A DNA stretch of 64,000 nucleotides, from positions 795,505-859,504 of the forward strand of contig JAHFKK010000001.1 of NCBI GenBank assembly GCA_023245335.1, given 5' to 3'. Source of the DNA: Candidatus Gottesmanbacteria bacterium. Lineage in GTDB: Bacteria > Patescibacteriota > Microgenomatia > UBA10105 > UBA927. Numbering within the stretch: position 1 is the first letter of the stretch; each line of letters opens with the position of its first letter. The notes beneath the pieces are model-generated. The model made no database searches. It was not told where the DNA came from and saw only the letters and a program-made list of their open reading frames with translations. Shown here in pieces: positions 1 through 64,000 of the stretch. The position numbers were made by a program, and so were the translations under genes.

Positions 1-76
1 CCTCTGCGTAGTGCGTCCTCTTTTGATTCCATCGCAATTGATTAACACTCCTTTGGCTTGATATAATGCGCTAACT

Positions 77-856
77 ATGACTACCGAACGCATACAGCCC
101 GTACAGGCGAAGGAGCTGGAACGTATCCAACTCAAAAGCTGGTTGTCTGCTCATGGTATAAAAGCGGTGCTATTTGACCTAGATGATACGCTCCTGGAGA
201 CTTCTGCGCAGGAGAGAAATATCGAGAATTCATACGTTTCGTATGTCGCCGAGCGCGTGCCCTCCGTAAACACGGAAGAGATGCTTGCTTCTATCCGTAA
301 ATTTGGCGCGGAAGCATTCGTTTCCCACTCGGTAAGTCAGGAGCGCTGGCATGCCGTCGTTGCGCATATGGCAGAGAAATACGGCCAGGCGATGACTCCG
401 GTTCTTTACGATGCGAAAAAGATCATATTCAACATATATAAGACGGCTCCTAATCTTCTGCCAAGCGCTATAGAGACTCTGGACGCGTTTCGAGCGTCTG
501 TGCCGAAAATGGGTGTGGTGACACATGCCGGTGTAGAGTGGACCAACGTGAAGCTCGATACGCACGACTTGCGGAAGTATTTTGACTCTGTGACGATTGC
601 GGATGCGTTTGGCAACAAAGGGCCGGAACATTGGCAAGAGGCGATGAAAGCACTCGATGTACGGCCGGAAGAAGTGCTGGTCATCGGGGATAACCTCAAA
701 GGCGATATCCTGGCCGCGCAGTCTTTGGGAGTCAAATACGCCGTACTCCTACCGAGCCCTTGGGCGGTGTATCGGGAAGGCACGGTAGCCCAGGGAACTC
801 TAAGGGCGGAACGCATCGCGGATGTCATCCGGACGATTCTTTCAGATAGGGCCTGA
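77..856 (+). CDS. HAD-superfamily hydrolase
   Basis: N-terminal DxD motif (VLFDLDDTLL) and C-terminal GDxxxD (VIGDNLKGD), typical of haloacid dehalogenase-like phosphatases. Confidence 0.65.
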   Translation: MTTERIQPVQAKELERIQLKSWLSAHGIKAVLFDLDDTLLETSAQERNIENSYVSYVAERVPSVNTEEMLASIRKFGAEAFVSHSVSQERWHAVVAHMAEKYGQAMTPVLYDAKKIIFNIYKTAPNLLPSAIETLDAFRASVPKMGVVTHAGVEWTNVKLDTHDLRKYFDSVTIADAFGNKGPEHWQEAMKALDVRPEEVLVIGDNLKGDILAAQSLGVKYAVLLPSPWAVYREGTVAQGTLRAERIADVIRTILSDRA

Positions 857-867
857 AAAAGAGGTGT

Positions 868-1095
868 ATGACGGGGAAGAAAGACAAATTATTAGATGAG
901 CCGGAATTTACCGTGACGATGCCATCACGGGAGGCTCGCATCCGCTTATTACTTGCGGAAAAATCTCAAAAAGTGAGATTTACGATCATATCAGGAGATC
1001 CGGAGGCTGATGCTTTCGTGATCGGTAGAACGTCCGCGAAGACCTGGCCGTCTCTGAGAAGTTTTGCGCGGAAGGTAGAAAAGGCTTTGAAGTAA
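868..1095 (+). CDS. hypothetical small protein
   Basis: 75-aa ORF immediately downstream of the HAD gene; no recognisable motif. Confidence 0.25.
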   Translation: MTGKKDKLLDEPEFTVTMPSREARIRLLLAEKSQKVRFTIISGDPEADAFVIGRTSAKTWPSLRSFARKVEKALK

Positions 1096-1115
1096 CGAAG
1101 AGAAAAATGGTTCCT

Positions 1116-1589
1116 TTACTTAGTTTTGCGATTGAGCACTACGCTTATAGTGAATACAGTAATCATGATAACCTGGCAGGTGATACAGACAGGACACACC
1201 ACTCGCAGCTGTATAAGCTCCCGATAGGCGATATAGAGACAAAATACTAAACCGAACGTCGCCATAGACAGCAGTAGCTTCCTGTTATGCACAAGTGACG
1301 CGTAGATCATGACCAGATACCCGATGAGGCCATAAAGCGGCGTCGGTATTCCCAGAGTTTTGGCGACCGGTCCCGAGATAATCGCATTGCAGTTGATGAA
1401 GCTATTTATGTTACACGGCTGGAATGCCGGGTGAAAGAATTGCTGCCAGAGAAGGTAAACCGCAAGAAGTACTCCGATGAAGGAGAGGTAAGCCGCAGCA
1501 AGAAATACTTTATTTACTTTTATATATATCATTATAAAGATTACGTCCGTTTGTTCAATTGTCAGTTTCGGGCGGTGTACGGGATGCAA
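1116..1589 (-). CDS. vitamin K epoxide reductase (VKOR) family membrane protein
   Basis: Multi-TM protein with a loop Cys pair (CNINSFINC), a GIPTPLYG segment and a TM CxxC (CPVC), the VKOR signature arrangement; the true start may be the internal Met (MIYIK). Confidence 0.6.
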   Translation of the reverse strand: MHPVHRPKLTIEQTDVIFIMIYIKVNKVFLAAAYLSFIGVLLAVYLLWQQFFHPAFQPCNINSFINCNAIISGPVAKTLGIPTPLYGLIGYLVMIYASLVHNRKLLLSMATFGLVFCLYIAYRELIQLRVVCPVCITCQVIMITVFTISVVLNRKTK

Positions 1590-1640
1590 TCATAATTGTG
1601 ATAAAAATTACATCACTTTTGTACGAAATGGCGTACACTT

Positions 1641-1898
1641 TTGCTGGTGGGTAACCGATCACATACAGAATTTCTTCGATATGTATTAGATGTTTTATTC
1701 CTCGGTCAGACGAATGCCCTTTATAACCAAATATTCCGTGATCAAGACCGCTACGCTTGGAATGTCATAAAAAGGAGTGATAAGTACTCGCTCACAGAGC
1801 TCGCGCAGGCCGTAGGTATACTTGATAGCCACGGAGCCTCGGAAAAACTATCCCAGGATCTCTGGGACGTATACGACGAAGCATGTGCCTCCCGCTAA
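1641..1898 (+). CDS. hypothetical protein
   Basis: 85-aa ORF, no recognisable motif. Confidence 0.2.
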   Translation: MLVGNRSHTEFLRYVLDVLFLGQTNALYNQIFRDQDRYAWNVIKRSDKYSLTELAQAVGILDSHGASEKLSQDLWDVYDEACASR

Positions 1899-2096
1899 AC
1901 GAAGATTCATGAGAGAGAGCGCATAAACGAAAAATTTGTGCATTTAGCCGAACTTTTCTTGTGAGTGCGTCATGCTACCCGATTTCCAACAATTACGTAT
2001 CAGTTGCGAGGCTGTTTTCAATCAAATCCAGGTTCGAAATCTGCAAATTTCTGGTCTTGAGATGAACTTAAGTTGACGTGATGCATATCAAGATAA

Positions 2097-2128
2097 TCTT
2101 GACATTTTCTTCGTTCGTACTATTATAG
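2097..2128 (+). promoter_or_regulatory. sigma70-like promoter (TTGACA-16nt-TATTAT)
   Basis: cTTGACAttttcttcgttcgtacTATTATaggg; near-consensus -35 and -10 with 16-nt spacer, reading into a 430-nt low-coding leader that ends at tRNA-Glu. Confidence 0.45.
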
Positions 2129-2557
2129 GGCACGATGTTAGAAGTTGTCTTATATAACGCCCTAGGGCAAGAAATAGAAAACAAAGGTCCGACGAGTACG
2201 ATACGAAATGTGGCGATACGAGGGCCCGGGAAATCTGTGCGAACGGATCATTTCGTATTTTACCCCGAACAAGGACGGGTACACGCCAGCACAGTCACAA
2301 CACGGGGTAGATATTTTGATGTAAAGACCGAGAACCCGACAGATGAATCGCTTGTTCCAGCAGACGATACCGTGATAAATGCGGTCCTCCAAATAAATCA
2401 GACCTTGGAATGTAGAAGGCGTATACCGTCGGGAAAAATTCCTGATTGGGGTCGCGGTCAAATAGCAGGTTTCCGAGTAACGAGACGTCCACTGCAGGAA
2501 TCGTTTATAGAGTCATAAATTCCATTCCCCGAGGTTTTTTGCTACAATCCATCTGCC

Positions 2558-2631
2558 GCCCCGTTCGTCTAGCGGCCCAGGACATCTGGTTTTCAGCCAG
2601 AGAATCGTCGGTCCGAATCCGACACGGGGTA
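2558..2631 (+). tRNA. tRNA-Glu (anticodon TTC)
   Basis: Cloverleaf: acceptor GCCCCGT/ACGGGGT, D-arm CGTCTAGCGGCCCAGGACA nearly identical to E. coli tRNA-Glu, anticodon loop TTTTCAG, T-arm GTCGG-TCCGAAT-CCGAC; CCA not encoded. Confidence 0.85.
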
Positions 2632-2642
2632 CTCATGAAAAA

Positions 2643-2668
2643 GCCCGGCATTTGCCGGACTTTTTTTT
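2643..2668 (+). terminator. rho-independent terminator after tRNA-Glu
   Basis: GC hairpin gcccggca/tgccggac followed by an 8-T run. Confidence 0.65.
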
Positions 2669-3349
2669 ATGATAATCTCGAATGAGAACCGACCTATCGG
2701 TCCGCAATCCAGGAGTTAATGAGCCGAGTAACCGAGGCGAATCTTACTCCTGGTGAGTGTCGCGTGTCCGCGACAATCCGACACGGAGTACTATCTTTCG
2801 CTGAAGCTACGGCTAGCAAGCTCCAGCAATCTATCTCCGGAATCCCTTGCCTTCTCTGGGAGGTGACTGTTCCGCTCTTGCGGATTCTAAACGCGCGGAT
2901 AACGTATTTGCGAACGTATTGGTTAAGTCACCTAATAGATGCGATTCCATAAAAGTGGTTAGGCCTAAGAAATCATTTACTCCTATCTCGGTTCTTGCGG
3001 ATACCTTGAGGACGGTGCGGTTGACGGATAAGTTGCCTAACGGATTTGGAATGGTCTCAACAATCGATACTCTCCATCTCCCGTCGTTCATTAAGTCAGC
3101 TCGTAGCTGCCGACTGCGATCGATGCGTAAATTTGCTCCCATATTTGGTATGATGCTCATGAGAGCGGTATCATAGGATAAATATCGAATTTTGACAAGG
3201 AGTGATTATACGAGAGCACAATCTTACTTTCGGTTTATTTTCATATCATTTGCTCTAGTTAGATCCAGTTGACCACCATTACTTTCGGGTTTATTATGGA
3301 TTAACCCCCACTTCGTCCCGATGAAATTGTGGACTATGAGGGGCGCAGT

Positions 3350-3604
3350 ATGCCCGAAGTCATCAATGAACCGATTTCTGTCGCACTTTGGAGTAACCAT
3401 TCGTCCGGCAAAGTCATTCCCTACAGTCTCTACTGGCATGGCAGGCGGTATCAGATCAAAAACGTCGGCCTCCACCATATGTACCGTCAGGGACGAGTGC
3501 TTGTTCATGTCTTTTCGGTAACTGACGGGGTCACATTTTTTCGCCTGGAGATGAACTCGGAAACATTGGAATGGCGTTTACTGGACGTAGAAACGATCAA
3601 TTAA
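3350..3604 (+). CDS. hypothetical small protein co-transcribed with dinB
   Basis: ATG at 3350 preceded by a GAGGGG RBS; ends 9 nt before the dinB start. Could be a polymerase accessory factor (YolD-like is speculation). Confidence 0.35.
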   Translation: MPEVINEPISVALWSNHSSGKVIPYSLYWHGRRYQIKNVGLHHMYRQGRVLVHVFSVTDGVTFFRLEMNSETLEWRLLDVETIN

Positions 3605-3613
3605 CTAGAAGCC

Positions 3614-4882
3614 ATGGATTTTCACAACACTCCTCCTGTCGTCATGCACGTCGACCTCAATTCCTGTTTCGCGACCGTAGAACAGCAGGCCAATCCGTTG
3701 TTTCGCGGCAAACCGACCGTCGTTGCGGCCTATACGACCAATAACGGCTGTATCCTGGCTGCTTCCAAAGAAGCCAAACTCCTGGGGATCAAAACCGGTA
3801 TGCCTGTCGGTGAAGGAAAAAGAAGATACCAAAAGCTTATTGTCCTGCCGCCGGATCCGGGAAAATATCGTGTGGTCAATCATCAGCTTACGAAACTCTT
3901 AGGAAGTTACACAGATCTTCTTAGCGTGGAATCTATAGATGAGATGGTGCTGTCCCTTCTGGATACGCCCGCGTTATACCGGCAAATGCAGAAAGACGGC
4001 GACGTTTTATCAGCGATGGCCTCTATAGCCCACGAGATGAAAGCGCGTATACGAAACGAAATCGGCGAATGGCTCACCGTATCCATAGGGATTGCACCAA
4101 ACAGATACCTCGCAAAAGTCGCATCCAACCTCCAGAAACCGGACGGACTCCGATGGATTACCAAAGAAACGATCACGGAAGTATTTCAAGGCCTTGAGTT
4201 AGAGGATCTCTGCGGGATTAAAACCGCCAACGCGACCAGGTTGCGGTTTGCCGGAATTCCGTCGCCGAGCGCCATGCTGGAAGCCTCTGAGGAAGAATTG
4301 GCGCGGGCGTTTCATTCGATTCTTGGTTATCACTGGTGGCGGAGGCTTCACGGCTGGGAAGACGGCGGCATGTACAAATCGTTTGATGAGACAGAAGATC
4401 CGCAAAAAACATTTGGGCAATCCTACGCGCTGCCCAAAGGATATACGCCGACTGATCCCAGGCTGTGGCAAATCCTCGCACAGCTCGTGATGAAGATGGG
4501 TAAACGCCTGCGGGAGGCGGGCTGTACCGCACATGGCGTGGGGTTGTCGCTGCTTTTTACCGATTACAGTCACTGGCACACACAGGAAAAGCATATGGTT
4601 CCGCTCTTTGCGGACAGTGATTTTTACGAAAGGATGCGCGACATTCTAAAAGTTGCACCGGAGAGACCGGTCCGGATACTGGCGGTTTTTTGTTACCAGC
4701 TGGACCATGATATCTATACGCAGATGTCATTACTTCCGGAAGAGAACAAGAAGCGCGATATCACGATCGCGATAGATAAAGTGCAGGAACGGTTCGGAGA
4801 TTTCGTCATCACTCCCGGCCGTATGATGAATATGGAGCAGAGGGTGCTTGACCGCATCGCATTCGGAAAGGCAAGCATCTAG
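3614..4882 (+). CDS. dinB: DNA polymerase IV (Y-family translesion polymerase)
   Basis: N-terminal VVMHVDLNSCFATVEQ (catalytic Asp region of the UmuC/DinB family) and IAPNRYLAKVAS motif. Confidence 0.85.
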   Translation: MDFHNTPPVVMHVDLNSCFATVEQQANPLFRGKPTVVAAYTTNNGCILAASKEAKLLGIKTGMPVGEGKRRYQKLIVLPPDPGKYRVVNHQLTKLLGSYTDLLSVESIDEMVLSLLDTPALYRQMQKDGDVLSAMASIAHEMKARIRNEIGEWLTVSIGIAPNRYLAKVASNLQKPDGLRWITKETITEVFQGLELEDLCGIKTANATRLRFAGIPSPSAMLEASEEELARAFHSILGYHWWRRLHGWEDGGMYKSFDETEDPQKTFGQSYALPKGYTPTDPRLWQILAQLVMKMGKRLREAGCTAHGVGLSLLFTDYSHWHTQEKHMVPLFADSDFYERMRDILKVAPERPVRILAVFCYQLDHDIYTQMSLLPEENKKRDITIAIDKVQERFGDFVITPGRMMNMEQRVLDRIAFGKASI

Positions 4883-4943
4883 TCCGTGGAATTTCTGCTT
4901 GACAAGAGGTCAAAGGAAGCAGTATCGTAACAAATAATATAAA

Positions 4944-5062
4944 AAATCAAGAGTGGCGGTGAGAGATCTCGCTCATTGATCCGCCCGGCAACCGAGTTTA
5001 GACAAATTACGGTGCCACAACGAGTCCCGCCGGAAGGCAGGAACTGATTGGCCCGACTGAGG
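4944..5062 (+). promoter_or_regulatory. putative SAM-I (S-box) riboswitch aptamer in the metK leader
   Basis: aTCAAGAGtGGcGGtGAGAGA...CCGCCCGGCAACC...GGTGCCAcAA...cCcGCcggAAGG...CTGATTgg resembles the SAM-I consensus (UCAAGAG.GG.GGAGGGA..GCCCGAUGAAACCCGGCAACC...GGUGCUAAUUCC); sits directly upstream of metK. Confidence 0.5.
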
Positions 5063-5073
5063 AAACACTATAA

Positions 5074-5098
5074 CCCTCTCTCCGGAGGGTTTTTTTTG
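5074..5098 (+). terminator. intrinsic terminator (riboswitch expression platform)
   Basis: ccctc-tctccg-gaggg hairpin followed by TTTTTTTT, 30 nt before the metK ATG. Confidence 0.6.
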
Positions 5099-5127
5099 TT
5101 TCTTACGGCAGGCCCAAAAGGAGTTTT

Positions 5128-6243
5128 ATGAAAAAAATCATGCACTTCACCTCGGAATCGGTGGCCTCCGGTCACCCGGACAAGATTTGCGATCAGATCT
5201 CTGACGCGATTGTTGATGCAGCACTCAAAGCAGATCCTATGTCCAGGGTCGCAGTAGAAACCCTGGTCACGACCAATCGTGTGGTACTGGCCGGAGAGGT
5301 GACGTGCAAAAAGAAATTGGATTATGAAGGTATTGCACGTAAAACGATCAAATCTTTGGGATATACTAACCCGAAGTATAATTTTTCCTATACGTCCCCG
5401 ATATCCGTCTATATTCATCAGCAGTCGCCGGATATAGCGGTCGGTGTAGATGACGGCGGAGCGGGAGATCAAGGCATGATGTTTGGGTATGCTACGAACG
5501 AAACTCCCGAATATATGCCTATGCCTCTTGTTCTCGCACACCGTTTAGTCGAGCGTATGGATGAAGTACGGGAGAAAAGAATCCTTCCGTTTTTGCGTCC
5601 CGACGGGAAAAGTGAAGTAAAAGTCGTGTACGAAAATGATAAACCGGTCGCGGTCGACCAAATCGTACTTGCCGTCCCGCATGATCCCAAGGTGACAAAC
5701 GAAAAGCTAAAGCTTTCTTTGTATGAGAAGGTCGTTAAGCCCGTACTTAAAAAGTACAAAATGACCCCGCCGAAAATTACAAATGTCATCGTGAATGGCA
5801 GCAAAGGACGATGGGAAATCGGCGGTCCTGCTTCCGATACGGGGGTGACCGGGCGGAAAATCATCGTCGATACCTATGGAGCGTTTGCCCGTCATGGAGG
5901 CGGCGCTTTCAGCGGTAAGGATCCGACCAAGGTGGATCGAAGTGGCGCCTATGCGGCCCGATATATTGCGAAAAATATTGTCGCGAAAGGATTTGCGGAT
6001 CGTGCGGAGGTGCGGGTTGCATACGTCATAGGACAAAGGGAGCCGCTCGCAAAAGCCGTTGAGACATTTGGTACGGAAAAGAAGCCTATTGCACAGATTG
6101 AAGCATTTGCCTGGTCGCTTTTGGACCTTTCCGTTCCGGGCATATTGAAGGGTCTCAATCTCCGGCGTCCTATTTATCAGGAGACGGCTCGATACGGGCA
6201 CTTCGGCCGCAGTGGTTTCCCATGGGAAAAAGTAATCAGTTAA
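5128..6243 (+). CDS. metK: S-adenosylmethionine synthetase
   Basis: FTSESVASGHPDKICDQISDAIVDA N-terminal signature plus GGGAFSGKDPTKVDRSGAYAARY. Confidence 0.9.
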   Translation: MKKIMHFTSESVASGHPDKICDQISDAIVDAALKADPMSRVAVETLVTTNRVVLAGEVTCKKKLDYEGIARKTIKSLGYTNPKYNFSYTSPISVYIHQQSPDIAVGVDDGGAGDQGMMFGYATNETPEYMPMPLVLAHRLVERMDEVREKRILPFLRPDGKSEVKVVYENDKPVAVDQIVLAVPHDPKVTNEKLKLSLYEKVVKPVLKKYKMTPPKITNVIVNGSKGRWEIGGPASDTGVTGRKIIVDTYGAFARHGGGAFSGKDPTKVDRSGAYAARYIAKNIVAKGFADRAEVRVAYVIGQREPLAKAVETFGTEKKPIAQIEAFAWSLLDLSVPGILKGLNLRRPIYQETARYGHFGRSGFPWEKVIS

Positions 6244-6335
6244 CACAGAAAAGCAGTGTAATTATGGTAAATTGTGTTGACAAGTCGAATCTGTTTGTGT
6301 AACACTGAGTTGACCTGTCCATCAAAAGGAGATAT

Positions 6336-6851
6336 ATGTCTGAAAACTCTCACTCTGCGTTTGAACCCGTTAAACGGTTTTTCCATGAAAATATTCAAGC
6401 CAAAACGGAGGTATCGGGAGGTGCGTGGGATCCGAAATCAAATACCTATTCAATAGTTGATCTGGACGGGGGTATTATTACGGAATATAAAATCTGGAAG
6501 GCGAGGGTGGAAACAGGATTAGGAGGCAAGGTTCATACATACAAAGATATAAAGGACCCCGAGACCGGTGAAATGAAAAAGACAGAAGTGACGTTTGATG
6601 ATTTGAAAGGCGAGTGGGTAAAAAAGAATGCCGCAGCAACAGCCGCCGGAAATATACCAAACAGAGTAAATACCCAATTTATGGCAACATTGAATGGAGT
6701 TAAAACACCGGATAATTCATCTGGAACATATACGTTAATAGTTGAACCTACGAAATGGAAAAGCTCGAATATTGATTTTGCCGTGCCGTTAGGGACAATT
6801 GGGGATGCTCCGGTTGTTCTGCGCAGTGGAAACTTCGGTAAATCGAAATAA
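6336..6851 (+). CDS. hypothetical protein
   Basis: 171-aa ORF with its own TTGACA-containing upstream region; no recognisable motif. Confidence 0.4.
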   Translation: MSENSHSAFEPVKRFFHENIQAKTEVSGGAWDPKSNTYSIVDLDGGIITEYKIWKARVETGLGGKVHTYKDIKDPETGEMKKTEVTFDDLKGEWVKKNAAATAAGNIPNRVNTQFMATLNGVKTPDNSSGTYTLIVEPTKWKSSNIDFAVPLGTIGDAPVVLRSGNFGKSK

Positions 6852-6889
6852 GTGGTACCCTTTTAACATCGCGTGGTAGAATAGGCGCG

Positions 6890-8101
6890 ATGGCAGAACA
6901 AAGGCCACTTGCCGATACACTCCGACCCAAAACGCTTGATGATGTCGTTGGGCAGTCTCATTTAGTCGGAAAGGACGGCATCGTCCGTAAGCTTCTCTCG
7001 TCAGGGTTTCTCCCGTCTCTCATTCTGTGGGGCCCGCCCGGTTGTGGGAAGACGTCTTTGGCGGTACTTCTTGCCGCTCTCACAGATAGCTATTTTGAGT
7101 CCCATTCCGCAGTGACGGCGACGCTTTCGGACGTACGTCGAGTCATTAAGGAAGCTCTCGAACGAAAAGCGAGCGGGGAGAAACGCACGATATTGTTTCT
7201 GGACGAAATCCATAGGTTTAACAAAGCCCAGCAGGACGCACTTTTACCCGCTGTAGAACACGGGACAGTCATATTTATAGGGGCGACGACGGAGAACCCT
7301 TCATTTGAAGTCATATCACCGCTCCTCTCACGGTGCCGGGTGCTTGTACTGAAGCCCTTAGAGACGTCGGAGCTTACGGAGATAATGAAGCGTGGCCTCA
7401 CATATCTCAAAAAAACTATCGACAACGAGGCAAGTACATTTTTGTTTGAAGTCGCAAACGGGGATGCGAGAGCGCTTCTCACGACCCTTGAGATCGCCGC
7501 GACGCTGACTAAAGCCAAAAAATTGACGACGGCAAACATCGAAGAAGCGGCGCAGCGGAAAATGCTCCAGTACGACCGTGTGGGAGAGGAACATTACAAC
7601 ACCATTAGCGCATTCATAAAAAGCATGAGAGCGAGTGACGTCGACGCGGCGCTTTACTACCTTGCACGCATGGTTGCTGCCGGTGAAGATCCGCTGTTTA
7701 TTGCCCGCCGGATGGTCGTATTTGCAAGCGAAGACATAGGACTCGCTCAGCCGACGGCTCTGGTTGTCGCCAATAGCGTTTTTGACGCCTGCAACAAGAT
7801 CGGATATCCGGAGTGCCAGGAGAATCTCGCCCACGGTGTCGCGTATTTATCGCTCGCCAAAAAAGACCGCAGTGCGTATAATGCGTATTTTGCAGCGCTT
7901 GAGGATGTCAAGAAGTTTGGGAATCTGCCTATACCTCTTATCATTCGCAACGCGCCGACTAAACTTATGAAAGAGCTAGGATACGGCAAGGGCTATACGT
8001 CATACCCGCCCGCCGGCGAGGCAGGTGTCAAAGAAAGCTTGCTACCTGATAAACTAAAAGGGAAACGATATCTTGAAGACAGGAAAGACGAAAGGAGGTG
8101 A
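6890..8101 (+). CDS. rarA: replication-associated recombination protein A (AAA+ ATPase)
   Basis: LDDVVGQSHLVG...LILWGPPGCGKTSLA (Walker A), ILFLDEIHRFNKAQQDALLPAVE (Walker B/sensor), typical MgsA/RarA layout. Confidence 0.85.
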   Translation: MAEQRPLADTLRPKTLDDVVGQSHLVGKDGIVRKLLSSGFLPSLILWGPPGCGKTSLAVLLAALTDSYFESHSAVTATLSDVRRVIKEALERKASGEKRTILFLDEIHRFNKAQQDALLPAVEHGTVIFIGATTENPSFEVISPLLSRCRVLVLKPLETSELTEIMKRGLTYLKKTIDNEASTFLFEVANGDARALLTTLEIAATLTKAKKLTTANIEEAAQRKMLQYDRVGEEHYNTISAFIKSMRASDVDAALYYLARMVAAGEDPLFIARRMVVFASEDIGLAQPTALVVANSVFDACNKIGYPECQENLAHGVAYLSLAKKDRSAYNAYFAALEDVKKFGNLPIPLIIRNAPTKLMKELGYGKGYTSYPPAGEAGVKESLLPDKLKGKRYLEDRKDERR

Positions 8102-8107
8102 GATGAG

Positions 8108-8368
8108 ATGGCGGATATTCAAGTTGGGAAAGTGACGCATTATTTTGACAAAATAGAGGTGGCGGTCATCGATGTAACCAAGCCTCTGAAAGTCGGGGAG
8201 TGGATAAAAATTTCCGGACATGACAGTGAATTCGAGCAGCAAGTGCATTCACTTCAGATGGAACACGAAGCAGTCACCAAGGTAGCGAAAGGTGTCTCAT
8301 GCGGTATGAAAGTCGATAAGCCCGTGAAAGAGGGAGACGTACTGTATCGGCTACCAAAACACGACTAG
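8108..8368 (+). CDS. hypothetical small protein (possible translation-factor-like beta-barrel)
   Basis: 86-aa ORF, RBS-like GGAGGTGAG upstream; weak resemblance to an EF-Tu domain-2-like barrel, not verifiable here. Confidence 0.3.
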   Translation: MADIQVGKVTHYFDKIEVAVIDVTKPLKVGEWIKISGHDSEFEQQVHSLQMEHEAVTKVAKGVSCGMKVDKPVKEGDVLYRLPKHD

Positions 8369-8446
8369 GAAACAGCATACAGGAGCGACAAACGCGCATC
8401 CGGCTCATTGGCGTATGGGAGTGCGTATTTGTGGATTTTGTAGCAT

Positions 8447-8884
8447 ATGAACAAACAAAAAAGCAGTACAGAAGTTTCTGCGGGAGGGCTCATTGTTACG
8501 AGAGTAAGGGGCGTATGGTGGTTACTTCTCATGAAGGACCGTGGCGGCAACTGGACATTTCCTAAAGGCAAAATAGAAACGGGAGAAAACCATATCACGA
8601 CGGCCCTGCGCGAGATCGAAGAAGAAGTTGGAATGAAGGGATTAATCTATCGGGCGACGCTCGCGCCTAGTATGTACTGGTATTTTCGTAAGGGTTCCAT
8701 AAAGAAAACCGTGCATTATTTCGTATTTGAGGCCGCTAAAAAAGTTGCTCCGACCGTACAAACGGAAGAGGGCATCAGTGAAGCGATGTGGGTGCCATTT
8801 ACCAAAGCCGTCACCAGAATCGGGTATCCCAAAACCAACAAGCCGCTTTTGGACGAAACCCGAGAAATTCTAAAGACGTTGTAA
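8447..8884 (+). CDS. NUDIX hydrolase
   Basis: Nudix box GKIETGENHITTALREIEEEVG (Gx5Ex7REUxEExGU). Confidence 0.75.
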   Translation: MNKQKSSTEVSAGGLIVTRVRGVWWLLLMKDRGGNWTFPKGKIETGENHITTALREIEEEVGMKGLIYRATLAPSMYWYFRKGSIKKTVHYFVFEAAKKVAPTVQTEEGISEAMWVPFTKAVTRIGYPKTNKPLLDETREILKTL

Positions 8885-8893
8885 CCCATTCTT

Positions 8894-9277
8894 ATGGATA
8901 TAATGCTCGCGCCTGATGTCAAAAAGATCATGAAAGCGATTTTAAAAACATCGCTATTTGTCCAGGTCGATCCCAAACGTATCGTTTGCATGCGGAGTAC
9001 CGGAGCCACAAGCCGTGCGAGGGCACGTATCTGGAGTTTTCCCAAAATCTGGCAGATGGCATTAGGTGTGCCGGCTCATTATGTCATTGAAGTGCTTTCT
9101 CAGCATTTTGACCACCTGTCGGATGATGATAAAACGCGGGTCATCATCCACGAACTTATGCATATCCCGAAAAACTTTTCCGGGGCACTTGTTCCCCACC
9201 GGGGGAGGCATGCACACATAGACAGCCGAACGGTAGAACAGTTATTTCGCCGGTATAAAGACTCGCTCACTACATAA
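8894..9277 (+). CDS. putative zinc metallopeptidase (HExxH, SprT/Wss1-like)
   Basis: IIHELMHIP HExxH motif in a 127-aa protein. Confidence 0.45.
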   Translation: MDIMLAPDVKKIMKAILKTSLFVQVDPKRIVCMRSTGATSRARARIWSFPKIWQMALGVPAHYVIEVLSQHFDHLSDDDKTRVIIHELMHIPKNFSGALVPHRGRHAHIDSRTVEQLFRRYKDSLTT

Positions 9278-9279
9278 TT

Positions 9280-9966
9280 ATGCTGACCATACTTCACGGG
9301 GATAATATTGACGCGTCGCGTACAGAACTCCTTGCTATGATTGCGGCTGCCAAGGGCAAAGAGATCAGGGAACTCAATGGCCGCTCGCTTGACACGAATG
9401 AACTTACCCAAGCGCTCGAATCGTCATCATTGTTTGGCGGAAATACGCTTGTCGTCATAGAAAATCTATTCAGCAAACTCGGGCGTCAGGTCAAACGCAT
9501 AGAAGCCTTATCGTCGATACTCGGCGGTTCTTCAGCGTCAACCGACATCATAGTCTGGGAGGACAAAGAATTGGGAATTACCGCTTTGAAAAGCCTGGGA
9601 AAGGCGATCGTGCGGACATTCAAGCTTCCTGCTGTCATCTTTCAGCTCTTGGATGGACTGAGGCCGGATGCCGCGCGTCCAATGGTATTGCTTTTTCAGA
9701 AGGTAGTGGCTGTACAGCCCGCCGAGATCACGTACACGCTTCTTGTGCGCAGGGTACGCCAACTCATCCAGCTCCGGGACGGAGTAGCTCCGGAAGGTTT
9801 GGCGCCATGGCAGGCGTCTCGCTTGACAGGCCAGGCGCGATTATTTACGATGGATGAACTCGTCGTTATGCATACGAAACTTCTGGATATGGATATTGCA
9901 ATAAAAACAGGCACGTCCCCTTTCACCCTTGCCCAACGTATAGAACAATTTCTTATTTCCTTATAA
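9280..9966 (+). CDS. holA: putative DNA polymerase III delta subunit (short form)
   Basis: N-terminal pattern ILHGDN...SLFGGNTLVVIEN resembles clamp-loader delta; short at 228 aa, so tentative. Confidence 0.4.
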   Translation: MLTILHGDNIDASRTELLAMIAAAKGKEIRELNGRSLDTNELTQALESSSLFGGNTLVVIENLFSKLGRQVKRIEALSSILGGSSASTDIIVWEDKELGITALKSLGKAIVRTFKLPAVIFQLLDGLRPDAARPMVLLFQKVVAVQPAEITYTLLVRRVRQLIQLRDGVAPEGLAPWQASRLTGQARLFTMDELVVMHTKLLDMDIAIKTGTSPFTLAQRIEQFLISL

Positions 9967-9975
9967 AGGAGGCAT

Positions 9976-11394
9976 ATGGCACAATTCATTCCTGATCATG
10001 TTTTCCGTGGTTATGACCTGCGGGGTTTAGTCGGAAGCGAACTGAATGCGGAAACCGTAGGACTTCTTGGGAAGGGATATGCGACGTGGCTTTTGCAGCG
10101 AAAGATTTTTGACTGTGTCCTGGGCTACGACTGCCGCAATTCGAGTCCCGAGTTTCGGGATATCATGGCAAAGGAACTCACGGATGCCGGCATTACCGTG
10201 TATGACATCGGGATGACCCTGTCGCAGATAGCGTACTTCGCTTGCTATCTTTTCCGTACGCGGGGGATGATCATGATAACCGCCTCCCATAATCCCAAGG
10301 AATACAACGGATTTAAATTTGGTACCGGCTACTCGGAAACTATGCTGACGGAAGACATCATAGAATTACGGGATCTAGTTAAGTCAGGCAAATTTGTGAC
10401 CAGGACGCCCAAAGGTGTCGTTATTCAAAAGGATATCAAGCAGGACTACATTGACGACCTCAAGCGTCGTATAGACCCGATCAAACGCTTTAAGGTCGTT
10501 GTAGACTCCTGTGCGGCCACGACCGGGGTGTACCTGCCGGATATTTTGCGGTCAGTAGGGTGCGAGGTCATTGAGCAAAATACCACGCCGGATGGAAATT
10601 TCCCGGTCGGAACTCCCGATCCCACGGAGCACGAGGTGCAGCAAAGATTAGCGGACCGGGTTCTCAAGGAAAAAGCCGACCTGGGCTTCTCCTATGATGC
10701 AGATGGCGACCGTATCGGTATCGTCGACGGCACAGGCAGACTTATATGGAATGATGTTTTGGTTGCGCTATTTGCCAAGGACGTCATTGCTTCCTTACCC
10801 GGCTCGAAGATCGTGTATAACACGCTCTGCTCGAAGATAGTTGATGACGTGATTCGTGACGCCGGAGGAAAGGCTGTCATGTGGAAAACGGGCCATTCAT
10901 TCATCAAAGCCAAAGTCCATGAAGAGCGTGCGCCGTTTGGCGGCGAACTCTCCGGGCACATCTATTTCGTGGATAATTTTTACGGACATGACGACGGAGC
11001 GATCGCGAGTCTTCGGCTCCTGGGATATCTTACCCGTGTGGACAAGTCACTTGCCGAAGCGGTGGATGAATTACCCAAATACATATCGAGCCCGGAAATA
11101 AAAGTCGGCTGTCCGGACGACGTCAAATTCCAGATCGTCAGCGACAAAATCGGCGGCGAGATGAAAAAATTGTATCCTTCGGCCAAATATGTGGAGATAG
11201 ACGGAGTTCGGATGGATACCGAGAAGGAAATGCTTATCGTGCGTGCGAGCCAGAACGGCCCGTATCTCACCGTGAAGTTTGAAGGAAAGACGCAGGACGC
11301 CTACGACACGCTCAAAAAACAAGTGAGCGCAATCCTGCATACATTTACGGAAGTCGATTTTGCAAAAGGCGTCAATACAGACGCGTTGGTATAA
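9976..11394 (+). CDS. phosphoglucomutase/phosphomannomutase (alpha-D-phosphohexomutase)
   Basis: Active-site TASHNP motif, GDGDR sugar-binding loop (DADGDRIGIV), four-domain length. Confidence 0.85.
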   Translation: MAQFIPDHVFRGYDLRGLVGSELNAETVGLLGKGYATWLLQRKIFDCVLGYDCRNSSPEFRDIMAKELTDAGITVYDIGMTLSQIAYFACYLFRTRGMIMITASHNPKEYNGFKFGTGYSETMLTEDIIELRDLVKSGKFVTRTPKGVVIQKDIKQDYIDDLKRRIDPIKRFKVVVDSCAATTGVYLPDILRSVGCEVIEQNTTPDGNFPVGTPDPTEHEVQQRLADRVLKEKADLGFSYDADGDRIGIVDGTGRLIWNDVLVALFAKDVIASLPGSKIVYNTLCSKIVDDVIRDAGGKAVMWKTGHSFIKAKVHEERAPFGGELSGHIYFVDNFYGHDDGAIASLRLLGYLTRVDKSLAEAVDELPKYISSPEIKVGCPDDVKFQIVSDKIGGEMKKLYPSAKYVEIDGVRMDTEKEMLIVRASQNGPYLTVKFEGKTQDAYDTLKKQVSAILHTFTEVDFAKGVNTDALV

Positions 11395-11403
11395 AGGAGG
11401 ATT

Positions 11404-12477
11404 ATGAATAATCTGGACGATACAGAGGCTATGAAGGTCATCGATCGCGTGAACGTGAGAGGTTCTATAGAACAACTCGGCGAACAGAGCAGGCAAGCAT
11501 GGGACGAAGTGCATGCGATGACATTCCCTGATGCATACAAGGCCGCAAAGTCCATCGTTTTTTCCGGCATGGGCGGCTCTGCTTTGGGCGCGTACGTCAA
11601 TAAGGCACTCTTTTGGGATACGCTGGCTATACCTTTTGAGATCGTCAACGATTATCATCTTCCTGCCTATACGAAGGGTGAGACACTGGTCATCCTCTCG
11701 ACGTATTCGGGTACGACCGAGGAAACACTTGCGTGCGGCGTCGAAGCCGTCGCCAAAAAGTCCATGGTCACCGGGGTTACGACCGGCGCGAAACTCGGGG
11801 AATTCATGAAGGCAAATGCCTTGCCGGCGTATATTTTTGTCCCGAAATTCAATCCTTCAAACCAGCCAAGACTCGGCAGTGGCTACTCCGTAGTAGGATT
11901 GAGCGCCATGCTCGACGTATTGGGCTATGTGCATGTCGATGCCAAAGACATAGAAGAAATTGTTGCCGTGCTTGCGAAAGGAAATAGCGTATACGGCGTG
12001 GACATTCCGGAAAAATCAAACAAAGCCAAACTCCTCGCGCGTGCCTGGGTACAAAAAATTCCGGTAATCGTAGCCGCACGCCATCTCATGCAGGTAGGAC
12101 GCGTTCTACGAAACCAGATACATGAATCGGCCAAGTCATTTGCGGCCTATCACGACGTGCCGGAACTCAATCATCATTTACTTGAGGGGCTGACCAATCC
12201 GGCGACGAATAAGGAAATGCTTCGGTTCCTGTTTCTCGACTCGGTACTTTACGAGGATAAGATCAAGAAACGCATGGATATTACGAAGGTCGTCATCGAA
12301 AAGCAGGGTATAGCGGTCGAGCGCTTTGCCGCAACAGCGCAAAGCCGGATCGCCCAGGCTATGGAGTGCATCCAATTCGGGGCGTACGTGAATTACTATA
12401 TGGCGATGCTTTCAGACCTGGATCCCAGTAAAATTCCTTGGGTCGACTACTTCAAAGCAGAGTTGGCAAAGTCATAA
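11404..12477 (+). CDS. bifunctional phosphoglucose/phosphomannose isomerase (SIS-domain, archaeal-type)
   Basis: SIS-domain motifs (IVFSGMGGSALGA, LVILSTYSGTTEETL) and about 350-aa length, typical of the PGI/PMI family. Confidence 0.65.
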   Translation: MNNLDDTEAMKVIDRVNVRGSIEQLGEQSRQAWDEVHAMTFPDAYKAAKSIVFSGMGGSALGAYVNKALFWDTLAIPFEIVNDYHLPAYTKGETLVILSTYSGTTEETLACGVEAVAKKSMVTGVTTGAKLGEFMKANALPAYIFVPKFNPSNQPRLGSGYSVVGLSAMLDVLGYVHVDAKDIEEIVAVLAKGNSVYGVDIPEKSNKAKLLARAWVQKIPVIVAARHLMQVGRVLRNQIHESAKSFAAYHDVPELNHHLLEGLTNPATNKEMLRFLFLDSVLYEDKIKKRMDITKVVIEKQGIAVERFAATAQSRIAQAMECIQFGAYVNYYMAMLSDLDPSKIPWVDYFKAELAKS

Positions 12478-13109
12478 CAAAGGTCCGTCAATTCCTTTAC
12501 GGAGTGCACATATCGGTCTATTCCATGCGGAAGTTCGCCTTCTGCATGAAGGGTAAAGCAGCAGACGTGTGCTCCTGATGCTATGGCCGCATTTATTCCC
12601 GTCTGAGAATCCTCGATGATGAGCGTGTGTTCGGGTGTCACTTTGAGCGCGCGCATCGCGGCTATATACCCGTCAGGCGCGGGTTTTGGGCGTAATTCAG
12701 GGTGATCATCAACCGATTCAATAAATTGGAATGCGTTGCCGTTTGTTAACCTACCCACAACCGTCATAATCCACGGCTTACGGGAGGAGGACACAAGTCC
12801 TAATATGACATCTTTTTCATGAAGAGCTCTAATAAGTCCGTCAATACCTTCCGTAATGGGTCCTTCTTCGTATATACGTTTGGCAAGTACGTCGTAGCCT
12901 TTGTACATCTCACTTTTTGATCCTCTGTAGCCGAGACCCTTCGCCCATTCGTATATCATGCTCGCCGAAAGACCTCTGGTCTTTCCGCTAATTTGTGATG
13001 CGATGTCCGGCCCTAATATACGCCGCAAATAAGGAGGTTCCCGTTCATTCCAAAGCTGTTCGCTTCGTATGATGACCCCGTCCATATCAAATATGATTGC
13101 CGGACTCAT
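12447..13109 (-). CDS. HAD-superfamily hydrolase, beta-phosphoglucomutase-like
   Basis: IIFDMDGVII (DxDG HAD motif I), LGLVSSS, ED(S)xxG motifs; convergent with the PGI/PMI gene and overlaps its end. Confidence 0.7.
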   Translation of the reverse strand: MSPAIIFDMDGVIIRSEQLWNEREPPYLRRILGPDIASQISGKTRGLSASMIYEWAKGLGYRGSKSEMYKGYDVLAKRIYEEGPITEGIDGLIRALHEKDVILGLVSSSRKPWIMTVVGRLTNGNAFQFIESVDDHPELRPKPAPDGYIAAMRALKVTPEHTLIIEDSQTGINAAIASGAHVCCFTLHAEGELPHGIDRYVHSVKELTDLCYDFANSALK

Positions 13110-13161
13110 GTGAAGGATTATATCACTTGCGCTTTTCTTTAAAATTGCCGATACTAGTTTT

Positions 13162-15429
13162 ATGACCGAAAAATTTGTCGTGTGGTTTAAAGAAGTGGGA
13201 AAAGAAGATGTGGGTACCGTCGGCGGTAAAGGGGCAAATTTAGGAGAGATGACGCAGGCCGGGTTTCCGGTACCTCCCGGATTTATCCTGACCGCCCAGG
13301 CGTACTTTCATTTTTTAGATGAAGCAGGCATTCGCGATAAAATACGGGATCTTCTCCATGGATTAAACGTCAATGACAGCGCAAGCCTCGAAGAGGTAGC
13401 CAAAAAGGTCCGTACGGTCATCACCGGGTCTCTTTTCCCCAAGGACATCGCAAATGAAGTGATCCCCGCATACTTTAAACTGGAAAAGGGAGTACTCAAA
13501 CATCCATTGGTCGCCGTGCGGTCATCAGCAACTGCCGAGGATCTGCCCACGGCGTCTTTTGCCGGCCAACAGGCAACATATCTCAATGTTCAGGGGGAAG
13601 CGAACCTTCTCGAAAAAATTAAAGAAGCATGGGCGTCGCTTTTCACGGCACGTGCTATTTTTTATCGGGCGACGAATAAATTCGACCATTTTAAAGTCGG
13701 CATAGCAATCCCGGTTCAGCGTATGGTCGAATCTGATATGTCGGGCATTATGTTTACGCTTGATCCGGTGACGAACGATAAGTCAAAGGTCGTTATCGAG
13801 GCAATTTTGGGTCTTGGAGAAATGATCGTCCAGGGTGCGGTCACGCCGGATCATTATGAAGTCGATAAAAAATCCCACACTATTTTGACGAAAGTGGTCC
13901 ATGAACAGGAAAAGATTATGGAGCGCACGAGCACTAAGACCTATGTGACGCCGCTTCCTAAATCCAGGGGCGCCAAGCAAAAGCTTACTGATGAGCAGAT
14001 CCTCGCGCTTTCAGAGGTCGGGATGAAACTGGAAAAGCACTATTACTTTCCGCAGGACAGCGAATGGGCGATCGAAGACGGAAAGGTATATATCGTTCAG
14101 ACGCGTCCGGTCACCACAACAGGTACGAAACAGATGAAACAACAAGCAAATGCGAACCGTGTGGTGCTTCTCAAAGGTGATCCGGCTAGCCCCGGAGTCA
14201 AGAGCGGTCCGGTAACTATATTGGAAAGCCCGAAGGAGTTGGGGAAAATTCACGCCGGTGACGTCCTGGTCGCGCAGATGACGAATCCCGATTACGTACC
14301 AGCGATGAAAAAGGCAATTGCTATTGTGACAGAACGTGGGGGCAGAACCTCCCATGCCGCGATAGTTTCCAGGGAGCTTGGAATACCTGCGGTCGTTGGT
14401 GCCGCAGGAGCAATGAAAACTTTGAAGGACGGCATGGTGATAACCGTAAACGGCTCTATGGGTGAGGTCTATAAAGGTGCAATAGCAGTTTCAAGTTCCG
14501 CGGTAGAGCCGGTGAAGCCCAGCGAACGACTGAAAACAGCGACGAAAGTCTATGTGAACCTCGCTCAGGCCGCCCGCGCCAAAGAGGTCGGGAAATTATA
14601 CGCGGACGGCGTAGGACTTCTGCGTGCCGAATTTATTATGGCTGATGTCGGCATCCACCCAAAAAAAATTATTGCCGACGGCAAGCAAAAAATGTTTATA
14701 GACCTCGTGAGTACCGAAATCGCAAAAATTGCATCGGCCTTTTCTCCGAGGCCGGTCGTGTACCGTACGACGGACTTTAAAACGAACGAGTACCGAAACC
14801 TGAAGGGTGGGTCTGCATATGAGCCCGAAGAGCCAAATCCCATGCTGGGCTTCCGGGGAGCCGCGCGGTATATCGCAAGTCCGGAAGTATTCGAAATGGA
14901 ACTCGAGGCCATAAAGACCGTACGCAATAAGATGGGCTACAAAAATCTCTCAATCATGATCCCGTTTGTACGGACACCCGAGGAACTACGGGGAGTCAAG
15001 AAGATGGTATCAGCGAGCGGACTTGCACGGTCAAATAACTTCAAATTGTGGATGATGGTAGAAATTCCTACCAATGTCATCCGCATAGAAGATTTTCTGG
15101 ATGAGGGTATTGACGGCGTTTCCATAGGATCCAATGATTTAACTATGCTCATGCTCGGAACCGATCGTGATAACAGTGAGGTCGCGCACGATTTTTCCGA
15201 GCTGGACGGCTCGGTCATGTGGGCTTTTGAGCGCGTCATAAAGGCCTGCGCCAAGCGGGGTGTCACGACATCCATGTGCGGACAGGCGCCGTCGGATTAT
15301 CCGGATTTGGTAGAAAAGCTCGTCTCCTGGGGCATAACGAGTGTTTCGGTCAACCCGGACGCTGTCGATCATGTTCGCGCGACCGTCGCAGATGCCGAAC
15401 ACCGTTTGGTGTCCAAAAAAGCGAAGTGA
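13162..15429 (+). CDS. ppsA: phosphoenolpyruvate synthase (pyruvate, water dikinase)
   Basis: N-terminal ATP-grasp (VGGKGANLGEM), phosphohistidine domain GGRTSHAAIVSRELGIPAVVG, C-terminal PEP-utilising domain; 755 aa. Confidence 0.85.
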   Translation: MTEKFVVWFKEVGKEDVGTVGGKGANLGEMTQAGFPVPPGFILTAQAYFHFLDEAGIRDKIRDLLHGLNVNDSASLEEVAKKVRTVITGSLFPKDIANEVIPAYFKLEKGVLKHPLVAVRSSATAEDLPTASFAGQQATYLNVQGEANLLEKIKEAWASLFTARAIFYRATNKFDHFKVGIAIPVQRMVESDMSGIMFTLDPVTNDKSKVVIEAILGLGEMIVQGAVTPDHYEVDKKSHTILTKVVHEQEKIMERTSTKTYVTPLPKSRGAKQKLTDEQILALSEVGMKLEKHYYFPQDSEWAIEDGKVYIVQTRPVTTTGTKQMKQQANANRVVLLKGDPASPGVKSGPVTILESPKELGKIHAGDVLVAQMTNPDYVPAMKKAIAIVTERGGRTSHAAIVSRELGIPAVVGAAGAMKTLKDGMVITVNGSMGEVYKGAIAVSSSAVEPVKPSERLKTATKVYVNLAQAARAKEVGKLYADGVGLLRAEFIMADVGIHPKKIIADGKQKMFIDLVSTEIAKIASAFSPRPVVYRTTDFKTNEYRNLKGGSAYEPEEPNPMLGFRGAARYIASPEVFEMELEAIKTVRNKMGYKNLSIMIPFVRTPEELRGVKKMVSASGLARSNNFKLWMMVEIPTNVIRIEDFLDEGIDGVSIGSNDLTMLMLGTDRDNSEVAHDFSELDGSVMWAFERVIKACAKRGVTTSMCGQAPSDYPDLVEKLVSWGITSVSVNPDAVDHVRATVADAEHRLVSKKAK

Positions 15430-15441
15430 TTCTAAACTGCT

Positions 15442-16716
15442 ATGTCTGAAGTGAATACCTCCATATACGCGGTTAACGCTCGCGAGATTCTTGACTCCCG
15501 TGGGGATCCAACCGTGGAAACAACTGTTGTTTTGGCAAGCGGCTATCGCGGTACGGCCTCTGTGCCGGCTGGTACTTCGCTCGGGAAATATGAGGCGGTA
15601 GAACTACGGGATCACGACGAGAAACGGTATAACGGCATGGGCGTATTAAACGCCATGAAGAACGTAAACACGACGATTGCCTCCCGGGTGCGGGGCATGG
15701 ACGCTCTTCTGCAAAGCCAGATCGACAAGACGCTTTTGGATCTGGACGGCACGCCGGACAAGCACATATTAGGGTCAAACAGCATACTCAGCGTGTCGCT
15801 TGCTACAGCCGTCGCAGCCGCAAACGCGAAGAGACTTCCATTATACCGATACCTCAACGCCATGTTTCAGCAGTACCGGCCGACGCAGATGACGCGCATA
15901 CCGACTCCGACATTTAATATCATAAACGGCGGGAAGCACGGATCCGGGAATTTGGATTTTCAGGAATTTCACGTTATACCGGCCACAAATAAAAAATTTG
16001 CGGATGCGCTCCGAATCGGCGCAGAAATTTATAAAGCTGTCATGCGCATCCTGAAATACCGGAATGCAATTTTTTCCGTAGGCTACGAAGGCGGCTTCGC
16101 ACCGAATCTGTTTACCAATATAGATGCGATACAAATACTTTCCGAGGCCATCCACAATAGTCCCTACCGGTATGGAGTCGATGTATTTTTGGGGTTAGAT
16201 TTGGCCGCAAACAGCTTCAAGCGGGAACGGGGATACCAAATAAAGGATAGGCCGGGAGCCTTGAGTTCTGATGACTTCATCACCTACCTCAAAGAAGTGC
16301 ATAAAACGTATAAACTCCTGATCCTGGAAGACGCGTTGAGCGAAGACGACTGGGACCATTGGGTGCGTTTAACAGCTGACATGGGGAAGGAAGTCCTTAT
16401 CGTCGGGGATGATCTTCTCGCCACAAACCCCGAGCGCCTCAAACGCGCTATAAAGGAAAAAGCATGTTCCGCCATCCTGTGCAAACCGAACCAGATCGGT
16501 TCGCTCTCTGAGTTTTTACAGGTCGTCACGATTGCCAAATCAAACGACATCAAAACAATCGTCTCTCACCGGAGCGGTGAAACAAACGACGCCTTTGTCG
16601 CGGACCTTGCGGTCGCTACCCAATCGGATTATGTCAAATTCGGTGCTCCGGCTCGCGGGGAACGTGTCGCGAAATACAACCGGCTTCTGCAAATAGAGCA
16701 GGAACTTTTCCCGTAG
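15442..16716 (+). CDS. eno: enolase
   Basis: AREILDSRGDPTVE start and SHRSGETNDAFVADLAVA signature. Confidence 0.9.
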   Translation: MSEVNTSIYAVNAREILDSRGDPTVETTVVLASGYRGTASVPAGTSLGKYEAVELRDHDEKRYNGMGVLNAMKNVNTTIASRVRGMDALLQSQIDKTLLDLDGTPDKHILGSNSILSVSLATAVAAANAKRLPLYRYLNAMFQQYRPTQMTRIPTPTFNIINGGKHGSGNLDFQEFHVIPATNKKFADALRIGAEIYKAVMRILKYRNAIFSVGYEGGFAPNLFTNIDAIQILSEAIHNSPYRYGVDVFLGLDLAANSFKRERGYQIKDRPGALSSDDFITYLKEVHKTYKLLILEDALSEDDWDHWVRLTADMGKEVLIVGDDLLATNPERLKRAIKEKACSAILCKPNQIGSLSEFLQVVTIAKSNDIKTIVSHRSGETNDAFVADLAVATQSDYVKFGAPARGERVAKYNRLLQIEQELFP

Positions 16717-16735
16717 GGATAGATCGCACAATTTT

Positions 16736-18376
16736 ATGAAACGACCAATCGTTCTATGCATCCTGGACGGCTGGGGACTGGCACCTCCCGGACCGGGCAA
16801 CGCCATATCGCTGTCTGACCTCAAAAACATACCGCAATACTGGTCTTCATTCCCGCACACGCAGCTTTCTGCCTCAGGGGCAAGTGTCGGCCTTCCTCCC
16901 GGAGAAGACGGTAATACGGAAACAGGACACATAAATATCGGTGCGGGGCGTGTCGTATATCAGGATCTCCCGCGGATTAATATGGCGATAAAAGACGGTT
17001 CTTTTTTTAAAAATGAAGCATTTAGCGGAGCGGTATCCTATGCCACCAAACACCAATCCCGCATCCATCTTGTCGGGCTCCTGTCCGATTCAGGGGTGCA
17101 TGCGAGTCGGGAGCATCTGTATGCCCTTTTACAGTTTATGAAGGATGAGCACTGTACGGCTCCCGTATATCTGCATTTATTTACCGATGGCCGCGATTCT
17201 TCGCCGAAAGCGGGATTACGATTTATCCGCGAAACTGAAGCGAAGCTGCAACAGCTCGGCATAGGAAAGATCGCGACTATTATGGGCAGGTATTATGGTA
17301 TGGACCGCGATCACCGTTGGGAACGCACCGAGCGGGCGTATCAGGCGCTCACGGAAATGATTCCCAACCAAGCGTCGTCCGCGGAAGCCGCTGTGGAGGC
17401 GTCCTACGCCCAAAATGTAACAGATGAATTCGTCCTTCCGGTCGTCATAACGGATAATGGTGTGCCGCTCCCTCGGATTTCGGCGCATGATGCCGTTATT
17501 TTTTATAACTATCGCATTGATCGTCCGCGCCAGCTCACCCGGGCATTCGTTATTTCAGATTTTGAAGCGCATCCGACAAGCGGCGCCTTTGACCCGTACG
17601 CCGTCAAATATCACCATAAGCATATCGTTGAAGAGGTCATACGGCCGCCGTTTACCCGTAGAGTAGTACTCCCTGATCTCTTTTTCGTGACCATGACGGA
17701 GTACGAGAGGAACCTTCCCTGTGTGGTTGCGTTCCCATTACAGCCCGTTCCGATGCCTCTGGGAAAAGTCTTTGCGGAAAGCGGCGTACGGCAGCTTAGG
17801 GTGGCGGAGACAGAAAAAGAACGGTTTATAGGGTACTATCTCAATGGGATGCGTGAAGATCCGTATACCGGCGAAGATCGGGTGATCGTCCCGTCTCCCA
17901 GAGTCGCGACATATGACTTGCAGCCCGAAATGTCCGCGTTTGAACTGACCAAACGGCTCTGCGACCGGCTAACGAGCGGCGTATACGGATTTATTGCCGT
18001 CAACTTCGCTAATCCCGATATGGTGGGCCACACCGGAAACATACCCGCCGCCATTCGTGCGTGCGAAATAGTAGACCAGTGCGTTGGAACGATCGTTTCG
18101 CTCACGCTGTCTCTTGGAGGAGCTTGCATGATTACCGGAGACCATGGTAACGTAGAAGAAATGCTTGGTCCGGACGGGGAAATGGATACCGAGCATTCAA
18201 CCTTCCCTGTCCCTTTTATCATGATAGAAGAAAATTTTCGAGGATATCCCACGTCGCTTCCGCTCGGCAATCTTGCGGATATAGCACCGACCATCTTAGG
18301 ACTTGCAGACATCACTTGCCCCTCTGAAATGACGGGTAAAAATTTATTAGCCGATCTTGAGATCGGAAGGAGGTAG
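16736..18376 (+). CDS. gpmI: 2,3-bisphosphoglycerate-independent phosphoglycerate mutase
   Basis: LCILDGWG N-terminus and metalloenzyme-superfamily motifs (TDGRDSSP, GDHGNVEEM). Confidence 0.85.
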   Translation: MKRPIVLCILDGWGLAPPGPGNAISLSDLKNIPQYWSSFPHTQLSASGASVGLPPGEDGNTETGHINIGAGRVVYQDLPRINMAIKDGSFFKNEAFSGAVSYATKHQSRIHLVGLLSDSGVHASREHLYALLQFMKDEHCTAPVYLHLFTDGRDSSPKAGLRFIRETEAKLQQLGIGKIATIMGRYYGMDRDHRWERTERAYQALTEMIPNQASSAEAAVEASYAQNVTDEFVLPVVITDNGVPLPRISAHDAVIFYNYRIDRPRQLTRAFVISDFEAHPTSGAFDPYAVKYHHKHIVEEVIRPPFTRRVVLPDLFFVTMTEYERNLPCVVAFPLQPVPMPLGKVFAESGVRQLRVAETEKERFIGYYLNGMREDPYTGEDRVIVPSPRVATYDLQPEMSAFELTKRLCDRLTSGVYGFIAVNFANPDMVGHTGNIPAAIRACEIVDQCVGTIVSLTLSLGGACMITGDHGNVEEMLGPDGEMDTEHSTFPVPFIMIEENFRGYPTSLPLGNLADIAPTILGLADITCPSEMTGKNLLADLEIGRR

Positions 18377-18381
18377 GTTAT

Positions 18382-19500
18382 ATGAAAGTGACTATTTCTG
18401 TTATCAAAGCAGACACGGGGTCGGTAGGCGGGCACAATCGCCCGAGCGACGCCATGGTTGCCAAGGCCAAAGAGCGCGTCTCGGAAGCAATTTCGTCGGG
18501 ACTTCTCCTGGACGCCCGGGTATCGTATACCGGTGATGATATTGCGCTTCTCATGACGCACGCGAGAGGCACGGATAATTCGGATATACATAAGTTTGCC
18601 TGGGACACATTCGTCGAGACGACCAAAATAGCCAAAAGTCAGGGACTCTATGGTGCAGGCCAGGATCTTCTAAAGGACGCATTTTCCGGAAACGTACGTG
18701 GTATGGGTCCCGGATCCGCAGAAATGGAAATAGAAGAGCGGCCGGCAGAACCGTTTATTTTGTTCGCCGGAGACAAATGCGGACCTGGGGTCTTTAATTA
18801 TCCGCTTTTTTCGTGTTTTGCCGACCCGTATCATAACGCCGGACTGTTGCTCGCGCCGGAAATGAGAGATGGATTCACCTACCGCATCATGGATGTGAAT
18901 CATACGGAAGCTGATAAAGTCATTACGCTCAAGGTTCCGGTCGACTATTACGATATCGCGTGTCTGCTTCGTGATCCGAACAGGTACATCGTCGAGAGCG
19001 TCACGGAAAATGCCACGGGGCTTATAGCGGCTGTCGCATCGACGAGCCGCCTCCACAATATCGCCGGCAAATATGTCGGGAAAGACGACCCGGTAGCGTT
19101 GGTACGCACACAGAAGCAATTCCCGTCGACCGGAGAAATTCTTTCTCCCTGGGCGCTTGCACACTATGTCCTCGGGGATAATAGGGGATCACATCACGTT
19201 GCGGTGATGCCGGTCAAACAGAATACGATCATCTCCTACTTTGACGGACCGACGGTCATGTCAGCCGCAGGATATTGTGTTCATGAAGGGAAGCTCACGG
19301 AAGCCGTGGATTACTTTGACCAGCCGTTCTGGGACGTGATCCGGGAAAAGGCGGCCAATAAAACCATGGAGATGCGTGCACAGGGGTTCTTTAACCCGGC
19401 CATGGGTCCGCAGGATGAAATGGAATATACAGGCGTCATGGAAAACCTGAAGCGTCTCGATGCAAGATTCGTGAAAGAAGCAGGCAAAAAGGCAGTCTAA
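18382..19500 (+). CDS. fbp: bifunctional fructose-1,6-bisphosphate aldolase/phosphatase (class V FBPase)
   Basis: MKVTISVIKADTGSVGGH N-terminus, characteristic of the archaeal-type FBP aldolase/phosphatase family; about 370 aa. Confidence 0.75.
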   Translation: MKVTISVIKADTGSVGGHNRPSDAMVAKAKERVSEAISSGLLLDARVSYTGDDIALLMTHARGTDNSDIHKFAWDTFVETTKIAKSQGLYGAGQDLLKDAFSGNVRGMGPGSAEMEIEERPAEPFILFAGDKCGPGVFNYPLFSCFADPYHNAGLLLAPEMRDGFTYRIMDVNHTEADKVITLKVPVDYYDIACLLRDPNRYIVESVTENATGLIAAVASTSRLHNIAGKYVGKDDPVALVRTQKQFPSTGEILSPWALAHYVLGDNRGSHHVAVMPVKQNTIISYFDGPTVMSAAGYCVHEGKLTEAVDYFDQPFWDVIREKAANKTMEMRAQGFFNPAMGPQDEMEYTGVMENLKRLDARFVKEAGKKAV

Positions 19501-19513
19501 ACTGATTCAAGGT

Positions 19514-21604
19514 TTAGGCTAGCTTCATGCGCACATCGACGACCTTGGCTCCTTTGCCTTTGGGGTAGAGGGTGAAAGGGTTGATGTCGATTTCAGAAAT
19601 TTCCGGGAAATCCTGCGCAAGTCGTCCCAGCCTCCCTAACCCATCAATAAGCGCGTCTACATCAAGAGCCGGCGTTCCTCTGTAGCCGTCAAAAAGTGCC
19701 CGTGCATGAAGTGATGCGATCATTTCCTTTGCATCGAATAGATCAATCGGTAAAACCCCAAAAGCAACGTCTTTGGTCACCTCGACGTAGGTTCCTCCCA
19801 TACCCACCATGACCATTGTGCCGAAATGAGGTTGTTTGACTATCCCAAGAATGCATTCAAGTCCCAAAGGTGCCATTTCTTTCACGATGACGCCGTCAAC
19901 TCGCGCTTCAGGTACGTGGGCCCGTACATTTTTCATGATTGTCTCGTACGCGTCGCTTGCAGTATTTGCTGTCACATTCAAGATGACTCCGCCGACATCG
20001 CGCTTATGGGATATTGCGGGAGAACTTATTTTGACTGCACAGGGAACACCAATCTTTTGGACGGCCGCTACCGTTTCTTCGGTGGAGGCCGCCTGTATAG
20101 TCGTAAGAATGGGAAATCCGTACGCGGACAGAATAAGCCCGGCCTCCCGTTCGGGAATGAAGCCTTCGGTATTCGGTAGGTGCCATAAGATACTGCGAAC
20201 GCGTTCTGCATCCATGTGACCGTAAGAAAAAGGAGATGGTATCGGGCAGCCACGCGCCGCGAATGCAGAAAATCTTCCCAAAGCCCGGGCGGCGTCCTCC
20301 GGATACTCGGTGACTGCTATACCCTTTCCCCGCAAGATGGTAATACCCTGCGTGACCGCGTCCTGCCCCATAAATGAGGCGATGACAGGTTTGTCCGTCG
20401 GAAGACCGGCAACCACTTCAGCGGTCTTGGTAATTTCGGTCCCGGATTGCGGCGTGAGAAGAACCAGTAAACTGTCGACTGCAGGATCCGCAAGAAGCGT
20501 GCGTGTGGCTGATTCATACCTCTCTGCCTTGGCGTCGCCGAGTATATCAACAGGATTATGAACGCGGGCGGTCTCTGGCAGCTGTGATTGTAATTTTTCT
20601 ATCGACGCCGCCGATAGTTCAGCCAAATGCAGACCAAAATCTATGGCCTCATCTGTTATGAGGACACCAGGACCGCCTGCGTTGGTGACGATAGCAACAT
20701 GAGAGCCCTTAGGTGCGACGTTCGATGAAGCGACCATGGCAGAGCTTAAAAATTCCGAAATTGTGGCAACTCGTATGCTTCCGCTTTGGCGGGCAAGCGC
20801 GCTATAGTACGCGTCGACACCACCGAGGGCTCCGGTATGAGAAGCGGATGCGTGCGAGCCTTCCTTTGTGCGTCCTGACTTCAAAAAAATGATGGGCTTG
20901 GGACTTGGTACGCAGGATACTTTTTTTGCGGCCGTGATAAACCGGGAAGCATCCGAAATGTCCTCAACATAAAGAAGGATCACTTTAGTTTTTTCGTCGG
21001 TAGCAAGGTACGAAAGAAGGTCCGTCTCATCAACGGTCGCTTTATTGCCTGTACTCACGCATTTGGAAAACCCAAGCCGCCACTTTTTGGCATAATCAAG
21101 TATGGCGGTCATCAAAGCACCGCTTTGCGAAACAAATGCGATCGATCCATCCATAGGCAAGTCACCTGCAAAAGACGTGTTGAGCCCAATTTCAGGATTC
21201 ATGATTCCGAGACAATTCGGGCCAACAAGGGTCACATCATACTTGAGAGAGAGATCCTTCGCCTCTTCCTCCAGCTTGGCGCCTTCCGGACCTGTTTCCC
21301 GGAATCCTGCAGAAATAACGACGAGATGCTTGATCCCAAACTTACCGGCTTCCTCCACGATAGAGGGTACGGAGGCGGCAGGGGTCGCGATAACAGCAAG
21401 ATCAACCGGCGCGGGAAGTTTGGATACGCTCGGATAACAGACAGTCCCATCAAGGTCGGTATGATTTGGATTCACATAGTATACCGCCCCTTTAAATGTG
21501 TTGAGGTTATGCCGAAGACTGTTGCCAACACTATCAGGCTTCACGGATGCGCCGACGATAGCGACAGAGGACGGGTAAAACAATTTCGCAAAATCACTGG
21601 CCAT
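19514..21604 (-). CDS. acd: acetyl-CoA synthetase (ADP-forming), fused alpha/beta subunits
   Basis: CoA-binding N-domain (SVAIVGAS, VDLAVIATP), succinyl-CoA-synthetase-like flavodoxin domain, C-terminal ATP-grasp. The listed ORF extends to 21688, but the likely start is the internal MASDFAKLFYP Met. Confidence 0.8.
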   Translation of the reverse strand: MASDFAKLFYPSSVAIVGASVKPDSVGNSLRHNLNTFKGAVYYVNPNHTDLDGTVCYPSVSKLPAPVDLAVIATPAASVPSIVEEAGKFGIKHLVVISAGFRETGPEGAKLEEEAKDLSLKYDVTLVGPNCLGIMNPEIGLNTSFAGDLPMDGSIAFVSQSGALMTAILDYAKKWRLGFSKCVSTGNKATVDETDLLSYLATDEKTKVILLYVEDISDASRFITAAKKVSCVPSPKPIIFLKSGRTKEGSHASASHTGALGGVDAYYSALARQSGSIRVATISEFLSSAMVASSNVAPKGSHVAIVTNAGGPGVLITDEAIDFGLHLAELSAASIEKLQSQLPETARVHNPVDILGDAKAERYESATRTLLADPAVDSLLVLLTPQSGTEITKTAEVVAGLPTDKPVIASFMGQDAVTQGITILRGKGIAVTEYPEDAARALGRFSAFAARGCPIPSPFSYGHMDAERVRSILWHLPNTEGFIPEREAGLILSAYGFPILTTIQAASTEETVAAVQKIGVPCAVKISSPAISHKRDVGGVILNVTANTASDAYETIMKNVRAHVPEARVDGVIVKEMAPLGLECILGIVKQPHFGTMVMVGMGGTYVEVTKDVAFGVLPIDLFDAKEMIASLHARALFDGYRGTPALDVDALIDGLGRLGRLAQDFPEISEIDINPFTLYPKGKGAKVVDVRMKLA

Positions 21605-21689
21605 ATGTCTATCATACGGCACGCGCCTTTTGTTGGCTATTCGTCTTTTCCCGAGATACGGGAGGGTCGGAAAGAGGCTGCACGCCATC

Positions 21690-21872
21690 TTAAGGGCTAA
21701 ATACTATTAAGCGGGTTGATTCACCCGGTACCTCAGGTCTGAATGGCCCTTTGATAACGATCACGTTATGTTTGCGGCTGAATCGGAAATGATCTCCGGA
21801 ATTGGATTCGATCACGACGCGTCCATCCTCTTTCCGGTCAAACTGCCAACCGGCTTCTTTAAGCTGTCCCAT
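21690..21872 (-). CDS. putative HicA/YcfA-like mRNA interferase (orphan)
   Basis: 61-aa product MGQLKEAGWQF...GDHFRFSRKHNVIVIKGPFRPEVPGESTRLI matches the GW..R..GSH..F....V.VP..(L)P.G pattern of HicA. The longer ORF start would overlap the rsmI 3' end, so the internal Met is preferred. Confidence 0.3.
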   Translation of the reverse strand: MGQLKEAGWQFDRKEDGRVVIESNSGDHFRFSRKHNVIVIKGPFRPEVPGESTRLIVFSP

Positions 21873-21954
21873 GAGTTCCCTATGAGGGAGTCTCAATCTC
21901 AGAGAACGTGACCATGCGATTCCCAAGGATGTCACACTTTCGTAGAGTCGAATT

Positions 21955-22701
21955 TCAGCGCCCTGTATTACCTCTGTGTCCTGCGGCATGCGGGGATTGT
22001 ATACCAAATACGAGTACAATTTCACCTTTTGGGTCTTTGAAATGGGCTAAAGCATCCGCAATAGGTCCCCGCCAGTGCTCCTCGTGGACTTTGGTGAGCT
22101 CACGACAAATCACGATATCTATGTTTCCCATGACTTCCTGCATATCCTTGAGAAGCGAATCGAGTTTGTGTGGCGCGCTATACATAATATATGTACTATG
22201 TACGAATTGGTTCATCGATACGATGTTACGTAAAAGCGCTTGTCGGTGACCCTCTTTTTCCGGAGGGTATCCCAAAAAAGTAAACGTATCGGCAGGGAAG
22301 CCGGAACTCGTGAGGGCAGTAAGGACGGCAGAAGCGCCGGGTATGCTTACGACAGTAATATTCCGCTTTCTCGCTTCCGAAACCAGCACATAGCCGGGAT
22401 CCGAAATAAGAGGAGTACCGGCATCACTCACCAGCGTCATATTTTCTCCGTTTATAAGCCGCTCGATAAGCTCCGGCATGAGCGTGCGTTCGACAGTGTT
22501 GTCGTAGCGCAATAATTTCGGATGTTTTGCGCCCGGGGGAATGAGAAACGGAAAACGCTTCTCCAACAAATCTATAAGCATGCCGGTTTGCCGCGTGTCC
22601 TCGCACAGAAGCACGTGTGCCGTGTACAGGATGCGCGCTGCGCGGATCGTTATGTCTTCAAGATTTCCGATAGGTGTCGCGACGATATAGAGCGTTCCCA
22701 T
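21955..22701 (-). CDS. rsmI: 16S rRNA (cytidine1402-2'-O)-methyltransferase
   Basis: MGTLYIVATPIGNLEDITIRA...LLCEDTR tetrapyrrole-methylase-like N-terminus typical of RsmI; start taken at the internal Met (ORF extends to 22761). Confidence 0.8.
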   Translation of the reverse strand: MGTLYIVATPIGNLEDITIRAARILYTAHVLLCEDTRQTGMLIDLLEKRFPFLIPPGAKHPKLLRYDNTVERTLMPELIERLINGENMTLVSDAGTPLISDPGYVLVSEARKRNITVVSIPGASAVLTALTSSGFPADTFTFLGYPPEKEGHRQALLRNIVSMNQFVHSTYIMYSAPHKLDSLLKDMQEVMGNIDIVICRELTKVHEEHWRGPIADALAHFKDPKGEIVLVFGIQSPHAAGHRGNTGR

Positions 22702-22799
22702 AGCGGCATTATACCAAAAATTCATGAGGCACCCGGTTGGCCTACTTTTTGTGAGATGCAATACTTGAGACTTAGCCCAAACTCCCGTAGAATAATCAA

Positions 22800-23429
22800 A
22801 TGGTTGAATTATTCGGCAGTTGGATTATTCATTTCATCTCGACATTGGGCTACGCAGGCATTTTTGTGTTGATGACCCTGGAATCGGCGCTTATCCCAAT
22901 ACCATCCGAGATCACGATGCCGTTTTCGGGTTCCCTGGTCGCGCTGGGACAGTTTAATTTCTGGCTTGTGGTCCTAACAGGCACGCTCGGGAATTTAGTC
23001 GGGTCACTCCTTGCGTATTGGCTTGGTTGGTGGGGTGAAGAGGCGGTTGTCCGACACGTCATCGTCAAATACGGAAAGTACGTCCTCATCTCCGAACATG
23101 AATATGACCATTCGGAACGTTGGTTTCGAAATCACGGAGAACTCGTCGTATTTTTAAGCCGCGTGTTGCCGGTCCTGAGGACATTCATCTCGCTTCCTGC
23201 GGGGGTAGCGAAAATGAAACTCCCTAAATTTATAGCGTACACTGTCGTCGGCTGTTTCATTTGGTCAATCGTCCTCACGCAAATTGGCGTAGTTCTGGGC
23301 AATAACTGGAAATCGCTTCAGGTATACTTCCATAAATTTGACATCGTTATCGTCATCGCAGGAGTTCTGGTGGTCGGATGGTACGTGTGGAGGAAGCTGA
23401 AGCACTTCCGTAAGCCGAAAACGCTTTAA
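22800..23429 (+). CDS. DedA/SNARE-associated family membrane protein
   Basis: Multi-TM protein with DedA-type motifs (ESALIPIPSEITM, GxxxRxxSLPAG-like FISLPAGVAKM). Confidence 0.7.
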   Translation: MVELFGSWIIHFISTLGYAGIFVLMTLESALIPIPSEITMPFSGSLVALGQFNFWLVVLTGTLGNLVGSLLAYWLGWWGEEAVVRHVIVKYGKYVLISEHEYDHSERWFRNHGELVVFLSRVLPVLRTFISLPAGVAKMKLPKFIAYTVVGCFIWSIVLTQIGVVLGNNWKSLQVYFHKFDIVIVIAGVLVVGWYVWRKLKHFRKPKTL

Positions 23430-24049
23430 ACGAGTTTTCGTATAAGCCCTACGCATTTCCCCTGAATTTTGACATGGGTCGTGAATATCGGGGACATGGC
23501 TGCATTTGCCGGCATTAGCTTGATGCGATCTTTCTCAAAATATATCCTTTTCAGCGTCGCGAGGCCGTTAGGCAAAAGCGCTACGACGATATCGCCGTTT
23601 TTCGCATCCTGCTGGTGCTGGATAACCACATAATCGCCATCCAATATCCCATCTTCAATCATGGACTGGCCTTTGACCTGCAATACATAGTGCGGCTGAC
23701 TCGATGCGATCATGGAGGGAGCGACCGAAATATAGAAGTTGGGGTCGGTATACGGCTCGAGCGGTGAACCGGCCGCGATAAATCCTAAAACAGGCAGGTC
23801 CATGGTCGCGGCGTTCCCCGCAGGTCGATAATTCTCGGAGACAATCTCGATGCCCCGTGCGGTTCCGTCCAGTTTACGGATGAATCCTTTTTGACGAAGC
23901 CTATCTACGTGCTCGTGGATGGTCGCCGGAGAATGGATATTCATCGCCTCTCCGATTTCCTTCAGGGTCGGTGCGTACCCATAGCGCGTTATGAATTGCG
24001 TGATAAAATCAAGGAGTTGGCGTTCTCTTGGATAAAGTATTGCTGGCAT
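23426..24049 (-). CDS. lexA: LexA repressor (SOS regulator)
   Basis: N-terminal winged HTH (LTxRQxEVL-like, ERQLLDFITQFITRYGYAPTLKEIG), Ala-Gly cleavage site (AAG), S24 peptidase Ser/Lys (VKGQSM ... LKR). The ORF begins at a TTG at 24061; the ATG at 24049 is the probable start. Confidence 0.85.
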   Translation of the reverse strand: MPAILYPRERQLLDFITQFITRYGYAPTLKEIGEAMNIHSPATIHEHVDRLRQKGFIRKLDGTARGIEIVSENYRPAGNAATMDLPVLGFIAAGSPLEPYTDPNFYISVAPSMIASSQPHYVLQVKGQSMIEDGILDGDYVVIQHQQDAKNGDIVVALLPNGLATLKRIYFEKDRIKLMPANAAMSPIFTTHVKIQGKCVGLIRKLV

Positions 24050-24061
24050 ACTATACAACAA

Positions 24062-24200
24062 ACCGAAACTGTATTAGACTTTAATGCAGTATTCCAAAAA
24101 TATACCGAACTGTCAAGAGAACAAAGTGGATATTTCTCTATCAAAACCGAAAGAAAACCGAATGAAAAAAATATAATACGAAAATGGTACGTATGGATCT
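24062..24200. promoter_or_regulatory. divergent lexA/uvrB promoter region with a candidate operator
   Basis: Minus strand: TTGACA-17-AATACT promoter for lexA. An imperfect dyad/direct repeat ACTGTAT-N13-GCAGTAT (24068-24091) overlaps its -10 and start. Plus strand: TATAAT at about 24172 before uvrB. Confidence 0.4.
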
Positions 24201-26204
24201 ATGAATCAATTTAAGCTTGTTTCCGACTTCAAACCGACCGGGGATCAGCCCGAAGCAATAGACAAACTGACAAACGGACTCGCAAAGAAGCGTCCGGACC
24301 AGGTGTTGGTCGGTGTAACAGGGAGCGGCAAGACATTTACCATGGCCAACGTGATTGAGAGGGTACAGCGGCCAACGCTCATTATTTCTCATAACAAGAC
24401 ATTGGCCGCGCAACTCTATCAGGAATTCCGTGATTTTTTCCCGGAAAGTGCCGTCAGCTATTTCGTTTCGTATTATGACTACTATCAACCCGAGGCCTAT
24501 ATACCTCAAACGGACACGTATATCGAAAAGGAGACGGAAATAAATGACGAGATAGATAAATTGCGCTTAGCCGCGACAACCAATCTTTTGACGCGTCATG
24601 ACACGATCATCATCGCCTCCGTTTCGTGCATTTATAACATCGGTTCTCCGAAGGAATACGGACATTTCGTATTGGAACTCAAACCGGGCATCAAGATCTC
24701 ACGCCAAAGCATTTTTGAGAGGCTCGTGCAGCTGCAGTATGAGCGGAGCGACTATGGATTCCACCGCGGAACGTTCCGCGTCAGAGGACCGAACATCGAC
24801 ATATTCCCTGCGTATGAAAGTGAAAGCATCCGCATCACCCTGACGGAAAAAGGTATAGGTACCATTACCCGGCATGATCCGCTTACCGGTAAAACACTGG
24901 AAAATCTCCTGGGAACCGTCATATATCCCGCCAAACACTACATGACTGATCCGAGAAACTATAAAGAAGTGTTTGCCGTCATAGAGAAGGATCGTGACGA
25001 ACGCGTCGCGGAATTTAAGAAACATGAGAAATTTATAGAAGCTCAACGCATACAGGAACGAGTCACCTATGACCTTGAAATGATTCAGGAGGTGGGGTAT
25101 GTCAACGGCATAGAGAACTACAGCCGTTATTTTGACGGCCGGAAGCCGGGAGAACCGCCGTATTCACTTCTGGATTACTTTGAGGAGGCGGTAAAAAGAG
25201 ACTGGCTGCTATTTATAGATGAGTCGCACATGACCATTCCTCAAATACGCGGCATGTATCAGGGTGACCGCTCACGGAAACAGACGCTTATTGATTATGG
25301 CTTCCGTCTGCCGGCGGCCATAGATAACCGGCCGCTTCGGTTTGAAGAATTCCTGCGGCGCATACCGCAAACGATCTATGTTTCAGCGACTCCCGATGAA
25401 TGGGAAGTCTCACGGGCCATGCAATCAGGCAGCGAGGCTATCTCGGAGCAGCTCATACGACCAACCGGTCTCACGGATCCCGAAATCTCCGTACGCCCAA
25501 GCAGAGGCCAAATAGAGGATCTCAGGCACGAAATTGAAGACCGCGTCACCCGTCACGAACGCGTCCTTGTGACGACTCTTACCAAGCGGACAGCCGAAGA
25601 TTTGGCGAAGTTTTTGTCGGATCACGGGCTCAAGGTACATTATCTTCACTCGGATGTAGAAACGCTCGAGCGAAGTGATATCCTCGCGGATTTGCGGGGA
25701 GGCACATACGACGTCGTGGTCGGTATTAATCTGTTGCGGGAAGGGCTGGATTTGCCGGAAGTTTCTCTCGTCGCGATCCTCGACGCCGACAAGGAGGGCT
25801 TCCTCCGGAGCCGCACCAGTCTCATCCAGACTATGGGAAGGGCATCGCGCCACTTACACGGGAGGGTCATTCTCTACGCTGATACGATGACCAAATCCAT
25901 GACGGCCGCTATCTCCGAAGTGGAACGTCGCCGCGAAATCCAATTGTCTTACAACCGAAAGAACAATATTACGCCTCTTTCTATCGTCAAACCGATCCGT
26001 TCGCGGCTGGTCGAAAAGGAAAAGGAGATCGTAGATGACCTGGAGGCATCGCTCAAACCGGAAGCCCTCGAAGCGATGACGCCTATGGACAAAAAGAAAA
26101 AACTCGTACAATTAAATCAACTCATGCGCCAGGCTAGTAAGGACTTGGATTTTGAAACAGCAGCCAAATACAGAGACATGATTAGCGGACTCGAGAAGTC
26201 CTAA
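24201..26204 (+). CDS. uvrB: excinuclease ABC subunit B
   Basis: GDQPEAI, GVTGSGKTFTMA Walker A, SYFVSYYDYYQPEAY beta-hairpin region, helicase motifs, C-terminal UVR domain. Confidence 0.9.
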   Translation: MNQFKLVSDFKPTGDQPEAIDKLTNGLAKKRPDQVLVGVTGSGKTFTMANVIERVQRPTLIISHNKTLAAQLYQEFRDFFPESAVSYFVSYYDYYQPEAYIPQTDTYIEKETEINDEIDKLRLAATTNLLTRHDTIIIASVSCIYNIGSPKEYGHFVLELKPGIKISRQSIFERLVQLQYERSDYGFHRGTFRVRGPNIDIFPAYESESIRITLTEKGIGTITRHDPLTGKTLENLLGTVIYPAKHYMTDPRNYKEVFAVIEKDRDERVAEFKKHEKFIEAQRIQERVTYDLEMIQEVGYVNGIENYSRYFDGRKPGEPPYSLLDYFEEAVKRDWLLFIDESHMTIPQIRGMYQGDRSRKQTLIDYGFRLPAAIDNRPLRFEEFLRRIPQTIYVSATPDEWEVSRAMQSGSEAISEQLIRPTGLTDPEISVRPSRGQIEDLRHEIEDRVTRHERVLVTTLTKRTAEDLAKFLSDHGLKVHYLHSDVETLERSDILADLRGGTYDVVVGINLLREGLDLPEVSLVAILDADKEGFLRSRTSLIQTMGRASRHLHGRVILYADTMTKSMTAAISEVERRREIQLSYNRKNNITPLSIVKPIRSRLVEKEKEIVDDLEASLKPEALEAMTPMDKKKKLVQLNQLMRQASKDLDFETAAKYRDMISGLEKS

Positions 26205-26916
26205 GCCGCCTCCCCAAATGGTGGACAAACACACGCGCGACATACCATGAATCCTTGAGTATTTTATAATGGCTCGCACGGTTCTTGTTGAGATAAATCG
26301 TTTCAATAGGGAATTCTACGATGGGTATCCCGGCGTTTATTGCCTGGACGATCATGTCGAGTTCAAAATCGTATTTATCAAATACACTCCCGACGCATTG
26401 CTCCATAAGTCCGGCCGGTATATAGCGCAATCCCGACTGCGTATCTCCCACATGGGTTCCGTGTAAAAGACGCAAAAATCCGCGTGTCAGTGCGTTGCCG
26501 GTACGGCTTTTGAGCGGCATGTTTGACCGGGTCACCCTCGTCCCGATAAGGAAGGCTGTTGCGCTCTTACGTGCGAGCGCATCGCAAATGAGTATGTCGT
26601 GAGCGACATGCTGCCCGTCAGCGTCGGCGGTTATGATGCCGCCTGCTTCCGGCATAGTGCGGAGTATATGCTGCATAGCAGTCTTCAAAGCCGCGCCCTT
26701 TCCTTTATTCTTCGTGTGTACGAGAAGTGATGCTTCATACGAGCGGACTAAACGCCGAAATAGAGGGTTAAAGGAAGGATGGCTGCCGTCGTTGACGATC
26801 ACAATCGGAGCCGTGTGATTTTTCCTAAGCGAGTCCACAAAGGGCTCAAATTCACCCGGAGGATTATATACGGGTATGACGACCGGTATAACGCTCGGCT
26901 TTTTCATCGTTTCCAT
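26182..26916 (-). CDS. family 2 glycosyltransferase
   Basis: VIPVYNP...VIVNDGS...DADGQH (DxD) motifs of GT2 (dolichyl-phosphate-mannose-synthase-like); 3' end overlaps uvrB convergently. Confidence 0.7.
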   Translation of the reverse strand: METMKKPSVIPVVIPVYNPPGEFEPFVDSLRKNHTAPIVIVNDGSHPSFNPLFRRLVRSYEASLLVHTKNKGKGAALKTAMQHILRTMPEAGGIITADADGQHVAHDILICDALARKSATAFLIGTRVTRSNMPLKSRTGNALTRGFLRLLHGTHVGDTQSGLRYIPAGLMEQCVGSVFDKYDFELDMIVQAINAGIPIVEFPIETIYLNKNRASHYKILKDSWYVARVFVHHLGRRLRTSRVR

Positions 26917-27041
26917 ACTATATCAGGTGCCCTCTTATAAACAAAGCTGGATGGTGAGTTGGCCTCGAGAATCTGTATGCAGGAATACAAATAATTAGTG
27001 TATAATGCATAAGCCACGGTGCATCGGTGGTCATTTTGCTT

Positions 27042-29972
27042 ATGGAAAATATAGTAATTAAAGGCGCCAGACAGCATAATCTCAAGGATATCTCGCTTAC
27101 CATACCCAAAAACAAACTCGTGGTATTTAGCGGGCTGTCCGGGTCCGGCAAGTCATCGCTTGCCTTTGACACCATTTATGCCGAAGGCCAAAGGCGCTAT
27201 GTCGAATCCCTCTCCTCGTATGCGCGGCAATTTTTGGGCGTCATGGACAAACCGGACGTAGATACGATAGAGGGCCTGTCACCATCTATTTCCATAGATC
27301 AGAAGTCCGCTTCTCATAATCCCAGGTCTACGGTAGGTACGGTCACCGAAATATATGACTACCTGCGGTTACTATTCGCGAGGGCCGGCCATCCTCATTG
27401 TCCGAACTGCGGCAGAGAAATTTCACGGATGTCCTCGGACCAGATTGTGAACGCGATCCTTGCCATGGGCGCCGAACGGCTTACTGACAGACGCGCCAAA
27501 CAATTCCGTATGGCCGTTCTTTCCCCGGTTGTACGCGACCATAAAGGCGAATTCACCAGTCTATTTGATAATCTCAAAGCCAAGGGCTACCGCCAGATCC
27601 GCGTAGATGGAGTATTTATGGATCTCGATGAGGATCGGACACTCATAAAGACCAACAAACACACGATCGACGTCATCATAGACCGCATCAGCATGGATAA
27701 ACCAAGCCTCAAGCCGGAATTTGTCGGCAGCATACGGTCGAGATTATCCGACGCGGTCAGTCAGTCACTCGCGCTATCCGACGGACTTGTTGTCGTAGGC
27801 GAGATTACCGATCGGGGCTTTGACCTACCGGACAAGCCCAAAAGCATGAATGACCATATATTTTCAGAAAAATTCAGTTGTCCCGTATGCAACATCGCCT
27901 TACCGGAAATCGAACCAAGATCATTTTCCTTCAATTCACCGCACGGAGCTTGCCCGGCGTGTCTCGGGTTAGGTACCATCCTGACCGTAGACCCTGATCT
28001 GGTGTTGAGTCCCGAACTTTCCGTATCCGAAGGCGGCGTATTGCCGTTTGCCAAGACGTTTTTGCATGATACCTGGTATGCACGCGTCGTGTCGACCGTT
28101 GCTGCCAAACATGGGATTAACTTGCGCGCGCCGCTTAAGAATCTCACATCCAAGCAACGCCAGATTCTCCTCTATGGCACAGGGGACGACATCCATCATG
28201 TCAAGGGAACCAACCGTTTCGGTGAAATGACCGCTATAGAAGAAACATTTCGGGGATTCGTACCGGAACTTATGAAGCGTCATGCCGAAACCGATTCGGA
28301 TTTTCTGCGTCTTGAGATCGAAAAGTATATGCGTCAGGAGGTATGCAAGTCCTGTAACGGACGCCGCCTCAAAAACGAAAGTTTACAGATTACGATCGAT
28401 AAATTTTCGATCGCAGACGTTACGGATCTCAGCATAACCGACTCCCTCGCGTGGGTAAAAACTCTCGTCAAACGCGAGGAGCCTGTTTTGACCGAAACCG
28501 AACGCCAAATAGCGACTCCTATCGTGAAAGAAGTCATGGCTCGTCTCGGATTTTTGGTAAGTGTGGGACTCGAGTACCTGACACTCTCTCGAAGTGCGAC
28601 CACGCTTGCGGGAGGGGAGGCCCAGCGCATACGCCTCGCGTCGCAAATTGGATCAGGGCTCACGGGGGTGCTCTATGTTCTGGATGAGCCATCCATCGGA
28701 CTGCATCCGCGAGACAACCACCGTCTCATCGCGACGCTCAAGGCGCTTCGTGATTTGGGTAATTCTGTCATTGTCGTCGAGCACGACCGGGAAATGATTG
28801 AATCAGCGGATTGGATCGTCGATTTCGGCCCGGGAGCCGGCAAATACGGGGGCACGGTTATTTCCGAGGGGACCGTTGCACATGTACGTAATGACCCAAA
28901 GTCCGTTACCGGCCAGTATTTATCCGATAAGAAACGAATTAAGATAACCAAATCGCCGCTTTTGGATTTGACACCCCGCTCAATTACCATAACGGACGTC
29001 ACCCATAATAACCTCAAGGGCATCACCGTTTCTGTCCCGGTAGGGAAATTTGTTTGTTTTACGGGAGTGTCCGGCAGCGGCAAATCGTCACTCATCGTCG
29101 AAACGCTTTTCCCGGCGCTGCAACGGCAATTCAATCCTTTTATGAAAGAACGGCCCGGAGCGTTTACGGGGCTTAAAGGCACAGAAGCGATAGACAAAGT
29201 CATTCTCATTGACCAGTCGCCCATAGGCCGTACGCCCAGAAGTAATCCCGCGACCTATACGGGACTGTTTTCGTACATCCGCGAAATATATGCAGCCCTT
29301 TCGGAATCCAAAATCCGCGGATACAAAAGCGGAAGATTTTCTTTTAACGTTAAGGGCGGCAGATGTGAGGCATGTGAGGGCGAAGGACAGCGCAAAATAG
29401 AGATGCAGTTTCTTGCGGACGTCTATGTCACCTGTGAAGTCTGCGGCGGCAAGCGTTATAACGCCGATACGCTTGAAGTGACATATCGCGGCAAATCCAT
29501 AGCAGAGGTCTTGAATATGAGCATCGATGAAAGCCTGGACTTCTTCCATGCGCACCCGCACGTACTTCTAAAATTGCAGACACTCTTTGACGTAGGTTTA
29601 GGATATATGCAGCTTGGACAGGCGGCGACAACCTTATCAGGCGGCGAAGCGCAGAGGGTCAAGCTAGCGACAGAACTATCCCGCAGATCAACGGGAAAAA
29701 CCGTCTATATACTCGATGAACCGACGACCGGTCTCCACTTTGCCGATTTAGAAAAGTTGCTTGCCGTCCTCCATCGGTTGGTCGGAAGCGGCAACACGGT
29801 TATCGTCATAGAGCACAATCTGGATGTCATACGATCTGCTGATTGGGTCGTTGATCTCGGGCCCGAGGGGGGAGATAATGGCGGACGCATTGTCTGCGCG
29901 GGTACGCCTCACGACGTCATGAAAGAGAAACATTCTTATACCGGACAGTTTTTGAAAAAAGCGCTAGAATAA
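27042..29972 (+). CDS. uvrA: excinuclease ABC subunit A
   Basis: IVIKGARQHNLKDISL, two ABC ATPase modules (GLSGSGKSS / GVSGSGKSS), zinc-finger Cys clusters (CPNCG, CEACEGEG...CEVCGG). Confidence 0.9.
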   Translation: MENIVIKGARQHNLKDISLTIPKNKLVVFSGLSGSGKSSLAFDTIYAEGQRRYVESLSSYARQFLGVMDKPDVDTIEGLSPSISIDQKSASHNPRSTVGTVTEIYDYLRLLFARAGHPHCPNCGREISRMSSDQIVNAILAMGAERLTDRRAKQFRMAVLSPVVRDHKGEFTSLFDNLKAKGYRQIRVDGVFMDLDEDRTLIKTNKHTIDVIIDRISMDKPSLKPEFVGSIRSRLSDAVSQSLALSDGLVVVGEITDRGFDLPDKPKSMNDHIFSEKFSCPVCNIALPEIEPRSFSFNSPHGACPACLGLGTILTVDPDLVLSPELSVSEGGVLPFAKTFLHDTWYARVVSTVAAKHGINLRAPLKNLTSKQRQILLYGTGDDIHHVKGTNRFGEMTAIEETFRGFVPELMKRHAETDSDFLRLEIEKYMRQEVCKSCNGRRLKNESLQITIDKFSIADVTDLSITDSLAWVKTLVKREEPVLTETERQIATPIVKEVMARLGFLVSVGLEYLTLSRSATTLAGGEAQRIRLASQIGSGLTGVLYVLDEPSIGLHPRDNHRLIATLKALRDLGNSVIVVEHDREMIESADWIVDFGPGAGKYGGTVISEGTVAHVRNDPKSVTGQYLSDKKRIKITKSPLLDLTPRSITITDVTHNNLKGITVSVPVGKFVCFTGVSGSGKSSLIVETLFPALQRQFNPFMKERPGAFTGLKGTEAIDKVILIDQSPIGRTPRSNPATYTGLFSYIREIYAALSESKIRGYKSGRFSFNVKGGRCEACEGEGQRKIEMQFLADVYVTCEVCGGKRYNADTLEVTYRGKSIAEVLNMSIDESLDFFHAHPHVLLKLQTLFDVGLGYMQLGQAATTLSGGEAQRVKLATELSRRSTGKTVYILDEPTTGLHFADLEKLLAVLHRLVGSGNTVIVIEHNLDVIRSADWVVDLGPEGGDNGGRIVCAGTPHDVMKEKHSYTGQFLKKALE

Positions 29973-29994
29973 GAGAATCAATACGCAAAACCCC

Positions 29995-31821
29995 ATGAAG
30001 AAACGTGCGTTTAACGTGTATCAGATCCTTATCTTCCTTTTTGGATTTGTTTTGCTGAGTCTTTGCCCCAAACCCGTCTATGCGACCGGCGAATTCCAAG
30101 CGGATTACGACGTGCAGTACGCCATAGCCCCCAGCGGCAAAACCATTGCGACCCAGCACGTCACACTGACCAATAAACTATCCAATTACTATCCCAAGCA
30201 ATATTCACTCCTTCTGGACAGCGACAAAATTTCAAATGTCATCGCCTATGATGACGGGGGCGTCATAAGCCCCGCCATCTCGGTCAAAGATGGCAAGACT
30301 GACATTACGCTTGCGTTTAATGTCAAGACGATCGGCTTAGGCAAGTCGTTTACGTTTTCCCTACGGTACGAACATAGCGGTATCGCCGCACAAAACGGCA
30401 ATATCTGGGAGATCTACGTGCCCGGCATCACGAATGACCCGGATATAGGGGAGTACAATGTGACGCTTGCCGTACCGCCAACGTTTGGACCCGCGGCGTA
30501 TTTATCACCGAGGCCCGCAAGCGGCAATACGTGGAATAAGGACCAAATGATAAGGGGGGGAATTGCCGGCGCATACGGGTCTTCACAGAATTTCGTCGCA
30601 AATCTAACGTACTCCATATCAAACGATGCGCTCGTTCCGAAGATCGGCGAACTTGCCCTACCGCCCGATACGGCATATCAAAAAGTGACCGTACAAAACC
30701 TTGATCCCAAACCGCAAACCGTGGTTCGCGATTCAGACGGCAACTGGCTTGCCAGGTACGAGCTTGGCCCCAGGGAATCCATGGCGGTTCATGCCAAGGT
30801 TCATATAGCTACCTTTATCGCAGCGCGGTCCGATTATCTGGCTCCGCAGGTTACGACGCCATCGTATGTGACGCCGCAAAAATACTGGCAGGTAAATGAC
30901 CCCCAAATACAGACGCTCGCGAAGCGCTATACCACGCCTCGACAAATATATGATTATGTTGCCTCCGCCTTGAAGTACGATTATTCGAGGGTAAATTCCG
31001 GCACGGTACGCCTCGGAGCAGTAGGGGCACTAGGCGCACCATCTCAGGCCGTCTGTATGGAGTTCACTGACCTATTCATTGCAATAGCAAGGGCGGCCGG
31101 CATACCGGCACGTCGCGACGTGGGATATGCCTATACCAACAACCCCAAGCTTCGTCCGCTTTCGCTCGTAACTGACGTCCTGCATGCGTGGCCCGAATAT
31201 TACGACAGCGACCAAAAGCTATGGATCCCTATAGATCCCACGTGGGCAAATACGACCGGTGGCGCCGATTACTTTACCAAACTCGATTTCAATCATATCG
31301 TTTTTGCTATAAACGGCGCCGACAGCACCCTGCCGTATCCCGCAGGGTTTTATCATGCGACCAGCACGCCAACCAAAGATGTCGACGTGACGTTTGCCCC
31401 GTCCGTATCGCTCACCAGCCACCCCGACATCGTTTCTCACATAGAATTCCCGTCCCAAATAGGTGCCGGCACGAACCCGACCGGTGCCATAGTCATAAGC
31501 AACAACGGAGATACTTCGGCATACACGATCTCGGTAAGCGCACAATCCAATGTCGGGAATGTTGGGCTGACCCAGGTGATACCTGAGCTTTTGCCATACG
31601 CGACGGTGCGCCTGCCATTCACGGCGACCATACCCCAAACCTTTGCATCCGTAAACGGCACGATCAAGGCACAGGTCAATGATGCTACCTTTAAGCAGAA
31701 TTTCACGGTCCGCCCGATCGTATGGCTTATTGCGGCTATAGCAATTTTTGCCGTTACAAGCGTCGTTATCGCCGTCAAATTAGTGCAGCTTCTCCTATGG
31801 AAGATCTTCAAAAAACATTAA
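29995..31821 (+). CDS. secreted/membrane-anchored transglutaminase-like protein
   Basis: N-terminal signal peptide, C-terminal TM helix, papain-like Cys-His-Asp core (CMEFTDLFIAIARAAGIPARRDVGY ... HAWPEYY ... WIPIDPT). Confidence 0.6.
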   Translation: MKKRAFNVYQILIFLFGFVLLSLCPKPVYATGEFQADYDVQYAIAPSGKTIATQHVTLTNKLSNYYPKQYSLLLDSDKISNVIAYDDGGVISPAISVKDGKTDITLAFNVKTIGLGKSFTFSLRYEHSGIAAQNGNIWEIYVPGITNDPDIGEYNVTLAVPPTFGPAAYLSPRPASGNTWNKDQMIRGGIAGAYGSSQNFVANLTYSISNDALVPKIGELALPPDTAYQKVTVQNLDPKPQTVVRDSDGNWLARYELGPRESMAVHAKVHIATFIAARSDYLAPQVTTPSYVTPQKYWQVNDPQIQTLAKRYTTPRQIYDYVASALKYDYSRVNSGTVRLGAVGALGAPSQAVCMEFTDLFIAIARAAGIPARRDVGYAYTNNPKLRPLSLVTDVLHAWPEYYDSDQKLWIPIDPTWANTTGGADYFTKLDFNHIVFAINGADSTLPYPAGFYHATSTPTKDVDVTFAPSVSLTSHPDIVSHIEFPSQIGAGTNPTGAIVISNNGDTSAYTISVSAQSNVGNVGLTQVIPELLPYATVRLPFTATIPQTFASVNGTIKAQVNDATFKQNFTVRPIVWLIAAIAIFAVTSVVIAVKLVQLLLWKIFKKH

Positions 31822-33128
31822 AAACACTGCCGCACACTCCCGGTGTGTATCTCTACCACAACGCTTCCGATGATGTCATTTATGTGGGTAAGGCGAAGGA
31901 TCTGTCGCGTCGGGTCAAACAGTACTTCCAGAAGGGAGATGCCGTCGGAGACAAAACTAGGCGTCTCGTATCCGAGATAGCAAGGATCGAAATTATCACC
32001 GTCACCAGCGAATTTGATGCGCTGCTTCTTGAGGCCAAGCTCATACGGTCGTATATGCCGAAGTACAACGTTATTTCCCGTGATGACAAAAGCTCCCTCT
32101 ATATCGGCATGACGCTTTCAGAGGAACTGCCGCATATCAGATTTGTACGGAAAGGCCAGATCGCGGAACTCCTTACGAAGCGCAAAAATGTGATATATGG
32201 GCCATTTCAATCAGCTCATGCAGTACGCATAATTTTACGGCAGGTAAGAAACGCTGTGCCGTATTGCATGCAAAACGAGCGGAATGGGCGTCCGTGCTTT
32301 TATACTCATTTAGGTTTATGTTCGCCGTGTCCTTCAGTGATCGCAAAAATGTCCGATGCGGACGGACGAAGGAAGCTCATCCGTCTCTACCGCAAAAACA
32401 TATACCAGCTGAAAGCGCTTTTTGACGGAAAAACCGCTGAAGTCCGACGACAGTACGAAGCTCGTATGAAATTGGCCGCCCGCGCACTCCGATTTGAAGA
32501 GGCAGGAGATCTAAAAAAACGTATCGATGCCCTATATAGTATCGCCGAATACCGCTACGATCCGGCAATATTTCTGGAACGTGGCGCCCAGGATGTGTAT
32601 GAGGATGAATTGGAGGAACTTACGGCGGTTCTCCGAATATTTTACCCTGACCTGACAGACCTCACGCGCATAGAATGCTTCGATATGTCCCAGTTATTTG
32701 GCACCAACGCCGTCGGCTCTATGGTTGTTCTCGTTGACGGCAAACCTGACACACATGAGTACCGCAGATTTCGTATACGCGACAAGGGCACCATCTCCGA
32801 TACCAGTATGATGGCTGAGGTCCTTGCAAGGAGATTTAAACATACTGATTGGCCGATGCCGCAGTTTATCCTTATAGATGGCGGTAAGCCGCAACTCGCC
32901 ATAACCTATGAGGTCATGAAGAAGGCGGATATCCAGATACCGTACGCAGGGCTTGCGAAGCGCCAGGAGGAGCTCATCATTCCGCTTCCTGACGGGAGAT
33001 ATAAAACAGTCCGTCTGCCGCTTTCCGGTAAGGCGCTCAAAGTGCTCCAGCGTGTGCGTGATGAAGCTCACCGGTTTGCCATTTCCTATCACCGTCTGCT
33101 ACGGGGAAAGAGCGTCATGGCGGTTTGA
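31797..33128 (+). CDS. uvrC: excinuclease ABC subunit C (short form lacking C-terminal HhH)
   Basis: GIY-YIG domain (PGVYLYHNASDDVIYVGKAKDLSRRVKQY), UVR-like segment, RNase-H-like endonuclease domain ending ...RVRDEAHRFAISYHR; start taken at the internal MEDLQ. Confidence 0.8.
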   Translation: MEDLQKTLKTLPHTPGVYLYHNASDDVIYVGKAKDLSRRVKQYFQKGDAVGDKTRRLVSEIARIEIITVTSEFDALLLEAKLIRSYMPKYNVISRDDKSSLYIGMTLSEELPHIRFVRKGQIAELLTKRKNVIYGPFQSAHAVRIILRQVRNAVPYCMQNERNGRPCFYTHLGLCSPCPSVIAKMSDADGRRKLIRLYRKNIYQLKALFDGKTAEVRRQYEARMKLAARALRFEEAGDLKKRIDALYSIAEYRYDPAIFLERGAQDVYEDELEELTAVLRIFYPDLTDLTRIECFDMSQLFGTNAVGSMVVLVDGKPDTHEYRRFRIRDKGTISDTSMMAEVLARRFKHTDWPMPQFILIDGGKPQLAITYEVMKKADIQIPYAGLAKRQEELIIPLPDGRYKTVRLPLSGKALKVLQRVRDEAHRFAISYHRLLRGKSVMAV

Positions 33129-33162
33129 CCCGATACCTCAAACTTGATACCATTGAGGCACG

Positions 33163-33567
33163 ATGAAGTACCTTATCCGTACGTTTCTGTTTAATTGCTT
33201 TTCCCTTTGGTTCGTGTCGCAGATTCTCCCGGCCCTCACGATTTCCGGCAGCTGGCAGGTTCTTTTGTTTGCCGGATTTGTCTTAAGCATACTGATGCTT
33301 CTCATCGCCCCTCTTCTCAAGATACTTTTCATTCCGATAAACATCATCACATTCGGTCTTCTGTCATGGCTTATAAACGTGATCGTGCTTTACCTTCTCA
33401 CCTTCTTTGTGACCGACGTATCGATCCATGCATGGAAATTTCCTGGTGCAACATGGGCCGGGTTTGTGATCCCTCCGATAACCTTTTCGTACATTCTGGC
33501 GCTTATTTTGGTATCATTGAGTGTTACGTTTTTTTCCAACCTCCTGCACGACATCTCGGAGCATTGA
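33163..33567 (+). CDS. DUF360/YvlD-like (phage-holin-4-like) membrane protein
   Basis: 134-aa four-TM protein matching the YvlD family pattern (LxNxxALxLxSxIxPG ... GFxxALxxALVLSIVN). Confidence 0.5.
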   Translation: MKYLIRTFLFNCFSLWFVSQILPALTISGSWQVLLFAGFVLSILMLLIAPLLKILFIPINIITFGLLSWLINVIVLYLLTFFVTDVSIHAWKFPGATWAGFVIPPITFSYILALILVSLSVTFFSNLLHDISEH

Positions 33568-33570
33568 CGT

Positions 33571-34584
33571 ATGACGACTAAAAAAGATCAGAAACGGATC
33601 GTGTGTATCGGTGGAGGCACCGGCACGTTTGTGGTGCTTCGCGGGCTAAAGCAGTATCAGTATAACCTCACGGCGATTGTCACTATGAGTGATTCAGGCG
33701 GGAGCAACCGAAGGATCCGGGACGAGTTCGGTCTCCTTCCTACCTCTGACATCCGTCAGTGTTTGGTGGCCCTCTCCGACGAAAACGGCGGGGTCGGATT
33801 ACTCCGCAAGCTTTTCATGTACCGGTTTGAAAAAGGCACGGGCCTCGCCGGTATGACATTTGGAAATCTATTTATGGCCGCCTTGACCGACATCGTCGGG
33901 AGCCAGGAAGAGGCCATCCGGAAAACCGGGAAAGTACTTCGTATCAAGGGATCTGTCATTCCCGTCACCTTGTCCGATACAAACCTCTATGCCACATATG
34001 CGGACGGCCATACCGTCACAGAAGAGCATCTCATTGATGAACCGACGCACGACGGCCGTATGCCTATCACCGAGGTCTCCCTGAAGCCGAGAGCCGTTCC
34101 CAATCCGGAAGCGATTGCGGCAATTATGTCCGCCGACCTCGTAGTCATCGGTCCAGGAGATTTATATACGAGCGTGTTACCGAATTTATTAGTGCCCGGC
34201 ATCCCCGAGGCACTCAAGGCGACCAAAGGAAAAATTGTGTATGTCATGAACCTGATGACGAAATTCGGTCAAACGTATAATTTTACGGCAGCGAAGCATC
34301 TTTCTGTACTCGAACAGTACCTCGGCCGGGCCATACGGTATGTCGTGGTAAACAGCGCGCCGCTAAGTCCCAGGGTTCTTTCCATTTATGCCAAGTATCA
34401 TGAAATCCCTGTCGCGAACGATCTCATGAAAAACGCATATTATGGCATTACTACGGCGCCAGTCGTCAGCCGTACCGTTTACGGTAAATCCAGCTCAGAC
34501 GAACTTATACGAAGCCTTATCCGTCATGACAGCGATAAACTCGCTAAAATCCTGGTATCATTATTAGAAAGGAGCGTCATATGA
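33571..34584 (+). CDS. yvcK: YvcK/UPF0052 family protein (CofD-like gluconeogenesis factor)
   Basis: IVCIGGGTG...TMSDSGGSNRRIRDEFGLLPTSDIRQCLVAL matches the LPPGDIRNCL region of the CofD/YvcK family. Confidence 0.8.
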   Translation: MTTKKDQKRIVCIGGGTGTFVVLRGLKQYQYNLTAIVTMSDSGGSNRRIRDEFGLLPTSDIRQCLVALSDENGGVGLLRKLFMYRFEKGTGLAGMTFGNLFMAALTDIVGSQEEAIRKTGKVLRIKGSVIPVTLSDTNLYATYADGHTVTEEHLIDEPTHDGRMPITEVSLKPRAVPNPEAIAAIMSADLVVIGPGDLYTSVLPNLLVPGIPEALKATKGKIVYVMNLMTKFGQTYNFTAAKHLSVLEQYLGRAIRYVVVNSAPLSPRVLSIYAKYHEIPVANDLMKNAYYGITTAPVVSRTVYGKSSSDELIRSLIRHDSDKLAKILVSLLERSVI

Positions 34585-34796
34585 AAATGGGATTACTCAT
34601 CCTGCATGTTCTCATATCCGTAGGTCTTATAGGGCTCATACTGCTTCAAAGCAGCAAAGGAGGGCTCGGGAGCGCGTTTGGCGGCGGGGGATCATTCCGC
34701 ACAAAACGCGGCGCAGAAAAGATTGTGTTTCATTCTACCATCGTTTTGGCGGTCTTGTTTCTCGTCACATCGATTTTGAACGTGATGGTTCGTTAA
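34581..34796 (+). CDS. secG: preprotein translocase subunit SecG
   Basis: 71-aa two-TM protein with the LLQSSKGGGLGSAFGGGG glycine-rich loop typical of SecG. Confidence 0.7.
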   Translation: MKMGLLILHVLISVGLIGLILLQSSKGGLGSAFGGGGSFRTKRGAEKIVFHSTIVLAVLFLVTSILNVMVR

Positions 34797-34809
34797 TACA
34801 TTCTTTGTT

Positions 34810-36153
34810 ATGGCCGTGCCACGATCCATACGACTTTTTTATCTCATCGCCATTGAACTTGCCCGTAAATATACGCGGTCGCTCGTATTGGGTTTCTGTG
34901 TCGGCCTATTCTTGTCGTTCCTTTTTTGGAAACTCTATCCGGTTGTCATAACCCCGCTTATTCATCATGTCGACCGCGTTGGAATCATCGGTGACTTCAC
35001 CCCGTCAAATCTGCCGCAATCTATCCAGGAATTAATAAGCGGCGGTCTTACTGCTCTGACGCCGGACGGTTCCGCGAAGCCAGCCTTGGCAAGCAGCTGG
35101 GAAGCCACGAACAGCGGTAAGACCTATATATTTACTCTCCGCCGGGATCTGACATGGCACACCGGGAGAGCGGTGACGTCACATGACATCAATTACAACA
35201 TCCGCGGCGTGACGCTCATACCCACAGGAGATGACACCTTAACCGCATATCTGCAATATCCATACAGTCCGTTTCCCACACTTATTTCCAAACCTATTTT
35301 TATGCCCGGGCTCAAAGGGTTCGGACCGTATGAAGTCAGCGGCATCTCACTGCAAGGGGACTCGGTCAAGTCGCTGCAGCTCACCCCCGTTAATCTTGCG
35401 GGATCATCTCCCAAGGATTACGTTTTTTATCAGACAGAAGCCCAGGCAATCACAGCGTTTAAGTTAGGTGAGGTGAATGCCCTTGAGGAGCTTTCCACAA
35501 GCTCCGGGCTCACCAATTGGCGTAACGTGAGTATAGAAAGGAATACGAAATACAATCGAATCGTGACGTTATTTTTTAACATGCATGACCCAAAACTTGA
35601 GGACAAAAATATTCGACAGGGATTGGCGTATGGCGTCCCAGATTTATCATATGAACGGGCGCGGTCGCCGCTCTCTAAAACCTCATGGGCCTATACCACG
35701 ACCAATGTCCGGCAATATGACTACGATCCTGTTCAGGCGAAGAAGCTCATCGGGCATACCGAAATCGCGACCACCTCAGCACAACTTACGCTTTCCACAT
35801 TTTCCCAGTACCTCGACGTCGCCCAGTCTATCGCCGCCTCATGGACCTCGCTCGGGATCAATACCAAAGTACAAGTTGAAAATGATGTCCCCTCGACTTA
35901 CCAGGTACTTTTGAGCGCGCAGGATGTACCTCCGGATCCCGACCAATATCTCTTTTGGCATTCGACCCAGAGTCAGACAAACGTGACGGGCTACGTGAAC
36001 GTCAAGATTGATAAGCTTCTCGAGGATGGCCGTCAGGAGCTGGATCAGACAAAACGAAAGGTCATCTATGCCGATCTCCAGAGAAGATTAGTAGAGGACA
36101 CACCGGCAGTATTTCTCTATTACCCGACGACCTATACCGTTACGAGGAAGTAG
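34810..36153 (+). CDS. ABC-transporter solute-binding protein, family 5 (peptide/nickel type), membrane-anchored
   Basis: N-terminal TM anchor, then ALASSWEATNSGKTYIFTLRRDLTWHTGRAVTSHD, which resembles the SBP_bac_5 signature region. Confidence 0.5.
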   Translation: MAVPRSIRLFYLIAIELARKYTRSLVLGFCVGLFLSFLFWKLYPVVITPLIHHVDRVGIIGDFTPSNLPQSIQELISGGLTALTPDGSAKPALASSWEATNSGKTYIFTLRRDLTWHTGRAVTSHDINYNIRGVTLIPTGDDTLTAYLQYPYSPFPTLISKPIFMPGLKGFGPYEVSGISLQGDSVKSLQLTPVNLAGSSPKDYVFYQTEAQAITAFKLGEVNALEELSTSSGLTNWRNVSIERNTKYNRIVTLFFNMHDPKLEDKNIRQGLAYGVPDLSYERARSPLSKTSWAYTTTNVRQYDYDPVQAKKLIGHTEIATTSAQLTLSTFSQYLDVAQSIAASWTSLGINTKVQVENDVPSTYQVLLSAQDVPPDPDQYLFWHSTQSQTNVTGYVNVKIDKLLEDGRQELDQTKRKVIYADLQRRLVEDTPAVFLYYPTTYTVTRK

Positions 36154-36634
36154 CTGCCTTATCCAGAGGTATCTCAAGAATAGATTCAAAATCGTCGAAT
36201 CCCAAGGATTTATAAAATCGTCTCGCATCAGCATTTTTTGCCATCGCCGCGACGCGAATCCTTTTTACGCCGCGTTTCGCAGCAATTTTTTTCGCTTCTG
36301 TTATCAACCTTGTGCCCAGCTTCTGATTTCTATAGTCTTCTCTCACAAACATGTTTTCTATCTCCGCGATCGGATTGTGTAAACGGTATGCGAAGACATG
36401 AATGAACAATAATATATAGCCAACCACTGTACTGTCCGCTTCAGCAACCAGGATGATAGAGGAGTCGCTTTCTAAACGTTTTTGGAAATAACTTCGCCCT
36501 TTTTCGGAATACGTCCAATCAAGGTTATATTCGTGATCAAATTTAGACTCGTAATCAAAAAGCGCTTTGTTTAAAGAGAGGATTGATTCCAAATCTTTAC
36601 GTTCTGCCTTTCGAACCGCGATATTCATACGCAT
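36140..36634 (-). CDS. GNAT family N-acetyltransferase
   Basis: Acetyl-CoA binding motif (RNQKLGTRLITEAKKIAAKRGVKRI, Q/RxxGxG/A). Confidence 0.75.
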   Translation of the reverse strand: MRMNIAVRKAERKDLESILSLNKALFDYESKFDHEYNLDWTYSEKGRSYFQKRLESDSSIILVAEADSTVVGYILLFIHVFAYRLHNPIAEIENMFVREDYRNQKLGTRLITEAKKIAAKRGVKRIRVAAMAKNADARRFYKSLGFDDFESILEIPLDKAATSS

Positions 36635-36658
36635 ACATTGTCAAAATCTTATTCCTTG

Positions 36659-36730
36659 CTGCGGGGCTTGGATTCGGACCAAGAATACCCTGCTCCAAAG
36701 GCAGGTGTCCTACCATTGAACGACCCCGCA
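36659..36730 (-). tRNA. tRNA-Gln (anticodon TTG)
   Basis: Reverse complement folds as acceptor TGCGGGG/CCCCGCA, anticodon stem CCTGC/GCAGG, loop CTTTGGA, T-arm CTTGG-TCCGAAT-CCAAG. Confidence 0.8.
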
Positions 36731-36743
36731 AACCTCTAATCTG

Positions 36744-36815
36744 AGCGGCGGACGGGAATTGAACCCGCTACCTTCTCCTTGGCAAGGAGACATTCTACCG
36801 GTGAACTACCGCCGC
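36744..36815 (-). tRNA. tRNA-Gly (anticodon GCC)
   Basis: Acceptor GCGGCGG/CCGCCGC, anticodon stem TCTCC/GGAGA, loop TTGCCAA, T-arm GCGGG-TTCAATT-CCCGT. Confidence 0.8.
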
Positions 36816-36863
36816 CGCGTTTTACGCGGCGTAGAAACGTTTAACGTTTCGCTTTTACACCCG

Positions 36864-37139
36864 CTACTGAGAGTAATTATACCCTAGTTTAAAGAATATG
36901 TCATGAAGTTGGAGCGCTAATAACTTCCTTCCTGCACCACTTTTTAGAAACAATTCCCGCCTTCGTCCATCCGTCTCTAAAGAGTAAGATTCGTAATATA
37001 TAAGTTGTACCGGCAATCTATTTTTCGTGGATAGAACGTGTCCCGAAATATGTTTATGGAATCTTTTTTGAAGGTCAGGAGTAGAGCCGATATATAATTT
37101 ACCATCTTTTTTGCTATAAAGCACGTAAACGTAATACAT
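36864..37139 (-). CDS. GIY-YIG nuclease family protein (standalone)
   Basis: YYVYVLYSKKDGKLYIGSTPDLQKRFHKH GIY-YIG motif; about 90 aa. The ORF could extend to 37178; it sits within the tRNA cluster. Confidence 0.7.
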   Translation of the reverse strand: MYYVYVLYSKKDGKLYIGSTPDLQKRFHKHISGHVLSTKNRLPVQLIYYESYSLETDGRRRELFLKSGAGRKLLALQLHDIFFKLGYNYSQ

Positions 37140-37192
37140 GTATGATCGCAGGTGGTGGCGCGTTATACGCGCTGGCACCGCGTTTAACGCGG

Positions 37193-37265
37193 TGCCGAGA
37201 CTAGGAGTTGCACCCAGATAACGTGTTTTTCAGACACGCGCCTTGACTACCTCGGCCATCTCGGC
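37193..37265 (-). tRNA. tRNA-Phe (anticodon GAA), atypical T-loop
   Basis: Acceptor GCCGAGA/TCTCGGC plus ACC, anticodon stem CGTGT/ACACG, loop CTGAAAA. The T-loop TGCAACT deviates from TTCRANY at position 55, so it could be a variant or degenerate copy. Confidence 0.55.
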
Positions 37266-37373
37266 ATGAACAAATACATTGTTAACGAAGTGATTCCCGC
37301 GCAAGCGTACGCCTGCGCCTTGTCCACTCAAGGGATCTATGGAACTACCTCGGCTGTTCAAATTCAAATTGGG

Positions 37374-37446
37374 TGGACGATGAGGGATTCGAACCCCCAA
37401 CCCCTTCGATGTAAACGAAGTGCTCTAGCCGTTGAGCTAATCGTCC
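37374..37446 (-). tRNA. tRNA-Val (anticodon TAC)
   Basis: Acceptor GGACGAT/ATCGTCC plus ACC, D-arm GCTC...GAGC, anticodon stem CTTCG/CGAAG, loop TTTACAT, T-arm GGGGG-TTCGAAT-CCCTC. Confidence 0.8.
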
Positions 37447-37555
37447 GCCACCGTACTCATTTTATCAAATAGAGAGACTAAGCCACAAGGCGCATCATTT
37501 GACAAATCCTTTCAACTCTGTTTGTGTAATAGATGACATCATTTATTTGTAATGT

Positions 37556-38590
37556 ATGAAACATCGAAAAATTAAGCGCGTCCATAAACGGACCATCGCG
37601 CTCCTTTACCATTACGTCCCCAAGACTATTACGGACGAGTACTTCTCCAAAGAACACGCGCTCGTTGACAACCAGACCGATGAAATCGTGCAGTATATGA
37701 AACGGTTATTCGCTCGGCGCGGGTATAACGTGCAAATCATCAAAGTCGAGCCGGACGATCTTTCGGGCCTCAAACAGCTCAAAGCGGATTTCGTATTTAA
37801 CCTGGTGGACAGCAAAAAAATGGAAATGGAAATCGCTCGGATTCTCGGACGCCTTCATATCCCGTACTCCGGTTCGTCTTTTGCCGCGATTCAAACGTCG
37901 AATAACAAATTACGGACAAAAAAGCTTTTTGAAAAACATGCATTGCCGACTCCGAAATACACCATCATCGGGCTACACGACCGCATTACCCGCAGGCTTC
38001 TTCCTGGGAAATTTCCGGTCATCGTCAAACCGGCCTTCGAGCACTGCAGTATCGGCATCACGAGTAAATCTATCGCGACGACGTACGAACAATTCAAAAA
38101 ATTAGTTCAAAGGATGAAGAAAGTTCATCGCCAGGCACTTCTTGCAGAAGAATTCATAAGCGGTAAAGAACTGCAGGTAACGGTCCTCGAGACTCCGACC
38201 AAAACATTTGCCTTGCCGATTGCAGAGATTGCATTCCGCGGGCAGGTGAAGAACAAATGGAATATCTATGGCTTTGATGAAAAGTGGACCAAAAATCTAC
38301 CGGTCTACAGCAGTTGCCACTTCGTCGCGCCCCCGAAACAATTACGGGGAGATGTCGACAGCGGCATAAGAAAGGACAGTATCCGGGCATTCTACGCCTT
38401 GGGCTTACGGGATTATGCAAGGTTTGATCTACGATATAGTACCAAGGAGAGCCGTTGGTATTTCCTGGAAGCCAATGCCAACGCCGGCTTTGATCCAGAT
38501 CCCAGAGACGCCATGACGGCATCCATCCGCGCTCACGGCATGACGCTCGACGACTTCGTTTTGCAGATTGTGCGAAACTCTATACACTGA
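37556..38590 (+). CDS. ATP-grasp enzyme, D-alanine--D-alanine ligase family
   Basis: VIVKPAFEHCSIGITSKS (Ddl-like ATP-grasp core) and EEFISGKELQVTVL motifs. Confidence 0.55.
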   Translation: MKHRKIKRVHKRTIALLYHYVPKTITDEYFSKEHALVDNQTDEIVQYMKRLFARRGYNVQIIKVEPDDLSGLKQLKADFVFNLVDSKKMEMEIARILGRLHIPYSGSSFAAIQTSNNKLRTKKLFEKHALPTPKYTIIGLHDRITRRLLPGKFPVIVKPAFEHCSIGITSKSIATTYEQFKKLVQRMKKVHRQALLAEEFISGKELQVTVLETPTKTFALPIAEIAFRGQVKNKWNIYGFDEKWTKNLPVYSSCHFVAPPKQLRGDVDSGIRKDSIRAFYALGLRDYARFDLRYSTKESRWYFLEANANAGFDPDPRDAMTASIRAHGMTLDDFVLQIVRNSIH

Positions 38591-38603
38591 TATTCTTACC
38601 ATT

Positions 38604-39065
38604 ATGAAATGCATTGTAATCTACGGTACACTCTCGGGTTCCACCATGACTGCGGCGACCGTGCTATCGGAATCACTCAAAAACGCGGGTCACGAGGTCT
38701 CACTCGTGATGGCAGATCCTTCGACGAAGGACCAAATCAAAGATGTACAGTCAGTCGTATTTGCGTCCCCAAGCTGGGAGGATAACGGCGTAGACGGACA
38801 GCCGTTGCCGGAAGTACGGCAGGTTATAGAATCCATGACAGCCGAAAATTTCACCGGCAAAAAGGTAGCCATATGCGGTTTAGGAGATGTCAGTTACCCG
38901 CACTTCTGCGGTGCAGTAGACGTCCTGGAGGGATTACTCAAAGATAGGGGAGTCACACCGATTGTCGAGTCACTCAAAATTGACCGGTACTACTCTTCCG
39001 CAGACAACGAGCAAAAAGTAAAGACCTGGACCGCCGCTCTTGCATCCATTCTCTCACAATCATAA
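38604..39065 (+). CDS. flavodoxin
   Basis: MKCIVIYGTLSGSTMTAATVL (flavodoxin FMN-binding T/SxTGxT signature); about 150 aa. Start taken at the internal Met of the listed ORF. Confidence 0.7.
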   Translation: MKCIVIYGTLSGSTMTAATVLSESLKNAGHEVSLVMADPSTKDQIKDVQSVVFASPSWEDNGVDGQPLPEVRQVIESMTAENFTGKKVAICGLGDVSYPHFCGAVDVLEGLLKDRGVTPIVESLKIDRYYSSADNEQKVKTWTAALASILSQS

Positions 39066-39164
39066 CTTCCAATAAAAAGCAGTTATTTTATTCGTCCAAA
39101 CATTTCGGTGAAACACTTCACATTGCCATTCGTGCCTCATACACGACAAATTTTCTTTAGGTGT

Positions 39165-39446
39165 TTATAGAATACGTGAACCCAGATTTCTCCCCAGGAT
39201 TATCCAATAACTTCGCAGATTAGTATTGATAAATTCACGCGTTCCCTCAGATTCTTGTATAAACTGGAGTATACTCGGCGTGGCAGTAGTTAGGGCTTCT
39301 TGTGGATTTTTAGAACTTTTAAACTCTTGTAAAAGGGGATTATCGCGCCTACCTTCTGGCATGTAATTTGTATATCTTCCTGGACGAAATATGCCTACGA
39401 GAGCAAACCGCCCTTTAATAATCTGAATTCTCTTCTCATATTCCAC
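39165..39446 (-). CDS. hypothetical protein (possible frameshifted tail of the upstream gene)
   Basis: 93-aa ORF overlapping the 3' end of the transglutaminase-like gene in another frame. Confidence 0.2.
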   Translation of the reverse strand: MEYEKRIQIIKGRFALVGIFRPGRYTNYMPEGRRDNPLLQEFKSSKNPQEALTTATPSILQFIQESEGTREFINTNLRSYWIILGRNLGSRIL

Positions 39447-40297
39447 ACGTGAAGCAGCTGATCAAAGTTGTCATCCGGTTTTATCATTAATTCCGCGAGT
39501 CTATCTATTTCAGTCAGTTGTTCTTCGCCGTTTTTATCAAAATTCTTCAACAGTACCATCTCGGGATGGTGATAGTAAGGGATTTCGCTATTCATTAAAC
39601 AATGGAAATCGTAAAACAATTCCCAAGCGACTACCGTAAGACCGGAATACCCTCCACCATTTAAAAAATGGTCCGCATCGATTTTTCCTTTTCTCACATT
39701 TAGCCAGGATTCAGCCGAAAATTCAAATTCGCCTCCGGGAATATCATACAAATCAAACGGGATGTCATCTTCTAAACTGCCATCTACGTCAATTGACACC
39801 CACCGTAACTCCGTCTTATGCCAATATTGAGTAATCCAGTGGTCGTCGCTTTTGCCTTTGTGTGGGCCATTCGGGTTAAAGTACGGAGCGAAACCGGATC
39901 GCACTCTTGCAGGAATTCCTTTCGTTTTCAACAAACTAGCCATAAGAATAGAGGTAAAACGGCACGTTAATACGAGTTTATTTTCTGAGAGCCGATCCGC
40001 AACCAAGCCCCGTCTATCTCTGCGATATAATTCTACGAGCATAGCCGCCGCAGTGACAAAAACGTCGTCTTCTTTTTGCCGATACCACGGGATTTTTGTC
40101 ACATCCCCGTAGCGCAGATCCGTGTTTGAGCCGATATTACCGTTTTCTAACGTCCTCCCGTGTATGAAAGATTTTCTTACCAAAAATCCGATATCTTTTA
40201 CACGATCGGGGAGTGTTAATTTTAGAGAATCTCTATATAAACCGGGGTATGTATATTGGCTAAATTGGAGATAGAACGTAAGGATTTTTCTATCCAT
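39395..40297 (-). CDS. cytoplasmic transglutaminase-like cysteine protease family protein
   Basis: CRFTSILMASLLKTKGIPARVRSGF ... DDHWITQYW ... WVSIDVD, a Cys/His/Asp transglutaminase-core arrangement. Confidence 0.55.
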   Translation of the reverse strand: MDRKILTFYLQFSQYTYPGLYRDSLKLTLPDRVKDIGFLVRKSFIHGRTLENGNIGSNTDLRYGDVTKIPWYRQKEDDVFVTAAAMLVELYRRDRRGLVADRLSENKLVLTCRFTSILMASLLKTKGIPARVRSGFAPYFNPNGPHKGKSDDHWITQYWHKTELRWVSIDVDGSLEDDIPFDLYDIPGGEFEFSAESWLNVRKGKIDADHFLNGGGYSGLTVVAWELFYDFHCLMNSEIPYYHHPEMVLLKNFDKNGEEQLTEIDRLAELMIKPDDNFDQLLHVWNMRREFRLLKGGLLS

Positions 40298-40368
40298 GGC
40301 TGAAGTATATCAGATCTATTTACTCGTCATAAATAATAGATTGTCCGTATAGTCCAAATACAAACTTG

Positions 40369-40450
40369 TGCGGGCGAGAGGACTTGAACCTCTAAGCCTT
40401 ACGGCACAGCCTCCTCAAGACTGCGCGTCTACCAGTTTCGCCACGCCCGC
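40369..40450 (-). tRNA. tRNA-Leu (anticodon GAG)
   Basis: Type-II tRNA: acceptor GCGGGCG/CGCCCGC, D-arm TGGCGAAACTGGTAGACGC, anticodon stem CAGTC/GGCTG, loop TTGAGGA, long variable arm, T-arm GAGG-TTCAAGT-CCTC. Confidence 0.8.
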
Positions 40451-40479
40451 ATTTCAGAATCATCATTATATCAGTTTTG

Positions 40480-40563
40480 TGCCCAGAAGAGGACTCGAAC
40501 CTCCAAGGGATTACTCCCATACGCTCCTGAAGCGTACGCGTCTACCAATTCCGCCATCCGGGC
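40480..40563 (-). tRNA. tRNA-Leu (anticodon CAG)
   Basis: Acceptor GCCCGGA/TCTGGGC, D-arm TGGCGGAATTGGTAGACGC, anticodon stem TACGC/GCGTA, loop TTCAGGA, long variable arm. Confidence 0.8.
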
Positions 40564-40618
40564 TACAAATCAAATTATATCATAGCGGTTTACTCTCCTG
40601 GGAGATACAATTGATCGT

Positions 40619-41605
40619 ATGGACGACCCACTCAATGCATTACCGACGGACTTTATCCGCAGACTGCCGCAATTGGTTCCTGCCTCTCGGTTAACGGAAG
40701 TTGCGCTTGGCCTCACTACGGAGCGTGTAACGACACTTCGAGCTAATACGCTGAAAACAGATGCGACGGCACTTAGAAACGCCCTCACTAAAGGTAAAGT
40801 CACGCTACTTCCTGTCGATTGGTATGTTCAAGCGTTTATAGTAGACGGCACGCCGCTTCGTACGATCACGGAACTTCAGGAATATAAGGAAGGCAAACTG
40901 TATGTCCAGAGCTTGTCCAGCATGGTTCCTCCTCTTGTCCTTGACCCTCAGCCGGGAGAAAGGGTCCTCGATATCGCGGCGGCTCCGGGGAGTAAAACTA
41001 CACAAATGGCCGCCATGATGGCAAATACCGGGGAACTTGTCGCAAATGACACGAGCCAAACTCGTCTATACCGTCTCATCGCAAATCTCAAGCTTCAGGG
41101 TGTCACAAATGCGAAGGTTGTCAAAATGGACGGAAGAAGTCTCTGGAAATCGTATCCTGAATATTTCGACAAAGTCCTTGTGGATGTGCCGTGCAGCATG
41201 GAAGGGAGATTTCAGGCCTCAGATCCTAAATCATTTGAAGACTGGTCACTCAAAAAGGTTCGCGACCTATCACTTTTGCAGCGGTGGCTTCTTCGATCAG
41301 CGATAAGTGCTACCAAGCCCGGAGGCACAATCGTCTATTCAACGTGCACGATGTCTCCGGAAGAAAACGAACAAGTCATCGACTGGGTCATGGACAAAGA
41401 TAAAGGCGTCTTGAAAATTGAAGAGATTCACATTCCACACTTCTCTTTCGAGCACGGTATGGTTGATTGGGGAGGAAAGCACTTCAATGGCCAAATCGAA
41501 AATACCGCCAGAATTTACCCTTCGCCCACCATGGAAGGATTCTATGTCGCCCGGTTTAAAAAGCTTAAAACATCAATTCCGAAGGTACTTTCAGGCATGT
41601 CTTGA
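40619..41605 (+). CDS. 16S rRNA m5C methyltransferase, RsmB/RsmF (NOL1/NOP2/Sun) family
   Basis: SAM-binding VLDIAAAPGSKTTQMA and catalytic DVPCSMEG / TCT motifs; no NusB-like N-domain. Confidence 0.75.
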   Translation: MDDPLNALPTDFIRRLPQLVPASRLTEVALGLTTERVTTLRANTLKTDATALRNALTKGKVTLLPVDWYVQAFIVDGTPLRTITELQEYKEGKLYVQSLSSMVPPLVLDPQPGERVLDIAAAPGSKTTQMAAMMANTGELVANDTSQTRLYRLIANLKLQGVTNAKVVKMDGRSLWKSYPEYFDKVLVDVPCSMEGRFQASDPKSFEDWSLKKVRDLSLLQRWLLRSAISATKPGGTIVYSTCTMSPEENEQVIDWVMDKDKGVLKIEEIHIPHFSFEHGMVDWGGKHFNGQIENTARIYPSPTMEGFYVARFKKLKTSIPKVLSGMS

Positions 41606-41623
41606 GGTATAATAAGGGGTAGC

Positions 41624-41709
41624 GCCGCGGTGGTGGAATTGGCAGACACGCGGGCCTTAAGAGCCCGTGTCCCTTAAAAGACGTGTGAGTTCGACCCTCA
41701 CCCGCGGCA
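41624..41709 (+). tRNA. tRNA-Leu (anticodon TAA)
   Basis: Acceptor GCCGCGG/CCGCGGC plus A, CCA encoded; D-arm TGGTGGAATTGGCAGACACGC, anticodon stem CGGGC/GCCCG, loop CTTAAGA, long variable arm. GGTATAAT promoter 7 nt upstream. Confidence 0.85.
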
Positions 41710-41744
41710 CCAAACGACAGCATAAACCGTCAATCATATACCAA

Positions 41745-42410
41745 ATGGACCTCAAAAAATCACTTCATGGCGGCTTCACCTATTACCTTAGCGATCCTCA
41801 TCCGTCCGCACTGATTATTTCCGGCATGCACGGTGACGAATTTGAATCAGGTAAACTATTGGAGGAGCTATTCACCGCCCGCGTTTTTCCTCTCCCCTCA
41901 TACCTCTTCATTCCCCAAATCAGCCCGAGTGCGGTTTCCTCTCACACACGGCTAAACGGACAGCAGCACGACATCAACCGCCAGTTTCGTAAAGACACGG
42001 ATGACGAAGAAGCCAAAGCGGTCATGGAACTGCTCGCTCCCTTTCGTTTTCGGAGCGTCGTCGACGTCCATGAAGACCCAGATCGGACGAATGAGCTCTA
42101 CCTCTATGACACCAAGCAAATGACTCATGTAGAACGCGCGGCCTACGAAGATTCCGCACGACAAACCGGTGTCGGTCTCTACACGGGTATCGACGACGAG
42201 AACGACCCGACGCTGCAAAGCTATATAAAAGACGGATACTTGTTGTTTGATCCCGAACGAGTTTCCGCAGACTCCGGATTCTTAAGTATCTGGATGGCAC
42301 GCCTCGGTATCGCGAAACGCGTATTCACTCTTGAGATACCGGGTAAGGCACCCAAAAACCTCAAACGAATGATCCTCACGTTATTACTTCCGTATCTTTC
42401 TACTCTATAA
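41745..42410 (+). CDS. M14-like zinc carboxypeptidase / succinylglutamate desuccinylase-aspartoacylase family protein
   Basis: ISGMHGDEFES (GxHGxE zinc-binding motif) near the N-terminus. The listed ORF start overlaps the tRNA, so the internal Met at 41745 is used. Confidence 0.45.
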   Translation: MDLKKSLHGGFTYYLSDPHPSALIISGMHGDEFESGKLLEELFTARVFPLPSYLFIPQISPSAVSSHTRLNGQQHDINRQFRKDTDDEEAKAVMELLAPFRFRSVVDVHEDPDRTNELYLYDTKQMTHVERAAYEDSARQTGVGLYTGIDDENDPTLQSYIKDGYLLFDPERVSADSGFLSIWMARLGIAKRVFTLEIPGKAPKNLKRMILTLLLPYLSTL

Positions 42411-42422
42411 ATTTTTACCTGT

Positions 42423-42776
42423 GTGTTACACTACATATCAATGAAATATCAGTCCGCAACAAATTTCTTTGAACAGGTATATACGCTCGTCCGTACTGTT
42501 CCGGCGGGGAAAATCACGACCTATGGCGCGCTCGCAAAGGCACTTGGCACTCCGGACGCAAGACGCGTAGGTCACGCGCTCCATAGTAACCCTGACAGCG
42601 ACAAAACGCCGTGCCACCGGGTTGTCTTTACCGACGGCAGGCTTGCACCGGGTTATGCGTTCGGCGGGCCCAATGAACAGATGCGGCGACTGCAGTTTGA
42701 AGGCGTTACATTCCTTACGGACGGCCGCGTAGATCTTTCCAAACATCTCTATATCCCAAAACGGCTCGGTGAATAA
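42423..42776 (+). CDS. ogt: methylated-DNA--protein-cysteine methyltransferase
   Basis: DNA-binding HTH (ITTYGALAKALG) and active-site PCHRVV motif. Confidence 0.75.
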   Translation: MLHYISMKYQSATNFFEQVYTLVRTVPAGKITTYGALAKALGTPDARRVGHALHSNPDSDKTPCHRVVFTDGRLAPGYAFGGPNEQMRRLQFEGVTFLTDGRVDLSKHLYIPKRLGE

Positions 42777-42791
42777 TTTATCCTGCACTAT

Positions 42792-43337
42792 ATGAAGATT
42801 ACGCTTATCATGGTATCTTCGCTCGACGGCAAAACGACGCGCGGGGACTCTCCTGACGTTCGATCTTGGACATCTCCCGAAGATCACAAACACTTTATCA
42901 ACACCCGGGACAAGAGTTCCCTTATTATCATGGGGCGTAAAACGTACGAGGCGGGACAAAAGCACCTCAAGCTTTCTCCGAACATCTTACGCGTTGTACT
43001 CACCAGGTCGCCGGATGAATTCGCAGACAGAAAAGTCTCCGGCCAACTGGAATTTACGTCAGAGAAGCCGACACAGCTCATTCATAGCTTAGAACGTAGA
43101 GGCTACGCGGCAGCGCTTTTGACCGGCGGGAGTCATGTGAACACGATATTTCTCAAAGCGCACCTCATACAGGAAATTCTCCTGACGGTAGAGCCCCGCA
43201 TATTGGGCACCGGGAATCCTATATTTGGTGAAAATGACTTAGACATGCGGCTTACACTTATGGAAAGCCAGACCTTGAATACGAATGGAACCATCTTACT
43301 TCATTACAAAGTACAGTATGAACCTACAACCAATTAA
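42792..43337 (+). CDS. dihydrofolate-reductase-like protein (RibD C-terminal domain family)
   Basis: ITLIMVSSLDGKTT...LIIMGRKTYE...LLTGGSHVNTIF pattern of the bacterial bifunctional deaminase-reductase C-terminal domain (DHFR-like) family. Confidence 0.65.
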   Translation: MKITLIMVSSLDGKTTRGDSPDVRSWTSPEDHKHFINTRDKSSLIIMGRKTYEAGQKHLKLSPNILRVVLTRSPDEFADRKVSGQLEFTSEKPTQLIHSLERRGYAAALLTGGSHVNTIFLKAHLIQEILLTVEPRILGTGNPIFGENDLDMRLTLMESQTLNTNGTILLHYKVQYEPTTN

Positions 43338-44064
43338 GACTGCGAAAATTGTCGCGAACCAAACCTCACTCATAAAAATTTTGGACACGGCGGTAGAAAC
43401 ACTTTCTGAAGGATCGATTCTGGTCATCACCTCAAAAATTGTCTCGCTCTGTGAAGGCCGGGTCGTCAAAATTGGTACCAAAGATAAGCAAGAACTCATT
43501 CAATCCGAATCGCAATTTTTCATCCCCCCCGAAAAAAGCAGCTACGAATTCTCGCTTACCATTACCCGCAACACACTTATCCCTACCGCGGGCATCGACG
43601 AGTCAAATGGTGACCGGTACTATGTTCTGTGGCCGAGCGATCCGTTCGCTACTTCGCGCACCGTACGGACGTATCTTACAAAACGATTTTCATTGACCGA
43701 CGTTGGTGTCCTCATTACCGACAGTAAAACAACACCGCTTCGATGGGGGACCAGCGGTATTGCCTTAGGGCACGCCGGCTTTGTGGCGCTCAATAACTAT
43801 ATCGGTACACCGGATCTCTTTGGGCGTTACTTGAAAGTAACGAAAGCCAATGTCGCAGACGGTCTTGCCGCAGCCGCAGTCGTCACCATGGGCGAAGGAA
43901 ACGAACAGACGCCGCTTGCAGTCATTTCGGACATACCGTTTGTTCATTTCCAATCAGGGAGTCCCACTGCCGAAGAAATTAAGGATTTAGTAATTGACCC
44001 GACTGAAGATTTATATGGACCGATTATCCAAAGTCCGCTATGGGTAAAGGGGAAGGGCAAATAA
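43318..44064 (+). CDS. CofE-like gamma-glutamyl ligase family protein
   Basis: ITSKIVSLCEGRVV and GIDESNG motifs shared with the F420-0:gamma-glutamyl ligase (CofE) family; adjacent to the DHFR-like gene. Confidence 0.55.
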   Translation: MNLQPIKTAKIVANQTSLIKILDTAVETLSEGSILVITSKIVSLCEGRVVKIGTKDKQELIQSESQFFIPPEKSSYEFSLTITRNTLIPTAGIDESNGDRYYVLWPSDPFATSRTVRTYLTKRFSLTDVGVLITDSKTTPLRWGTSGIALGHAGFVALNNYIGTPDLFGRYLKVTKANVADGLAAAAVVTMGEGNEQTPLAVISDIPFVHFQSGSPTAEEIKDLVIDPTEDLYGPIIQSPLWVKGKGK

Positions 44065-44088
44065 TTTCCTAATTCTATCTGACTATGC

Positions 44089-44958
44089 TTACGCGGACAT
44101 CTTTATTAGAAACCTTGTTATCACCCCAATCATTTTAGAAAAATGATAATAATACGCAAGGTGGCCAGTATTGTGAAAGGTATAGACCTCGGCTTGCGGG
44201 TATACCCGCTTAAAATCACCTTCATCTTGCACCAATGGGTCATCGTCGGATCTGAGAATTAATATTCTTCCCTTCCAGTCTGTAAAATCTTCAGGATCTA
44301 GTGTCTCTGAGATAAATTCCTTGTGCAAGTTAATCCATGTTTTAAGAAGTCTTTTTGTTAGATAGTATTCTCTAAATTCCATATCGAATGCTTCGGTAAG
44401 TTCTTTCACATCATTATTTCTCCCCGTTTTAAACACTGGAGTATTTCTAGATACACCCTGTATCCTGCCGGCAAAATTACTCGCAAAAAATTTGATGAAC
44501 GCGGATGGAACAATAAATAGAAATACATTTAACAGTAATAATGGCTGTACCACGCGCTTCCTATATGTACTTGATTTCGGTGTACAGCACTGAGAAAGAA
44601 TTAAGCTCGTTACTTTATCTCTATTTCGTTTCAAATAGGATTGCGCCATTAATCCGCCAATGGAAAGCCCATATAGAATAACTTTACTGACGCTTTCTCT
44701 CTCAAGAATTGTGTTGATTGCAAAACAAAATTCACTTATACCATCAGCGCTATAAATTGTCGGAACAATGACCGTATATTTACTCTCAAGCGCCTGAATT
44801 AATCTAAAATTTGCTTGAGCCGACTGCCCACCACCGGGAAATATAAGAATAGTTTTTTTTCCTTGACCGGAAACAATGTATTCCCATTCTGTGTTGTTAA
44901 TCGTTATTCTTCGGATTGGGTGTTTGGAGTAGAATTCCTCCAATAATTTAATACGCAT
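44089..44958 (-). CDS. alpha/beta-fold hydrolase
   Basis: GLSIGG nucleophile elbow (GxSxG), LIFPGGG oxyanion region, C-terminal HNTGH. Confidence 0.65.
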   Translation of the reverse strand: MRIKLLEEFYSKHPIRRITINNTEWEYIVSGQGKKTILIFPGGGQSAQANFRLIQALESKYTVIVPTIYSADGISEFCFAINTILERESVSKVILYGLSIGGLMAQSYLKRNRDKVTSLILSQCCTPKSSTYRKRVVQPLLLLNVFLFIVPSAFIKFFASNFAGRIQGVSRNTPVFKTGRNNDVKELTEAFDMEFREYYLTKRLLKTWINLHKEFISETLDPEDFTDWKGRILILRSDDDPLVQDEGDFKRVYPQAEVYTFHNTGHLAYYYHFSKMIGVITRFLIKMSA

Positions 44959-45004
44959 GAAGCAATTATATAAAGGCTATTGACGCGATTTGATATAGTA
45001 TTTG

Positions 45005-45078
45005 TCGGGGTGGAGAGACTCGAACTCTCAACCTCATCGTCCCAAACGATGCGCGCTAGCCAATTGCGCCACACCCCG
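45005..45078 (-). tRNA. tRNA-Pro (anticodon TGG)
   Basis: Acceptor CGGGGTG/CACCCCG, anticodon stem CATCG/CGATG, loop TTTGGGA, T-arm GAGAG-TTCGAGT-CTCTC. Confidence 0.8.
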
Positions 45079-45187
45079 CTATTTCTGGGACGGAAACTAC
45101 GTTTCCTTCCCAACGATCCTTCCTATATTGTATCGCGACCTATTCATACGCCGCAGTCACGGTCGCGATAAATTTGTTATAATTATT
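45079..45187 (-). ncRNA. conserved two-hairpin tRNA leader element, copy C (upstream of tRNA-Pro)
   Basis: TA-rich -10-like box, hairpin ATCGCGACC-(20 nt loop ending GAATA)-GGTCGCGAT, then the invariant core GGAAGGATCGTTGGGAAGGAAACGTAGTTTCCGTCCCA(A)GA abutting the tRNA 5' end; same architecture as copies A and B. Confidence 0.55.
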
Positions 45188-45246
45188 TTCCTACGTCTGA
45201 GCAGTGCTCTCACGTGTATTTTAACAGAATACGATACAATAAGGCT

Positions 45247-46179
45247 ATGACAGCTCTAACGCTCGCAGTTCTCGCATACAAAGCCAAAGTAGATGCACAT
45301 CTGACTTCTTCCGTCCTCTCTCTACGCAAAGAATGGAACGCACATCCGTGGACCGAAGATGCTCTTACCAGGATTTCGAAATTCGCGGTCGCCGGAAAGA
45401 CTGTCCGAGGGAGTCTTGTCGTTTACACATATAATCTTTTTCGAAAAGAAACACCGGACGTTGTATGGGACGTCGCCTCAGCTATGGAATTATTTCAATC
45501 CGGACTCCTCATCCACGATGACATTATGGACCGGGACACCATCCGACGCAGTATGCCCACACTTCATTCTCAATATGAACAATTTGCGGCATCACAAAAG
45601 GGAAGCGACGTCTCTCATTTTGGCGAAAGCCAGGCCATAAACCTCGCCGACCTTTGCTATTTTATAGGTTTCAGGCTGCTAAGTAGTGCCGGCCCGGCTG
45701 TGACCCATATGGTAACTACGGAACTTTCCGTTGTCGCACTCGCACAGATGCAGGATGTCGCAGGCGGTCACCTGACCAAGACCTACGAGAAGAACGACGT
45801 TATCGATCTCTACCGACATAAAACCGCGCGATACACATTTTCTATGCCCATGATGGCCGGCGCAATTATGGCCGGTACGGATACTCGGGTACAATCCTCA
45901 TTTGAACGGCTTGGTGAATCGTTGGGGCTATTGTTTCAAATCCGCGACGACGAATTAAACGCGACAGGCGATACGGACGTGACCGGCAAGTCTGCCGGTT
46001 CCGATGCTACCAACCACAAACAAACACTCTCCAGCGTCCTTGCCGCTTCTGAACTTGAGAAGTTTCGTCGGCAACTGCGTATCGATGCGCAATCTATCAT
46101 ACGTACGCTCCCTATAAGCGACGACCATATACGGGAGCTGACGGCACTCTTGAAATTCTGCGAGGAACGAACCCACTAA
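45247..46179 (+). CDS. polyprenyl diphosphate synthase (trans-isoprenyl diphosphate synthase family)
   Basis: First and second Asp-rich motifs LIHDDIMDRD and FQIRDDELN. Confidence 0.8.
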   Translation: MTALTLAVLAYKAKVDAHLTSSVLSLRKEWNAHPWTEDALTRISKFAVAGKTVRGSLVVYTYNLFRKETPDVVWDVASAMELFQSGLLIHDDIMDRDTIRRSMPTLHSQYEQFAASQKGSDVSHFGESQAINLADLCYFIGFRLLSSAGPAVTHMVTTELSVVALAQMQDVAGGHLTKTYEKNDVIDLYRHKTARYTFSMPMMAGAIMAGTDTRVQSSFERLGESLGLLFQIRDDELNATGDTDVTGKSAGSDATNHKQTLSSVLAASELEKFRRQLRIDAQSIIRTLPISDDHIRELTALLKFCEERTH

Positions 46180-46180
46180 C

Positions 46181-46621
46181 ATGAATAGAACCATTCTTAT
46201 TATCGGCATCATTATTCTCCTCATTCTCGGTTTCTACTACCGCTCTCACCCCCTCAGCTCGAAAGTAAAAATACACGATACGGTATTTACCGTAGAAACC
46301 GCAGTCACCGAGCCTCAAAAACAATTGGGATTAGGCGGCAGAACCAATCTAGAAACTAACCATGGGATGCTGTTTATCTACGATCACAAAGAACAATACA
46401 ATTTTTGGATGAAGGATATGCATTTCCCACTCGACTTTATCTGGATAAACGGCAAGACAGTCGCTGACATAACCAAAAACGTTCCGCCACCAACGGGGGA
46501 TGGGCAACCCGCGATCGTCGTACCCAAAGAGCAGGTGGATAAAGTGTTAGAAATTAATGCAGGAACGATCCAAGCGCTTCATATCCAACCTGGCGACGAG
46601 GTGGAATTTCTTGATCGGTAA
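46181..46621 (+). CDS. DUF192 domain protein
   Basis: N-terminal TM anchor followed by the pattern LGLGGR...GMLFIY...NFWMKDMHFPLDFIWIN, typical of the DUF192/COG1430 family. Confidence 0.6.
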   Translation: MNRTILIIGIIILLILGFYYRSHPLSSKVKIHDTVFTVETAVTEPQKQLGLGGRTNLETNHGMLFIYDHKEQYNFWMKDMHFPLDFIWINGKTVADITKNVPPPTGDGQPAIVVPKEQVDKVLEINAGTIQALHIQPGDEVEFLDR

Positions 46622-46663
46622 ACAGTTTATTCTCACGCACAAACACGATATAATTGGTTTCAC

Positions 46664-46734
46664 GCGGGTGTAGCTCAATGGTAGAGCGCCAGTTTTCCAA
46701 ACTGGTGACGAGGGTTCGATTCCCTTCATCCGCT
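46664..46734 (+). tRNA. tRNA-Gly (anticodon TCC)
   Basis: Acceptor GCGGGTG/CATCCGC plus T and CCA, anticodon stem CCAGT/ACTGG, loop TTTCCAA; TATAAT 10 nt upstream. Confidence 0.8.
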
Positions 46735-46738
46735 CCAA

Positions 46739-46811
46739 GCCCCAGTAGCTCAATGGATAGAGCAGATCGGTTCTAACGATAAGGTTGGGGGTTCGAATCC
46801 CTCCTGGGGCG
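46739..46811 (+). tRNA. tRNA-Arg (anticodon TCT)
   Basis: Acceptor GCCCCAG/CTGGGGC plus G and CCA, anticodon stem (G)ATCG/CGAT(A), loop GTTCTAA, T-arm GGGGG-TTCGAAT-CCCTC; begins 2 nt after tRNA-Gly's CCA. Confidence 0.75.
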
Positions 46812-46841
46812 CCAACGAGACGAAAATAATAAGGAATCCTC

Positions 46842-48548
46842 ATGTACGCGATACTTTGTTTCATCATAAGCGTCTTTATCCTTGCCCCGGCGGTCTACGC
46901 AAAATATGATCCTGCGAGCGTTCCGAACAACAAATTCGGCATCCATATCGTGGACGTCAACGATATCGCAGACGCGGCAACACTCGTCAACAGCACCAAC
47001 GGCGATTGGGGGTACATCACACTGGTCATCCAGGAAGACGACCGCAACTTTGACAAATGGCAGCGGGTATTTGATCAAATGAGGCGCCTACACCTCATTC
47101 CGATTGTCCGGCTCGCGACCCACGTACAGGGAACCTCCTGGGTCATTCCGTCGCGCGACAGCGCAGAGGATTGGTCTCGATTCCTCAATTCCCTAAACTG
47201 GCCGACGGAAAACCGCTATGTCATCCTCTTTAATGAACCCAATCACGCCAACGAATGGGGCGGACAACTGGACCCGGAAGGCTATGCCGACATAGTGAGT
47301 CTGTTTACGGATACCTTGCACAAAACGTCAGAAGATTTTTTTGTCATGCCGGGAGGCTTAGATGATTCCGCCTCATCTGATGGCGAAGCACTGGATGCGG
47401 CAACGTACTGGTCACGCATGCTCGCCCATGCATCGACGGTCTTTGATGCTGTCGACGGCTGGAGCTCGCATTCCTATCCGAACCCGGGGTTTTCCGGTTC
47501 TCCCTATGCGACAGGCCGGGGCACACTCTACTCGTATATCTGGGAACGAAATATACTGCGTAATCTCGGATTCGCCAAAACCTTACCGCTTTTCATCACC
47601 GAAACAGGATGGGTGCATTCGCAAGGAGAAGTATTTAACCCGGGATTGCTCACCACGGACCAGGTGGGAAACAACTTGAAAATTGCAGCCCAAAACGTAT
47701 GGAGCGATCCGTCGATTCTCGCAGTTACGCCGTTTGTCCTCAACTATCAGGCGTACCCTTTTGATCATTTTTCCTGGCGTGTTTTGGGATCAAATGACTA
47801 TTACTCACAATACGGCGCATACCAGAGTATCGCAAAAACTAGCGGCACCCCCAAGCAGCGGGAACGCTTTACCTTTGCTACCCGCATTTTACCCTCTACT
47901 CTCGTCGCCGGGTCTACCTACACCGTATCAGAAACGCTAAAAAACGAAGGACAAAGCATTCTCTCAGATCAGGAAGGATATTCGCTCACGCTGAAAACAG
48001 ACGGTAAATTTGCTATGGTGAGCGACCCCTTACCTATACTGGAACCCAAACAATCCGGCACGGTGACTATACACATAGAAACTCCAGGCACACCATCCTT
48101 GTTTACCTATGCGCTTGAACTCACCCATTTGGGGCAGGCAACGACGATCGAATCGGGGACGATCCGGCTCGTCCCACCGCCTTCGGTCAGCGTGTCTGTC
48201 CAGCTGGGCTGGAGATCGGTCAATACCGCCTCAGACGCAACCATTCTTATCTACGATGACAAAACGCTTCTTCACAAAGTAAACGGCGTGAACCTCAAGG
48301 AGGGGCAAGCCACAATAGAAGGGCTCCGGAACATCGTACCTGATAAACCGTACCGTGTCGTGGTCCTTGTACCGTATTATCTGCCCCGCCAGGCGATCAG
48401 CAAATTATCCGCGAGGAATACCAAAGTCGCACTTTCCCGCATGTATCCTTTGGATTTTAACCTGGACGGGAAACTATCACTCGCTGACCTTCTTGCGGCC
48501 CTTCAGTTAAAGCCCAACTTTATCGCATCGCTTTTCGTCGGACCCTAG
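46842..48548 (+). CDS. secreted clan GH-A / family-5-like glycoside hydrolase with C-terminal dockerin-like segment
   Basis: Signal peptide; catalytic acid/base in ILFNEPNHANEWGG (NEP) and nucleophile in LFITETGWV (TE.G). C-terminal LDFNLDGKLSLADLLAAL resembles a dockerin Ca-binding repeat. Confidence 0.55.
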   Translation: MYAILCFIISVFILAPAVYAKYDPASVPNNKFGIHIVDVNDIADAATLVNSTNGDWGYITLVIQEDDRNFDKWQRVFDQMRRLHLIPIVRLATHVQGTSWVIPSRDSAEDWSRFLNSLNWPTENRYVILFNEPNHANEWGGQLDPEGYADIVSLFTDTLHKTSEDFFVMPGGLDDSASSDGEALDAATYWSRMLAHASTVFDAVDGWSSHSYPNPGFSGSPYATGRGTLYSYIWERNILRNLGFAKTLPLFITETGWVHSQGEVFNPGLLTTDQVGNNLKIAAQNVWSDPSILAVTPFVLNYQAYPFDHFSWRVLGSNDYYSQYGAYQSIAKTSGTPKQRERFTFATRILPSTLVAGSTYTVSETLKNEGQSILSDQEGYSLTLKTDGKFAMVSDPLPILEPKQSGTVTIHIETPGTPSLFTYALELTHLGQATTIESGTIRLVPPPSVSVSVQLGWRSVNTASDATILIYDDKTLLHKVNGVNLKEGQATIEGLRNIVPDKPYRVVVLVPYYLPRQAISKLSARNTKVALSRMYPLDFNLDGKLSLADLLAALQLKPNFIASLFVGP

Positions 48549-48648
48549 CCTCAAATTCTGCAAACCCGCACCAAATAAGGTACAATAATGATGGGTGAAT
48601 CGTGAGGAAAGCGCGCCGGATAAGCCAGAGGGCCTAGACCTAATTGGG

Positions 48649-48745
48649 TATAATTCGTCGTGAGCGTGCCTTCAAGGGTGAATAGCTCACGACACCTTGG
48701 TAGAAAGGATCGTTGGGAAGGAAACGTAGTTTCCGTCCCAAGAAT
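48649..48745 (+). ncRNA. conserved two-hairpin tRNA leader element, copy A (upstream of tRNA-His)
   Basis: Starts at TATAAT; hairpin CGTCGTGAGC-(loop gtgccttcaagggtgaata)-GCTCACGAC, then core GGTAGAAAGGATCGTTGGGAAGGAAACGTAGTTTCCGTCCCAAGA with a second near-palindrome GGGAAGGAAAC/GTTTCCGTCCC; ends 1 nt before the tRNA-His G-1. Confidence 0.55.
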
Positions 48746-48821
48746 GGTGGCTGTAGCTCAGCCTGGTTAGAGCGTCTGCCTGTGGAGCAGAATGTCGGCG
48801 GTTCGAATCCGCTCAGCCACC
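48746..48821 (+). tRNA. tRNA-His (anticodon GTG) with encoded G-1
   Basis: G-1 opposite C73, acceptor GTGGCTG/CAGCCAC, anticodon stem TCTGC/GCAGA, loop CTGTGGA, T-arm GGCGG-TTCGAAT-CCGCT. Confidence 0.85.
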
Positions 48822-48860
48822 CATAATAGCGTTGAAATTATTTTATACATAGAGGAGTCC

Positions 48861-50504
48861 ATGACAGACGTAATTCATCACGAAGAAGAGACGGAAGAAC
48901 CGAAACAGTCCAAAGATCAGCAACTGACGACATCTATGCCGACGCTTGCCCCGATTGTCACCGATCTTATTACGACCTATGGTGAAGGAACCGTCATAGG
49001 AAAGACTGGCGTCGGGTATAACGTCAGCCGTGCGGTTTCTGCATTCGCAGTCTTATTTGAAAAAGTCCGCAATGCGGTCGAATTCCGCGCAGAACACCTC
49101 ATCCGCAGAGCCGCCATTGAACGCATCCTCAAACGGCGTGTGCTTTTAAACGGTGCTGCCGGATCCATCGCAGAAAATCTCATTACCGAGCTTCTTTGGG
49201 CCAAATATATAGATAGTTCTTTCGTCGATGAAGCAAAAATCTCGGAGATCACCCTCATTATCGACAAATATCTTGTCATCAAACAGGCCATCTCCGCAGG
49301 GCACGCCGATATTCCCTGGGATTATGTTCTGGGCGTGGCATCTTCAGAAATCGACGAAGCGATCATTCCGGCCAAAAAACGACAAGCGCTTCTGTACTTC
49401 TTTTACCAGGCCAACCGATCGAAAATATCCCTCGTCGGCGTCGACGAACAACAAACAAACCTTATAACTCTCGTCGCTTGCGAACGAGCATATATGCAAT
49501 CGGATGACGCGCTCATTGCGTTTCACATGACCATGCTTCTGTTGCCGGAATGGTCCAACAATGCCAAGGAAATTGCCGCTCCCTCCGTCTCGCAATTCCT
49601 CCAAACCGCCCATACTATCCGGGCGGCCCTCACGCATCCATTAACAAGCGCCGTATTCCGGTATTTGCGCCGACAGGTGCCGCCGTTTCTCTTGCTTCGG
49701 GACTTCTTCGCGGATGCGGGTCCGGAAGTAAAGAATTATATAGAAGACCCGAAAAAATTTGATGAAAAGCTTACGGAAATAGCGATCCGCCGGTATAACG
49801 AAACCGGACAAAAAGTACGACGGGCCATGGTCCGCAGTTTCATCTATATCTTCCTCACAAAAATGGTTTTCGCATTCGCGCTCGAAGCGCCGTATGACAT
49901 GTACATCATGAAAAAGCTTGCGGTGATCCCACTTGTCGTCAATACGCTTTTCCCGCCCGTCATGCTTTTTCTTGTCGCGGGGCTCTTCAGCGTACCGGGT
50001 GCAGACAACACGCGACGGCTCATCGATCGGATTCATAAACTTATCTACCACTTTGACCAAATCAAGGACGAAAAAGACAACTTTAGCGAAAAACAAAAAG
50101 ACCGCAGGCCGGTTCTCTCTGCCGGGTTTTCGTTTATGTATCTTGCGACATTCGCTATCACGTTCGGTCTTATCAATATCGTGCTCTCCGCACTGCAGTT
50201 TAGTATCCCCAGCAAAATTATTTTCGTCTTCTTCGTCGCCTTGGTATCATTTTTTGCTTACCGGATCCGGCATTCTGCCAAAGAATACGAAATGATCGAC
50301 CGGCAGGGAATCCTCGAGCCCCTCATGGACTTTTTCCTCCTACCCGTCCTGCAGGCCGGACAATTGCTGTCTCAGGGGATAGCCAAACTCAACATATTTA
50401 TCTTTGTCTTTGACTTCATACTAGAAGCGCCGCTCAAAACTATATTTGAGGTTGTCGAAGAATGGATCCGCTTTATCCGCGTCAAGAAGGACGAGATCGT
50501 CTAG
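48861..50504 (+). CDS. hypothetical membrane protein (acidic N-terminus, C-terminal multi-TM region)
   Basis: 547-aa ORF starting at the ATG at 48861 with AGAGGAG RBS (the listed ORF start at 48792 lies inside tRNA-His). Several hydrophobic helices in the last 200 aa; no recognisable domain. Confidence 0.4.
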   Translation: MTDVIHHEEETEEPKQSKDQQLTTSMPTLAPIVTDLITTYGEGTVIGKTGVGYNVSRAVSAFAVLFEKVRNAVEFRAEHLIRRAAIERILKRRVLLNGAAGSIAENLITELLWAKYIDSSFVDEAKISEITLIIDKYLVIKQAISAGHADIPWDYVLGVASSEIDEAIIPAKKRQALLYFFYQANRSKISLVGVDEQQTNLITLVACERAYMQSDDALIAFHMTMLLLPEWSNNAKEIAAPSVSQFLQTAHTIRAALTHPLTSAVFRYLRRQVPPFLLLRDFFADAGPEVKNYIEDPKKFDEKLTEIAIRRYNETGQKVRRAMVRSFIYIFLTKMVFAFALEAPYDMYIMKKLAVIPLVVNTLFPPVMLFLVAGLFSVPGADNTRRLIDRIHKLIYHFDQIKDEKDNFSEKQKDRRPVLSAGFSFMYLATFAITFGLINIVLSALQFSIPSKIIFVFFVALVSFFAYRIRHSAKEYEMIDRQGILEPLMDFFLLPVLQAGQLLSQGIAKLNIFIFVFDFILEAPLKTIFEVVEEWIRFIRVKKDEIV

Positions 50505-50547
50505 ACACCCCCATTTAGCCCTAAAGATGATATAATTTACTGAGTTT

Positions 50548-50621
50548 GCGCCTGTAGCTCAGCGGATTAGAGCATCTGTCTTCGGAACAGAGGGTCGGGG
50601 GTTCAATTCCCTCCAGGCGCG
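50548..50621 (+). tRNA. tRNA-Arg (anticodon TCG)
   Basis: Acceptor GCGCCTG/CAGGCGC plus G, anticodon stem TCTGT/ACAGA, loop CTTCGGA, T-arm GGGGG-TTCAATT-CCCTC; TATAAT 11 nt upstream. Confidence 0.8.
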
Positions 50622-50679
50622 CACAAAATGGTAATCGAGAAGACACATAGGAAGAACCAGATTACATCTATTTGTAGAA

Positions 50680-50777
50680 TATAATTCGTCGTGAGCGTGA
50701 CTATTCGGGTGAATAGCTCACGACACATTGGTAGAAAGGATCGTTGGGAAGGAAACGTAGTTTCCGTCCCAAGAACA
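50680..50777 (+). ncRNA. conserved two-hairpin tRNA leader element, copy B (upstream of tRNA-Lys)
   Basis: Near-identical to copy A from the TATAAT onward, except the hairpin-1 loop centre (actattcgg vs ccttcaagg) and one other base; the invariant core abuts the tRNA-Lys 5' end. Confidence 0.55.
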
Positions 50778-50850
50778 GGGCGCATAGCTCAATTGGCAGA
50801 GCAACTCCCTCTTAAGGAGTCGGTTGGAGGTTCGATTCCTCCTGCGCTCA
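50778..50850 (+). tRNA. tRNA-Lys (anticodon CTT)
   Basis: Acceptor GGGCGCA/TGCGCTC plus A, anticodon stem ACTCC/GGAGT, loop CTCTTAA, T-arm GGAGG-TTCGATT-CCTCC. Confidence 0.8.
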
Positions 50851-50858
50851 CAAACAAT

Positions 50859-51593
50859 ATGTCTGCTTTTAACCTCAACGAACATTTAGTGAAGGACCAT
50901 AAACGCACGCCGTTCTCGAAATACCTCAGAGAAATTACCTACGGAGGAAACGACGGGATCGTGACCACGTTTGCTGTGGTCGCTGGATTTGCCGGGGCCG
51001 CTGCAGACCCAGCTTCCTCTACCATCCCTATCATCACCGTACTTCTTTTCGGTTTAGCAAATCTGCTTGCTGATGGTTTATCCATGAGCCTGGGAAGTTT
51101 TCTGTCGCTACGGGCAGACCAGGACATGTACAAAAAAGAACGGCAGAAAGAGATCCAAGAAATTGCTGAAACACCTGATCATGAAGTAGAGGAAACGATC
51201 GAGATTCTGAGACAGAAAGGCTTTTCGCTCCCGGATGCGAAAGTGATTACCCGTATGTACCAAAAAAATCACCCGTACTGGATTGAATTCATGATGAAAG
51301 ACGAATTGGAGATGTCGAACCCCGAACAGGAACATCCGACATATGTTGCTCTTTCTACCTTCCTTTCTTTCGTATCTTTCGGCTCTATACCGCTTATTCC
51401 GTACTTTCTCCATCTGCCCGGTAACAGTTTTCCGTACTCCGTGATGGCAACCATTGTAGCGCTCAGTTTACTGGGAATACTCCGCGGTTCTGTCTCCCAT
51501 GAAAAGCCATACCAGGCAGTGTTTGAGACCATATGCGTTGGTGGAATCGCAGCAGCGTCCGCCTACATAGTCGGATCATTCTTCCGAATCTGA
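50859..51593 (+). CDS. VIT1/CCC1 family iron/manganese transporter
   Basis: EITYGGNDGIVTTFAVVAGFAGA N-terminal signature (GxNDGxxTxxxxVxG), central cytoplasmic acidic helical region, C-terminal TM helices. Start at the ATG at 50859, since the listed ORF start overlaps tRNA-Lys. Confidence 0.75.
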   Translation: MSAFNLNEHLVKDHKRTPFSKYLREITYGGNDGIVTTFAVVAGFAGAAADPASSTIPIITVLLFGLANLLADGLSMSLGSFLSLRADQDMYKKERQKEIQEIAETPDHEVEETIEILRQKGFSLPDAKVITRMYQKNHPYWIEFMMKDELEMSNPEQEHPTYVALSTFLSFVSFGSIPLIPYFLHLPGNSFPYSVMATIVALSLLGILRGSVSHEKPYQAVFETICVGGIAAASAYIVGSFFRI

Positions 51594-51649
51594 CGCTCTA
51601 CGCACCAAACTGCGTTGACAGCTCTCCTCCGACATGGCAGTATCTATAT

Positions 51650-52240
51650 ATGGTACGAAACGTGCTTATAGCACTGTGTTGGTTTCCGTTGACGATCGGA
51701 CTCTTGGTGGTCAATTTATTCCTCCTCGTTTCCCTTACCCAAAAAGCTCATCTCGCATCACTTGAAACCTCGCCGCTTGTTAAAATCAATACGTCTTCCT
51801 ACGGCACGGAGCAGGTCTTAGGCGCCAGTGTGACGGCGGGGGACGCACGATCACTGCTTCTCTCCAAATTTTTGCGCGATAATCAATCACCACTTCTAGA
51901 CTATGCGGACTATATCTTAGACCGGGCGGATCATTATGTTATCGACTTTCGTCTGGTGCCGGCGATTGCGATGTGCGAAAGTAATGTCGGCAAACATATA
52001 CCGTCACATGACTCCTTTAACGCTTGGGGCATAAATGTCGCGACCGGTACGATGAATGGGGCCAAATTCCCAAATTGGTTATACGCGATAGACTGGGTCT
52101 CACGCTATATCAAAGAAAAGTATTATGACCGGGGACTCACATCATTGGTCGATATCGGGGCAATATGGGCACCCCCCTCGGTCGAAAATGGTAATTCCTG
52201 GGCAAACTGCGTCAGTTACTTTATGAGTCAAATAAAGTAA
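51650..52240 (+). CDS. membrane-anchored putative peptidoglycan hydrolase (glucosaminidase/lysozyme-like), paralog 1
   Basis: N-terminal TM; VPAIAMCESNVGKH...SFNAWGINVATG resembles the glucosaminidase/SLT-like xESGxG catalytic region; paralogous to 52603..53151. Confidence 0.4.
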   Translation: MVRNVLIALCWFPLTIGLLVVNLFLLVSLTQKAHLASLETSPLVKINTSSYGTEQVLGASVTAGDARSLLLSKFLRDNQSPLLDYADYILDRADHYVIDFRLVPAIAMCESNVGKHIPSHDSFNAWGINVATGTMNGAKFPNWLYAIDWVSRYIKEKYYDRGLTSLVDIGAIWAPPSVENGNSWANCVSYFMSQIK

Positions 52241-52317
52241 CGCCCCATAGTCTTCGATTTATTTAAGAAAAAGACTATCTTATCAATATTTCTCATTCGA
52301 TCATATTACCCCATAAG

Positions 52318-52346
52318 ACTTGACAAGTACTATATTATAGGCTATA
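52318..52346 (+). promoter_or_regulatory. sigma70-like promoter (TTGACA-17nt-TATACT) with a 250-nt leader
   Basis: cTTGACAagtactatattataggcTATACTtc; followed by about 250 nt of structured-looking untranslated sequence before the 52603 ATG. Confidence 0.45.
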
Positions 52347-52602
52347 CTTCTCACTTAGATCCTAAGGTTAGTTATCTAATACATAGCTTGCTTTAGGGTT
52401 TTTAATGGATACCCAAGCTCGAAGCTGATCTTGAGTATCGATTAAAAGACGCTTCATTCGAGGCTAAATAGCCTCAAGATTCCCCAGGTCGTCCGCTACT
52501 TAAGATGTCTCTTACCCCACCTTGAATCCCGATAGGATCGGGACTCGATGTGAGGCAGGACTAAGCCCTAAACGTTACCCGGCGAAACGGGAATAGACAC
52601 AT

Positions 52603-53151
52603 ATGAAAAACATACTTGCCGCCCTTACGATCGTGAGCATTTTAGCGCTGTTGCGTCAACCTGTGTATGCAATAGAGCTTTCCATGTCTGATCCCTCCGC
52701 GAAAGCTAATGGTACCGTCGTGGAGACGGATCCACGACCCATGCGCCTCAAAGCCTATTTGACCGCTAAAGGCTCTCCCATGGCCCAGGATGCTGATTTC
52801 TTTGTGAACGAAGCTGATCGTCTGAACGTCGATTGGAAATTGGTCGCAGCCATCGCCGGCGTAGAATCAGGTTTCGGGCAGCATATCCCCACCGGTTCGT
52901 TCAACGCCTGGGGTTGGGGAGTGTTTACCGGGACCAATGACGGCGTCCATTTCGCGTCGTGGAAAGACGGTATCACCCAAGTATCCGAAGGACTTCGCAC
53001 GAAGTATCTCGATAAAGGTGCCCACACCGTTGATGAAATCGGCAGTATATATGCCGCTTCTCCTGTCTGGAGTTATAAAGTCAAATGGATGATCTCTGAC
53101 ATAGATGGGTATCATCCTCACTCTTCCGACTTACTAGCCGTTACCATCTAA
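52603..53151 (+). CDS. secreted putative peptidoglycan hydrolase (glucosaminidase/lysozyme-like), paralog 2
   Basis: Signal peptide; VAAIAGVESGFGQHIPTGSFNAWGWGVFTG aligns with paralog 1 (AIAMCESNVGKHIPSHDSFNAWGINVATG). Confidence 0.45.
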   Translation: MKNILAALTIVSILALLRQPVYAIELSMSDPSAKANGTVVETDPRPMRLKAYLTAKGSPMAQDADFFVNEADRLNVDWKLVAAIAGVESGFGQHIPTGSFNAWGWGVFTGTNDGVHFASWKDGITQVSEGLRTKYLDKGAHTVDEIGSIYAASPVWSYKVKWMISDIDGYHPHSSDLLAVTI

Positions 53152-53160
53152 CATACTCTC

Positions 53161-53185
53161 GAGAGGAAACCTTGGTTTCCTCTCG
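53161..53185 (+). terminator. possible terminator hairpin
   Basis: Perfect 11-bp stem GAGAGGAAACC/GGTTTCCTCTC immediately after the stop codon; no T tract, so efficiency is uncertain. Confidence 0.35.
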
Positions 53186-53267
53186 ACGCGCACTGAGCAT
53201 AGCTCAGTAAAAACAGCGCTGCTCTCTTTCCTTTAGCATAGCATTTCACATATAATAAGTTCGCTTT

Positions 53268-53350
53268 GCTCCCGTGGCGGAACTGGCATACGCGTACGCT
53301 TTAGGAGCGTATCCCCAAAAGGGTTAGAGGTTCAACTCCTCTCGGGAGCA
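53268..53350 (+). tRNA. tRNA-Leu (anticodon TAG)
   Basis: Acceptor GCTCCCG/CGGGAGC plus A, anticodon stem TACGC/GCGTA, loop TTTAGGA, long variable arm, T-arm AGAGG-TTCAACT-CCTCT; TATAAT 11 nt upstream. Confidence 0.8.
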
Positions 53351-53460
53351 CAAATTGATTTATCCTGAATAGCTGAATAGAGCAATCCGGACACGAGGCA
53401 AACGGGTCTCAGGAACACATACCGTTGACCTACAACTTTCTCTGATGCTAGGATTGATAT

Positions 53461-54255
53461 ATGAGGAAACTCCTGTCCGCAGTACTTCTCCTTCTTGTAA
53501 TGCTGTTAGTGAGCAAGGTGCCGGTCTATGCCTCGTCAGCCCAAGCCTACCAGGATTTCCAATATCAATTTGACCTTTATCGCACGAGCTTGTCTAATTA
53601 CGTGACCGCCCGCAACCAATACAAACAATTCAACACACTCGAGTCTTCGCAGGATACGCTTGATAAAGTAAAAGTCTATATTGCTCAACGCAATCAGGTA
53701 GCCAAAGCATATTTTCTTTTCCTCAATGAAAAAATAAGCGAGGACCCGGGACTCATTTCGACGGATCTGAACTTATACCGCGGCTTGATCACCAATCAAG
53801 TAGGGTTCCTTGACCAAAACACGGCAGCGCCTATCGGATCCCTGGACGATGCGACAAAAACTTCGACCGCATTTATCAAAAATTACTTACCCATGCAGAT
53901 GGGATACCGGCAAATCATTGTCGGACTTGAGCTCGGATATTTGAGCTTTTTCGCGACAAAATTTGATGCAGCAGCGGCAACGGCTCAGAACCTCATTACG
54001 GCCTCCCATGGCTATGCTTCACCCGAGAAACAAGCGACATTGGATCGCTGGCTCATCGCGCTTTCCAATAAACACAGTCTCTACCAAGAGCAGGATAAGG
54101 CGATCCGCAAAGCGATGACGAGCATAAAAGGCGATATTCAGGAACAGGACCGTCAGTTGGCTTCTGTCCAAAAGCTGATTGTCAGTGCCCGTCAGAATCT
54201 GGTCGAAGGAACCTCCTATCTCGGCGAGGTAGAAACGGCTTTACAATATGAATGA
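53461..54255 (+). CDS. secreted hypothetical protein (signal peptide, helical/coiled-coil)
   Basis: N-terminal signal peptide MRKLLSAVLLLLVMLLVSKVPVYA; Q/A-rich helical composition. Confidence 0.45.
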   Translation: MRKLLSAVLLLLVMLLVSKVPVYASSAQAYQDFQYQFDLYRTSLSNYVTARNQYKQFNTLESSQDTLDKVKVYIAQRNQVAKAYFLFLNEKISEDPGLISTDLNLYRGLITNQVGFLDQNTAAPIGSLDDATKTSTAFIKNYLPMQMGYRQIIVGLELGYLSFFATKFDAAAATAQNLITASHGYASPEKQATLDRWLIALSNKHSLYQEQDKAIRKAMTSIKGDIQEQDRQLASVQKLIVSARQNLVEGTSYLGEVETALQYE

Positions 54256-54670
54256 CGCACCACCCACACCTGTCGCACCCGTACCGTCGATCCAAGAAAC
54301 TCCCTTGCCGGCGTCGCTCACGCCCGAAGTTACTCCCACACCGGCCGCACCCGCTCCTATGCCGCCGCAACCGAAAAAGCCGTTACCCAAAAATTTCGTC
54401 ATCGTGGGAGCGGTCGTATTCGTCATCCTCATCGTCGTACTCGTCTACCTGCAAGCGCTTCAAAATAAGCCGGTTGCGCAATTACCGGCTCCCACTCCTG
54501 CGCCACTAGCCACACCCACACCCATGCGCATACTGACCCCCATTGCTACCACCAGCGCATTTATGTCATTTCATGAGTCGGTAGCATCTCTTTCTGCGAC
54601 CATCAACGGATTCTCATTCGTGGACGGCACGCTCACACCACCCGTATTGGATTTGGATCTTGGATTATAG
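54248..54670 (+). CDS. proline-rich single-pass membrane protein
   Basis: Pro/Thr-rich N-terminus, one TM helix (FVIVGAVVFVILIVVLVYL), Pro-rich linker; overlaps the upstream gene by 8 nt. Confidence 0.35.
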   Translation: MNDAPPTPVAPVPSIQETPLPASLTPEVTPTPAAPAPMPPQPKKPLPKNFVIVGAVVFVILIVVLVYLQALQNKPVAQLPAPTPAPLATPTPMRILTPIATTSAFMSFHESVASLSATINGFSFVDGTLTPPVLDLDLGL

Positions 54671-54722
54671 CGGTAATTTCGCCTTTGCAGGAACGCCCGG
54701 GGGTATGATACACTCCTCTCGT

Positions 54723-55571
54723 ATGAAAAGCGCAATTGAACGCACCTCCGACGGCACTATTACCCTTACCGTCACTATCCCTTGGACCGATATCAAATCC
54801 CTCTACCAGGTCGTCGTGGACGAAAACGTCGCGAATGCGGAAATTTCAGGATTTCGGAAAGGCAAGGCACCCAAAAAGATGGTAGAGGAGAATCTCGATA
54901 AAACCAAAGTATATGAAGAAACGATCAGACGGCTGGTACCAAAAGCCTATAGCGACGCTGTCAGCGAACACAAATTGACGCCGATCATGATGCCGCAGAT
55001 CGATCTAAAATCCGCAGAAGAAGGCAAAGATTGGATCATCCTGGCAAAGACCTGCGAGAAACCCAAAGTGACGCTCGGCGACTACAAAAAGGCGGTCGGT
55101 GATCTCAAATTCTCCAAAACCAAAAAAATCTTTATACCGGGAAAAGAAGAAGCGCCCAATGATGACAAGAAAGGTCCGAGTGTCGACGAAGTACTCGCAG
55201 CCCTTCTCACAGCCGTAAAAGTTGCCATCCCGGCCATCCTTATCGACCACGAAGTGACGCACCAACTATCACAGCTTGTCGATCAGACCAAAAAACTGGG
55301 CCTATCTGTCGAGCAGTATCTGGCATCCACCAATAGGACGGCCGATTCGGTTCGGACCGAGTACGCAGGAATTGCGGAAAAAAATCTCAGCCTGGAATTC
55401 GCACTCGAAGCTATTGCTGATCATGACCACATCGAGGTGAGTAATGATGAAATTGCAAAAATTCTAGAAAGCGCCAAAACTCCCGAAGAGCGCCAAAACC
55501 TCGAAAGTCAGCGCTACTACCTGACGTCTTTAGTTCGACGGCAAAAGACCATGGATGCTCTTATGGCCTAA
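54723..55571 (+). CDS. tig: trigger factor (short form)
   Basis: N-terminal ribosome-binding domain with the GFRKGKAPKKMVEE signature (GFRxGxxP) after MKSAIERTSDGTITLTVTI. About 280 aa, so lacks much of the canonical C-terminal arm. Confidence 0.65.
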   Translation: MKSAIERTSDGTITLTVTIPWTDIKSLYQVVVDENVANAEISGFRKGKAPKKMVEENLDKTKVYEETIRRLVPKAYSDAVSEHKLTPIMMPQIDLKSAEEGKDWIILAKTCEKPKVTLGDYKKAVGDLKFSKTKKIFIPGKEEAPNDDKKGPSVDEVLAALLTAVKVAIPAILIDHEVTHQLSQLVDQTKKLGLSVEQYLASTNRTADSVRTEYAGIAEKNLSLEFALEAIADHDHIEVSNDEIAKILESAKTPEERQNLESQRYYLTSLVRRQKTMDALMA

Positions 55572-55598
55572 GCGATGGTGAATTTTTTGTAAAATTGC

Positions 55599-56222
55599 GT
55601 GCCCTGTAGTATAATGCGGCCAAGTATGCAAGCGGCACAAAAGAAACCAATAGGCTCCTACAAAAACGACAATGTGCTTGAGACGTTGGGGTCCATCCCT
55701 TCCTCCATAGGCACAAATACCGCAGCTGAAGTAGGGAAAATAGGCACGGATATCGTTTCGGCGCTTTTGGGTGGAATCCCGAAATCCGGCGACCTGGAGC
55801 CAAATCAGGTCATCGAATTCGGCCAGCAAAAAGCCGAACAACAGCCGCAACCCATAAGTATGCCCCGACTGGAAGTCCAGCCCAGGCCAAATATGACCGA
55901 AATAGAGGCGCAAACCCGCCAGCAAATTGAGGCTATCCGACAGGAACTCAAAGCCCTTTCTAAATCAATTAAGGGCCTGAACCAGGAAGTGCAGGCAGCC
56001 GTTAGCCAGGAACCGGTCGATCCGGGCATATATCACATGAATTTCTATGAACAACTGCGCTCCTTCATCGCGGTACTTCGCCAACAGATCGAAGACAGCC
56101 GGAGCTGGCTCGCAACCTTTAATTCACGGAAACAGAAAAAAGGATATTGGGGCATGTATAAAAAACACGGGACCAACTTCGGACTCTCCAGCGAACGGTC
56201 TCTTGCGACCTCTGCTGGCTAA
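55599..56222 (+). CDS. hypothetical protein
   Basis: 207-aa Q-rich ORF with a predicted helical middle; no recognisable motif. The start could be one of several early Mets. Confidence 0.3.
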   Translation: MPCSIMRPSMQAAQKKPIGSYKNDNVLETLGSIPSSIGTNTAAEVGKIGTDIVSALLGGIPKSGDLEPNQVIEFGQQKAEQQPQPISMPRLEVQPRPNMTEIEAQTRQQIEAIRQELKALSKSIKGLNQEVQAAVSQEPVDPGIYHMNFYEQLRSFIAVLRQQIEDSRSWLATFNSRKQKKGYWGMYKKHGTNFGLSSERSLATSAG

Positions 56223-56294
56223 TCAATGAAGCAGTTTTCTTCTATTGTCTCCTTTGAACCGCCTATATATAATAATGTTGTTGGGGCGTCGTCA

Positions 56295-56368
56295 GGGCGC
56301 ATAGCTCAGCTGGCTAGAGCGTTGCATTCACATTGCAAAGGTCCGGGGTTCAAGTCCCTGTGCGCCCA
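56295..56368 (+). tRNA. tRNA-Val (anticodon CAC)
   Basis: Acceptor GGGCGCA/TGCGCCC plus A, D-arm AGCTCAGCTGGCTAGAGC, anticodon stem TTGCA/TGCAA, loop TTCACAT, T-arm CGGGG-TTCAAGT-CCCTG; TATATAAT upstream. Confidence 0.85.
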
Positions 56369-56421
56369 CACTATCGGCAATCTACATAATATAAATTTTT
56401 TAGGAAGGGAGGCTAGCCAGT

Positions 56422-56865
56422 ATGGCAGCTAAACTATTTGTCGGGAGTCTTTCGTGGGATACCACGGATGACAGCCTGCGTAACTTTTTTAGTGCTGCGG
56501 GTACCGTCGTTTCGGCGACCGTACTTACAGACAAATTCACGGGGAAATCCCGGGGATTTGGTTTTGTGGAAATGTCCTCTGATGAGGAAGCTCAAAAAGC
56601 AATTGCCGAGCTAAACGGTAAAACGCTGGATGGTAGAGCAATCGTCGTCAACGAGGCCAGGCCCATGGCGCCCCGTGATAACCACGGCGGCGGGGGTGGG
56701 GGACGGTCCTTTGGTGGTGGCGGTGGAGGCGGCTACCGCGGTGGTGGTGGCGGGGGTGGATTTAACCGCGGTGGCGGAGGTGGAGGCGGACACCGTGGCG
56801 GTGGACATCGCGGAGGCCGGGATTTCGGCGGCGGCGGTGACGACCGTGGCGGCAGGGATTGGTAA
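56422..56865 (+). CDS. glycine-rich RNA-binding protein (RRM domain plus RGG/Gly-rich tail)
   Basis: RNP-2 KLFVGSL and RNP-1 RGFGFVEM motifs; C-terminal GGGGG/RGG repeats; AGGGAGG RBS. Confidence 0.85.
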   Translation: MAAKLFVGSLSWDTTDDSLRNFFSAAGTVVSATVLTDKFTGKSRGFGFVEMSSDEEAQKAIAELNGKTLDGRAIVVNEARPMAPRDNHGGGGGGRSFGGGGGGGYRGGGGGGGFNRGGGGGGGHRGGGHRGGRDFGGGGDDRGGRDW

Positions 56866-56885
56866 ATCGTTATATAAACATTGCA

Positions 56886-56920
56886 AAAAGCCACCCGCGA
56901 GGGTGGCTTTTTGGTTTTGT
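56886..56920 (+). terminator. rho-independent terminator
   Basis: aaaaAGCCACCCgcgaGGGTGGCTttttggtttt: 8-bp GC stem, tetraloop, T run. Confidence 0.75.
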
Positions 56921-56993
56921 GAAGTAGCATACAGACAAAAATACAAGATGGGCGTAGGATTGCTGGGATCTGCCGAATATCGAACTTATCAAC

Positions 56994-59900
56994 ATGAAAA
57001 CCCTGAAACGGGCGCATAAAGTTGTATCAATCCTCTCGAGCATCGTCATGCTCGTACAGCCGCTTATTCCGGCTTTCCAAACGTTCACTCCGAAGGTATT
57101 TGCAGAGGCCACGACTGACCAATCCACGCCATCTCAGGAACAGACAACCGAAACCAACACGGTCATTTCTCCTCCATCAGACTCCCCTCAATCTTCACCG
57201 ACAAACACTACATCAACTACAGCCGAATCACCAACTGTAGCACCCATACCAACCGCTACAACGAGTCCGAATTCGACTCCCGACGGAGTCACACAGACTC
57301 CTACAGCCACAGTTCAACCCTCCGAAACCGGGCCTCCGTCAGATGTAAATGGAGACATCGGACCCGACGGCGCCTCTACGACGACTACCGCTAACCAAAT
57401 CGATTTGACCGAATCAACAACCTCAGCCTCTTCCGCCAAACAAGTAATCCCAGTTGAACAAGTATGCGTAACAAACGACCAGCAATTCTCCGACACCACA
57501 AATGATAGTTGGAATATTGACCTCGAAAAAGGAGCCGCGGAAACCAAGGGCAGCGTACAACTCGGCGTGAAGTACCAGTTCCCGCAGGAAAACAAGGTAA
57601 CCGTCACCTTTAACTGTCTGCCGAAGGACGAAAGTCTTCGGACTTCACTTAAAATCCAAAAAGTAAAGTTGAGTGATCTGAAGGTTCCTGATGACGTTAA
57701 ACCCTCTGGTGAGTTTGCTTATGACATAACTACTGGCATGAAGGACGGAGATTTCAAATACGACGTCACACTACCCAAGCCAGATAATCAGGCTGTCGAG
57801 GTGGCATACATGGAGGACCCAAACGCATCGGTACAAACGGTTTCAAGTGACAGAACAAGCCAAGAAGGAGATAAGGTTAAAGGTGCCGACTTGAATCACT
57901 TTACCATATTTTTCGTCAGCACCACCATGTCGGTATATGCCAGCTTTACCGGCGCTAGCCAAGTGACTGTGTACCCTTCCGCTCCGATAACTGCTAATCT
58001 TCAGGTAACCACTTCTTCTGTGGGAAACAATACTGCTGACGATTGGAGCTCCTCTCAATACCTTATCGAGGGTGGATCATGGTCAACCTGTGATAGCTCC
58101 CCTAGTTTTACAACCGATGGAACATATTCTGGCACTTTGAATATAACGGCTCCATCTATAACTGGTACGTACGACCTAAGCCTTAGAGTCTTTAACAGTA
58201 ATAACTGTACCGGTGGAGCGGGCACATTCGCAGAAACGACACTTCCCGACGCCATCACAGTCACGGCAAACACCTCTATACCGTTTACTGAGGAGTTCGG
58301 TTTATCCAACGCATCAACAGTAGCGAATTGGTACGAAAATGACCCGGCAGAAATTTTTAGCGGTACCGGAAATGACGCGCCCACAAACGGTGAGTTTGCC
58401 CGACTTGGCGAGGGTGGATGGATTTGCCGTCCGTTTAATGCGACAGGAATCGCCAACCTAACCCTAAGCTACGACTGGAAGGGAAACGGGAATAATGGAA
58501 ATGACCATGGCATAGTAGAATATAAATCCGGGGGAAACTGTGGAGATTCAAACGGATGGACCAATGTAGATACAAACGAATTATCGGATACCACCTGGGG
58601 CACACAAACTCATACATTTGCGGGTAACAGCATCGTCCTCCTCCGGTTTAAAACAAGCGGAGCTGAAACGGGAGAGTACTTCCGGGTAGACAACATTACA
58701 CTGACGGAATTTACCCAACCAGATCTTACCGTCCAAAAATCCCATACGCCGACCGGTAATGCAATGAAAACCCAGGCGTTTACCTGGAAAATCCATGTAG
58801 CAAACGGTGGTACGGGGGCTGCAGCTTTTACCACAGGCCAAAATGTTTTAATTGATAATTTGCCTTCCAGCGGCGCGACCTATGGAGCGCCATCAGTTTC
58901 TAACCAAACCGGCATAACAGGAACGATCGGCTGTGCCATTGCGTCAAACAACCTCACCTGTAGCGCTTCCGGCGCAGTCAGTATCGCAGCGGGGGGGTCA
59001 TTTGATGTCACTTGGAGCACTACACCTACCGCAACCGGCTCTCTCATAAATCCTCGGAGTGGTTCTGGGAATAAATGCGCGGTAGATCCGGATTCTCACA
59101 TCACGGAGTCCGACGAAAACCACAATAGCTGTTCTGAAACTGTCACGGTCGACGCCTATAATGCTCAGAATCCGGCACTCGGCCAGGCCTGCGGACTCGA
59201 CGTAAGCTTAGTTATAGATAATTCAAACAGTATTAGCGGCACTGAATTGGGACAGATACAAACGGCGCTCACTCATTTTGTCAACACATTAGCAGGGACG
59301 CCTACACAATTTTCGGTTACTAAATTTGGTACGAACGCATCGGTCCCCCAAGGTTTCACCAGCGACACCACTGCCGTAAATAACGCCATCAACGGAGTTA
59401 CGACTGGAGGAGGGGGTACTGATTGGCAGAAGGCATTTATAGCCGCACGGGGAACTTTTGACCCGAGACCAGACAAGCCCAACCTCATGATTTTTGCGAC
59501 CGACGGTAACCCTACCTTTCCAAACTGCGGAGGGGCATCCTCCTGCCAAGCTGACGTTGACGCGGCTGTAACAGAGGCAAACACCACAAAAGAGTATCCG
59601 ATCAGGGTATTAGCTTTAGGCGTAGGTGCCGACGTAAATGTCGCGAATCTAAAAGCAATATCCGGACCAACCCAAGGATCCAGCATGACTTCGGATGTTG
59701 TACTTGTATCCGATTTCGCATCTCTTGACAGTCAGTTCGCAGCGTTTGCCAGCGAATCCTGCGGCGGTCACATCAGTTTCAACAAATACGTAGACGGCGT
59801 ACAAAAGAGTGATGGTAAAACATGGACATTCAATGTTGACGGGACGACAACCCTGACAACCGACACAAACGGACAGGCCGTGACGGGCACGTTGAGTGTC

Positions 59901-62900
59901 GCGAACCACAGCGTGACGGAGCCACAAACCAGTATTCCAAGCGGCTACTCATACGATCACGCTTCCTGTACGAAAGACGGCAGCCCGATAGGAACGGTCG
60001 ATAATACGAATCATGCCGTAAACAATATACCGATAACATCGTCAGGAGTTTTCGTCTGTAATTTTTACAATACCAAAAATCCGGTCAAAGGAACGCTCAC
60101 AGTCAAAAAGGTGGTCGTGAATGACAACCTCGGAATCGAAAATGCGAACGACTTCACGTTCTCCGTGAATGGCGGCGCGCCTATCACGTTTACCCAAAGC
60201 ACCGACAGCTTGCATGCCGAAAATGTTTTGAGTCTTGATGCCGGTACGTACACCGCTACGGAGGCGGCCTTCCCCGGTTATGCCACCACCTATGACAACT
60301 GTTCCGGTATTGTCCTCGCGGCCGGGGGTAGTGCGACGTGCACCATAACCAATAACGACATCTCTCCTGCGCCCGGAACAATTATTGTGAAAAAAGTGCT
60401 GGTCGGGCCAACGTCATGGGCGACCGGCTTCGACTTCAGCGGCGCAATCACAGGGAAAATTACCACTAATAACGGAACGCTATCTTCAACAAGCGTCGCC
60501 GTCGGTGCCCACACGGTGACGGAAGGCTCGACGGATGGCTGGGATCTTACTGGTATCGCATGCGACGATGGAGCGAGTACCCAACCGAGTTCGGGTAATG
60601 TGAGTACAAAAACGGCAACGTTTAACGTCGATCCGGGAGAAACGGTGACCTGCACATACACCAATGCGAAACGGCCGAAGATCAAAATCACCAAAACCGT
60701 GGTAGGAGGGACTGCTGCGCCGTCGGATTTCCAAATATCGCTCCTCAATCCCTCGGGGCAGAACGTACAATCCAGCCCGATCTTCGGCTCGACTGCCGGA
60801 ACATCATTTGAATTAGGCCTTCCACAATATACTTTCCCCGGAGTATTTACCGTTCGGGAGGCTTCGACGTCCGGCTACACCACGACGTTTAGCGGCGCCT
60901 GCACACAAACGAACGCGACCGATGCAACGGTGACCCTGAACTATGGAGACAACGGCACATGCACAGTCACGAATACGAGACAGGCCGGCACTATCAAAAT
61001 TATAAAAGACGTGGTTCCGGACGATGACCATCAAAGCGTATGGAATTTCGCGATTACCGGTCCCACGAACAACAATGTCGACGGATTACACGATGATGGC
61101 CAATCGAGCGCAATAGTATCAAACGCAGGAGATTATACGATTCGAGAAATAGCTCAGGCAGGTTCAGACCTGGACAATTATCGTGTCTCATACGCCTGTA
61201 CCGGATCCTCAACGCCCATAAGCGGCAACGGCAGCTCAGCGGGCTTTACGCTTTCGGCCAACCAAAACATCGTCTGCACGTTTACGAATGCAAAACTGCC
61301 CACCCTCAAACTCACAAAGACGGTGGAGAATAAAGGAGTGGGCACGGCGACACCCGCGAATTGGACGCTGGGGGCGTATGCAATCGGTGATCCCATATCG
61401 TTTACCGGAATTGGCCCGACCGTAGGTCCCTATCGGGTAAATCCCGGAGTTGAATACATTGTTTCCGAGGCCCCGGGAGGACCGTCCGGATACAGTCCAT
61501 CCGCTTGGACATGCTCGGGTGGAACCACCAGGATATCAGGCGGAAATATTCTCGTCACACTCGCGATGGGTCAAGACGTTACCTGCGGCATCACCAACAC
61601 CCGCGATACCGGTTCAATCCTCGTTCATAAAGTGGTGGATGCCAATGGCGACAGCACGTTTGAGACAGCCGACGCCGTCGCCAATACCCTGGGATTCCAA
61701 TGGGGACTTGATGGCGTGACTCCCGCCCGCGATATGGGCTCGACAGCCAGCGGGGTCACAACCGGTACCCATAATGTATCGGAAAATTCGGTAACGAATT
61801 ATCATCTGGTCGGCTGGTACAGAAACGGTGGGGAAGGCAGTTGTTCCAATCCGGACAGCCGCCAACTTCCGGCATCCGTTGATGCCTTCAAGGACACCAC
61901 AACCACGATAACGCTTTGCAACGCCGTGAACACGGGAAGCATTATCGTCCACAAAGATGTCCAAGGCCCCGACGGTGAAGACATCACGGACACAGCACAC
62001 ACATTTACAATGCAGGTTGACGACTCCAATAGTCAGGATCTCACGGATGGGGGCAGCGTCACGTATACCAACCTGCCGGCCGGCAATCACACGATCACAG
62101 AATCAGTTGTTGACTCACACTATGATCTTTATGGCATAAGCACATCCGTAGGCGGATCTGGAAATACGGGCGGGCTTTCGGTGAATGTCGCTACCAACCA
62201 ACAAACAAACGTCTACGTCACCAACAGACAGCACTATGGTTCGATCACCGTCCATAAAGAAGTCGATGCCTCGGGAAGCGGCACATTTGTCTCAGCAGAT
62301 CCGGGAGATTTCACTTGGACCGTAGACGGCGCGGGAACCAACGCCATGGGCTCCACCCTCACAACCGTGACACCCGGAACCCGGCTTATCTCAGAAAATA
62401 ATGTAGACAATTATCATTTCGTCGGATGGTATCCGACCGGAGACGAGAGACTGAGCTGCACAAACATACCGGAAGCGACGCAGTATGCCGAGCTGCCGAT
62501 TCATGTGAGTGTAGGTCCGGACGGCACCTCTGACTTCACGATCTGTAACACGAGGGACACAGGAAACGTAACGGTCACCAAATTTGATGATACAAACGGC
62601 AACGGCACCAAGGATGAAGGCGAACCGGTATTGAGCGACTGGACCATCAACTTGTCAGGATCGGACTCACAAACGACGGACGAAAACGGACAGGTGCTGT
62701 TTAACCCAGTCCTCACGGGTACGCACATATTGAGCGAAGACCTCAAACAAGGCTGGAAGCAAACAGGTATCTATTGCACAAACGAACAAACCATTGAAAC
62801 GGGTCCAATAGAAAATACCCTAACCCAGTTCATTTCTTCAAAAGTATATGCACAAGAGGACGCGGGACACCAGGTACACGTAGGGGCAGGTGAAAACGTC

Positions 62901-63563
62901 AGTTGTTTCATCGGCAATCTTCAACAGGACCCGATCCTGACGATTACCAAAAGTAACAACGCCACAGGGGATCTGTCACCGGGCGGCACTGTGACGTTTA
63001 CGATCACCGTGACCGCAACGCAAAGTGCGGCCTACAACGTGCAGGTCATAGACCTTCCGTCCAAAGGATTCAACTATCACGTCGGTTCACAAACTGCAGT
63101 ATCGACTGTCGCAGGGCATGATTTGAGCGGCGCATTGACGCATGCGTACGCGTCACCCGGTATTTGGAACCTTGGAACTATGAGCGCCGGCGAGACCGTC
63201 ACGCTCACATACCAAACCGATATAGACTCCGGGCTAAACCCCGGTCTCTATAAAGATTTGGCCCTGGCCTACGGGTGCAAATCAGATGCGTCGTGTGCTA
63301 CCGGAGATTCTATGAGCGTCTTTGCGACAGCCATAAATCCAGGATTTGTAAGCACCAATCATGTCGGCACTCAGATAAGTATCGTAAAAGACCAGCAAAA
63401 CGGTGCAACGTTGAACCCGACGACCGGTGAGGTATTGGGAGCTTCCACAGAACTGCCGGCAACGGGTGCAAGTGAGATTTGGCTGGCCATTGCAGGTTTG
63501 TTGTTCGTAGCCGGTCTCGGATTCATGGCTGCAGGGCATTTCACACGGAGGAACTATGTTTAA
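56994..63563 (+). CDS. giant LPXTG-anchored surface adhesin with VWA domain and multiple Cna-B/SdrD-B-like repeats
   Basis: Signal peptide; Thr/Pro/Ser-rich linker; VWA domain with MIDAS DVSLVIDNSNSIS...FATDGNPT (about nt 59190-59760); at least 9 tandem prealbumin-like modules (G[ST]I.V.K.V..........F.F), including a DxNGNGxxDxGE SdrD-B/Cna-B calcium motif (DTNGNGTKDEGE). C-terminal sorting signal LPATG, hydrophobic helix, then RRNYV. Confidence 0.8.
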   Translation: MKTLKRAHKVVSILSSIVMLVQPLIPAFQTFTPKVFAEATTDQSTPSQEQTTETNTVISPPSDSPQSSPTNTTSTTAESPTVAPIPTATTSPNSTPDGVTQTPTATVQPSETGPPSDVNGDIGPDGASTTTTANQIDLTESTTSASSAKQVIPVEQVCVTNDQQFSDTTNDSWNIDLEKGAAETKGSVQLGVKYQFPQENKVTVTFNCLPKDESLRTSLKIQKVKLSDLKVPDDVKPSGEFAYDITTGMKDGDFKYDVTLPKPDNQAVEVAYMEDPNASVQTVSSDRTSQEGDKVKGADLNHFTIFFVSTTMSVYASFTGASQVTVYPSAPITANLQVTTSSVGNNTADDWSSSQYLIEGGSWSTCDSSPSFTTDGTYSGTLNITAPSITGTYDLSLRVFNSNNCTGGAGTFAETTLPDAITVTANTSIPFTEEFGLSNASTVANWYENDPAEIFSGTGNDAPTNGEFARLGEGGWICRPFNATGIANLTLSYDWKGNGNNGNDHGIVEYKSGGNCGDSNGWTNVDTNELSDTTWGTQTHTFAGNSIVLLRFKTSGAETGEYFRVDNITLTEFTQPDLTVQKSHTPTGNAMKTQAFTWKIHVANGGTGAAAFTTGQNVLIDNLPSSGATYGAPSVSNQTGITGTIGCAIASNNLTCSASGAVSIAAGGSFDVTWSTTPTATGSLINPRSGSGNKCAVDPDSHITESDENHNSCSETVTVDAYNAQNPALGQACGLDVSLVIDNSNSISGTELGQIQTALTHFVNTLAGTPTQFSVTKFGTNASVPQGFTSDTTAVNNAINGVTTGGGGTDWQKAFIAARGTFDPRPDKPNLMIFATDGNPTFPNCGGASSCQADVDAAVTEANTTKEYPIRVLALGVGADVNVANLKAISGPTQGSSMTSDVVLVSDFASLDSQFAAFASESCGGHISFNKYVDGVQKSDGKTWTFNVDGTTTLTTDTNGQAVTGTLSVANHSVTEPQTSIPSGYSYDHASCTKDGSPIGTVDNTNHAVNNIPITSSGVFVCNFYNTKNPVKGTLTVKKVVVNDNLGIENANDFTFSVNGGAPITFTQSTDSLHAENVLSLDAGTYTATEAAFPGYATTYDNCSGIVLAAGGSATCTITNNDISPAPGTIIVKKVLVGPTSWATGFDFSGAITGKITTNNGTLSSTSVAVGAHTVTEGSTDGWDLTGIACDDGASTQPSSGNVSTKTATFNVDPGETVTCTYTNAKRPKIKITKTVVGGTAAPSDFQISLLNPSGQNVQSSPIFGSTAGTSFELGLPQYTFPGVFTVREASTSGYTTTFSGACTQTNATDATVTLNYGDNGTCTVTNTRQAGTIKIIKDVVPDDDHQSVWNFAITGPTNNNVDGLHDDGQSSAIVSNAGDYTIREIAQAGSDLDNYRVSYACTGSSTPISGNGSSAGFTLSANQNIVCTFTNAKLPTLKLTKTVENKGVGTATPANWTLGAYAIGDPISFTGIGPTVGPYRVNPGVEYIVSEAPGGPSGYSPSAWTCSGGTTRISGGNILVTLAMGQDVTCGITNTRDTGSILVHKVVDANGDSTFETADAVANTLGFQWGLDGVTPARDMGSTASGVTTGTHNVSENSVTNYHLVGWYRNGGEGSCSNPDSRQLPASVDAFKDTTTTITLCNAVNTGSIIVHKDVQGPDGEDITDTAHTFTMQVDDSNSQDLTDGGSVTYTNLPAGNHTITESVVDSHYDLYGISTSVGGSGNTGGLSVNVATNQQTNVYVTNRQHYGSITVHKEVDASGSGTFVSADPGDFTWTVDGAGTNAMGSTLTTVTPGTRLISENNVDNYHFVGWYPTGDERLSCTNIPEATQYAELPIHVSVGPDGTSDFTICNTRDTGNVTVTKFDDTNGNGTKDEGEPVLSDWTINLSGSDSQTTDENGQVLFNPVLTGTHILSEDLKQGWKQTGIYCTNEQTIETGPIENTLTQFISSKVYAQEDAGHQVHVGAGENVSCFIGNLQQDPILTITKSNNATGDLSPGGTVTFTITVTATQSAAYNVQVIDLPSKGFNYHVGSQTAVSTVAGHDLSGALTHAYASPGIWNLGTMSAGETVTLTYQTDIDSGLNPGLYKDLALAYGCKSDASCATGDSMSVFATAINPGFVSTNHVGTQISIVKDQQNGATLNPTTGEVLGASTELPATGASEIWLAIAGLLFVAGLGFMAAGHFTRRNYV

Positions 63564-64000
63564 CAAAATAAGGAAATTGACGATCATAACGCTCGGTGCA
63601 TTGCTCGCAGGTAGCATGCTCGCCGCGCACGTGTATGCTGCGAATCTCAGCGTACGTGTCGAACAACCCAAAAGCCCAACCAACCAGACGAGTTTTGATA
63701 TCAACTTTGTAGTCCTGGACATTCTTGGACGTACTGTCACCGTCAAATGCTTCAAACAAGGGCCGTCTGACGGAAGTTATGTCCAGTTTGGAAGTGATCA
63801 GTCCTTCGCAAACGGCGGCAATAGCGGCAGCTGCAACACAGGAAGCGGTGTCTTTAGCCCGGAGGGCAACTATAGCTTTCGGATCGATGCATCAGCGGGC
63901 GGAGACGGTGCATCCGATACGACCAGCGTCACGTATGATAACAGCGGCCCAGGAGATGTGCGCGATTACAATAAAAATCACTCTGGGAGCTGCCAATATA
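63556..64000 (+). CDS. secreted protein (partial, continues beyond the window); possible partner or pilin of the adhesin
   Basis: ATG overlaps the adhesin stop (atgtttaa). Signal peptide MFNKIRKLTIITLGALLAGSMLAAHVYA; reading frame stays open to the window end. Confidence 0.5.
   Translation, partial: MFNKIRKLTIITLGALLAGSMLAAHVYAANLSVRVEQPKSPTNQTSFDINFVVLDILGRTVTVKCFKQGPSDGSYVQFGSDQSFANGGNSGSCNTGSGVFSPEGNYSFRIDASAGGDGASDTTSVTYDNSGPGDVRDYNKNHSGSCQY

Follow-up and report, generated by a model that had tools for sequence, protein, structure and literature searches.

Downstream of the intact tRNA-Glu gene examined here, pieces of the 3' end of the same gene recur in direct orientation, which raises the question of how these displaced pieces arose. 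An earlier note had taken them for attachment-site-like repeats, left behind when a tyrosine-integrase element inserted into the gene and then decayed or was excised, or when several such events followed one another. We analysed the locus within the whole stretch of 64,000 nucleotides (hereafter the window) and compared it with related loci, which were fetched via the conserved neighbouring operon consisting of a DUF6504-like small gene, a Y-family polymerase gene and then MetK and MgsA. The window is identical to an ENA metagenome contig, and by its protein matches it belongs to the Patescibacteria, close to Gottesmanbacteria-like Microgenomates. The features of the locus are collected in Table 1.

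Table 1. Features of the tRNA-Glu locus, with positions counted from the first nucleotide of the window.
Feature	Position	Strand	Sequence, basis or remark
tRNA-Glu(UUC) gene, intact, no encoded CCA; putative integration target	2558-2632	+	ARAGORN; Rfam tRNA 52.7 bits vs gathering score 29
Repeat copy 1, attL-like: tRNA A58 to discriminator plus CT	2616-2633	+	AATCCGACACGGGGTACT; exact pattern match; repeat-family search
Intrinsic terminator, A-run before and T-run after the stem	2638-2668	.	terminator scan match 2645-2658 plus T-run; strongest helix in minus-strand fold
Two small predicted hairpins in the spacer	2676-2687 and 2688-2701	+	minimum-free-energy folds only; poorly kept in L008
Partial att-like copy: tRNA positions 50-62 plus one extra C	2697-2710	+	TCGGTCCG-C-AATCC; read from sequence
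Hairpin 1: outer stem CCAGGAGT/ACTCCTGG, invariant internal loop UAAUGA / GAAUCUU, inner GCC/GGC stem	2709-2753	+	40/45 identical to L008, all differences in apical loop
Hairpin 2: TGTCGCG-tgtc-CGCGACA, abuts repeat copy 2	2758-2775	+	folds
Repeat copy 2, attR-like	2775-2792	+	AATCCGACACGGAGTACT; 17/18 match to copy 1
Probable 109-aa gene converging on the tRNA, outside the putative remnant	2831-3160	-	promoter-like site 3198-3170 on minus strand

Copies of the tRNA-Glu 3' end in the window

Copy 1 is the end of the gene itself and spans the T-loop position A58 to two bases past the discriminator. The two copies are spaced by 159 nt in the repeat search, with 141 nt between them, and are the sole two matches to the tRNA-Glu 3' end at up to 3 mismatches in the 64-kb window, where 0.04 are expected; with the same pattern and threshold, two matches were obtained in 0 of 100 shuffles. 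Local alignment of the tRNA against the downstream copy yields a score of 31, compared to a shuffle maximum of 25. The repeats that the earlier note had described are thus real and beyond chance, with its coordinates off by a few bases. The longer alignment which it had given for the downstream copy, GTCCG..AATCC (2766-2792), requires a 4-nt gap for little gain. A third fragment, which had been placed at 2700-2714, is likewise real and lies at 2699-2710, as a part of tRNA positions 50-62.

Copy 2 is evidently free of tRNA constraint, since the G-to-A change by which it differs would break the acceptor pair C4-G69. No similarity to the tRNA 5' of position 50 was found by local alignment downstream of tRNA-Glu; hence copy 2 is not a decayed full-length tandem gene, and neither ARAGORN nor Rfam finds a second tRNA at the locus. 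The other 15 tRNA genes in the window have no non-tRNA partial copy at up to 1 mismatch per 16-mer.

The partial copy and copy 2 fit together. The sequence CAATCC is present at 2705-2710 and again at 2774-2779, and 2697-2704 joined to 2775-2792 gives tRNA positions 50-75 at 25 of 26 bases. The split falls between G57 and A58 and is made by ~70 nt forming two hairpins. In the related genome L008 the homologous fragment reads GCCGGTTCG-C-AATCC and agrees with L008's own tRNA at positions 50 and 55, the two positions at which the tRNAs of the window and of L008 differ in this stretch. Between the gene and the partial copy lies the intrinsic terminator, which could stop the tRNA transcript and, on the opposite strand, transcripts of the 109-aa gene, such bidirectional use being suggested by its A-run and T-run.

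A 10-nt sequence, ACACGGGGTA, which is the exact acceptor 3' strand, occurs at 2299-2308 in an ORF upstream of the tRNA (2135-2518). With 8 of 300 shuffles scoring as high, this match is borderline and was treated as chance. As a separate observation, the T-loop of tRNA-Glu (2558-2632) and of tRNA-Gln (36658-36730) reads TCCGAAT; its position 55 is a C, although nearly all tRNAs have U (pseudouridine) there. The tRNA-Glu of L005 also has TCCGAAT, and those of L008, L013, L014 and L021 have the usual TTCGAAT; the C of position 55 recurs in the partial copy (2697-2704).

Displaced copies at tRNA-Glu in related genomes

Four further Patescibacteria genomes (L005, L008, L013 and L014) have tRNA-Glu followed by a terminator, 60-100 nt of hairpins and then a copy of their own tRNA 3' end, so that all five genomes with this tRNA-Glu locus type, the window included, have the repeat. 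In these relatives the copies begin at A58 or A59 and stop at C74, one or two bases past the discriminator, i.e. at the same boundary as in the window. Identity to the own tRNA is 16/16 in L013 and 17/17 in L014; the copy in L005 has one deletion and that in L008 a 2-nt insertion. Three alleles of the acceptor 3' strand occur (ACGGGG, CTGGGGG and GCAGGGGG), and every copy follows the tRNA of its own genome. Homology in the inter-repeat DNA is confined to the window and L008, and among most relatives this DNA cannot be aligned. In all five genomes the proximal unit is very small, ~110-190 nt.

The earlier note had held that the same arrangement in relatives, without any element, would speak against attachment sites. 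Formally, this is what the four genomes present. We do not take it as a refutation because most of the DNA between the repeats lacks homology from genome to genome and every repeat follows the tRNA allele of its own genome, a pattern to be expected from separate, fairly recent events. The comparison points to repeated independent events, rather than to one inherited non-mobile feature. For scale, the Y-family polymerase and MetK proteins of the window are 83.5% identical to those of L002, its sister lineage, and 71% identical to those of L008, with which the window forms the most distant ingroup pair.

In some genomes the displaced copies form arrays. L014/L024 has three of them on the tRNA strand, a perfect one at +137 nt, one with 2 substitutions at +1279 nt and one with 3 substitutions at +3438 nt, compared to 0.1 expected by chance. 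The outer copies bound segments of 1.1 kb and 2.2 kb with orphan genes, and the array looks like tandem accretion. The three displaced copies of L008 lie inside 330 nt; two are full-length, and the first is truncated after CCGAC and has lost its acceptor part. The window, with two copies and one partial copy, compares to three displaced copies in each of these genomes. The option of serial integration raised in the earlier note fits the array of L014, with its mismatches of 0, 2 and 3 from the inside outward. Just upstream of the displaced copies, a theme recurs across genomes, consisting of CTGGTG(AGTG), a short palindrome and AATCC, as element-derived arms would be expected to show.

Integrases and complete elements at the same gene

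An island search at tRNA-Glu in relatives, which the earlier note had proposed, was productive. Downstream of tRNA-Glu, genes for tyrosine integrases (Pfam PF00589) begin after 135 nt in L002, 129 nt in L022 and 214 nt in L021, the latter two belonging to the outgroup. Homologs of the L002 integrase, P0127 and P0130, are found on one 1.07-Mb contig beside the same polymerase-MetK-MgsA block. In the outgroup, the host tRNA-Glu is split in its anticodon loop by a 14.6-kb element which has an integrase and a complete tRNA-Glu of its own. Next comes a second element of 7.9 kb with the integrase P0127, flanked by a 43-nt repeat of tRNA sequence, TTTTCAGCC...GGGGTAC, whose last 17 nt are identical to the tRNA end of the window. 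In another assembly (L021), tRNA-Glu is intact and P0127 lies downstream. Since integrase elements sit at tRNA-Glu in relatives, these sequence comparisons prove the gene to be an integration hot spot in this clade.

None of the integrase-bearing elements found has a T-loop-type repeat; those in the relatives cross over in the anticodon loop. Moreover, tblastn revealed no integrase pseudogene remnant at 2630-3330, a search which the earlier note had proposed; with two integrases as queries, it gave only weak matches elsewhere in the window, in unrelated genes. No relative of the L002 integrase was found in viral contigs.

Several side observations concern mobile DNA in this neighbourhood. In GCA_040960095.1, two tandem integrase elements lie at tRNA-Glu (L022 9706-10999 and L020 9745-17709); the first has an anticodon-loop core of ~10 bp, TTTTCAGCCA, and the second a degenerate tRNA-like sequence beside its integrase. 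In L002, a GIY-YIG gene (1090-1500, minus strand; Pfam E 4e-17) is located between fragments of the tRNA-Glu 5' end, GCCCCCTTCGT...CTAGCGGCC, and abuts a host-type tRNA-Glu cut off after about position 43, so that this tRNA seems to have received mobile insertions of two different kinds. The window itself has a 104-aa GIY-YIG nuclease-like ORF (36864-37178, minus strand), ~41% identical to that of L002, inside a tRNA cluster between tRNA-Phe and tRNA-Gly, with the short GC-rich hairpins GGCACCGCGTTAAACGCGGTGCC and GCCGCGTAAAACGCGGC on either side. In L005-L007 (~7366-7995 in L005), an IS200/IS605-type Y1 transposase gene is found between the Y-family polymerase and MetK, which is another sign of mobile-element traffic.

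A conserved two-hairpin block next to copy 2

Between the window and L008, the 86-nt block 2697-2782 shows an identity of 87%, compared to 91% for the tRNA, 57% for the spacer before the block and 42% for the sequence after it. Hairpin 2 is GTCGTG/CACGAC in L008, a C-G pair being replaced by U-A in a compensatory manner, and a second L008 module has at this place a different but fully paired stem, GCCGAG/CTCGGC.

A degenerate search of JGI metagenomes with the hairpin-1 core provided two further independent contexts. On a GC-rich contig (L009-L011), hairpin 1 lies ~320 nt downstream of a truncated tRNA-Ala, which directly follows a tyrosine integrase gene, and a Patescibacteria-like contig (L012) has two clear copies and a weak third. 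Across five copies in four contexts, 93.8% of the pair cells are standard and 6 of 13 pairs have changed on both sides; the covariation score was reached by 0 of 500 shuffles, and sliding the partners by 1-3 columns leaves only 36-46% pairing. As the alignment consists of few, partly related sequences, this covariation is supportive rather than conclusive.

We take the two-hairpin block for the conserved arm of an element family, which adjoins the att core and may act as DNA, folded single-stranded DNA or RNA. A search with the hairpin-1 model brought up no additional copy in the window and none across 208 kb of related loci; L005, L013 and L014 have no copy by this model. Rfam 15 gives only terminator-driven sub-threshold matches in 2400-3400 and nothing at the homologous sites in L008, L009 and L012. 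Viral-contig scans for the block were negative, and exact-pattern scans of species-representative genomes for a 22-mer of the block and for the tRNA 3' half were so as well. By blastn, 2633-2830 matches phages in the terminator only and has no match in plasmids. No larger element sharing the inter-repeat sequence of the window was found in relatives, viral contigs, JGI metagenomes, phages or plasmids. Twelve viral matches to the att core were rejected as attP sites, being complete tRNA-Glu genes in large phage tRNA arrays. An identification of hairpin 1 as a hammerhead core, K-turn, integron attC site, IS200/IS605 end or T-box was dropped upon by-eye comparison of consensus features.

Two details of the additional contexts may be recorded. 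In the 2.1-kb contig L012, the hairpin-1 sites are at 261-320 (-), 2022-2081 (-) and 105-163 (+); downstream of both clear copies come UACA, a long variable hairpin and UAAAGA. Together, the copies flank an orphan membrane-protein gene and infA, and the motif behaves like a dispersed repeat there. In L009, the truncated tRNA-Ala(UGC) (3707-3778, minus strand) comprises the 5' part through the anticodon arm plus 4 extra loop bases and directly follows the tyrosine integrase and an IS3-type transposase; its matching 3' half is absent from the 9-kb locus.

Origin of the repeats

Taken together, the repeats are probably, though by no means certainly, the attL-like and attR-like junctions of an integrase-less remnant, which was left by site-specific integration at the tRNA-Glu hot spot. 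A same-orientation direct repeat of the tRNA 3' segment lies downstream of the intact gene, and it starts inside a symmetric stem-loop and reaches the gene 3' end, both of which are marks of a tRNA-targeted integrative element. A third mark, a tyrosine recombinase gene between the repeats, is absent from the 141-nt segment, and no Pfam integrase is found among the neighbouring ORFs. Both repeat copies are kept without genes between them, which is one of the marks of a cis-mobilizable element (CIME). The composition at the locus shows no anomaly. Four observations agree with site-specific integration, later decay to remnants bounded by att sites, and tandem accretion: a sharp boundary in the T-loop that recurs, copies that each match the tRNA of their own genome, inter-repeat DNA mostly without homology, and arrays that decay outward. 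The attachment-site reading of the earlier note is partly supported, by repeat boundary, recurrence, arrays and integrases in relatives, and lacks an integrase remnant and an integrase tied to a T-loop-type repeat.

Under this explanation, an integrative element would have recombined with the tRNA-Glu segment from the T-loop to the 3' end. It would have brought its own copy of the tRNA 3' end together with a terminator, and that copy would now complete the gene (copy 1), the original 3' end having been displaced downstream to become copy 2. Subsequent deletion of the integrase and any cargo would have left a remnant of 141 nt between two att sites, similar to a miniature CIME. Either two events, nested or in tandem, or a site resembling the core within the arm of the element may account for the partial copy at 2697-2710, and the two hairpins by copy 2 may be the conserved end (arm) of an element family. 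Such a remnant would not be self-mobile, while both copies could still be recognised by a related integrase as substrates. Three of these steps are inferred, namely the making of this particular T-loop-type repeat by a tyrosine recombinase, the small size as an outcome of deletion, and the nature of the hairpins as an att arm.

Some features do not fit a plain scar. The uniform proximal unit of ~110-190 nt in five genomes speaks against a remnant, as independent deletions would not obviously converge on that size, and the 87% block identity between the most distant ingroup genomes speaks against plain debris. The small uniform units, the tight match to the tRNA alleles and the conserved hairpin block remain unexplained by a plain scar, and they keep alive two of the alternatives discussed below, a functional RNA and a tiny mobile insert. 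They could also, in a speculative and rather unlikely extension, mean that the 110-190-nt units are miniature elements or modules of one family, which lack an integrase and whose agreement with the tRNA allele is actively maintained. Hairpin 1 would then be an as yet undescribed structured module belonging to integrative elements that target tRNA genes, either a folded single-stranded recombination arm or a small RNA selected after loss of the element.

Comparison with known systems

The kind of feature is already known, i.e. an integration-site scar at a tRNA gene, of which the window adds a new example. The T-loop is, as Williams is said to have described (2002, Nucleic Acids Res), a sublocation where some integrase subfamilies cross over. 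Like islands and prophages placed in tRNA genes by tyrosine recombinases at this sublocation, the locus has a same-orientation 3'-end repeat from the T-loop to the gene end and an intact tRNA, and integrases occupy the same tRNA in relatives. Unlike them, the window has 141 nt with no integrase or cargo, and the integrase elements of the relatives use the anticodon loop.

Integration and subsequent decay to integrase-less, att-bounded units is known, together with tandem accretion, from the CIMEs of ICESt1-type elements in Streptococcus (PMC5704250). Tandem arrays of such units are seen here in L014 and L008; the known CIMEs, however, are kilobases long and come from identified ICEs or IMEs (PMC5704250), compared to a unit of ~0.14 kb in the window. 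In the ssrA island arrays of Dehalococcoides, several ~20-bp direct repeats of the 3' end of the tRNA-like gene lie downstream of it, a conserved element-derived motif stands just upstream of each repeat, and some islands are without an integration module (PMC3146451). The motif shared across genomes upstream of the displaced copies resembles this arrangement, whereas the Dehalococcoides islands differ in having a serine recombinase, tmRNA as target and many genes (PMC3146451) instead of tRNA-Glu and mostly tiny units. As in actinobacteriophage tRNA-dependent lysogeny (PMC10865867), the L022 and L002 elements split the host tRNA-Glu at a ~10-bp anticodon-loop core and carry their own complete tRNA-Glu by the integrase. 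In the window the tRNA is intact and there is no element-borne tRNA, so that this system provides context for the hot spot only.

Several consequences follow if the repeats are read as integration junctions. They would mark tRNA-Glu as an integration hot spot in a small-genome Patescibacteria lineage and indicate that in streamlined genomes integrated elements can shrink to little beyond two attachment sites. The repeat rule (tRNA-Glu A58 to C74) and the hairpin-1 model could serve as handles for finding islands and remnants in poorly annotated genomes. Should the conserved hairpin prove functional, it would be a new structured module tied to integrative elements.

Alternative explanations

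The region after the terminator could, instead, be a functional structured RNA linked to tRNA-Glu, in which the T-arm/acceptor copy is part of the fold or mimics the tRNA end and is matched to it by selection. The block is about as conserved as the tRNA and its flanks are far less so, compensatory changes occur in both hairpins, and the purine-rich internal loop (tandem G-A by the GCC/GGC stem) is structurally sensible on the tRNA-sense strand only. The post-terminator segments of L013 and L014 also fold as closed multi-hairpin structures (z-scores -3.7 and -3.6), and the occurrence of the repeat in every genome with this locus type would be natural for an RNA. In addition, there is a tendency for an upstream segment to pair with the displaced copy in its acceptor part (Fisher combination ~1e-4), on which we do not build, as the pairing is significant in only 3 of 8 cases. 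However, a strong terminator separates the tRNA from the block and no sense-strand promoter is predicted there. The inter-repeat sequences are unalignable among most relatives, the hairpin-1 model finds nothing in three of them, the first copy of L008 is missing its acceptor part and no Rfam family matches. Furthermore, the kilobase, gene-bearing, repeat-bounded segments of L014 are left unexplained. Overall, we regard a functional RNA as unlikely.

Somewhat less likely still is that the 64-nt block 2711-2774 is a tiny site-specific mobile insertion, which entered the T-loop of an earlier displaced tRNA copy (positions 50-74) and duplicated CAATCC, independently in the lineages of the window and L008. 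Such an event would account for the exact split of the 25/26 match between G57 and A58 with CAATCC on both sides, for the agreement of both flanking pieces with each genome's own tRNA and for a block common only to the two most distant ingroup genomes. The additional copies of hairpin 1 in L012 and in the unrelated GC-rich contig would fit a mobile unit as well. Yet the block has no terminal inverted repeats, is present in a single copy in the 64-kb window and is absent from 208 kb of related sequence, and the L009 and L012 copies are without flanking T-loop sequence. There is no known transposition mechanism for a 64-nt unit of this kind, and AATCC is native to the T-loop, so that the apparent duplication may just be the att core.

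A long target-site duplication by a transposase-type element, e.g. a casposon-like one, instead of an integrase, appears very improbable. A host-derived copy would automatically match the tRNA allele of each genome, and casposons, according to what Krupovic and Beguin reportedly found, target tRNA 3' ends and make 14-15-bp duplications, to which the repeat length of 16-18 nt is close. Against this, there are no terminal inverted repeats at the ends of 2634-2774 and no Cas1 or polymerase genes nearby, the relatives have tyrosine integrases at tRNA-Glu, and the repeat begins inside the symmetric T-arm as expected of recombinase cores. Finally, we give almost no credence to a chance match, which the 0.04 expectation and the shuffles exclude, or to a decayed tandem tRNA-Glu duplicate, which is compatible with the commonness of tandem tRNA genes and with the 159-nt spacing but effectively refuted by the boundary pattern, as decay would be even, while the match is 17/18 from A58 and nil before position 50, with the sharp boundary recurring in four other genomes.

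Neighbouring gene, operon and synteny

The stretch 2.8-3.3 kb adjacent to the repeats, which the earlier note had considered low-coding, turned out otherwise. A word-indexed search with the 109-aa ORF found only itself, whereas exhaustive phmmer yielded two full-length, same-size distant homologs (E 6.6e-8 and 1.4e-4); the ORF is thus likely to be a genuine small gene. On its way to the terminator, the transcript of this gene would cross the repeat and the hairpins in antisense orientation. Pfam and PHROGs gave nothing for this ORF, for its plus-strand alternative, for the upstream small ORFs or for the orphan genes of the L014 islands. The stretch 3224-3302 is conserved in all relatives at 76-87% identity and corresponds to the promoter region of the downstream polymerase operon.

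Most relatives have tRNA-Glu no more than ~2 kb from the polymerase, on the strand opposite to it; the window alone, compared with L002-L024, has the gene on the same strand as the polymerase operon. None of the upstream genes of the window (HAD hydrolase, VKOR, small ORFs) is found close to the polymerase in relatives, and synteny breaks at the locus. The missing upstream counterparts and the inverted tRNA indicate that the locus was rearranged and imply that an inversion or a translocation took place, for which the tRNA-Glu array was a breakpoint. Integration at tRNA-Glu would account for both the local synteny break and the inverted orientation of the tRNA.

Within the conserved promoter region, a promoter-like site at 3269-3297 stands upstream of the operon of the DUF6504-like gene and the Y-family polymerase. 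Around it, the direct repeat TTACTTTCGG(T/G)TT is found at 3224-3236 and 3279-3291, and the stretch is possibly an operator for a damage-response regulator.

Follow-up and report, generated by a model that had tools for sequence, protein, structure and literature searches.

A covarying two-hairpin leader element upstream of tRNA genes in Candidatus Gottesmanbacteria, with relatives in other bacteria

Three tRNA genes in the window, a 64,000-nucleotide stretch of DNA from Candidatus Gottesmanbacteria, a member of the tiny-genome Patescibacteria, are preceded by a conserved leader in which a purine-rich linker connects two hairpins, P1 and P2. Covariation supports both helices, and the leader is structured at the RNA level. 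It is an uncatalogued RNA family present in several bacterial groups and belongs under no known family; a search of Rfam 15, as the initial sequence-only reading had proposed, gave no match to the element. Our best reading, to which we give about an even chance, is that of a transcribed, self-folding, duplicative leader cassette before tRNAs, presumably removed by RNase P. The cassette would be about 130-145 nt long, with its conserved 3' ~90 nt made up of the independent hairpins and the linker, and would occupy the short interval from the transcription start to the mature tRNA 5' end, always in the orientation of the tRNA. Judging from promoter conservation, it would be transcribed from the tRNA's own promoter or jointly with an upstream tRNA. 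The covariation shows that it folds autonomously as a long structured 5' leader, leaving 3-10 unpaired, mostly A/G-rich nucleotides ahead of the tRNA, and from general tRNA biology it would be removed as RNase P makes the mature 5' end. The family as a whole behaves as a dispersed, duplicative element, gained and lost at single tRNA genes among close relatives, with related copies in intergenic regions, within ORFs and on a prophage-like contig in other bacteria.

The sequence-only reading had placed such a leader before tRNA-His (copy A), tRNA-Lys (copy B) and tRNA-Pro (copy C, minus strand), and this was confirmed (Table 1). A 34-nt pattern (GGATCG...CCCA) occurs exactly three times in the window, at 45086-45119 (-), 48707-48740 (+) and 50738-50771 (+), with no matches in 100 shuffles of the sequence; none of the three copies is expected by chance. 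They have a common P1–linker–P2 layout and an identical core, which is 36 nt long (AAGGATCGTTGGGAAGGAAACGTAGTTTCCGTCCCA) rather than the 45 nt first given. Copies A and B, described as nearly identical over about 100 nt, do indeed agree at 90 of 98 positions from TATAAT to the tRNA, with five of the differences falling in the loop of P1; over the 100 nt that precede this stretch their identity is just 51%, and the A-C and B-C identities are 70-72%. The P1 of 9 bp with a loop of about 20 nt that had been reported holds for A and B (arms GTCGTGAGC/GCTCACGAC) but in copy C the helix has 10 bp (TATCGCGACC/GGTCGCGATA); the loops are 19-20 nt in all three. At three P1 pairs C differs from A/B in both bases, in keeping with the compensatory change claimed for C. 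P2 (TTGGGA-A-GGAAAC-GTA-GTTTCC-G-TCCCAA) has 12 bp with a single A/G mismatch, and lies 4-6 nt from the mature tRNA 5' end. Single-sequence folding of the three copies gave z-scores of -6.4, -4.2 and -3.4. The covariance model finds only these three copies in a window with 16 tRNAs, so that the leader is, as had been suggested, specific to a subset. Among the remaining tRNAs that have an upstream region to themselves, most carry a close -10-like box, though at 9-14 nt from the mature 5' end, and in one case 21 nt, rather than the 7-11 nt originally stated.

Table 1. Positions of the leader copies and associated features in the window.
Feature	Position	Strand	Basis or remark
Putative promoter -10 (TACAAT), tRNA-His unit	48581..48586	+	AAATAxGxTACAAT kept in 5 syntenic loci including element-free ones; promoter function suggested by conservation
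Copy A cassette (about 126 nt)	48620..48745	+	Absent from 90% relative L061; AAGCCAGAG at 48622-48630
Copy A TATAAT box, 2 nt before P1	48649..48654	+	Read from sequence; within leader
Copy A hairpin P1, 19-nt loop	48657..48693; arms 48657-48665, 48685-48693	+	Fold; two-sided changes at all 10 modelled pairs
Copy A purine-rich linker ACACCTTGGTAGAAAGGATCG	48694..48712	+	Alignments; ...TAGRAAGGATCG conserved among retrieved copies
Copy A hairpin P2 (12 bp, A/G mismatch, GTA loop)	48713..48741	+	Fold; covariation; RNAalifold
Copy A 4-nt linker GAAT, encoded G-1 (48746), tRNA-His	48742..48822	+	ARAGORN, Rfam
Copy B: entire tRNA-Arg(tcg)/tRNA-Lys(ctt) spacer including cassette	50623..50777	+	AACCAGAT 50656-50663; TATAAT 50680-50685
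Copy B hairpin P1	50688..50724; arms 50688-50696, 50716-50724	+	Fold; 3 compensatory pairs vs L060 ortholog
Copy B linker	50725..50743	+	Sequence, alignments
Copy B hairpin P2	50744..50772	+	Fold; comparison with L060 ortholog
Copy B 5-nt linker GAACA, tRNA-Lys(ctt)	50773..50851	+	tRNA prediction
Putative promoter -10 (TAAAAT), tRNA-Pro unit	45218..45223	-	ATTGTATCGTATTCTGnTAAAAT common to L005; promoter function suggested by conservation
Copy C leader/cassette, promoter to tRNA-Pro	45079..45217	-	Filled/empty comparison with L005; CTCAGAC 45195-45201; A/T-rich box region 45172-45187
Copy C hairpin P1, 20-nt loop	45131..45170; arms 45161-45170, 45131-45140	-	Fold
Copy C hairpin P2; outermost pair U-G on sense strand	45085..45113	-	Pattern match, fold
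Copy C 6-nt linker AAATAG, tRNA-Pro(tgg)	45004..45084	-	tRNA prediction

The proposed covariance-model check of the first hairpin was carried out on an alignment of 17 sequences, where all 10 P1 pairs changed on both sides. With 34 sequences, an alignment that was fitted to the covariance model, which favours the structure, 18 of the 22 pairs changed on both sides (8 of 12 for P2 alone), 96% of cells were paired compared with 32-55% when the partners were slid, and the covariation score was reached by none of 500 shuffles. An independent RNAalifold run recovered P1 and P2 and nothing else. G-U pairs are confined to the tRNA-sense strand, and together with the covariation this upholds the claim of selection on RNA structure. 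Copy B can also be compared with its ortholog in an 85% relative (L060), to which it is 73% identical, the adjoining tRNA-Lys being identical at 74 of 74 positions. Five pairs show compensatory changes (three in P1, two in P2) and there are no disruptive changes in the stems; in P2 of the ortholog two G-C pairs have become A-U, and the A/G mismatch is likewise an A-U pair. It would seem from this comparison that the fold is kept by purifying selection once the element is in place. The core had been called invariant, which is an overstatement: GGATCG and a large part of the core are gone from the L060 ortholog, and diverged cores, orthologous and paralogous, are found there and in L013:65-152 and L023:2130-2217. 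Since the search patterns demanded most of a 30-nt core, its apparent invariance is partly a retrieval bias.

The family was retrieved with pattern scans and the covariance model. The scans gave 9 loci in genomes and 38 stretches in metagenomes, roughly two-thirds of which were judged real copies, so the further copies that had been anticipated are present in related and unrelated genomes. Twenty matches to the Patescibacteria-type model end 1-8 nt upstream of a same-strand tRNA; 17 of these are independent, representing 15 anticodons, and in all 17 the element is in the sense orientation with 3-10 nt between P2 and the tRNA. None of the 15 copies from other lineages adjoins a tRNA. Christensenella/Clostridiales have related cores, as do a high-GC lineage, where they are multi-copy and even within ORFs, and a prophage-like contig. 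The copy number per genome in Patescibacteria looks low, and one related Gottesmanbacteria genome has a single exact pattern match. As the GC skew has one sign across 28 to 64 kb of the window, though A/B and C are oppositely oriented, the orientation follows the tRNA and not replication.

Comparison of syntenic loci indicates where the element sits relative to the promoters. For tRNA-His the promoter is common to five syntenic loci, with the element in the window only; in a 90% relative (L061) the promoter and the leader's initial ~30 nt are shared with the window, and 27 nt then stand in place of the copy A segment. The tRNA-Pro of L005 has the same promoter, with its box 8 nt from the tRNA, and is element-free. 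The site before tRNA-Ala(cgc) is filled in L029 and L048 and empty in L039, where the element instead precedes tRNA-Ala(ggc), and the Arg-Lys, Gly-Gln and Val-Phe spacers vary among genomes as well. Because relatives keep the promoters without the element, a cassette of roughly 130-145 nt has been gained and lost. The TATAAT-like box ascribed to each copy is clear beside P1 in A and B, but is ambiguous in C and is not the promoter shared with relatives. The promoters common to the empty sites lie 45-75 nt upstream of the P1-adjacent box in A and C, and there is no terminator-like site between copy B and the tRNA-Arg before it, which places the TATAAT box inside the leader. If the conserved -10-like box 1-3 nt before P1 were to fire, transcripts would begin within P1.

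Some copies behave like repeats. L046 has three within 4.2 kb, in-frame copies lie within gatB (L019) and comEC (L046), direct repeats of 8-23 nt flank some copies elsewhere and partial copies on the prophage-like contig are antisense to phage tail module genes. Among the four functions listed by the sequence-only reading, a tRNA-associated miniature mobile element best fits the presence/absence data; however, terminal inverted repeats and a target-site duplication were looked for at the window copies and none were found, nor was a transposase, reverse transcriptase or other mobilising gene identified, and together with the low copy number this counts against a mobile element. The same absence of terminal inverted repeats and target-site duplication led us to reject degraded insertion-sequence ends.

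The 30-nt core is 85-100% identical between Patescibacteria and Clostridia, which points towards a specific function: such conservation typifies RNAs that have a conserved binding partner more than it does passive inserts. It is possible, if on the unlikely side, that the element is a dedicated leader acting in cis on regulation or processing; its conserved linker and P2 would bind such a partner, be it a small molecule, a protein, RNase P or RNA polymerase, and binding would govern access to the 5' processing or transcription of the RNA directly downstream, or the timing of these steps. This would suit the retention of the core sequence in different phyla alongside covarying stems, a combination known from riboswitch-like RNAs, as well as the strict sense orientation and the short unpaired tract always found before the tRNA. 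Outside Patescibacteria a variable hairpin begins 0-4 nt after P2 in 9-10 of 14 copies, and a downstream helix, be it this hairpin or the tRNA acceptor stem, may belong to the design. Also in its favour, there is a copy between rplJ and rplL and another ahead of adk, and the Patescibacteria linker repeats the 5' strand of P2 (UUGG..GAAGGA), making an alternative pairing possible. Before tRNAs, however, no terminator or structure sequestering a ribosome-binding site follows the element, the associated genes (SDR, DegV, adk, tRNAs) have no common function, and copies inside ORFs or antisense in the prophage-like contig, close relatives whose same tRNAs lack the element, and the ortholog's loss of GGATCG and much of the core all speak against it.

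Fragments of tRNA-transcript leaders and spacers act as small RNAs in E. coli. With this precedent the leader could be a trans-acting small RNA, for which the tRNA is the 3'-end processing signal and RNase P frees a stable RNA of 90-150 nt. The stable folds, the presence of several copies in a genome, each placed after a strong tRNA promoter, and a 3' boundary that in all Patescibacteria copies is just a few nucleotides away from the RNase P site agree with this, but we think it improbable, as copies before rplL and within ORFs have no tRNA to set the 3' end, close relatives lack the element and the sequence suggests no target or partner. It is more doubtful still that the element acts in DNA, as a portable promoter or operator module, with the -10-like box as promoter and the palindromes as protein-binding sites, or as a recombination site. 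While nearly all Patescibacteria copies have a TAnAAT-like box 1-3 nt before P1, four with a CCAGA motif 17-20 nt further upstream, and P2 is near-palindromic, the stem sequences change completely with pairing kept, and the G-U pairs, which are restricted to the sense strand, would read as A-C mismatches on its complement. Moreover the promoters common to element-free relatives stand upstream of the box, and a start ~7 nt after it would lie within P1, whose outer pairs nevertheless covary. It is scarcely credible that the element is a new self-cleaving ribozyme releasing the 5' end of the RNA downstream, since, although the scattered contexts, multiple copies and compact conserved core resemble the distribution of small ribozymes and the 5' end of a helix directly adjoins the element, no Rfam ribozyme model matches even at E up to 10, the two hairpins just stand side by side and form neither a multi-helix junction nor a supported pseudoknot, the variable P2-tRNA distance (3-10 nt) means that cleavage could not yield the mature end, and the in-frame gatB copies would cut an essential mRNA.

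Our preferred reading is that of a tolerated or domesticated leader, whose self-contained fold would spare the folding and processing of the tRNA. Among known systems, orphan riboswitch-like motifs also have conserved junction nucleotides and covarying stems upstream of genes, but the leader differs in having no expression platform, an incoherent gene set, copies in ORFs and frequent gain and loss. HK022 put and the rrn boxB-boxA-boxC leaders, promoter-proximal RNAs whose target is RNA polymerase, likewise place two hairpins, or a hairpin and a conserved single strand, early in an untranslated transcript, though the leader has no boxA-like U-rich sequence by inspection, no similarity to them was found and it has no evident downstream terminators to overcome. 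The E. coli 3'ETS-leuZ RNA sponge is similarly a by-product of tRNA processing, possibly with its own role; such spacers are unstructured base-pairing sponges of one species, whereas the leader is a two-hairpin 5' leader in several lineages. REP/BIME, Correia elements and Rickettsia palindromic elements resemble the family in being short, non-coding, hairpin-forming and dispersed in multiple copies, co-transcribed with their neighbours and variably present among relatives, and those of Rickettsia can be in frame within ORFs, as are the high-GC copies. They are, however, single-lineage, while the leader core is common to Patescibacteria and Clostridia, and unlike them the family has no terminal inverted repeats, an inconsistent GTAG beside the hairpin, an orientation tied to the tRNA and stem covariation between orthologs. 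The eukaryotic retroelements Ty3 and Dictyostelium TRE5-A, like the leader, repeatedly occupy the handful of nucleotides just ahead of tRNA genes, a location at which insertions are largely harmless. These retrotransposons have coding capacity and are steered by RNA polymerase III factors, whereas the leader is non-coding, with no mobilising enzyme identified and an integration step that is at most putative, and its placement could arise by selection alone, because only insertions between the transcription start and the tRNA survive.

The core pattern matches exactly at three places in the window and in none of 100 shuffles, confirming the sequence-only reading that a leader is shared by three tRNA genes. 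Copy A stands before tRNA-His, copy B before tRNA-Lys(ctt) and copy C, on the minus strand, before tRNA-Pro, each consisting of a first hairpin (P1), a purine-rich linker and a second hairpin (P2), followed by the tRNA. The block identical in all three is 36 nt long, rather than the 45 nt originally given. From the TATAAT box to the tRNA, copies A and B are 92% identical, compared with 51% in the 100 nt upstream of the box, and copy C is 70–72% identical to both. P1 has 9 bp in A and B and 10 bp in C, and the compensatory change that had been seen in it is borne out by three pairs in which both partners differ between A/B and C; P2 has 12 bp, interrupted by a single A/G mismatch. The folds have z values of −6.4, −4.2 and −3.4, each copy beating all 200 of its own shuffles, and the mature tRNA end is 4–6 nt past the end of P2. 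In the window, most other tRNAs that have an upstream region to themselves show a −10-like box 9–14 nt before the mature end (21 nt in one), so that the short distance described for them stands, but not its range of 7–11 nt.

The 547-aa gene between copies A and B has homologues in Gottesmanbacteria, Microgenomates and other Patescibacteria. The VIT1 gene as called (50691–51593) has a GTG start that overlaps copy B and tRNA-Lys; residue 79 is the first in its Pfam match, and the likelier start is an ATG in the same frame at 50859. Gene callers extend ORFs over these elements, this call being one case.

Positions of the tRNA genes that follow the window copies, and the interval between promoter and tRNA-His at five syntenic loci
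Feature	Locus	Position or interval	Strand
tRNA-His after copy A	window	48747–48822	plus
tRNA-Lys(ctt) after copy B	window	50778–50851	plus
tRNA-Pro(tgg) after copy C	window	45004–45078	minus
tRNA-His promoter to tRNA	L005	about 17 nt	
tRNA-His promoter to tRNA	L061 (90% relative)	60 nt	
tRNA-His promoter to tRNA	L060	different 116-nt insert, flanked by a 9-bp direct repeat	
tRNA-His promoter to tRNA	L002	small GIY-YIG ORF and duplicated tRNA 5′ half	
tRNA-His promoter to tRNA	window	the element (copy A)	

Pattern scans of genomes and metagenomes found further copies outside the window, both in Patescibacteria and in other lineages. With a degenerate pattern and one genome per species nine loci were obtained: four in Patescibacteria (Gottesmanbacteria, Levyibacteriota, Saccharibacteria and one unclassified), each with a tRNA directly downstream, and five in Christensenella or Clostridiales, where the same core lies in intergenic or 5′-untranslated regions. 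The metagenome scan added 38 stretches, roughly two-thirds of which were judged real, including more Patescibacteria-type copies before tRNAs. Eight metagenome matches belonging to one protein-coding gene family, which has the pattern without the hairpin, were discarded, as were a few others in which the fold is absent. In viral contigs, partial copies (linker and P2 only) are found antisense to genes of a PBSX-like tail gene module.

A covariance model built on 17 Patescibacteria copies found only the three known copies in the window, consistent with the leader being limited to a subset of the tRNAs. Elsewhere it detected diverged copies missed by the patterns, at L013:65–152 and L023:2130–2217, which both precede tRNA-Gly(gcc), and at L060:5009–5095 (L numbers denote comparison loci from other genomes or metagenomes). 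The core, described at first as invariant, is therefore not so, and its apparent invariance is partly a product of the search method. At the syntenic tRNAs of 62–82% relatives (L002, L005 and L007) no diverged copies were found, whether fuzzy matching or either of the two covariance models was used. Rfam, in which the sequence-only reading had proposed looking for the core, contained no family matching any of the variants at gathering or permissive thresholds: with Rfam 15 the only families at gathering thresholds in the window and the nine loci were tRNAs, and nothing but noise came up for copy A and a Christensenella copy with their surroundings (E up to 10) or for five further loci (E up to 1). 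Literature searches, full-text for the core sequence in either strand and also for Patescibacteria tRNA-leader motifs, gave nothing relevant, a paper on group I introns in Patescibacteria tRNA genes leaves leaders unmentioned, and BLAST of phage and plasmid records gave chance-level matches or none.

The covariation expected of a conserved hairpin is found in P1, and extends to P2. In a MAFFT alignment of 17 sequences all ten P1 pairs show changes on both sides, and 94% of cells are paired as against 26–56% with slid partners. For 34 sequences from all lineages 18 of the 22 pairs in P1 and P2 change on both sides, 96% of cells are paired (32–55% when slid) and the covariation score is reached by none of 500 shuffles, though this alignment was fitted to the model and is biased towards the structure. 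RNAalifold, run independently on six longer sequences, recovered P1 and P2 and nothing else: in the cassette, the whole unit that is gained and lost, no further conserved structure turned up towards the 5′ end.

The strongest single result for selection on structure comes from one pair of orthologs. Between tRNA-Arg(tcg) and tRNA-Lys(ctt) in L060, whose neighbouring protein is 85% identical, lies a copy orthologous to copy B; the tRNA-Lys genes are identical at all 74 of 74 positions, but the elements are only 73% identical. While the P1 loop is hardly changed, three P1 and two P2 pairs have changed on both sides, no pair is broken by changes in the stems and the A/G mismatch of P2 has become A-U. 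As GGATCG has become GAAAAT in this ortholog, the linker sequence is not absolutely required. G-U pairs are found on the tRNA-sense strand. The element is a structured one, of the RNA level and the sense strand, and shows compensatory evolution at a fixed site. A triplex or mirror-repeat relation between the linker and P2, which fits the canonical copies and L013:65–152, fails for L060 and L023:2130–2217 and was dropped.

Twenty Patescibacteria-type model matches, 17 of them independent, end 1–8 nt upstream of a tRNA on the same strand, and in the Patescibacteria-type copies before tRNAs the distance from the end of P2 to the tRNA is 3–10 nt. The 17 independent copies cover 15 anticodons: His, Lys-ctt, Lys-ttt, Pro-tgg, Pro-ggg, Arg-gcg, Gln, Gly-gcc, Gly-tcc, Phe, Ala-cgc, Ala-ggc, Asp, Thr-ggt and Leu-taa. 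The two exceptions to this placement are a copy between rplJ and rplL and one in L043, whose downstream sequence looks like a tRNA when read on the opposite strand and so represents a convergent tRNA-like gene, not called by ARAGORN. Among copies from other lineages 0 of 15 have a tRNA as neighbour. From 28 to 64 kb the sign of the GC skew is constant while copies A and B face the opposite way to C, and orientation therefore follows the tRNA rather than the direction of replication. The skew changes sign, with a peak in its cumulative curve, at about 25000–28000, pointing to a possible replication origin or terminus inside the window.

Filled and empty sites are found between relatives at tRNA-His, Pro, Ala(cgc) and Ala(ggc) and at the Gly–Gln and Arg–Lys spacers. 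The five syntenic tRNA-His loci have the promoter AAATAxGxTACAAT in common and differ in the interval between it and the tRNA. Before tRNA-Pro, ATTGTATCGTATTCTGnTAAAAT is common to L005 and the window, with 8 nt between box and tRNA in L005 and about 139 nt, including copy C, in the window. At tRNA-Ala(cgc) the element lies between a TGGTATAAT promoter and the tRNA in L029 and L048; in L039 this promoter is 12 nt from the tRNA and the element is instead found before tRNA-Ala(ggc). The element occupies the Gly–Gln and Val–Phe spacers of some genomes but is missing from both in the window. It follows from these comparisons that the unit gained and lost is of ~130–145 nt and lies between the predicted transcription start and the tRNA 5′ end. 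Nearly all Patescibacteria copies have a TAnAAT-like box 1–3 nt before P1. The shared promoters are 45–75 nt upstream of P1, which places the box inside the leader, and firing from it would start transcripts inside P1, yet the outer P1 pairs covary. Transcription presumably begins at the upstream promoter or proceeds together with an upstream tRNA. A sigma-70 scan requiring a −35 box was uninformative for these promoters.

The window tRNAs at 40479–40563, 40368–40450 and 50548–50622 are preceded by an extended −10 (TGATATAAT) with no recognisable −35, and their native leaders would measure only about 3–7 nt. Other insertions also gather in the tRNA 5′ flanks of the clade (L060:2999–3125, L002:7533–7840, L007:12613–13486 and L023:305–540). 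The repeat flanking the 116-nt insert is TGGTGGCTG, the start of tRNA-His; the GIY-YIG ORF is of 98 aa with the duplicated tRNA-His 5′ half ahead of it, and more small GIY-YIG ORFs occur between tRNA genes. In the window, the 5′ part of tRNA-Phe recurs, incomplete and interrupted (GCCGAGGTAGT...CAAGGCGC), in the spacer that separates this gene from tRNA-Val(tac) (37266–37371, minus strand). Two small hairpins, GAAACGTTaaACGTTTC and CGCGTaaaACGCG, are found in the 62-nt leader that follows a TATAAT box before tRNA-Gly(gcc) (36816–36880, minus strand); when this leader was aligned, as a decayed element, to the diverged L013 and L023 copies, the result was unconvincing. A perfect P2-like palindrome, TCGAGAGGAAACCttGGTTTCCTCTCGA (53158–53190), closely follows the end of an ORF at 53151, with tRNA-Leu(tag) ~80 nt further on; the palindrome matches the covariance model weakly on both strands and could be a terminator or an element remnant. 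At L023:1680–1860 a tRNA-like gene is apparently interrupted in the anticodon-loop region by a segment holding a complete tRNA-Val(tac), which could be a nested tRNA or an intron-like arrangement.

Outside Patescibacteria, the high-GC copies have P1, linker and P2, most with a third, variable hairpin directly after P2. This group is multi-copy, with three in 4.2 kb of L046, and two of its copies are in frame and free of stop codons in gatB (L019:1034–1107, minus strand) and comEC (L046:1802–1872, minus strand), the comEC copy having at its flanks about 20 nt of coding sequence in imperfectly duplicated form. Direct repeats of 8–23 nt flank six of the ten high-GC copies examined. The genes after the Clostridiales copies are unrelated (SDR, DegV, adk and one unknown). 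A helix lies 0–4 nt after P2 in 9–10 of 14 non-Patescibacteria copies, the place held by the tRNA acceptor stem in Patescibacteria.

The family spans several lineages, is strictly placed and oriented before tRNAs in Patescibacteria, and has been gained and lost repeatedly. We infer that RNase P removes it and that it spreads by duplication. As a single account, a self-folding leader cassette fits best, one that duplicates, is tolerated or domesticated and would sit in the one place of a compact genome where extra RNA gets cut away. Its main rival is a dedicated regulatory or processing role, with which the retention of the core across phyla and the constant neighbouring helix after P2 agree, but an expression platform is lacking, the neighbouring genes are unrelated, copies occur inside ORFs and relatives easily do without the element. 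It would seem unlikely that the element is an ancient cross-phylum RNA module directly 5′ of a helix (hairpin or acceptor stem), with either partner-gated RNase P processing or orientation-specific spread at the RNA level to tRNA 5′ ends; such spread, if true, would make it the first bacterial element to target tRNA 5′ flanks. Readings at the DNA level, as a small RNA or as a ribozyme are less likely; known ribozymes (hammerhead, twister, pistol, hatchet, HDV-like and hairpin) give no covariance-model match, and in the element two adjacent hairpins are all that has support.

Bacterial tRNA 5′ leaders are normally short and unremarkable, and Patescibacteria have very few known regulators. The element is a new RNA family, absent from Rfam, forming a covariation-supported leader before 15 anticodons in several Patescibacteria lineages. 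Two signals that usually occur apart are united in it: a fold maintained by purifying selection at a fixed site, and gain and loss that are frequent, with spread like that of a repeat in other phyla. Beyond a conserved structured leader or repeat RNA, there is a real chance of something more unusual, and an understanding of its movement and of its constant tRNA-facing orientation might bring to light a new route of targeting or recombination, or a new layer of control over tRNA processing.

The element resembles MITEs in having several non-coding copies (three in the window) whose presence varies between relatives. In MITEs terminal inverted repeats would be expected, but the ends of the segment shared by A and B, TATAATTCG... 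and ...CCCAAGAA, are not such repeats, and the only inverted repeats are the internal ones of P1 and P2. This argues against degraded insertion-sequence ends, the alternative raised in the sequence-only reading, as does the comparison of copies A and C with their empty sites, which shows no target-site duplication; direct repeats do, on the other hand, flank several of the high-GC copies. RAYT-associated REP/BIME sequences have GTAG directly beside a 20–40-nt imperfect palindrome and are extragenic, high in copy number and found in either orientation, whereas here GTAG is present in some copies only, 9–10 nt from P2, copy number seems low and orientation is strict. In IS200/IS605-derived elements (PATE) the left and right ends bear similar hairpins and orientation goes with the replication strand; here the P1 and P2 sequences show no relation to each other, the P1 of copies from a single genome is not the same, and A and B oppose C within one GC-skew domain. 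The conserved linker and P2 sequence and the covarying stems recall a riboswitch or other cis-regulatory leader, conservation being partly due to the search method, but there is no terminator-like site between element and tRNA and the downstream genes are functionally unrelated. In rrn/nut antitermination leaders a boxA consensus (GCUCUUUAACAA-like) lies beside a hairpin, whereas the linker here consists mostly of purines (UAGGAAGGAUCG) and inspection of the alignments showed nothing U-rich and boxA-like. SRP RNA, the PyrR site, CsrA sites, hairpin-ribozyme loop B and integron attC, checked by eye, had no support from a model match or element order. Because the defining features fail, we place the element in none of MITE, REP, IS200/IS605, riboswitch or known ribozyme; its behaviour is like that of structured bacterial repeats, and its pattern of conservation like that of orphan riboswitch-like motifs.

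Follow-up and report, generated by a model that had tools for sequence, protein, structure and literature searches.

The 3′ end of the window, by which we mean the whole 64-kb stretch of DNA analysed, carries a single very long ORF and the 5′ part of a second one (Table 1). The long ORF is real and corresponds exactly to its description in the initial annotation, and the identical 2189-residue sequence is present on three assemblies. Pfam and NCBIfam searches matched VWA, the SpaA families (SpaA_2 108.6 bits, SpaA_4 55.6, SpaA 33.7, SpaA_3 30.9), CARDB, DUF11 and the LPXTG anchor, bearing out the proposal that this CPR genome encodes a fibrillar surface protein of the sortase/LPXTG type with VWA and CnaB domains.

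Table 1. Features at the 3′ end of the window (residue numbers refer to the 2189-residue adhesin).
Feature	Position	Strand	Basis
Intrinsic terminator closing the upstream RRM gene, 5′ boundary of the cassette	56884..56913	+	13-bp stem, 7 G-C pairs, T-run
Giant LPXTG surface adhesin gene, 2189 aa	56994..63563	+	ORF; Pfam and NCBIfam matches
Adhesin signal peptide, residues 1-37, predicted cleavage after VFA	56994..57104	+	sequence judged by eye
Ser/Thr/Pro-rich low-complexity linker, residues 38-160	57105..57473	+	sequence
Head domains without assigned family, residues 161-574	57474..58715	+	no match in Pfam scan
CARDB/DUF11-like beta-sandwich, residues 575-714	58716..59135	+	CARDB match
VWA domain with complete MIDAS, residues 736-913	59199..59732	+	PF00092, 55.5 bits
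Stalk, ten CnaB/SpaA-type modules, residues 924-1978	59763..62927	+	module boundaries, profile matches
DUF11-like base domain, residues 1979-2135	62928..63398	+	DUF11, 32.6 bits
Extended sorting signal VLGASTE-LPATG-AS, TM and TRRNYV, residues 2147-2189	63432..63560	+	sequence, family motif
LPATG, residues 2154-2158	63453-63467	+	sequence
Shine-Dalgarno-like GGAGGA, 3 nt before the partner ATG	63547..63552	+	sequence
Partner gene, 5′ part, 148 of 324 codons	63556..64000	+	ORF running past the window end

The signal peptide, claimed earlier and read here too from the sequence by eye, lies in an N-terminal region common to about 14 related giants. The linker that follows has no match in Pfam, and the adjacent head domains have no Pfam family at E ≤ 0.1 and are found in 0–10 of 69 orthologous giants. 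When its segment was scanned alone, the beta-sandwich scored 35.3 bits against CARDB. All the MIDAS residues expected from the initial annotation were found in the VWA domain (D742-x-S744-x-S746, T809, D837), which recurs in only 2–5 of the 69 orthologs, and the full adhesin gave no match to solved structures at E ≤ 0.01; the suggested likeness to RrgA and SpaC is therefore no more than a loose analogy of domain grammar. The base is the part present in every orthologous giant (residues 2001–2150 are covered in 67–69 of 69), so that across the family the head varies and the base is kept.

At least nine tandem Cna-B-like modules had been reported in the stalk; we counted ten, plus the DUF11-like base domain, and their profile matches CnaB pilin and adhesin structures. 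A Cys pair occurs in nine of the ten modules and a Lys-Glu-Asn triad in all of them, the three residues of the triad being the sole invariant columns. The same columns are kept across 57 related proteins, which together have about 400 homologous modules (K 348/348, E 424/425, N 325/325), and the earlier statement that the modules lack an isopeptide context is thus wrong. From these columns we infer Lys-Asn isopeptide bonds in the stalk modules. The SdrD_B-like motif DTNGNGTKDEGE is indeed present at residue 1866, in module 10, but this module, scanned alone, reached 27.0 bits with SdrD_B, slightly below the 29.7 cut-off.

The C-terminus has the canonical layout claimed for it: LPATG, a hydrophobic stretch of about 24 residues and the basic tail TRRNYV. 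Both anchor families matched, Gram_pos_anchor at residues 2152–2178 with 20.0 bits (cut-off 20) and TIGR01167 LPXTG_anchor with 19.9 bits (cut-off 15.9). The family sorting motif, [VIL]LG-x(2-7)-[LM]PxTG, was found in 68 of 70 giants, in 43 of which it reads LPATG, and LPxTG is retained alike in fused and split forms (see below). This tail is the only one of LPXTG type within the window and 10 kb beyond; elsewhere in the 1.2-Mb genome there may be further sortases or substrates.

The ATG of the second gene, at 63556, overlaps the adhesin stop by 8 nt (ATGTTTAA). This overlap, the GGAGGA and the exported-protein layout bear out the coupled translation of a second signal-peptide protein foreseen in the initial annotation, which saw in it a possible pilin or partner. 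In the full protein, 324 residues long, a signal peptide precedes two FN3/Ig-like domains, which have two conserved disulfides; a disordered linker bearing VLG motifs then leads to a TM at the C-terminus and a basic tail. This end of the protein resembles a sorting signal having lost its LPXTG and would therefore stay in the membrane. The protein has no Pfam or NCBIfam family, LPXTG was absent when sought over its full length, and the fold, a generic FN3/Ig/PKD one, is not that of CnaA or CnaB. Its invariant residues, four Cys and an FN3-type RAFD..GNGS motif, look structural, with no conserved catalytic or binding motif that could account for function. No lysine runs through the whole family: 52 of 70 sequences have K39 (Glu in WWE3) and 60 of 70 have K140. 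The signal-peptidase site has an invariant Ala28 (69/69, fused forms included); the mature N-terminus is mostly Ala or Gly, and next comes a conserved LSVRxEQPKSPTNQ segment whose Pro38 occurs in 68 of 69. "Partner" stands as an exported protein; "pilin" is not supported, given the missing LPXTG, the FN3/Ig fold and the lack of a conserved lysine.

As noted initially, there is no sortase within the 64-kb window. On the source contig a 223-residue sortase gene lies about 0.5 kb beyond its end, two genes 3′ of the adhesin, and since the enzyme exists just downstream, the argument from an absent sortase does not tell against the initial annotation. The assignment rests on PF04203 (70.6 bits) and TIGR01076 (44.4 bits, cut-off 39.35), on His, Cys and Arg residues invariant in 73 homologs, and on an AF2 model with the sortase fold (pLDDT 87.7), which Foldseek aligned at E ~1e-10 to sortases of classes A, C, D and E without separating them. 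The best-scoring NCBIfam class and the best sequence matches among solved structures are class C; however, the score against the class C family is 53.6 bits for a cut-off of 160, there is no C-terminal TM, and only about 15 residues separate the N-terminal TM helix from strand 1, leaving no room for a lid. On these grounds a class C assignment is not supported. Of the class C sortase and further pilins proposed for the downstream DNA, a sortase is present, and the cassette has no second LPXTG protein.

Terminator-like hairpins flank the adhesin, partner and sortase genes on both sides, and we think it likely that the window ends with the first one and a half genes of a three-gene operon encoding the adhesin, the FN3x2 partner and a dedicated sortase. 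The cassette was found in 73 species-representative genomes from many Microgenomates lineages and WWE3, the relatives to be named in place of the Saccharibacteria-like organism first suggested. The sortase is directly 3′ of the partner in 67/67 species-representative loci having at least 700 nt of flank, and in 12–13 loci trigger factor and DUF5660 lie upstream, indicating a conserved chromosomal position. A D-Ala-D-Ala ligase-like gene inside the window and a bifunctional PBP in a related locus are consistent with peptidoglycan. Adhesin and partner make up one ORF, with the LPXTG internal, at 38 of 73 loci and, among the 972 library representatives, in 94 of the best 150; in split forms the two genes overlap by 4–16 nt. 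Fused and split forms are collinear: from LPXTG to RAFD there are 232–264 residues in the former and 245 in the split form studied here, and a neighbour-joining tree with Fitch parsimony gave at least eight fusion or fission events. By overlapping genes or as one polypeptide, the partner is produced 1:1 with the adhesin.

MSCRAMM-type Gram-positive adhesins such as Cna and SdrD share with our protein the signal peptide, the ligand-binding head, a CnaB/SdrD_B-type stalk with the Lys-Glu-Asn triad, and the C-terminal LPXTG, TM and basic tail. Here, however, the source organism is a CPR bacterium near Gottesmanbacteria, a Cys pair is conserved in the stalk modules as well, the sorting signal has an extended form (VLG-x4-LPxTG) and is internal in most relatives, and the adhesin comes genetically tied to a sortase of its own and an FN3x2 membrane protein. 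The TIGR03784 sortase of marine proteobacteria, dedicated to one neighbouring target, the VWA-containing TIGR03788, offers the same pairing of one sortase gene per cognate substrate gene, and a VWA in the substrate. Nevertheless, our proteins score far under the cut-offs (TIGR03788 11.6 against 551.65; TIGR03784 18.8 against 158.25), phylum and envelope type differ, and the FN3x2 partner, often fused to the adhesin, is a third obligate component. Within CPR, sortase family fam000526 is reported to be near-ubiquitous in Microgenomates (Meheust et al. 2019, PMC6744442), and sorted proteins have been predicted for TM7 and for WWE3, those of WWE3 with LPXTG (Kantor et al. 2013, PMC3812714); the passages of these papers considered here concern the same enzyme family and lineage as our sortase, and in them the substrate cassette, the partner family and the fused internal-LPXTG architecture are not described.

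We favour, with reasonable confidence, a cassette whose sortase is dedicated to one substrate, a surface adhesin with a variable head. Adhesin and partner would both be exported by Sec; the sortase (His129, Cys198, Arg207), predicted to cleave VLGASTELPATG peptides, would cut LPAT|G and transfer the adhesin to an acceptor amine, for which a peptidoglycan precursor is the likeliest candidate. Signal peptidase would cut the partner after Ala28, which in fused forms, together with the LPXTG cut, would excise the TM1-loop-TM2 hairpin. Held in the membrane by its C-terminal helix, the partner could place its FN3 pair near the wall surface on a disordered stalk of about 70 residues, and may assist the adhesin as a companion or assembly factor.

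The internal LPXTG of fused forms might instead stay uncleaved in a membrane hairpin (LPXTG-TM1-loop-TM2), the sortase serving other proteins, since in sortase substrates the sorting signal is normally found at the very C-terminus. To this we give hardly any credence: 68 of 70 giants, fused and split alike, retain LPxTG, the sortase adjoins in every locus counted, split forms such as the adhesin studied here show a textbook terminal signal, and the collinear forms have interconverted repeatedly. The candidate pilus locus of the initial annotation, with the giant as tip adhesin, the downstream protein as pilin or basal subunit and a class C sortase polymerising them, is not supported and seems to us highly improbable. 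Like the SpaCBA and RrgABC islands, the locus sets a VWA and CnaB LPXTG protein beside a second exported protein and a sortase whose core is closest in sequence to class C enzymes; unlike them, it holds a single LPXTG protein, its TM-anchored partner has neither the CnaA/CnaB pilin fold nor a conserved pilin-motif lysine, its sortase lacks the lid and the C-terminal TM and falls short of the class C cut-off, with Foldseek leaving the classes unseparated, and few orthologs have the VWA head. Moreover, one polypeptide in most relatives is at odds with many shaft subunits per tip.

The sortase could also join the adhesin to the partner rather than to the wall, the Ala29 amine or a lysine of the partner resolving the acyl-enzyme; the adhesin would then be membrane-tethered through the partner's C-terminal helix, and fused forms would undergo hairpin excision and re-ligation. 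The obligate 1:1 linkage with repeated fusion and fission, the signal-peptidase site invariant even in fused forms, the conserved mature N-terminus, whose V-x-V-E-Q-P-K is loosely like the pilin motif VxVYPK, and the tail like a sorting signal minus LPXTG are all in its favour. We nonetheless consider it rather unlikely, given that no lysine is family-wide, that Ala at +1 does not discriminate, being the commonest residue after any signal peptide, and that the usual sortase acceptor is available, peptidoglycan genes being present; no precedent was found in the literature searched.

As for biological role, the near-universal cassette and its conserved position could equally be read as a general envelope fibril or surface coat needed by every Microgenomates and WWE3 cell, head variation then reflecting phage or predator pressure and not ligand choice. 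This reading touches the role only and is compatible with the same sortase mechanism. We regard it as unlikely, since fibrillar adhesins that bind ligands are usually built in this way, with a MIDAS VWA and other exchangeable heads on a conserved stalk. The cassette is a conserved core unit of these CPR bacteria and, judging from its domain grammar, its adhesin probably serves for attachment to a host cell or another surface.

The giant adhesin gene was confirmed as an open reading frame of the position, strand and length described in the initial annotation. Its product starts with a putative Sec signal peptide, a basic n-region and a hydrophobic core followed by VFA|EA, as read from the sequence. 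A Pfam scan of the whole protein placed a VWA domain (PF00092) at residues 736-913, with 55.5 bits against a cut-off of 23.8, and the MIDAS signature DxSxS...T...D that had been recognised there is complete, all five metal-site residues being present (D742, S744, S746, T809 and D837). CARDB matched residues 575-714, and a Pfam scan of the head segments between residues 161 and 574 gave nothing usable. At the other end, LPATG (residues 2154-2158) is followed by a hydrophobic stretch of about 24 residues and by TRRNYV; Gram_pos_anchor (PF00746, residues 2152-2178) scored 20.0 bits (22.2 on the segment alone) with a cut-off of 20, and TIGR01167 of NCBIfam 19.9 bits with a cut-off of 15.9, in agreement with the LPATG, hydrophobic helix and basic tail first read by eye. 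This is the only LPXTG-type tail in the window plus 10 kb. The genome also encodes a sortase that could take it as substrate, a PF04203 protein whose gene lies on the adhesin's own contig, two genes downstream. The identical adhesin was found on a 340-kb ENA contig, a Logan contig and a 1.218-Mb NCBI contig.

Features of the adhesin cassette in the window and candidate peptides for the sortase
Feature	Position (nt)	Strand	Remark or sequence
Terminator-like hairpin, strong	56884-56913		precedes the adhesin gene; closes the RRM_1 gene
Giant adhesin gene	56994..63563	+	ORF, 2189 aa
Partner gene start	ATG 63556	+	8-nt overlap with the adhesin stop; GGAGGA just upstream
Adhesin sorting-signal peptide, candidate sortase substrate			GEVLGASTELPATGASE
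Candidate acceptor peptide for the sortase			ANLSVRVEQPKSPTNQ

Between the head and the anchor, motif boundaries delimit ten CnaB-like modules (residues 924-1978), where at least nine had been counted before, followed by a DUF11-like base domain (residues 1979-2135). Four SpaA-family models of Pfam scored above their cut-offs, namely SpaA_2 (108.6 bits), SpaA_4 (55.6), SpaA (33.7) and SpaA_3 (30.9). When the ten modules are aligned, invariance is confined to three columns, the Lys of the first strand, the Glu of h-x-h-x-E and the terminal Asn; the earlier statement that the modules lack the Lys...Asn/Asp...Glu context of isopeptide formation was therefore wrong. An HMM built from the ten modules gathered about 400 homologous modules from 57 related giants, in which the triad is kept almost without exception (K 348/348, E 424/425, N 325/325). 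The ten-module profile also matched CnaB domains in known structures of pilins and collagen adhesins; the module K and E align with the K and E of the CnaB domain 8bdw_A. In addition, nine modules out of ten carry a Cys pair, retained in roughly 70-87% of the 400 homologous modules. Since both the Lys-Glu-Asn triads and the Cys pairs are conserved, the stalk looks doubly locked by isopeptide and disulfide bonds, whose formation we infer from these residues. Module 10 carries DTNGNGTKDEGE, a DxNxNGxxDxxE motif, and SdrD_B (PF17210) scored 27.0 bits, just under its cut-off of 29.7. The resemblance to RrgA/SpaC tip adhesins proposed at the outset did not hold as a sequence relationship: phmmer with the full adhesin against all PDB chains returned no solved structure at E<=0.01, and RrgA (2ww8) was reached weakly (E=0.012), by the ten-module profile only.

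The next gene overlaps the adhesin stop codon, which bears out what had been noted on their junction, and encodes the partner, 324 aa long as read on the ENA contig with the same adhesin (L001). No Pfam or NCBIfam family matched it. Its AF2 model (118 homologs, pLDDT 80.5) shows a signal-peptide helix, two beta-sandwiches predicted with pLDDT above 90 each (residues 31-127 and 136-213), then a disordered segment (229-290) and a C-terminal TM helix (294-319); a fold search gave generic FN3/Ig/PKD matches only, without a functional lead. Four Cys are conserved among the homologs, together with Ala28 (the signal-peptidase site), the FN3-type RAFD..GNGS and the VLG motifs of the linker. The Pfam anchor model covers just the TM and tail part of the C-terminus, which suggests a sorting signal that lost its LPXTG. 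An exhaustive profile search returned 972 representative members of this family, which has no Pfam or NCBIfam model; the partner is an unannotated lineage-wide envelope protein.

A short G-x-VLG motif recurs in these proteins. In the adhesins it stands 4-5 residues before LPXTG (window 63432-63440), and it occurs once or twice in the disordered linker of the partner (L001 17313-17327, partner residues 251-255), with L254 and G255 fully conserved in a sample of 28 partner sequences (A1) and to at least 90% in a set of 118. In the related locus L004 (129-2663), an 844-aa CARDB/CLIPPER protein ends with NILGANTSIPPKD, a TM segment and Arg, a VLG-type tail without LPXTG that resembles the tail of the partner.

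The third gene, found on L001 downstream of the partner gene and overlapping it by 41 nt, encodes a 223-aa sortase. It scored 70.6 bits with PF04203 and 44.4 with TIGR01076 (cut-off 39.35), and H129, C198 (in TLMTCWP, the TLxTC site) and R207 are invariant in 73 homologs. The AF2 model (pLDDT 87.7) has a sortase fold with a single N-terminal TM helix (residues 24-59), separated by about 15 residues from strand 1, which begins at residue 76. Class C sortases cover the active site with an N-terminal lid (DP[FWY]) and carry a further TM helix at the C-terminus. Neither a DP[FWY] lid motif nor a C-terminal TM was found in this sortase, whose chain ends 9 residues past the last strand, and the NCBIfam class C model gave 53.6 bits against a cut-off of 160. 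The models for classes D, E and F and for the GN sortase were also far below their cut-offs, and Foldseek scored the structures of classes A, C, D and E nearly equally; with all class models far under cut-off and none of these four classes separated by structure, the enzyme was assigned to no class. The enzyme reaches the generic sortase cut-off and is not a class C enzyme; of the class C sortase anticipated just downstream, the sortase is indeed present beyond the window end, but the class does not apply. The related locus L026 encodes, upstream of its fused adhesin gene, an additional sortase homolog (2659-3276) of more distant relationship (E = 4e-17).

The three genes recur together. Among 73 species-representative loci, 67 had enough downstream flank, and a sortase homolog lies directly 3' of the partner in all 67. 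The taxonomic placement is based on named relatives, which include Gottesmanbacteria, Shapirobacteria, Levybacteria, Roizmanbacteria, Pacebacteria, Chisholmbacteria and WWE3; many related MAGs are titled "uncultured Gammaproteobacteria", which we take as mislabelled because their loci are CPR-like. Comparison of 69 orthologous giants showed that residues from about 1850 to the end of the adhesin are common to nearly all (2001-2150 in 67-69 of them) and the CnaB stalk to about half, while the head residues 300-920, including the VWA domain, occur in only 2-5. LPxTG is retained in 68 of 70 giants, as LPATG in 43, usually with VLG-x4 ahead.

A single uninterrupted ORF, collinear with the split genes, encodes both adhesin and partner at 38 of the 73 loci. 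The fused proteins read ...VLGASTELPATGA, TM, a Lys/Arg loop, a signal-peptide-like TM and AxA, and continue with LSVRxEQPKSPTNQ, two FN3 domains, a linker, TM and a basic tail; Ala28 is invariant in these forms as well. In independent gene calls, 94 of the best 150 of the 972 family members are longer proteins, of 447-3052 aa, that end with the partner module. A neighbour-joining tree with Fitch parsimony gave a fused root and at least eight state changes. Thus the split form seen in the window, the fused one being commoner and placed at the root, is the minority state, and by the Fitch reconstruction a derived one. The related locus L006 (around 8600-9000) may represent a variant or degraded cassette; an ORF of just 266 aa precedes the partner there and terminates in ...QVLGASTDGYAATG..., with no clear LPXTG.

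A second terminator-like hairpin lies downstream of the sortase gene and, with hairpins on both flanks, adhesin, partner and sortase therefore form one unit. The gene directly upstream of the adhesin gene (56422-56865, +) encodes an RNA-binding protein (RRM_1) that has a long tail rich in Gly and Arg, and is preceded by genes for a DUF5660 protein (55599-56222, +) and trigger factor (54660-55571, +). The clade nearest the window has trigger factor and DUF5660 upstream at 12-13 loci, as found here; the position of the cassette is a stable chromosomal locus. Right after the cassette, L001 (18461-26570) carries an HTH_17 gene and genes for a 1545-aa multi-glycosyltransferase, GT2, GT4 and DegT proteins, and L004 a sugar-nucleotide, GT and PMT_2 cluster; the products of these genes might glycosylate the Ser/Thr/Pro-rich linkers. 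Elsewhere in the window we observed genes for a PEP synthase/PPDK-like enzyme (13162-15429, +), FBPase_3 (18382-19500, +), an archaeal-type enzyme mentioned in the initial annotation, and an ADP-forming acetyl-CoA synthetase-like protein (19514-21688, -). A transglutaminase-core domain is present in two proteins (29995-31821, +, of 608 aa with a signal-peptide-like N-terminus, and 39395-40297, -). Sixteen tRNA genes span 2558-56369 of the 64-kb window, several in small clusters. Over its first ~30 kb the window has a positive GC skew, which then turns negative, and the cumulative skew peaks at about 0.59 near 28-30 kb; the sign change near 28000-30000 may mark a replication terminus or origin.

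The pilus or host-attachment locus originally suggested survives in part. A pilus locus would have at least two LPXTG pilins, a pilin-motif Lys and CnaA/CnaB pilins; here the cassette holds a single LPXTG protein, the partner, FN3/Ig/PKD-like rather than CnaA/CnaB, has no LPXTG, and no lysine is conserved across 70 partner sequences. The candidate pilin motif VxVEQPK, compared with VxVYPK, was rejected as a general mechanism, as only 52/70 sequences have K39, which is replaced by Glu in WWE3, and none of the other lysines is invariant. What stands of the initial interpretation is a sortase-dependent adhesin locus, not a pilus by the features tested. The adhesin would work like a Gram-positive sortase-anchored fibrillar adhesin and the cassette like a dedicated sortase-target pair; its scores with the equivalog models of the marine proteobacterial pair TIGR03784/TIGR03788 are far below the cut-offs (18.8 vs 158.25 and 11.6 vs 551.65, respectively).

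The analysis establishes how the domains are arranged, the conservation of the triads, an obligate cassette of three parts and the occurrence of both fused and split forms; on this basis a maturation route can be proposed. Both products would leave the cell by Sec; the sortase would cut LPAT|G in terminal and internal signals alike, and signal peptidase would cut after Ala28, so that in fused forms two cuts would excise the TM hairpin. The adhesin would then be passed to an amine acceptor, most likely a peptidoglycan precursor; a D-Ala-D-Ala ligase-like gene is present in the window and a bifunctional PBP in a related locus. The partner would stay membrane-anchored on its flexible stalk, and our best guess is a companion or assembly role beside the conserved base domain. 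In a minority alternative, which we regard as improbable, the same excision of the hairpin by sortase (at the internal LPXT|G) and signal peptidase would be followed by re-ligation of the C-terminal Thr of the adhesin to the new N-terminus or a side chain of the partner, and the giant would be tethered to the membrane through the FN3x2 stalk, not to peptidoglycan; if true, this would be a protein-splicing-like use of sortase, hitherto undescribed.

To our knowledge, little has been established about the attachment of ultra-small CPR bacteria to hosts or surfaces, and the discussion has so far centred on type IV pili. The sortase-processed fibrillar adhesin predicted here is a second concrete attachment candidate for Microgenomates and WWE3, with a design of swappable heads on a conserved stalk, apparently isopeptide- and disulfide-locked. 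Sorted proteins have been predicted in WWE3 (PMC3812714). In the parts consulted of the literature on CPR and Microgenomates sortases, internal LPXTG and CPR isopeptides we found general statements only; neither the partner family nor the fixed cassette nor an internal LPXTG was described there. The near-ubiquitous Microgenomates sortase noted before (fam000526, PMC6744442) is now tied to a specific cognate substrate. Because adhesin and partner are often fused, an LPXTG comes to lie in the middle of a polypeptide, ahead of a conserved ectodomain. Such an arrangement is unusual in sortase biology, and the sortase of these bacteria would, besides its role as a transpeptidase, act as a protease that processes polyproteins.
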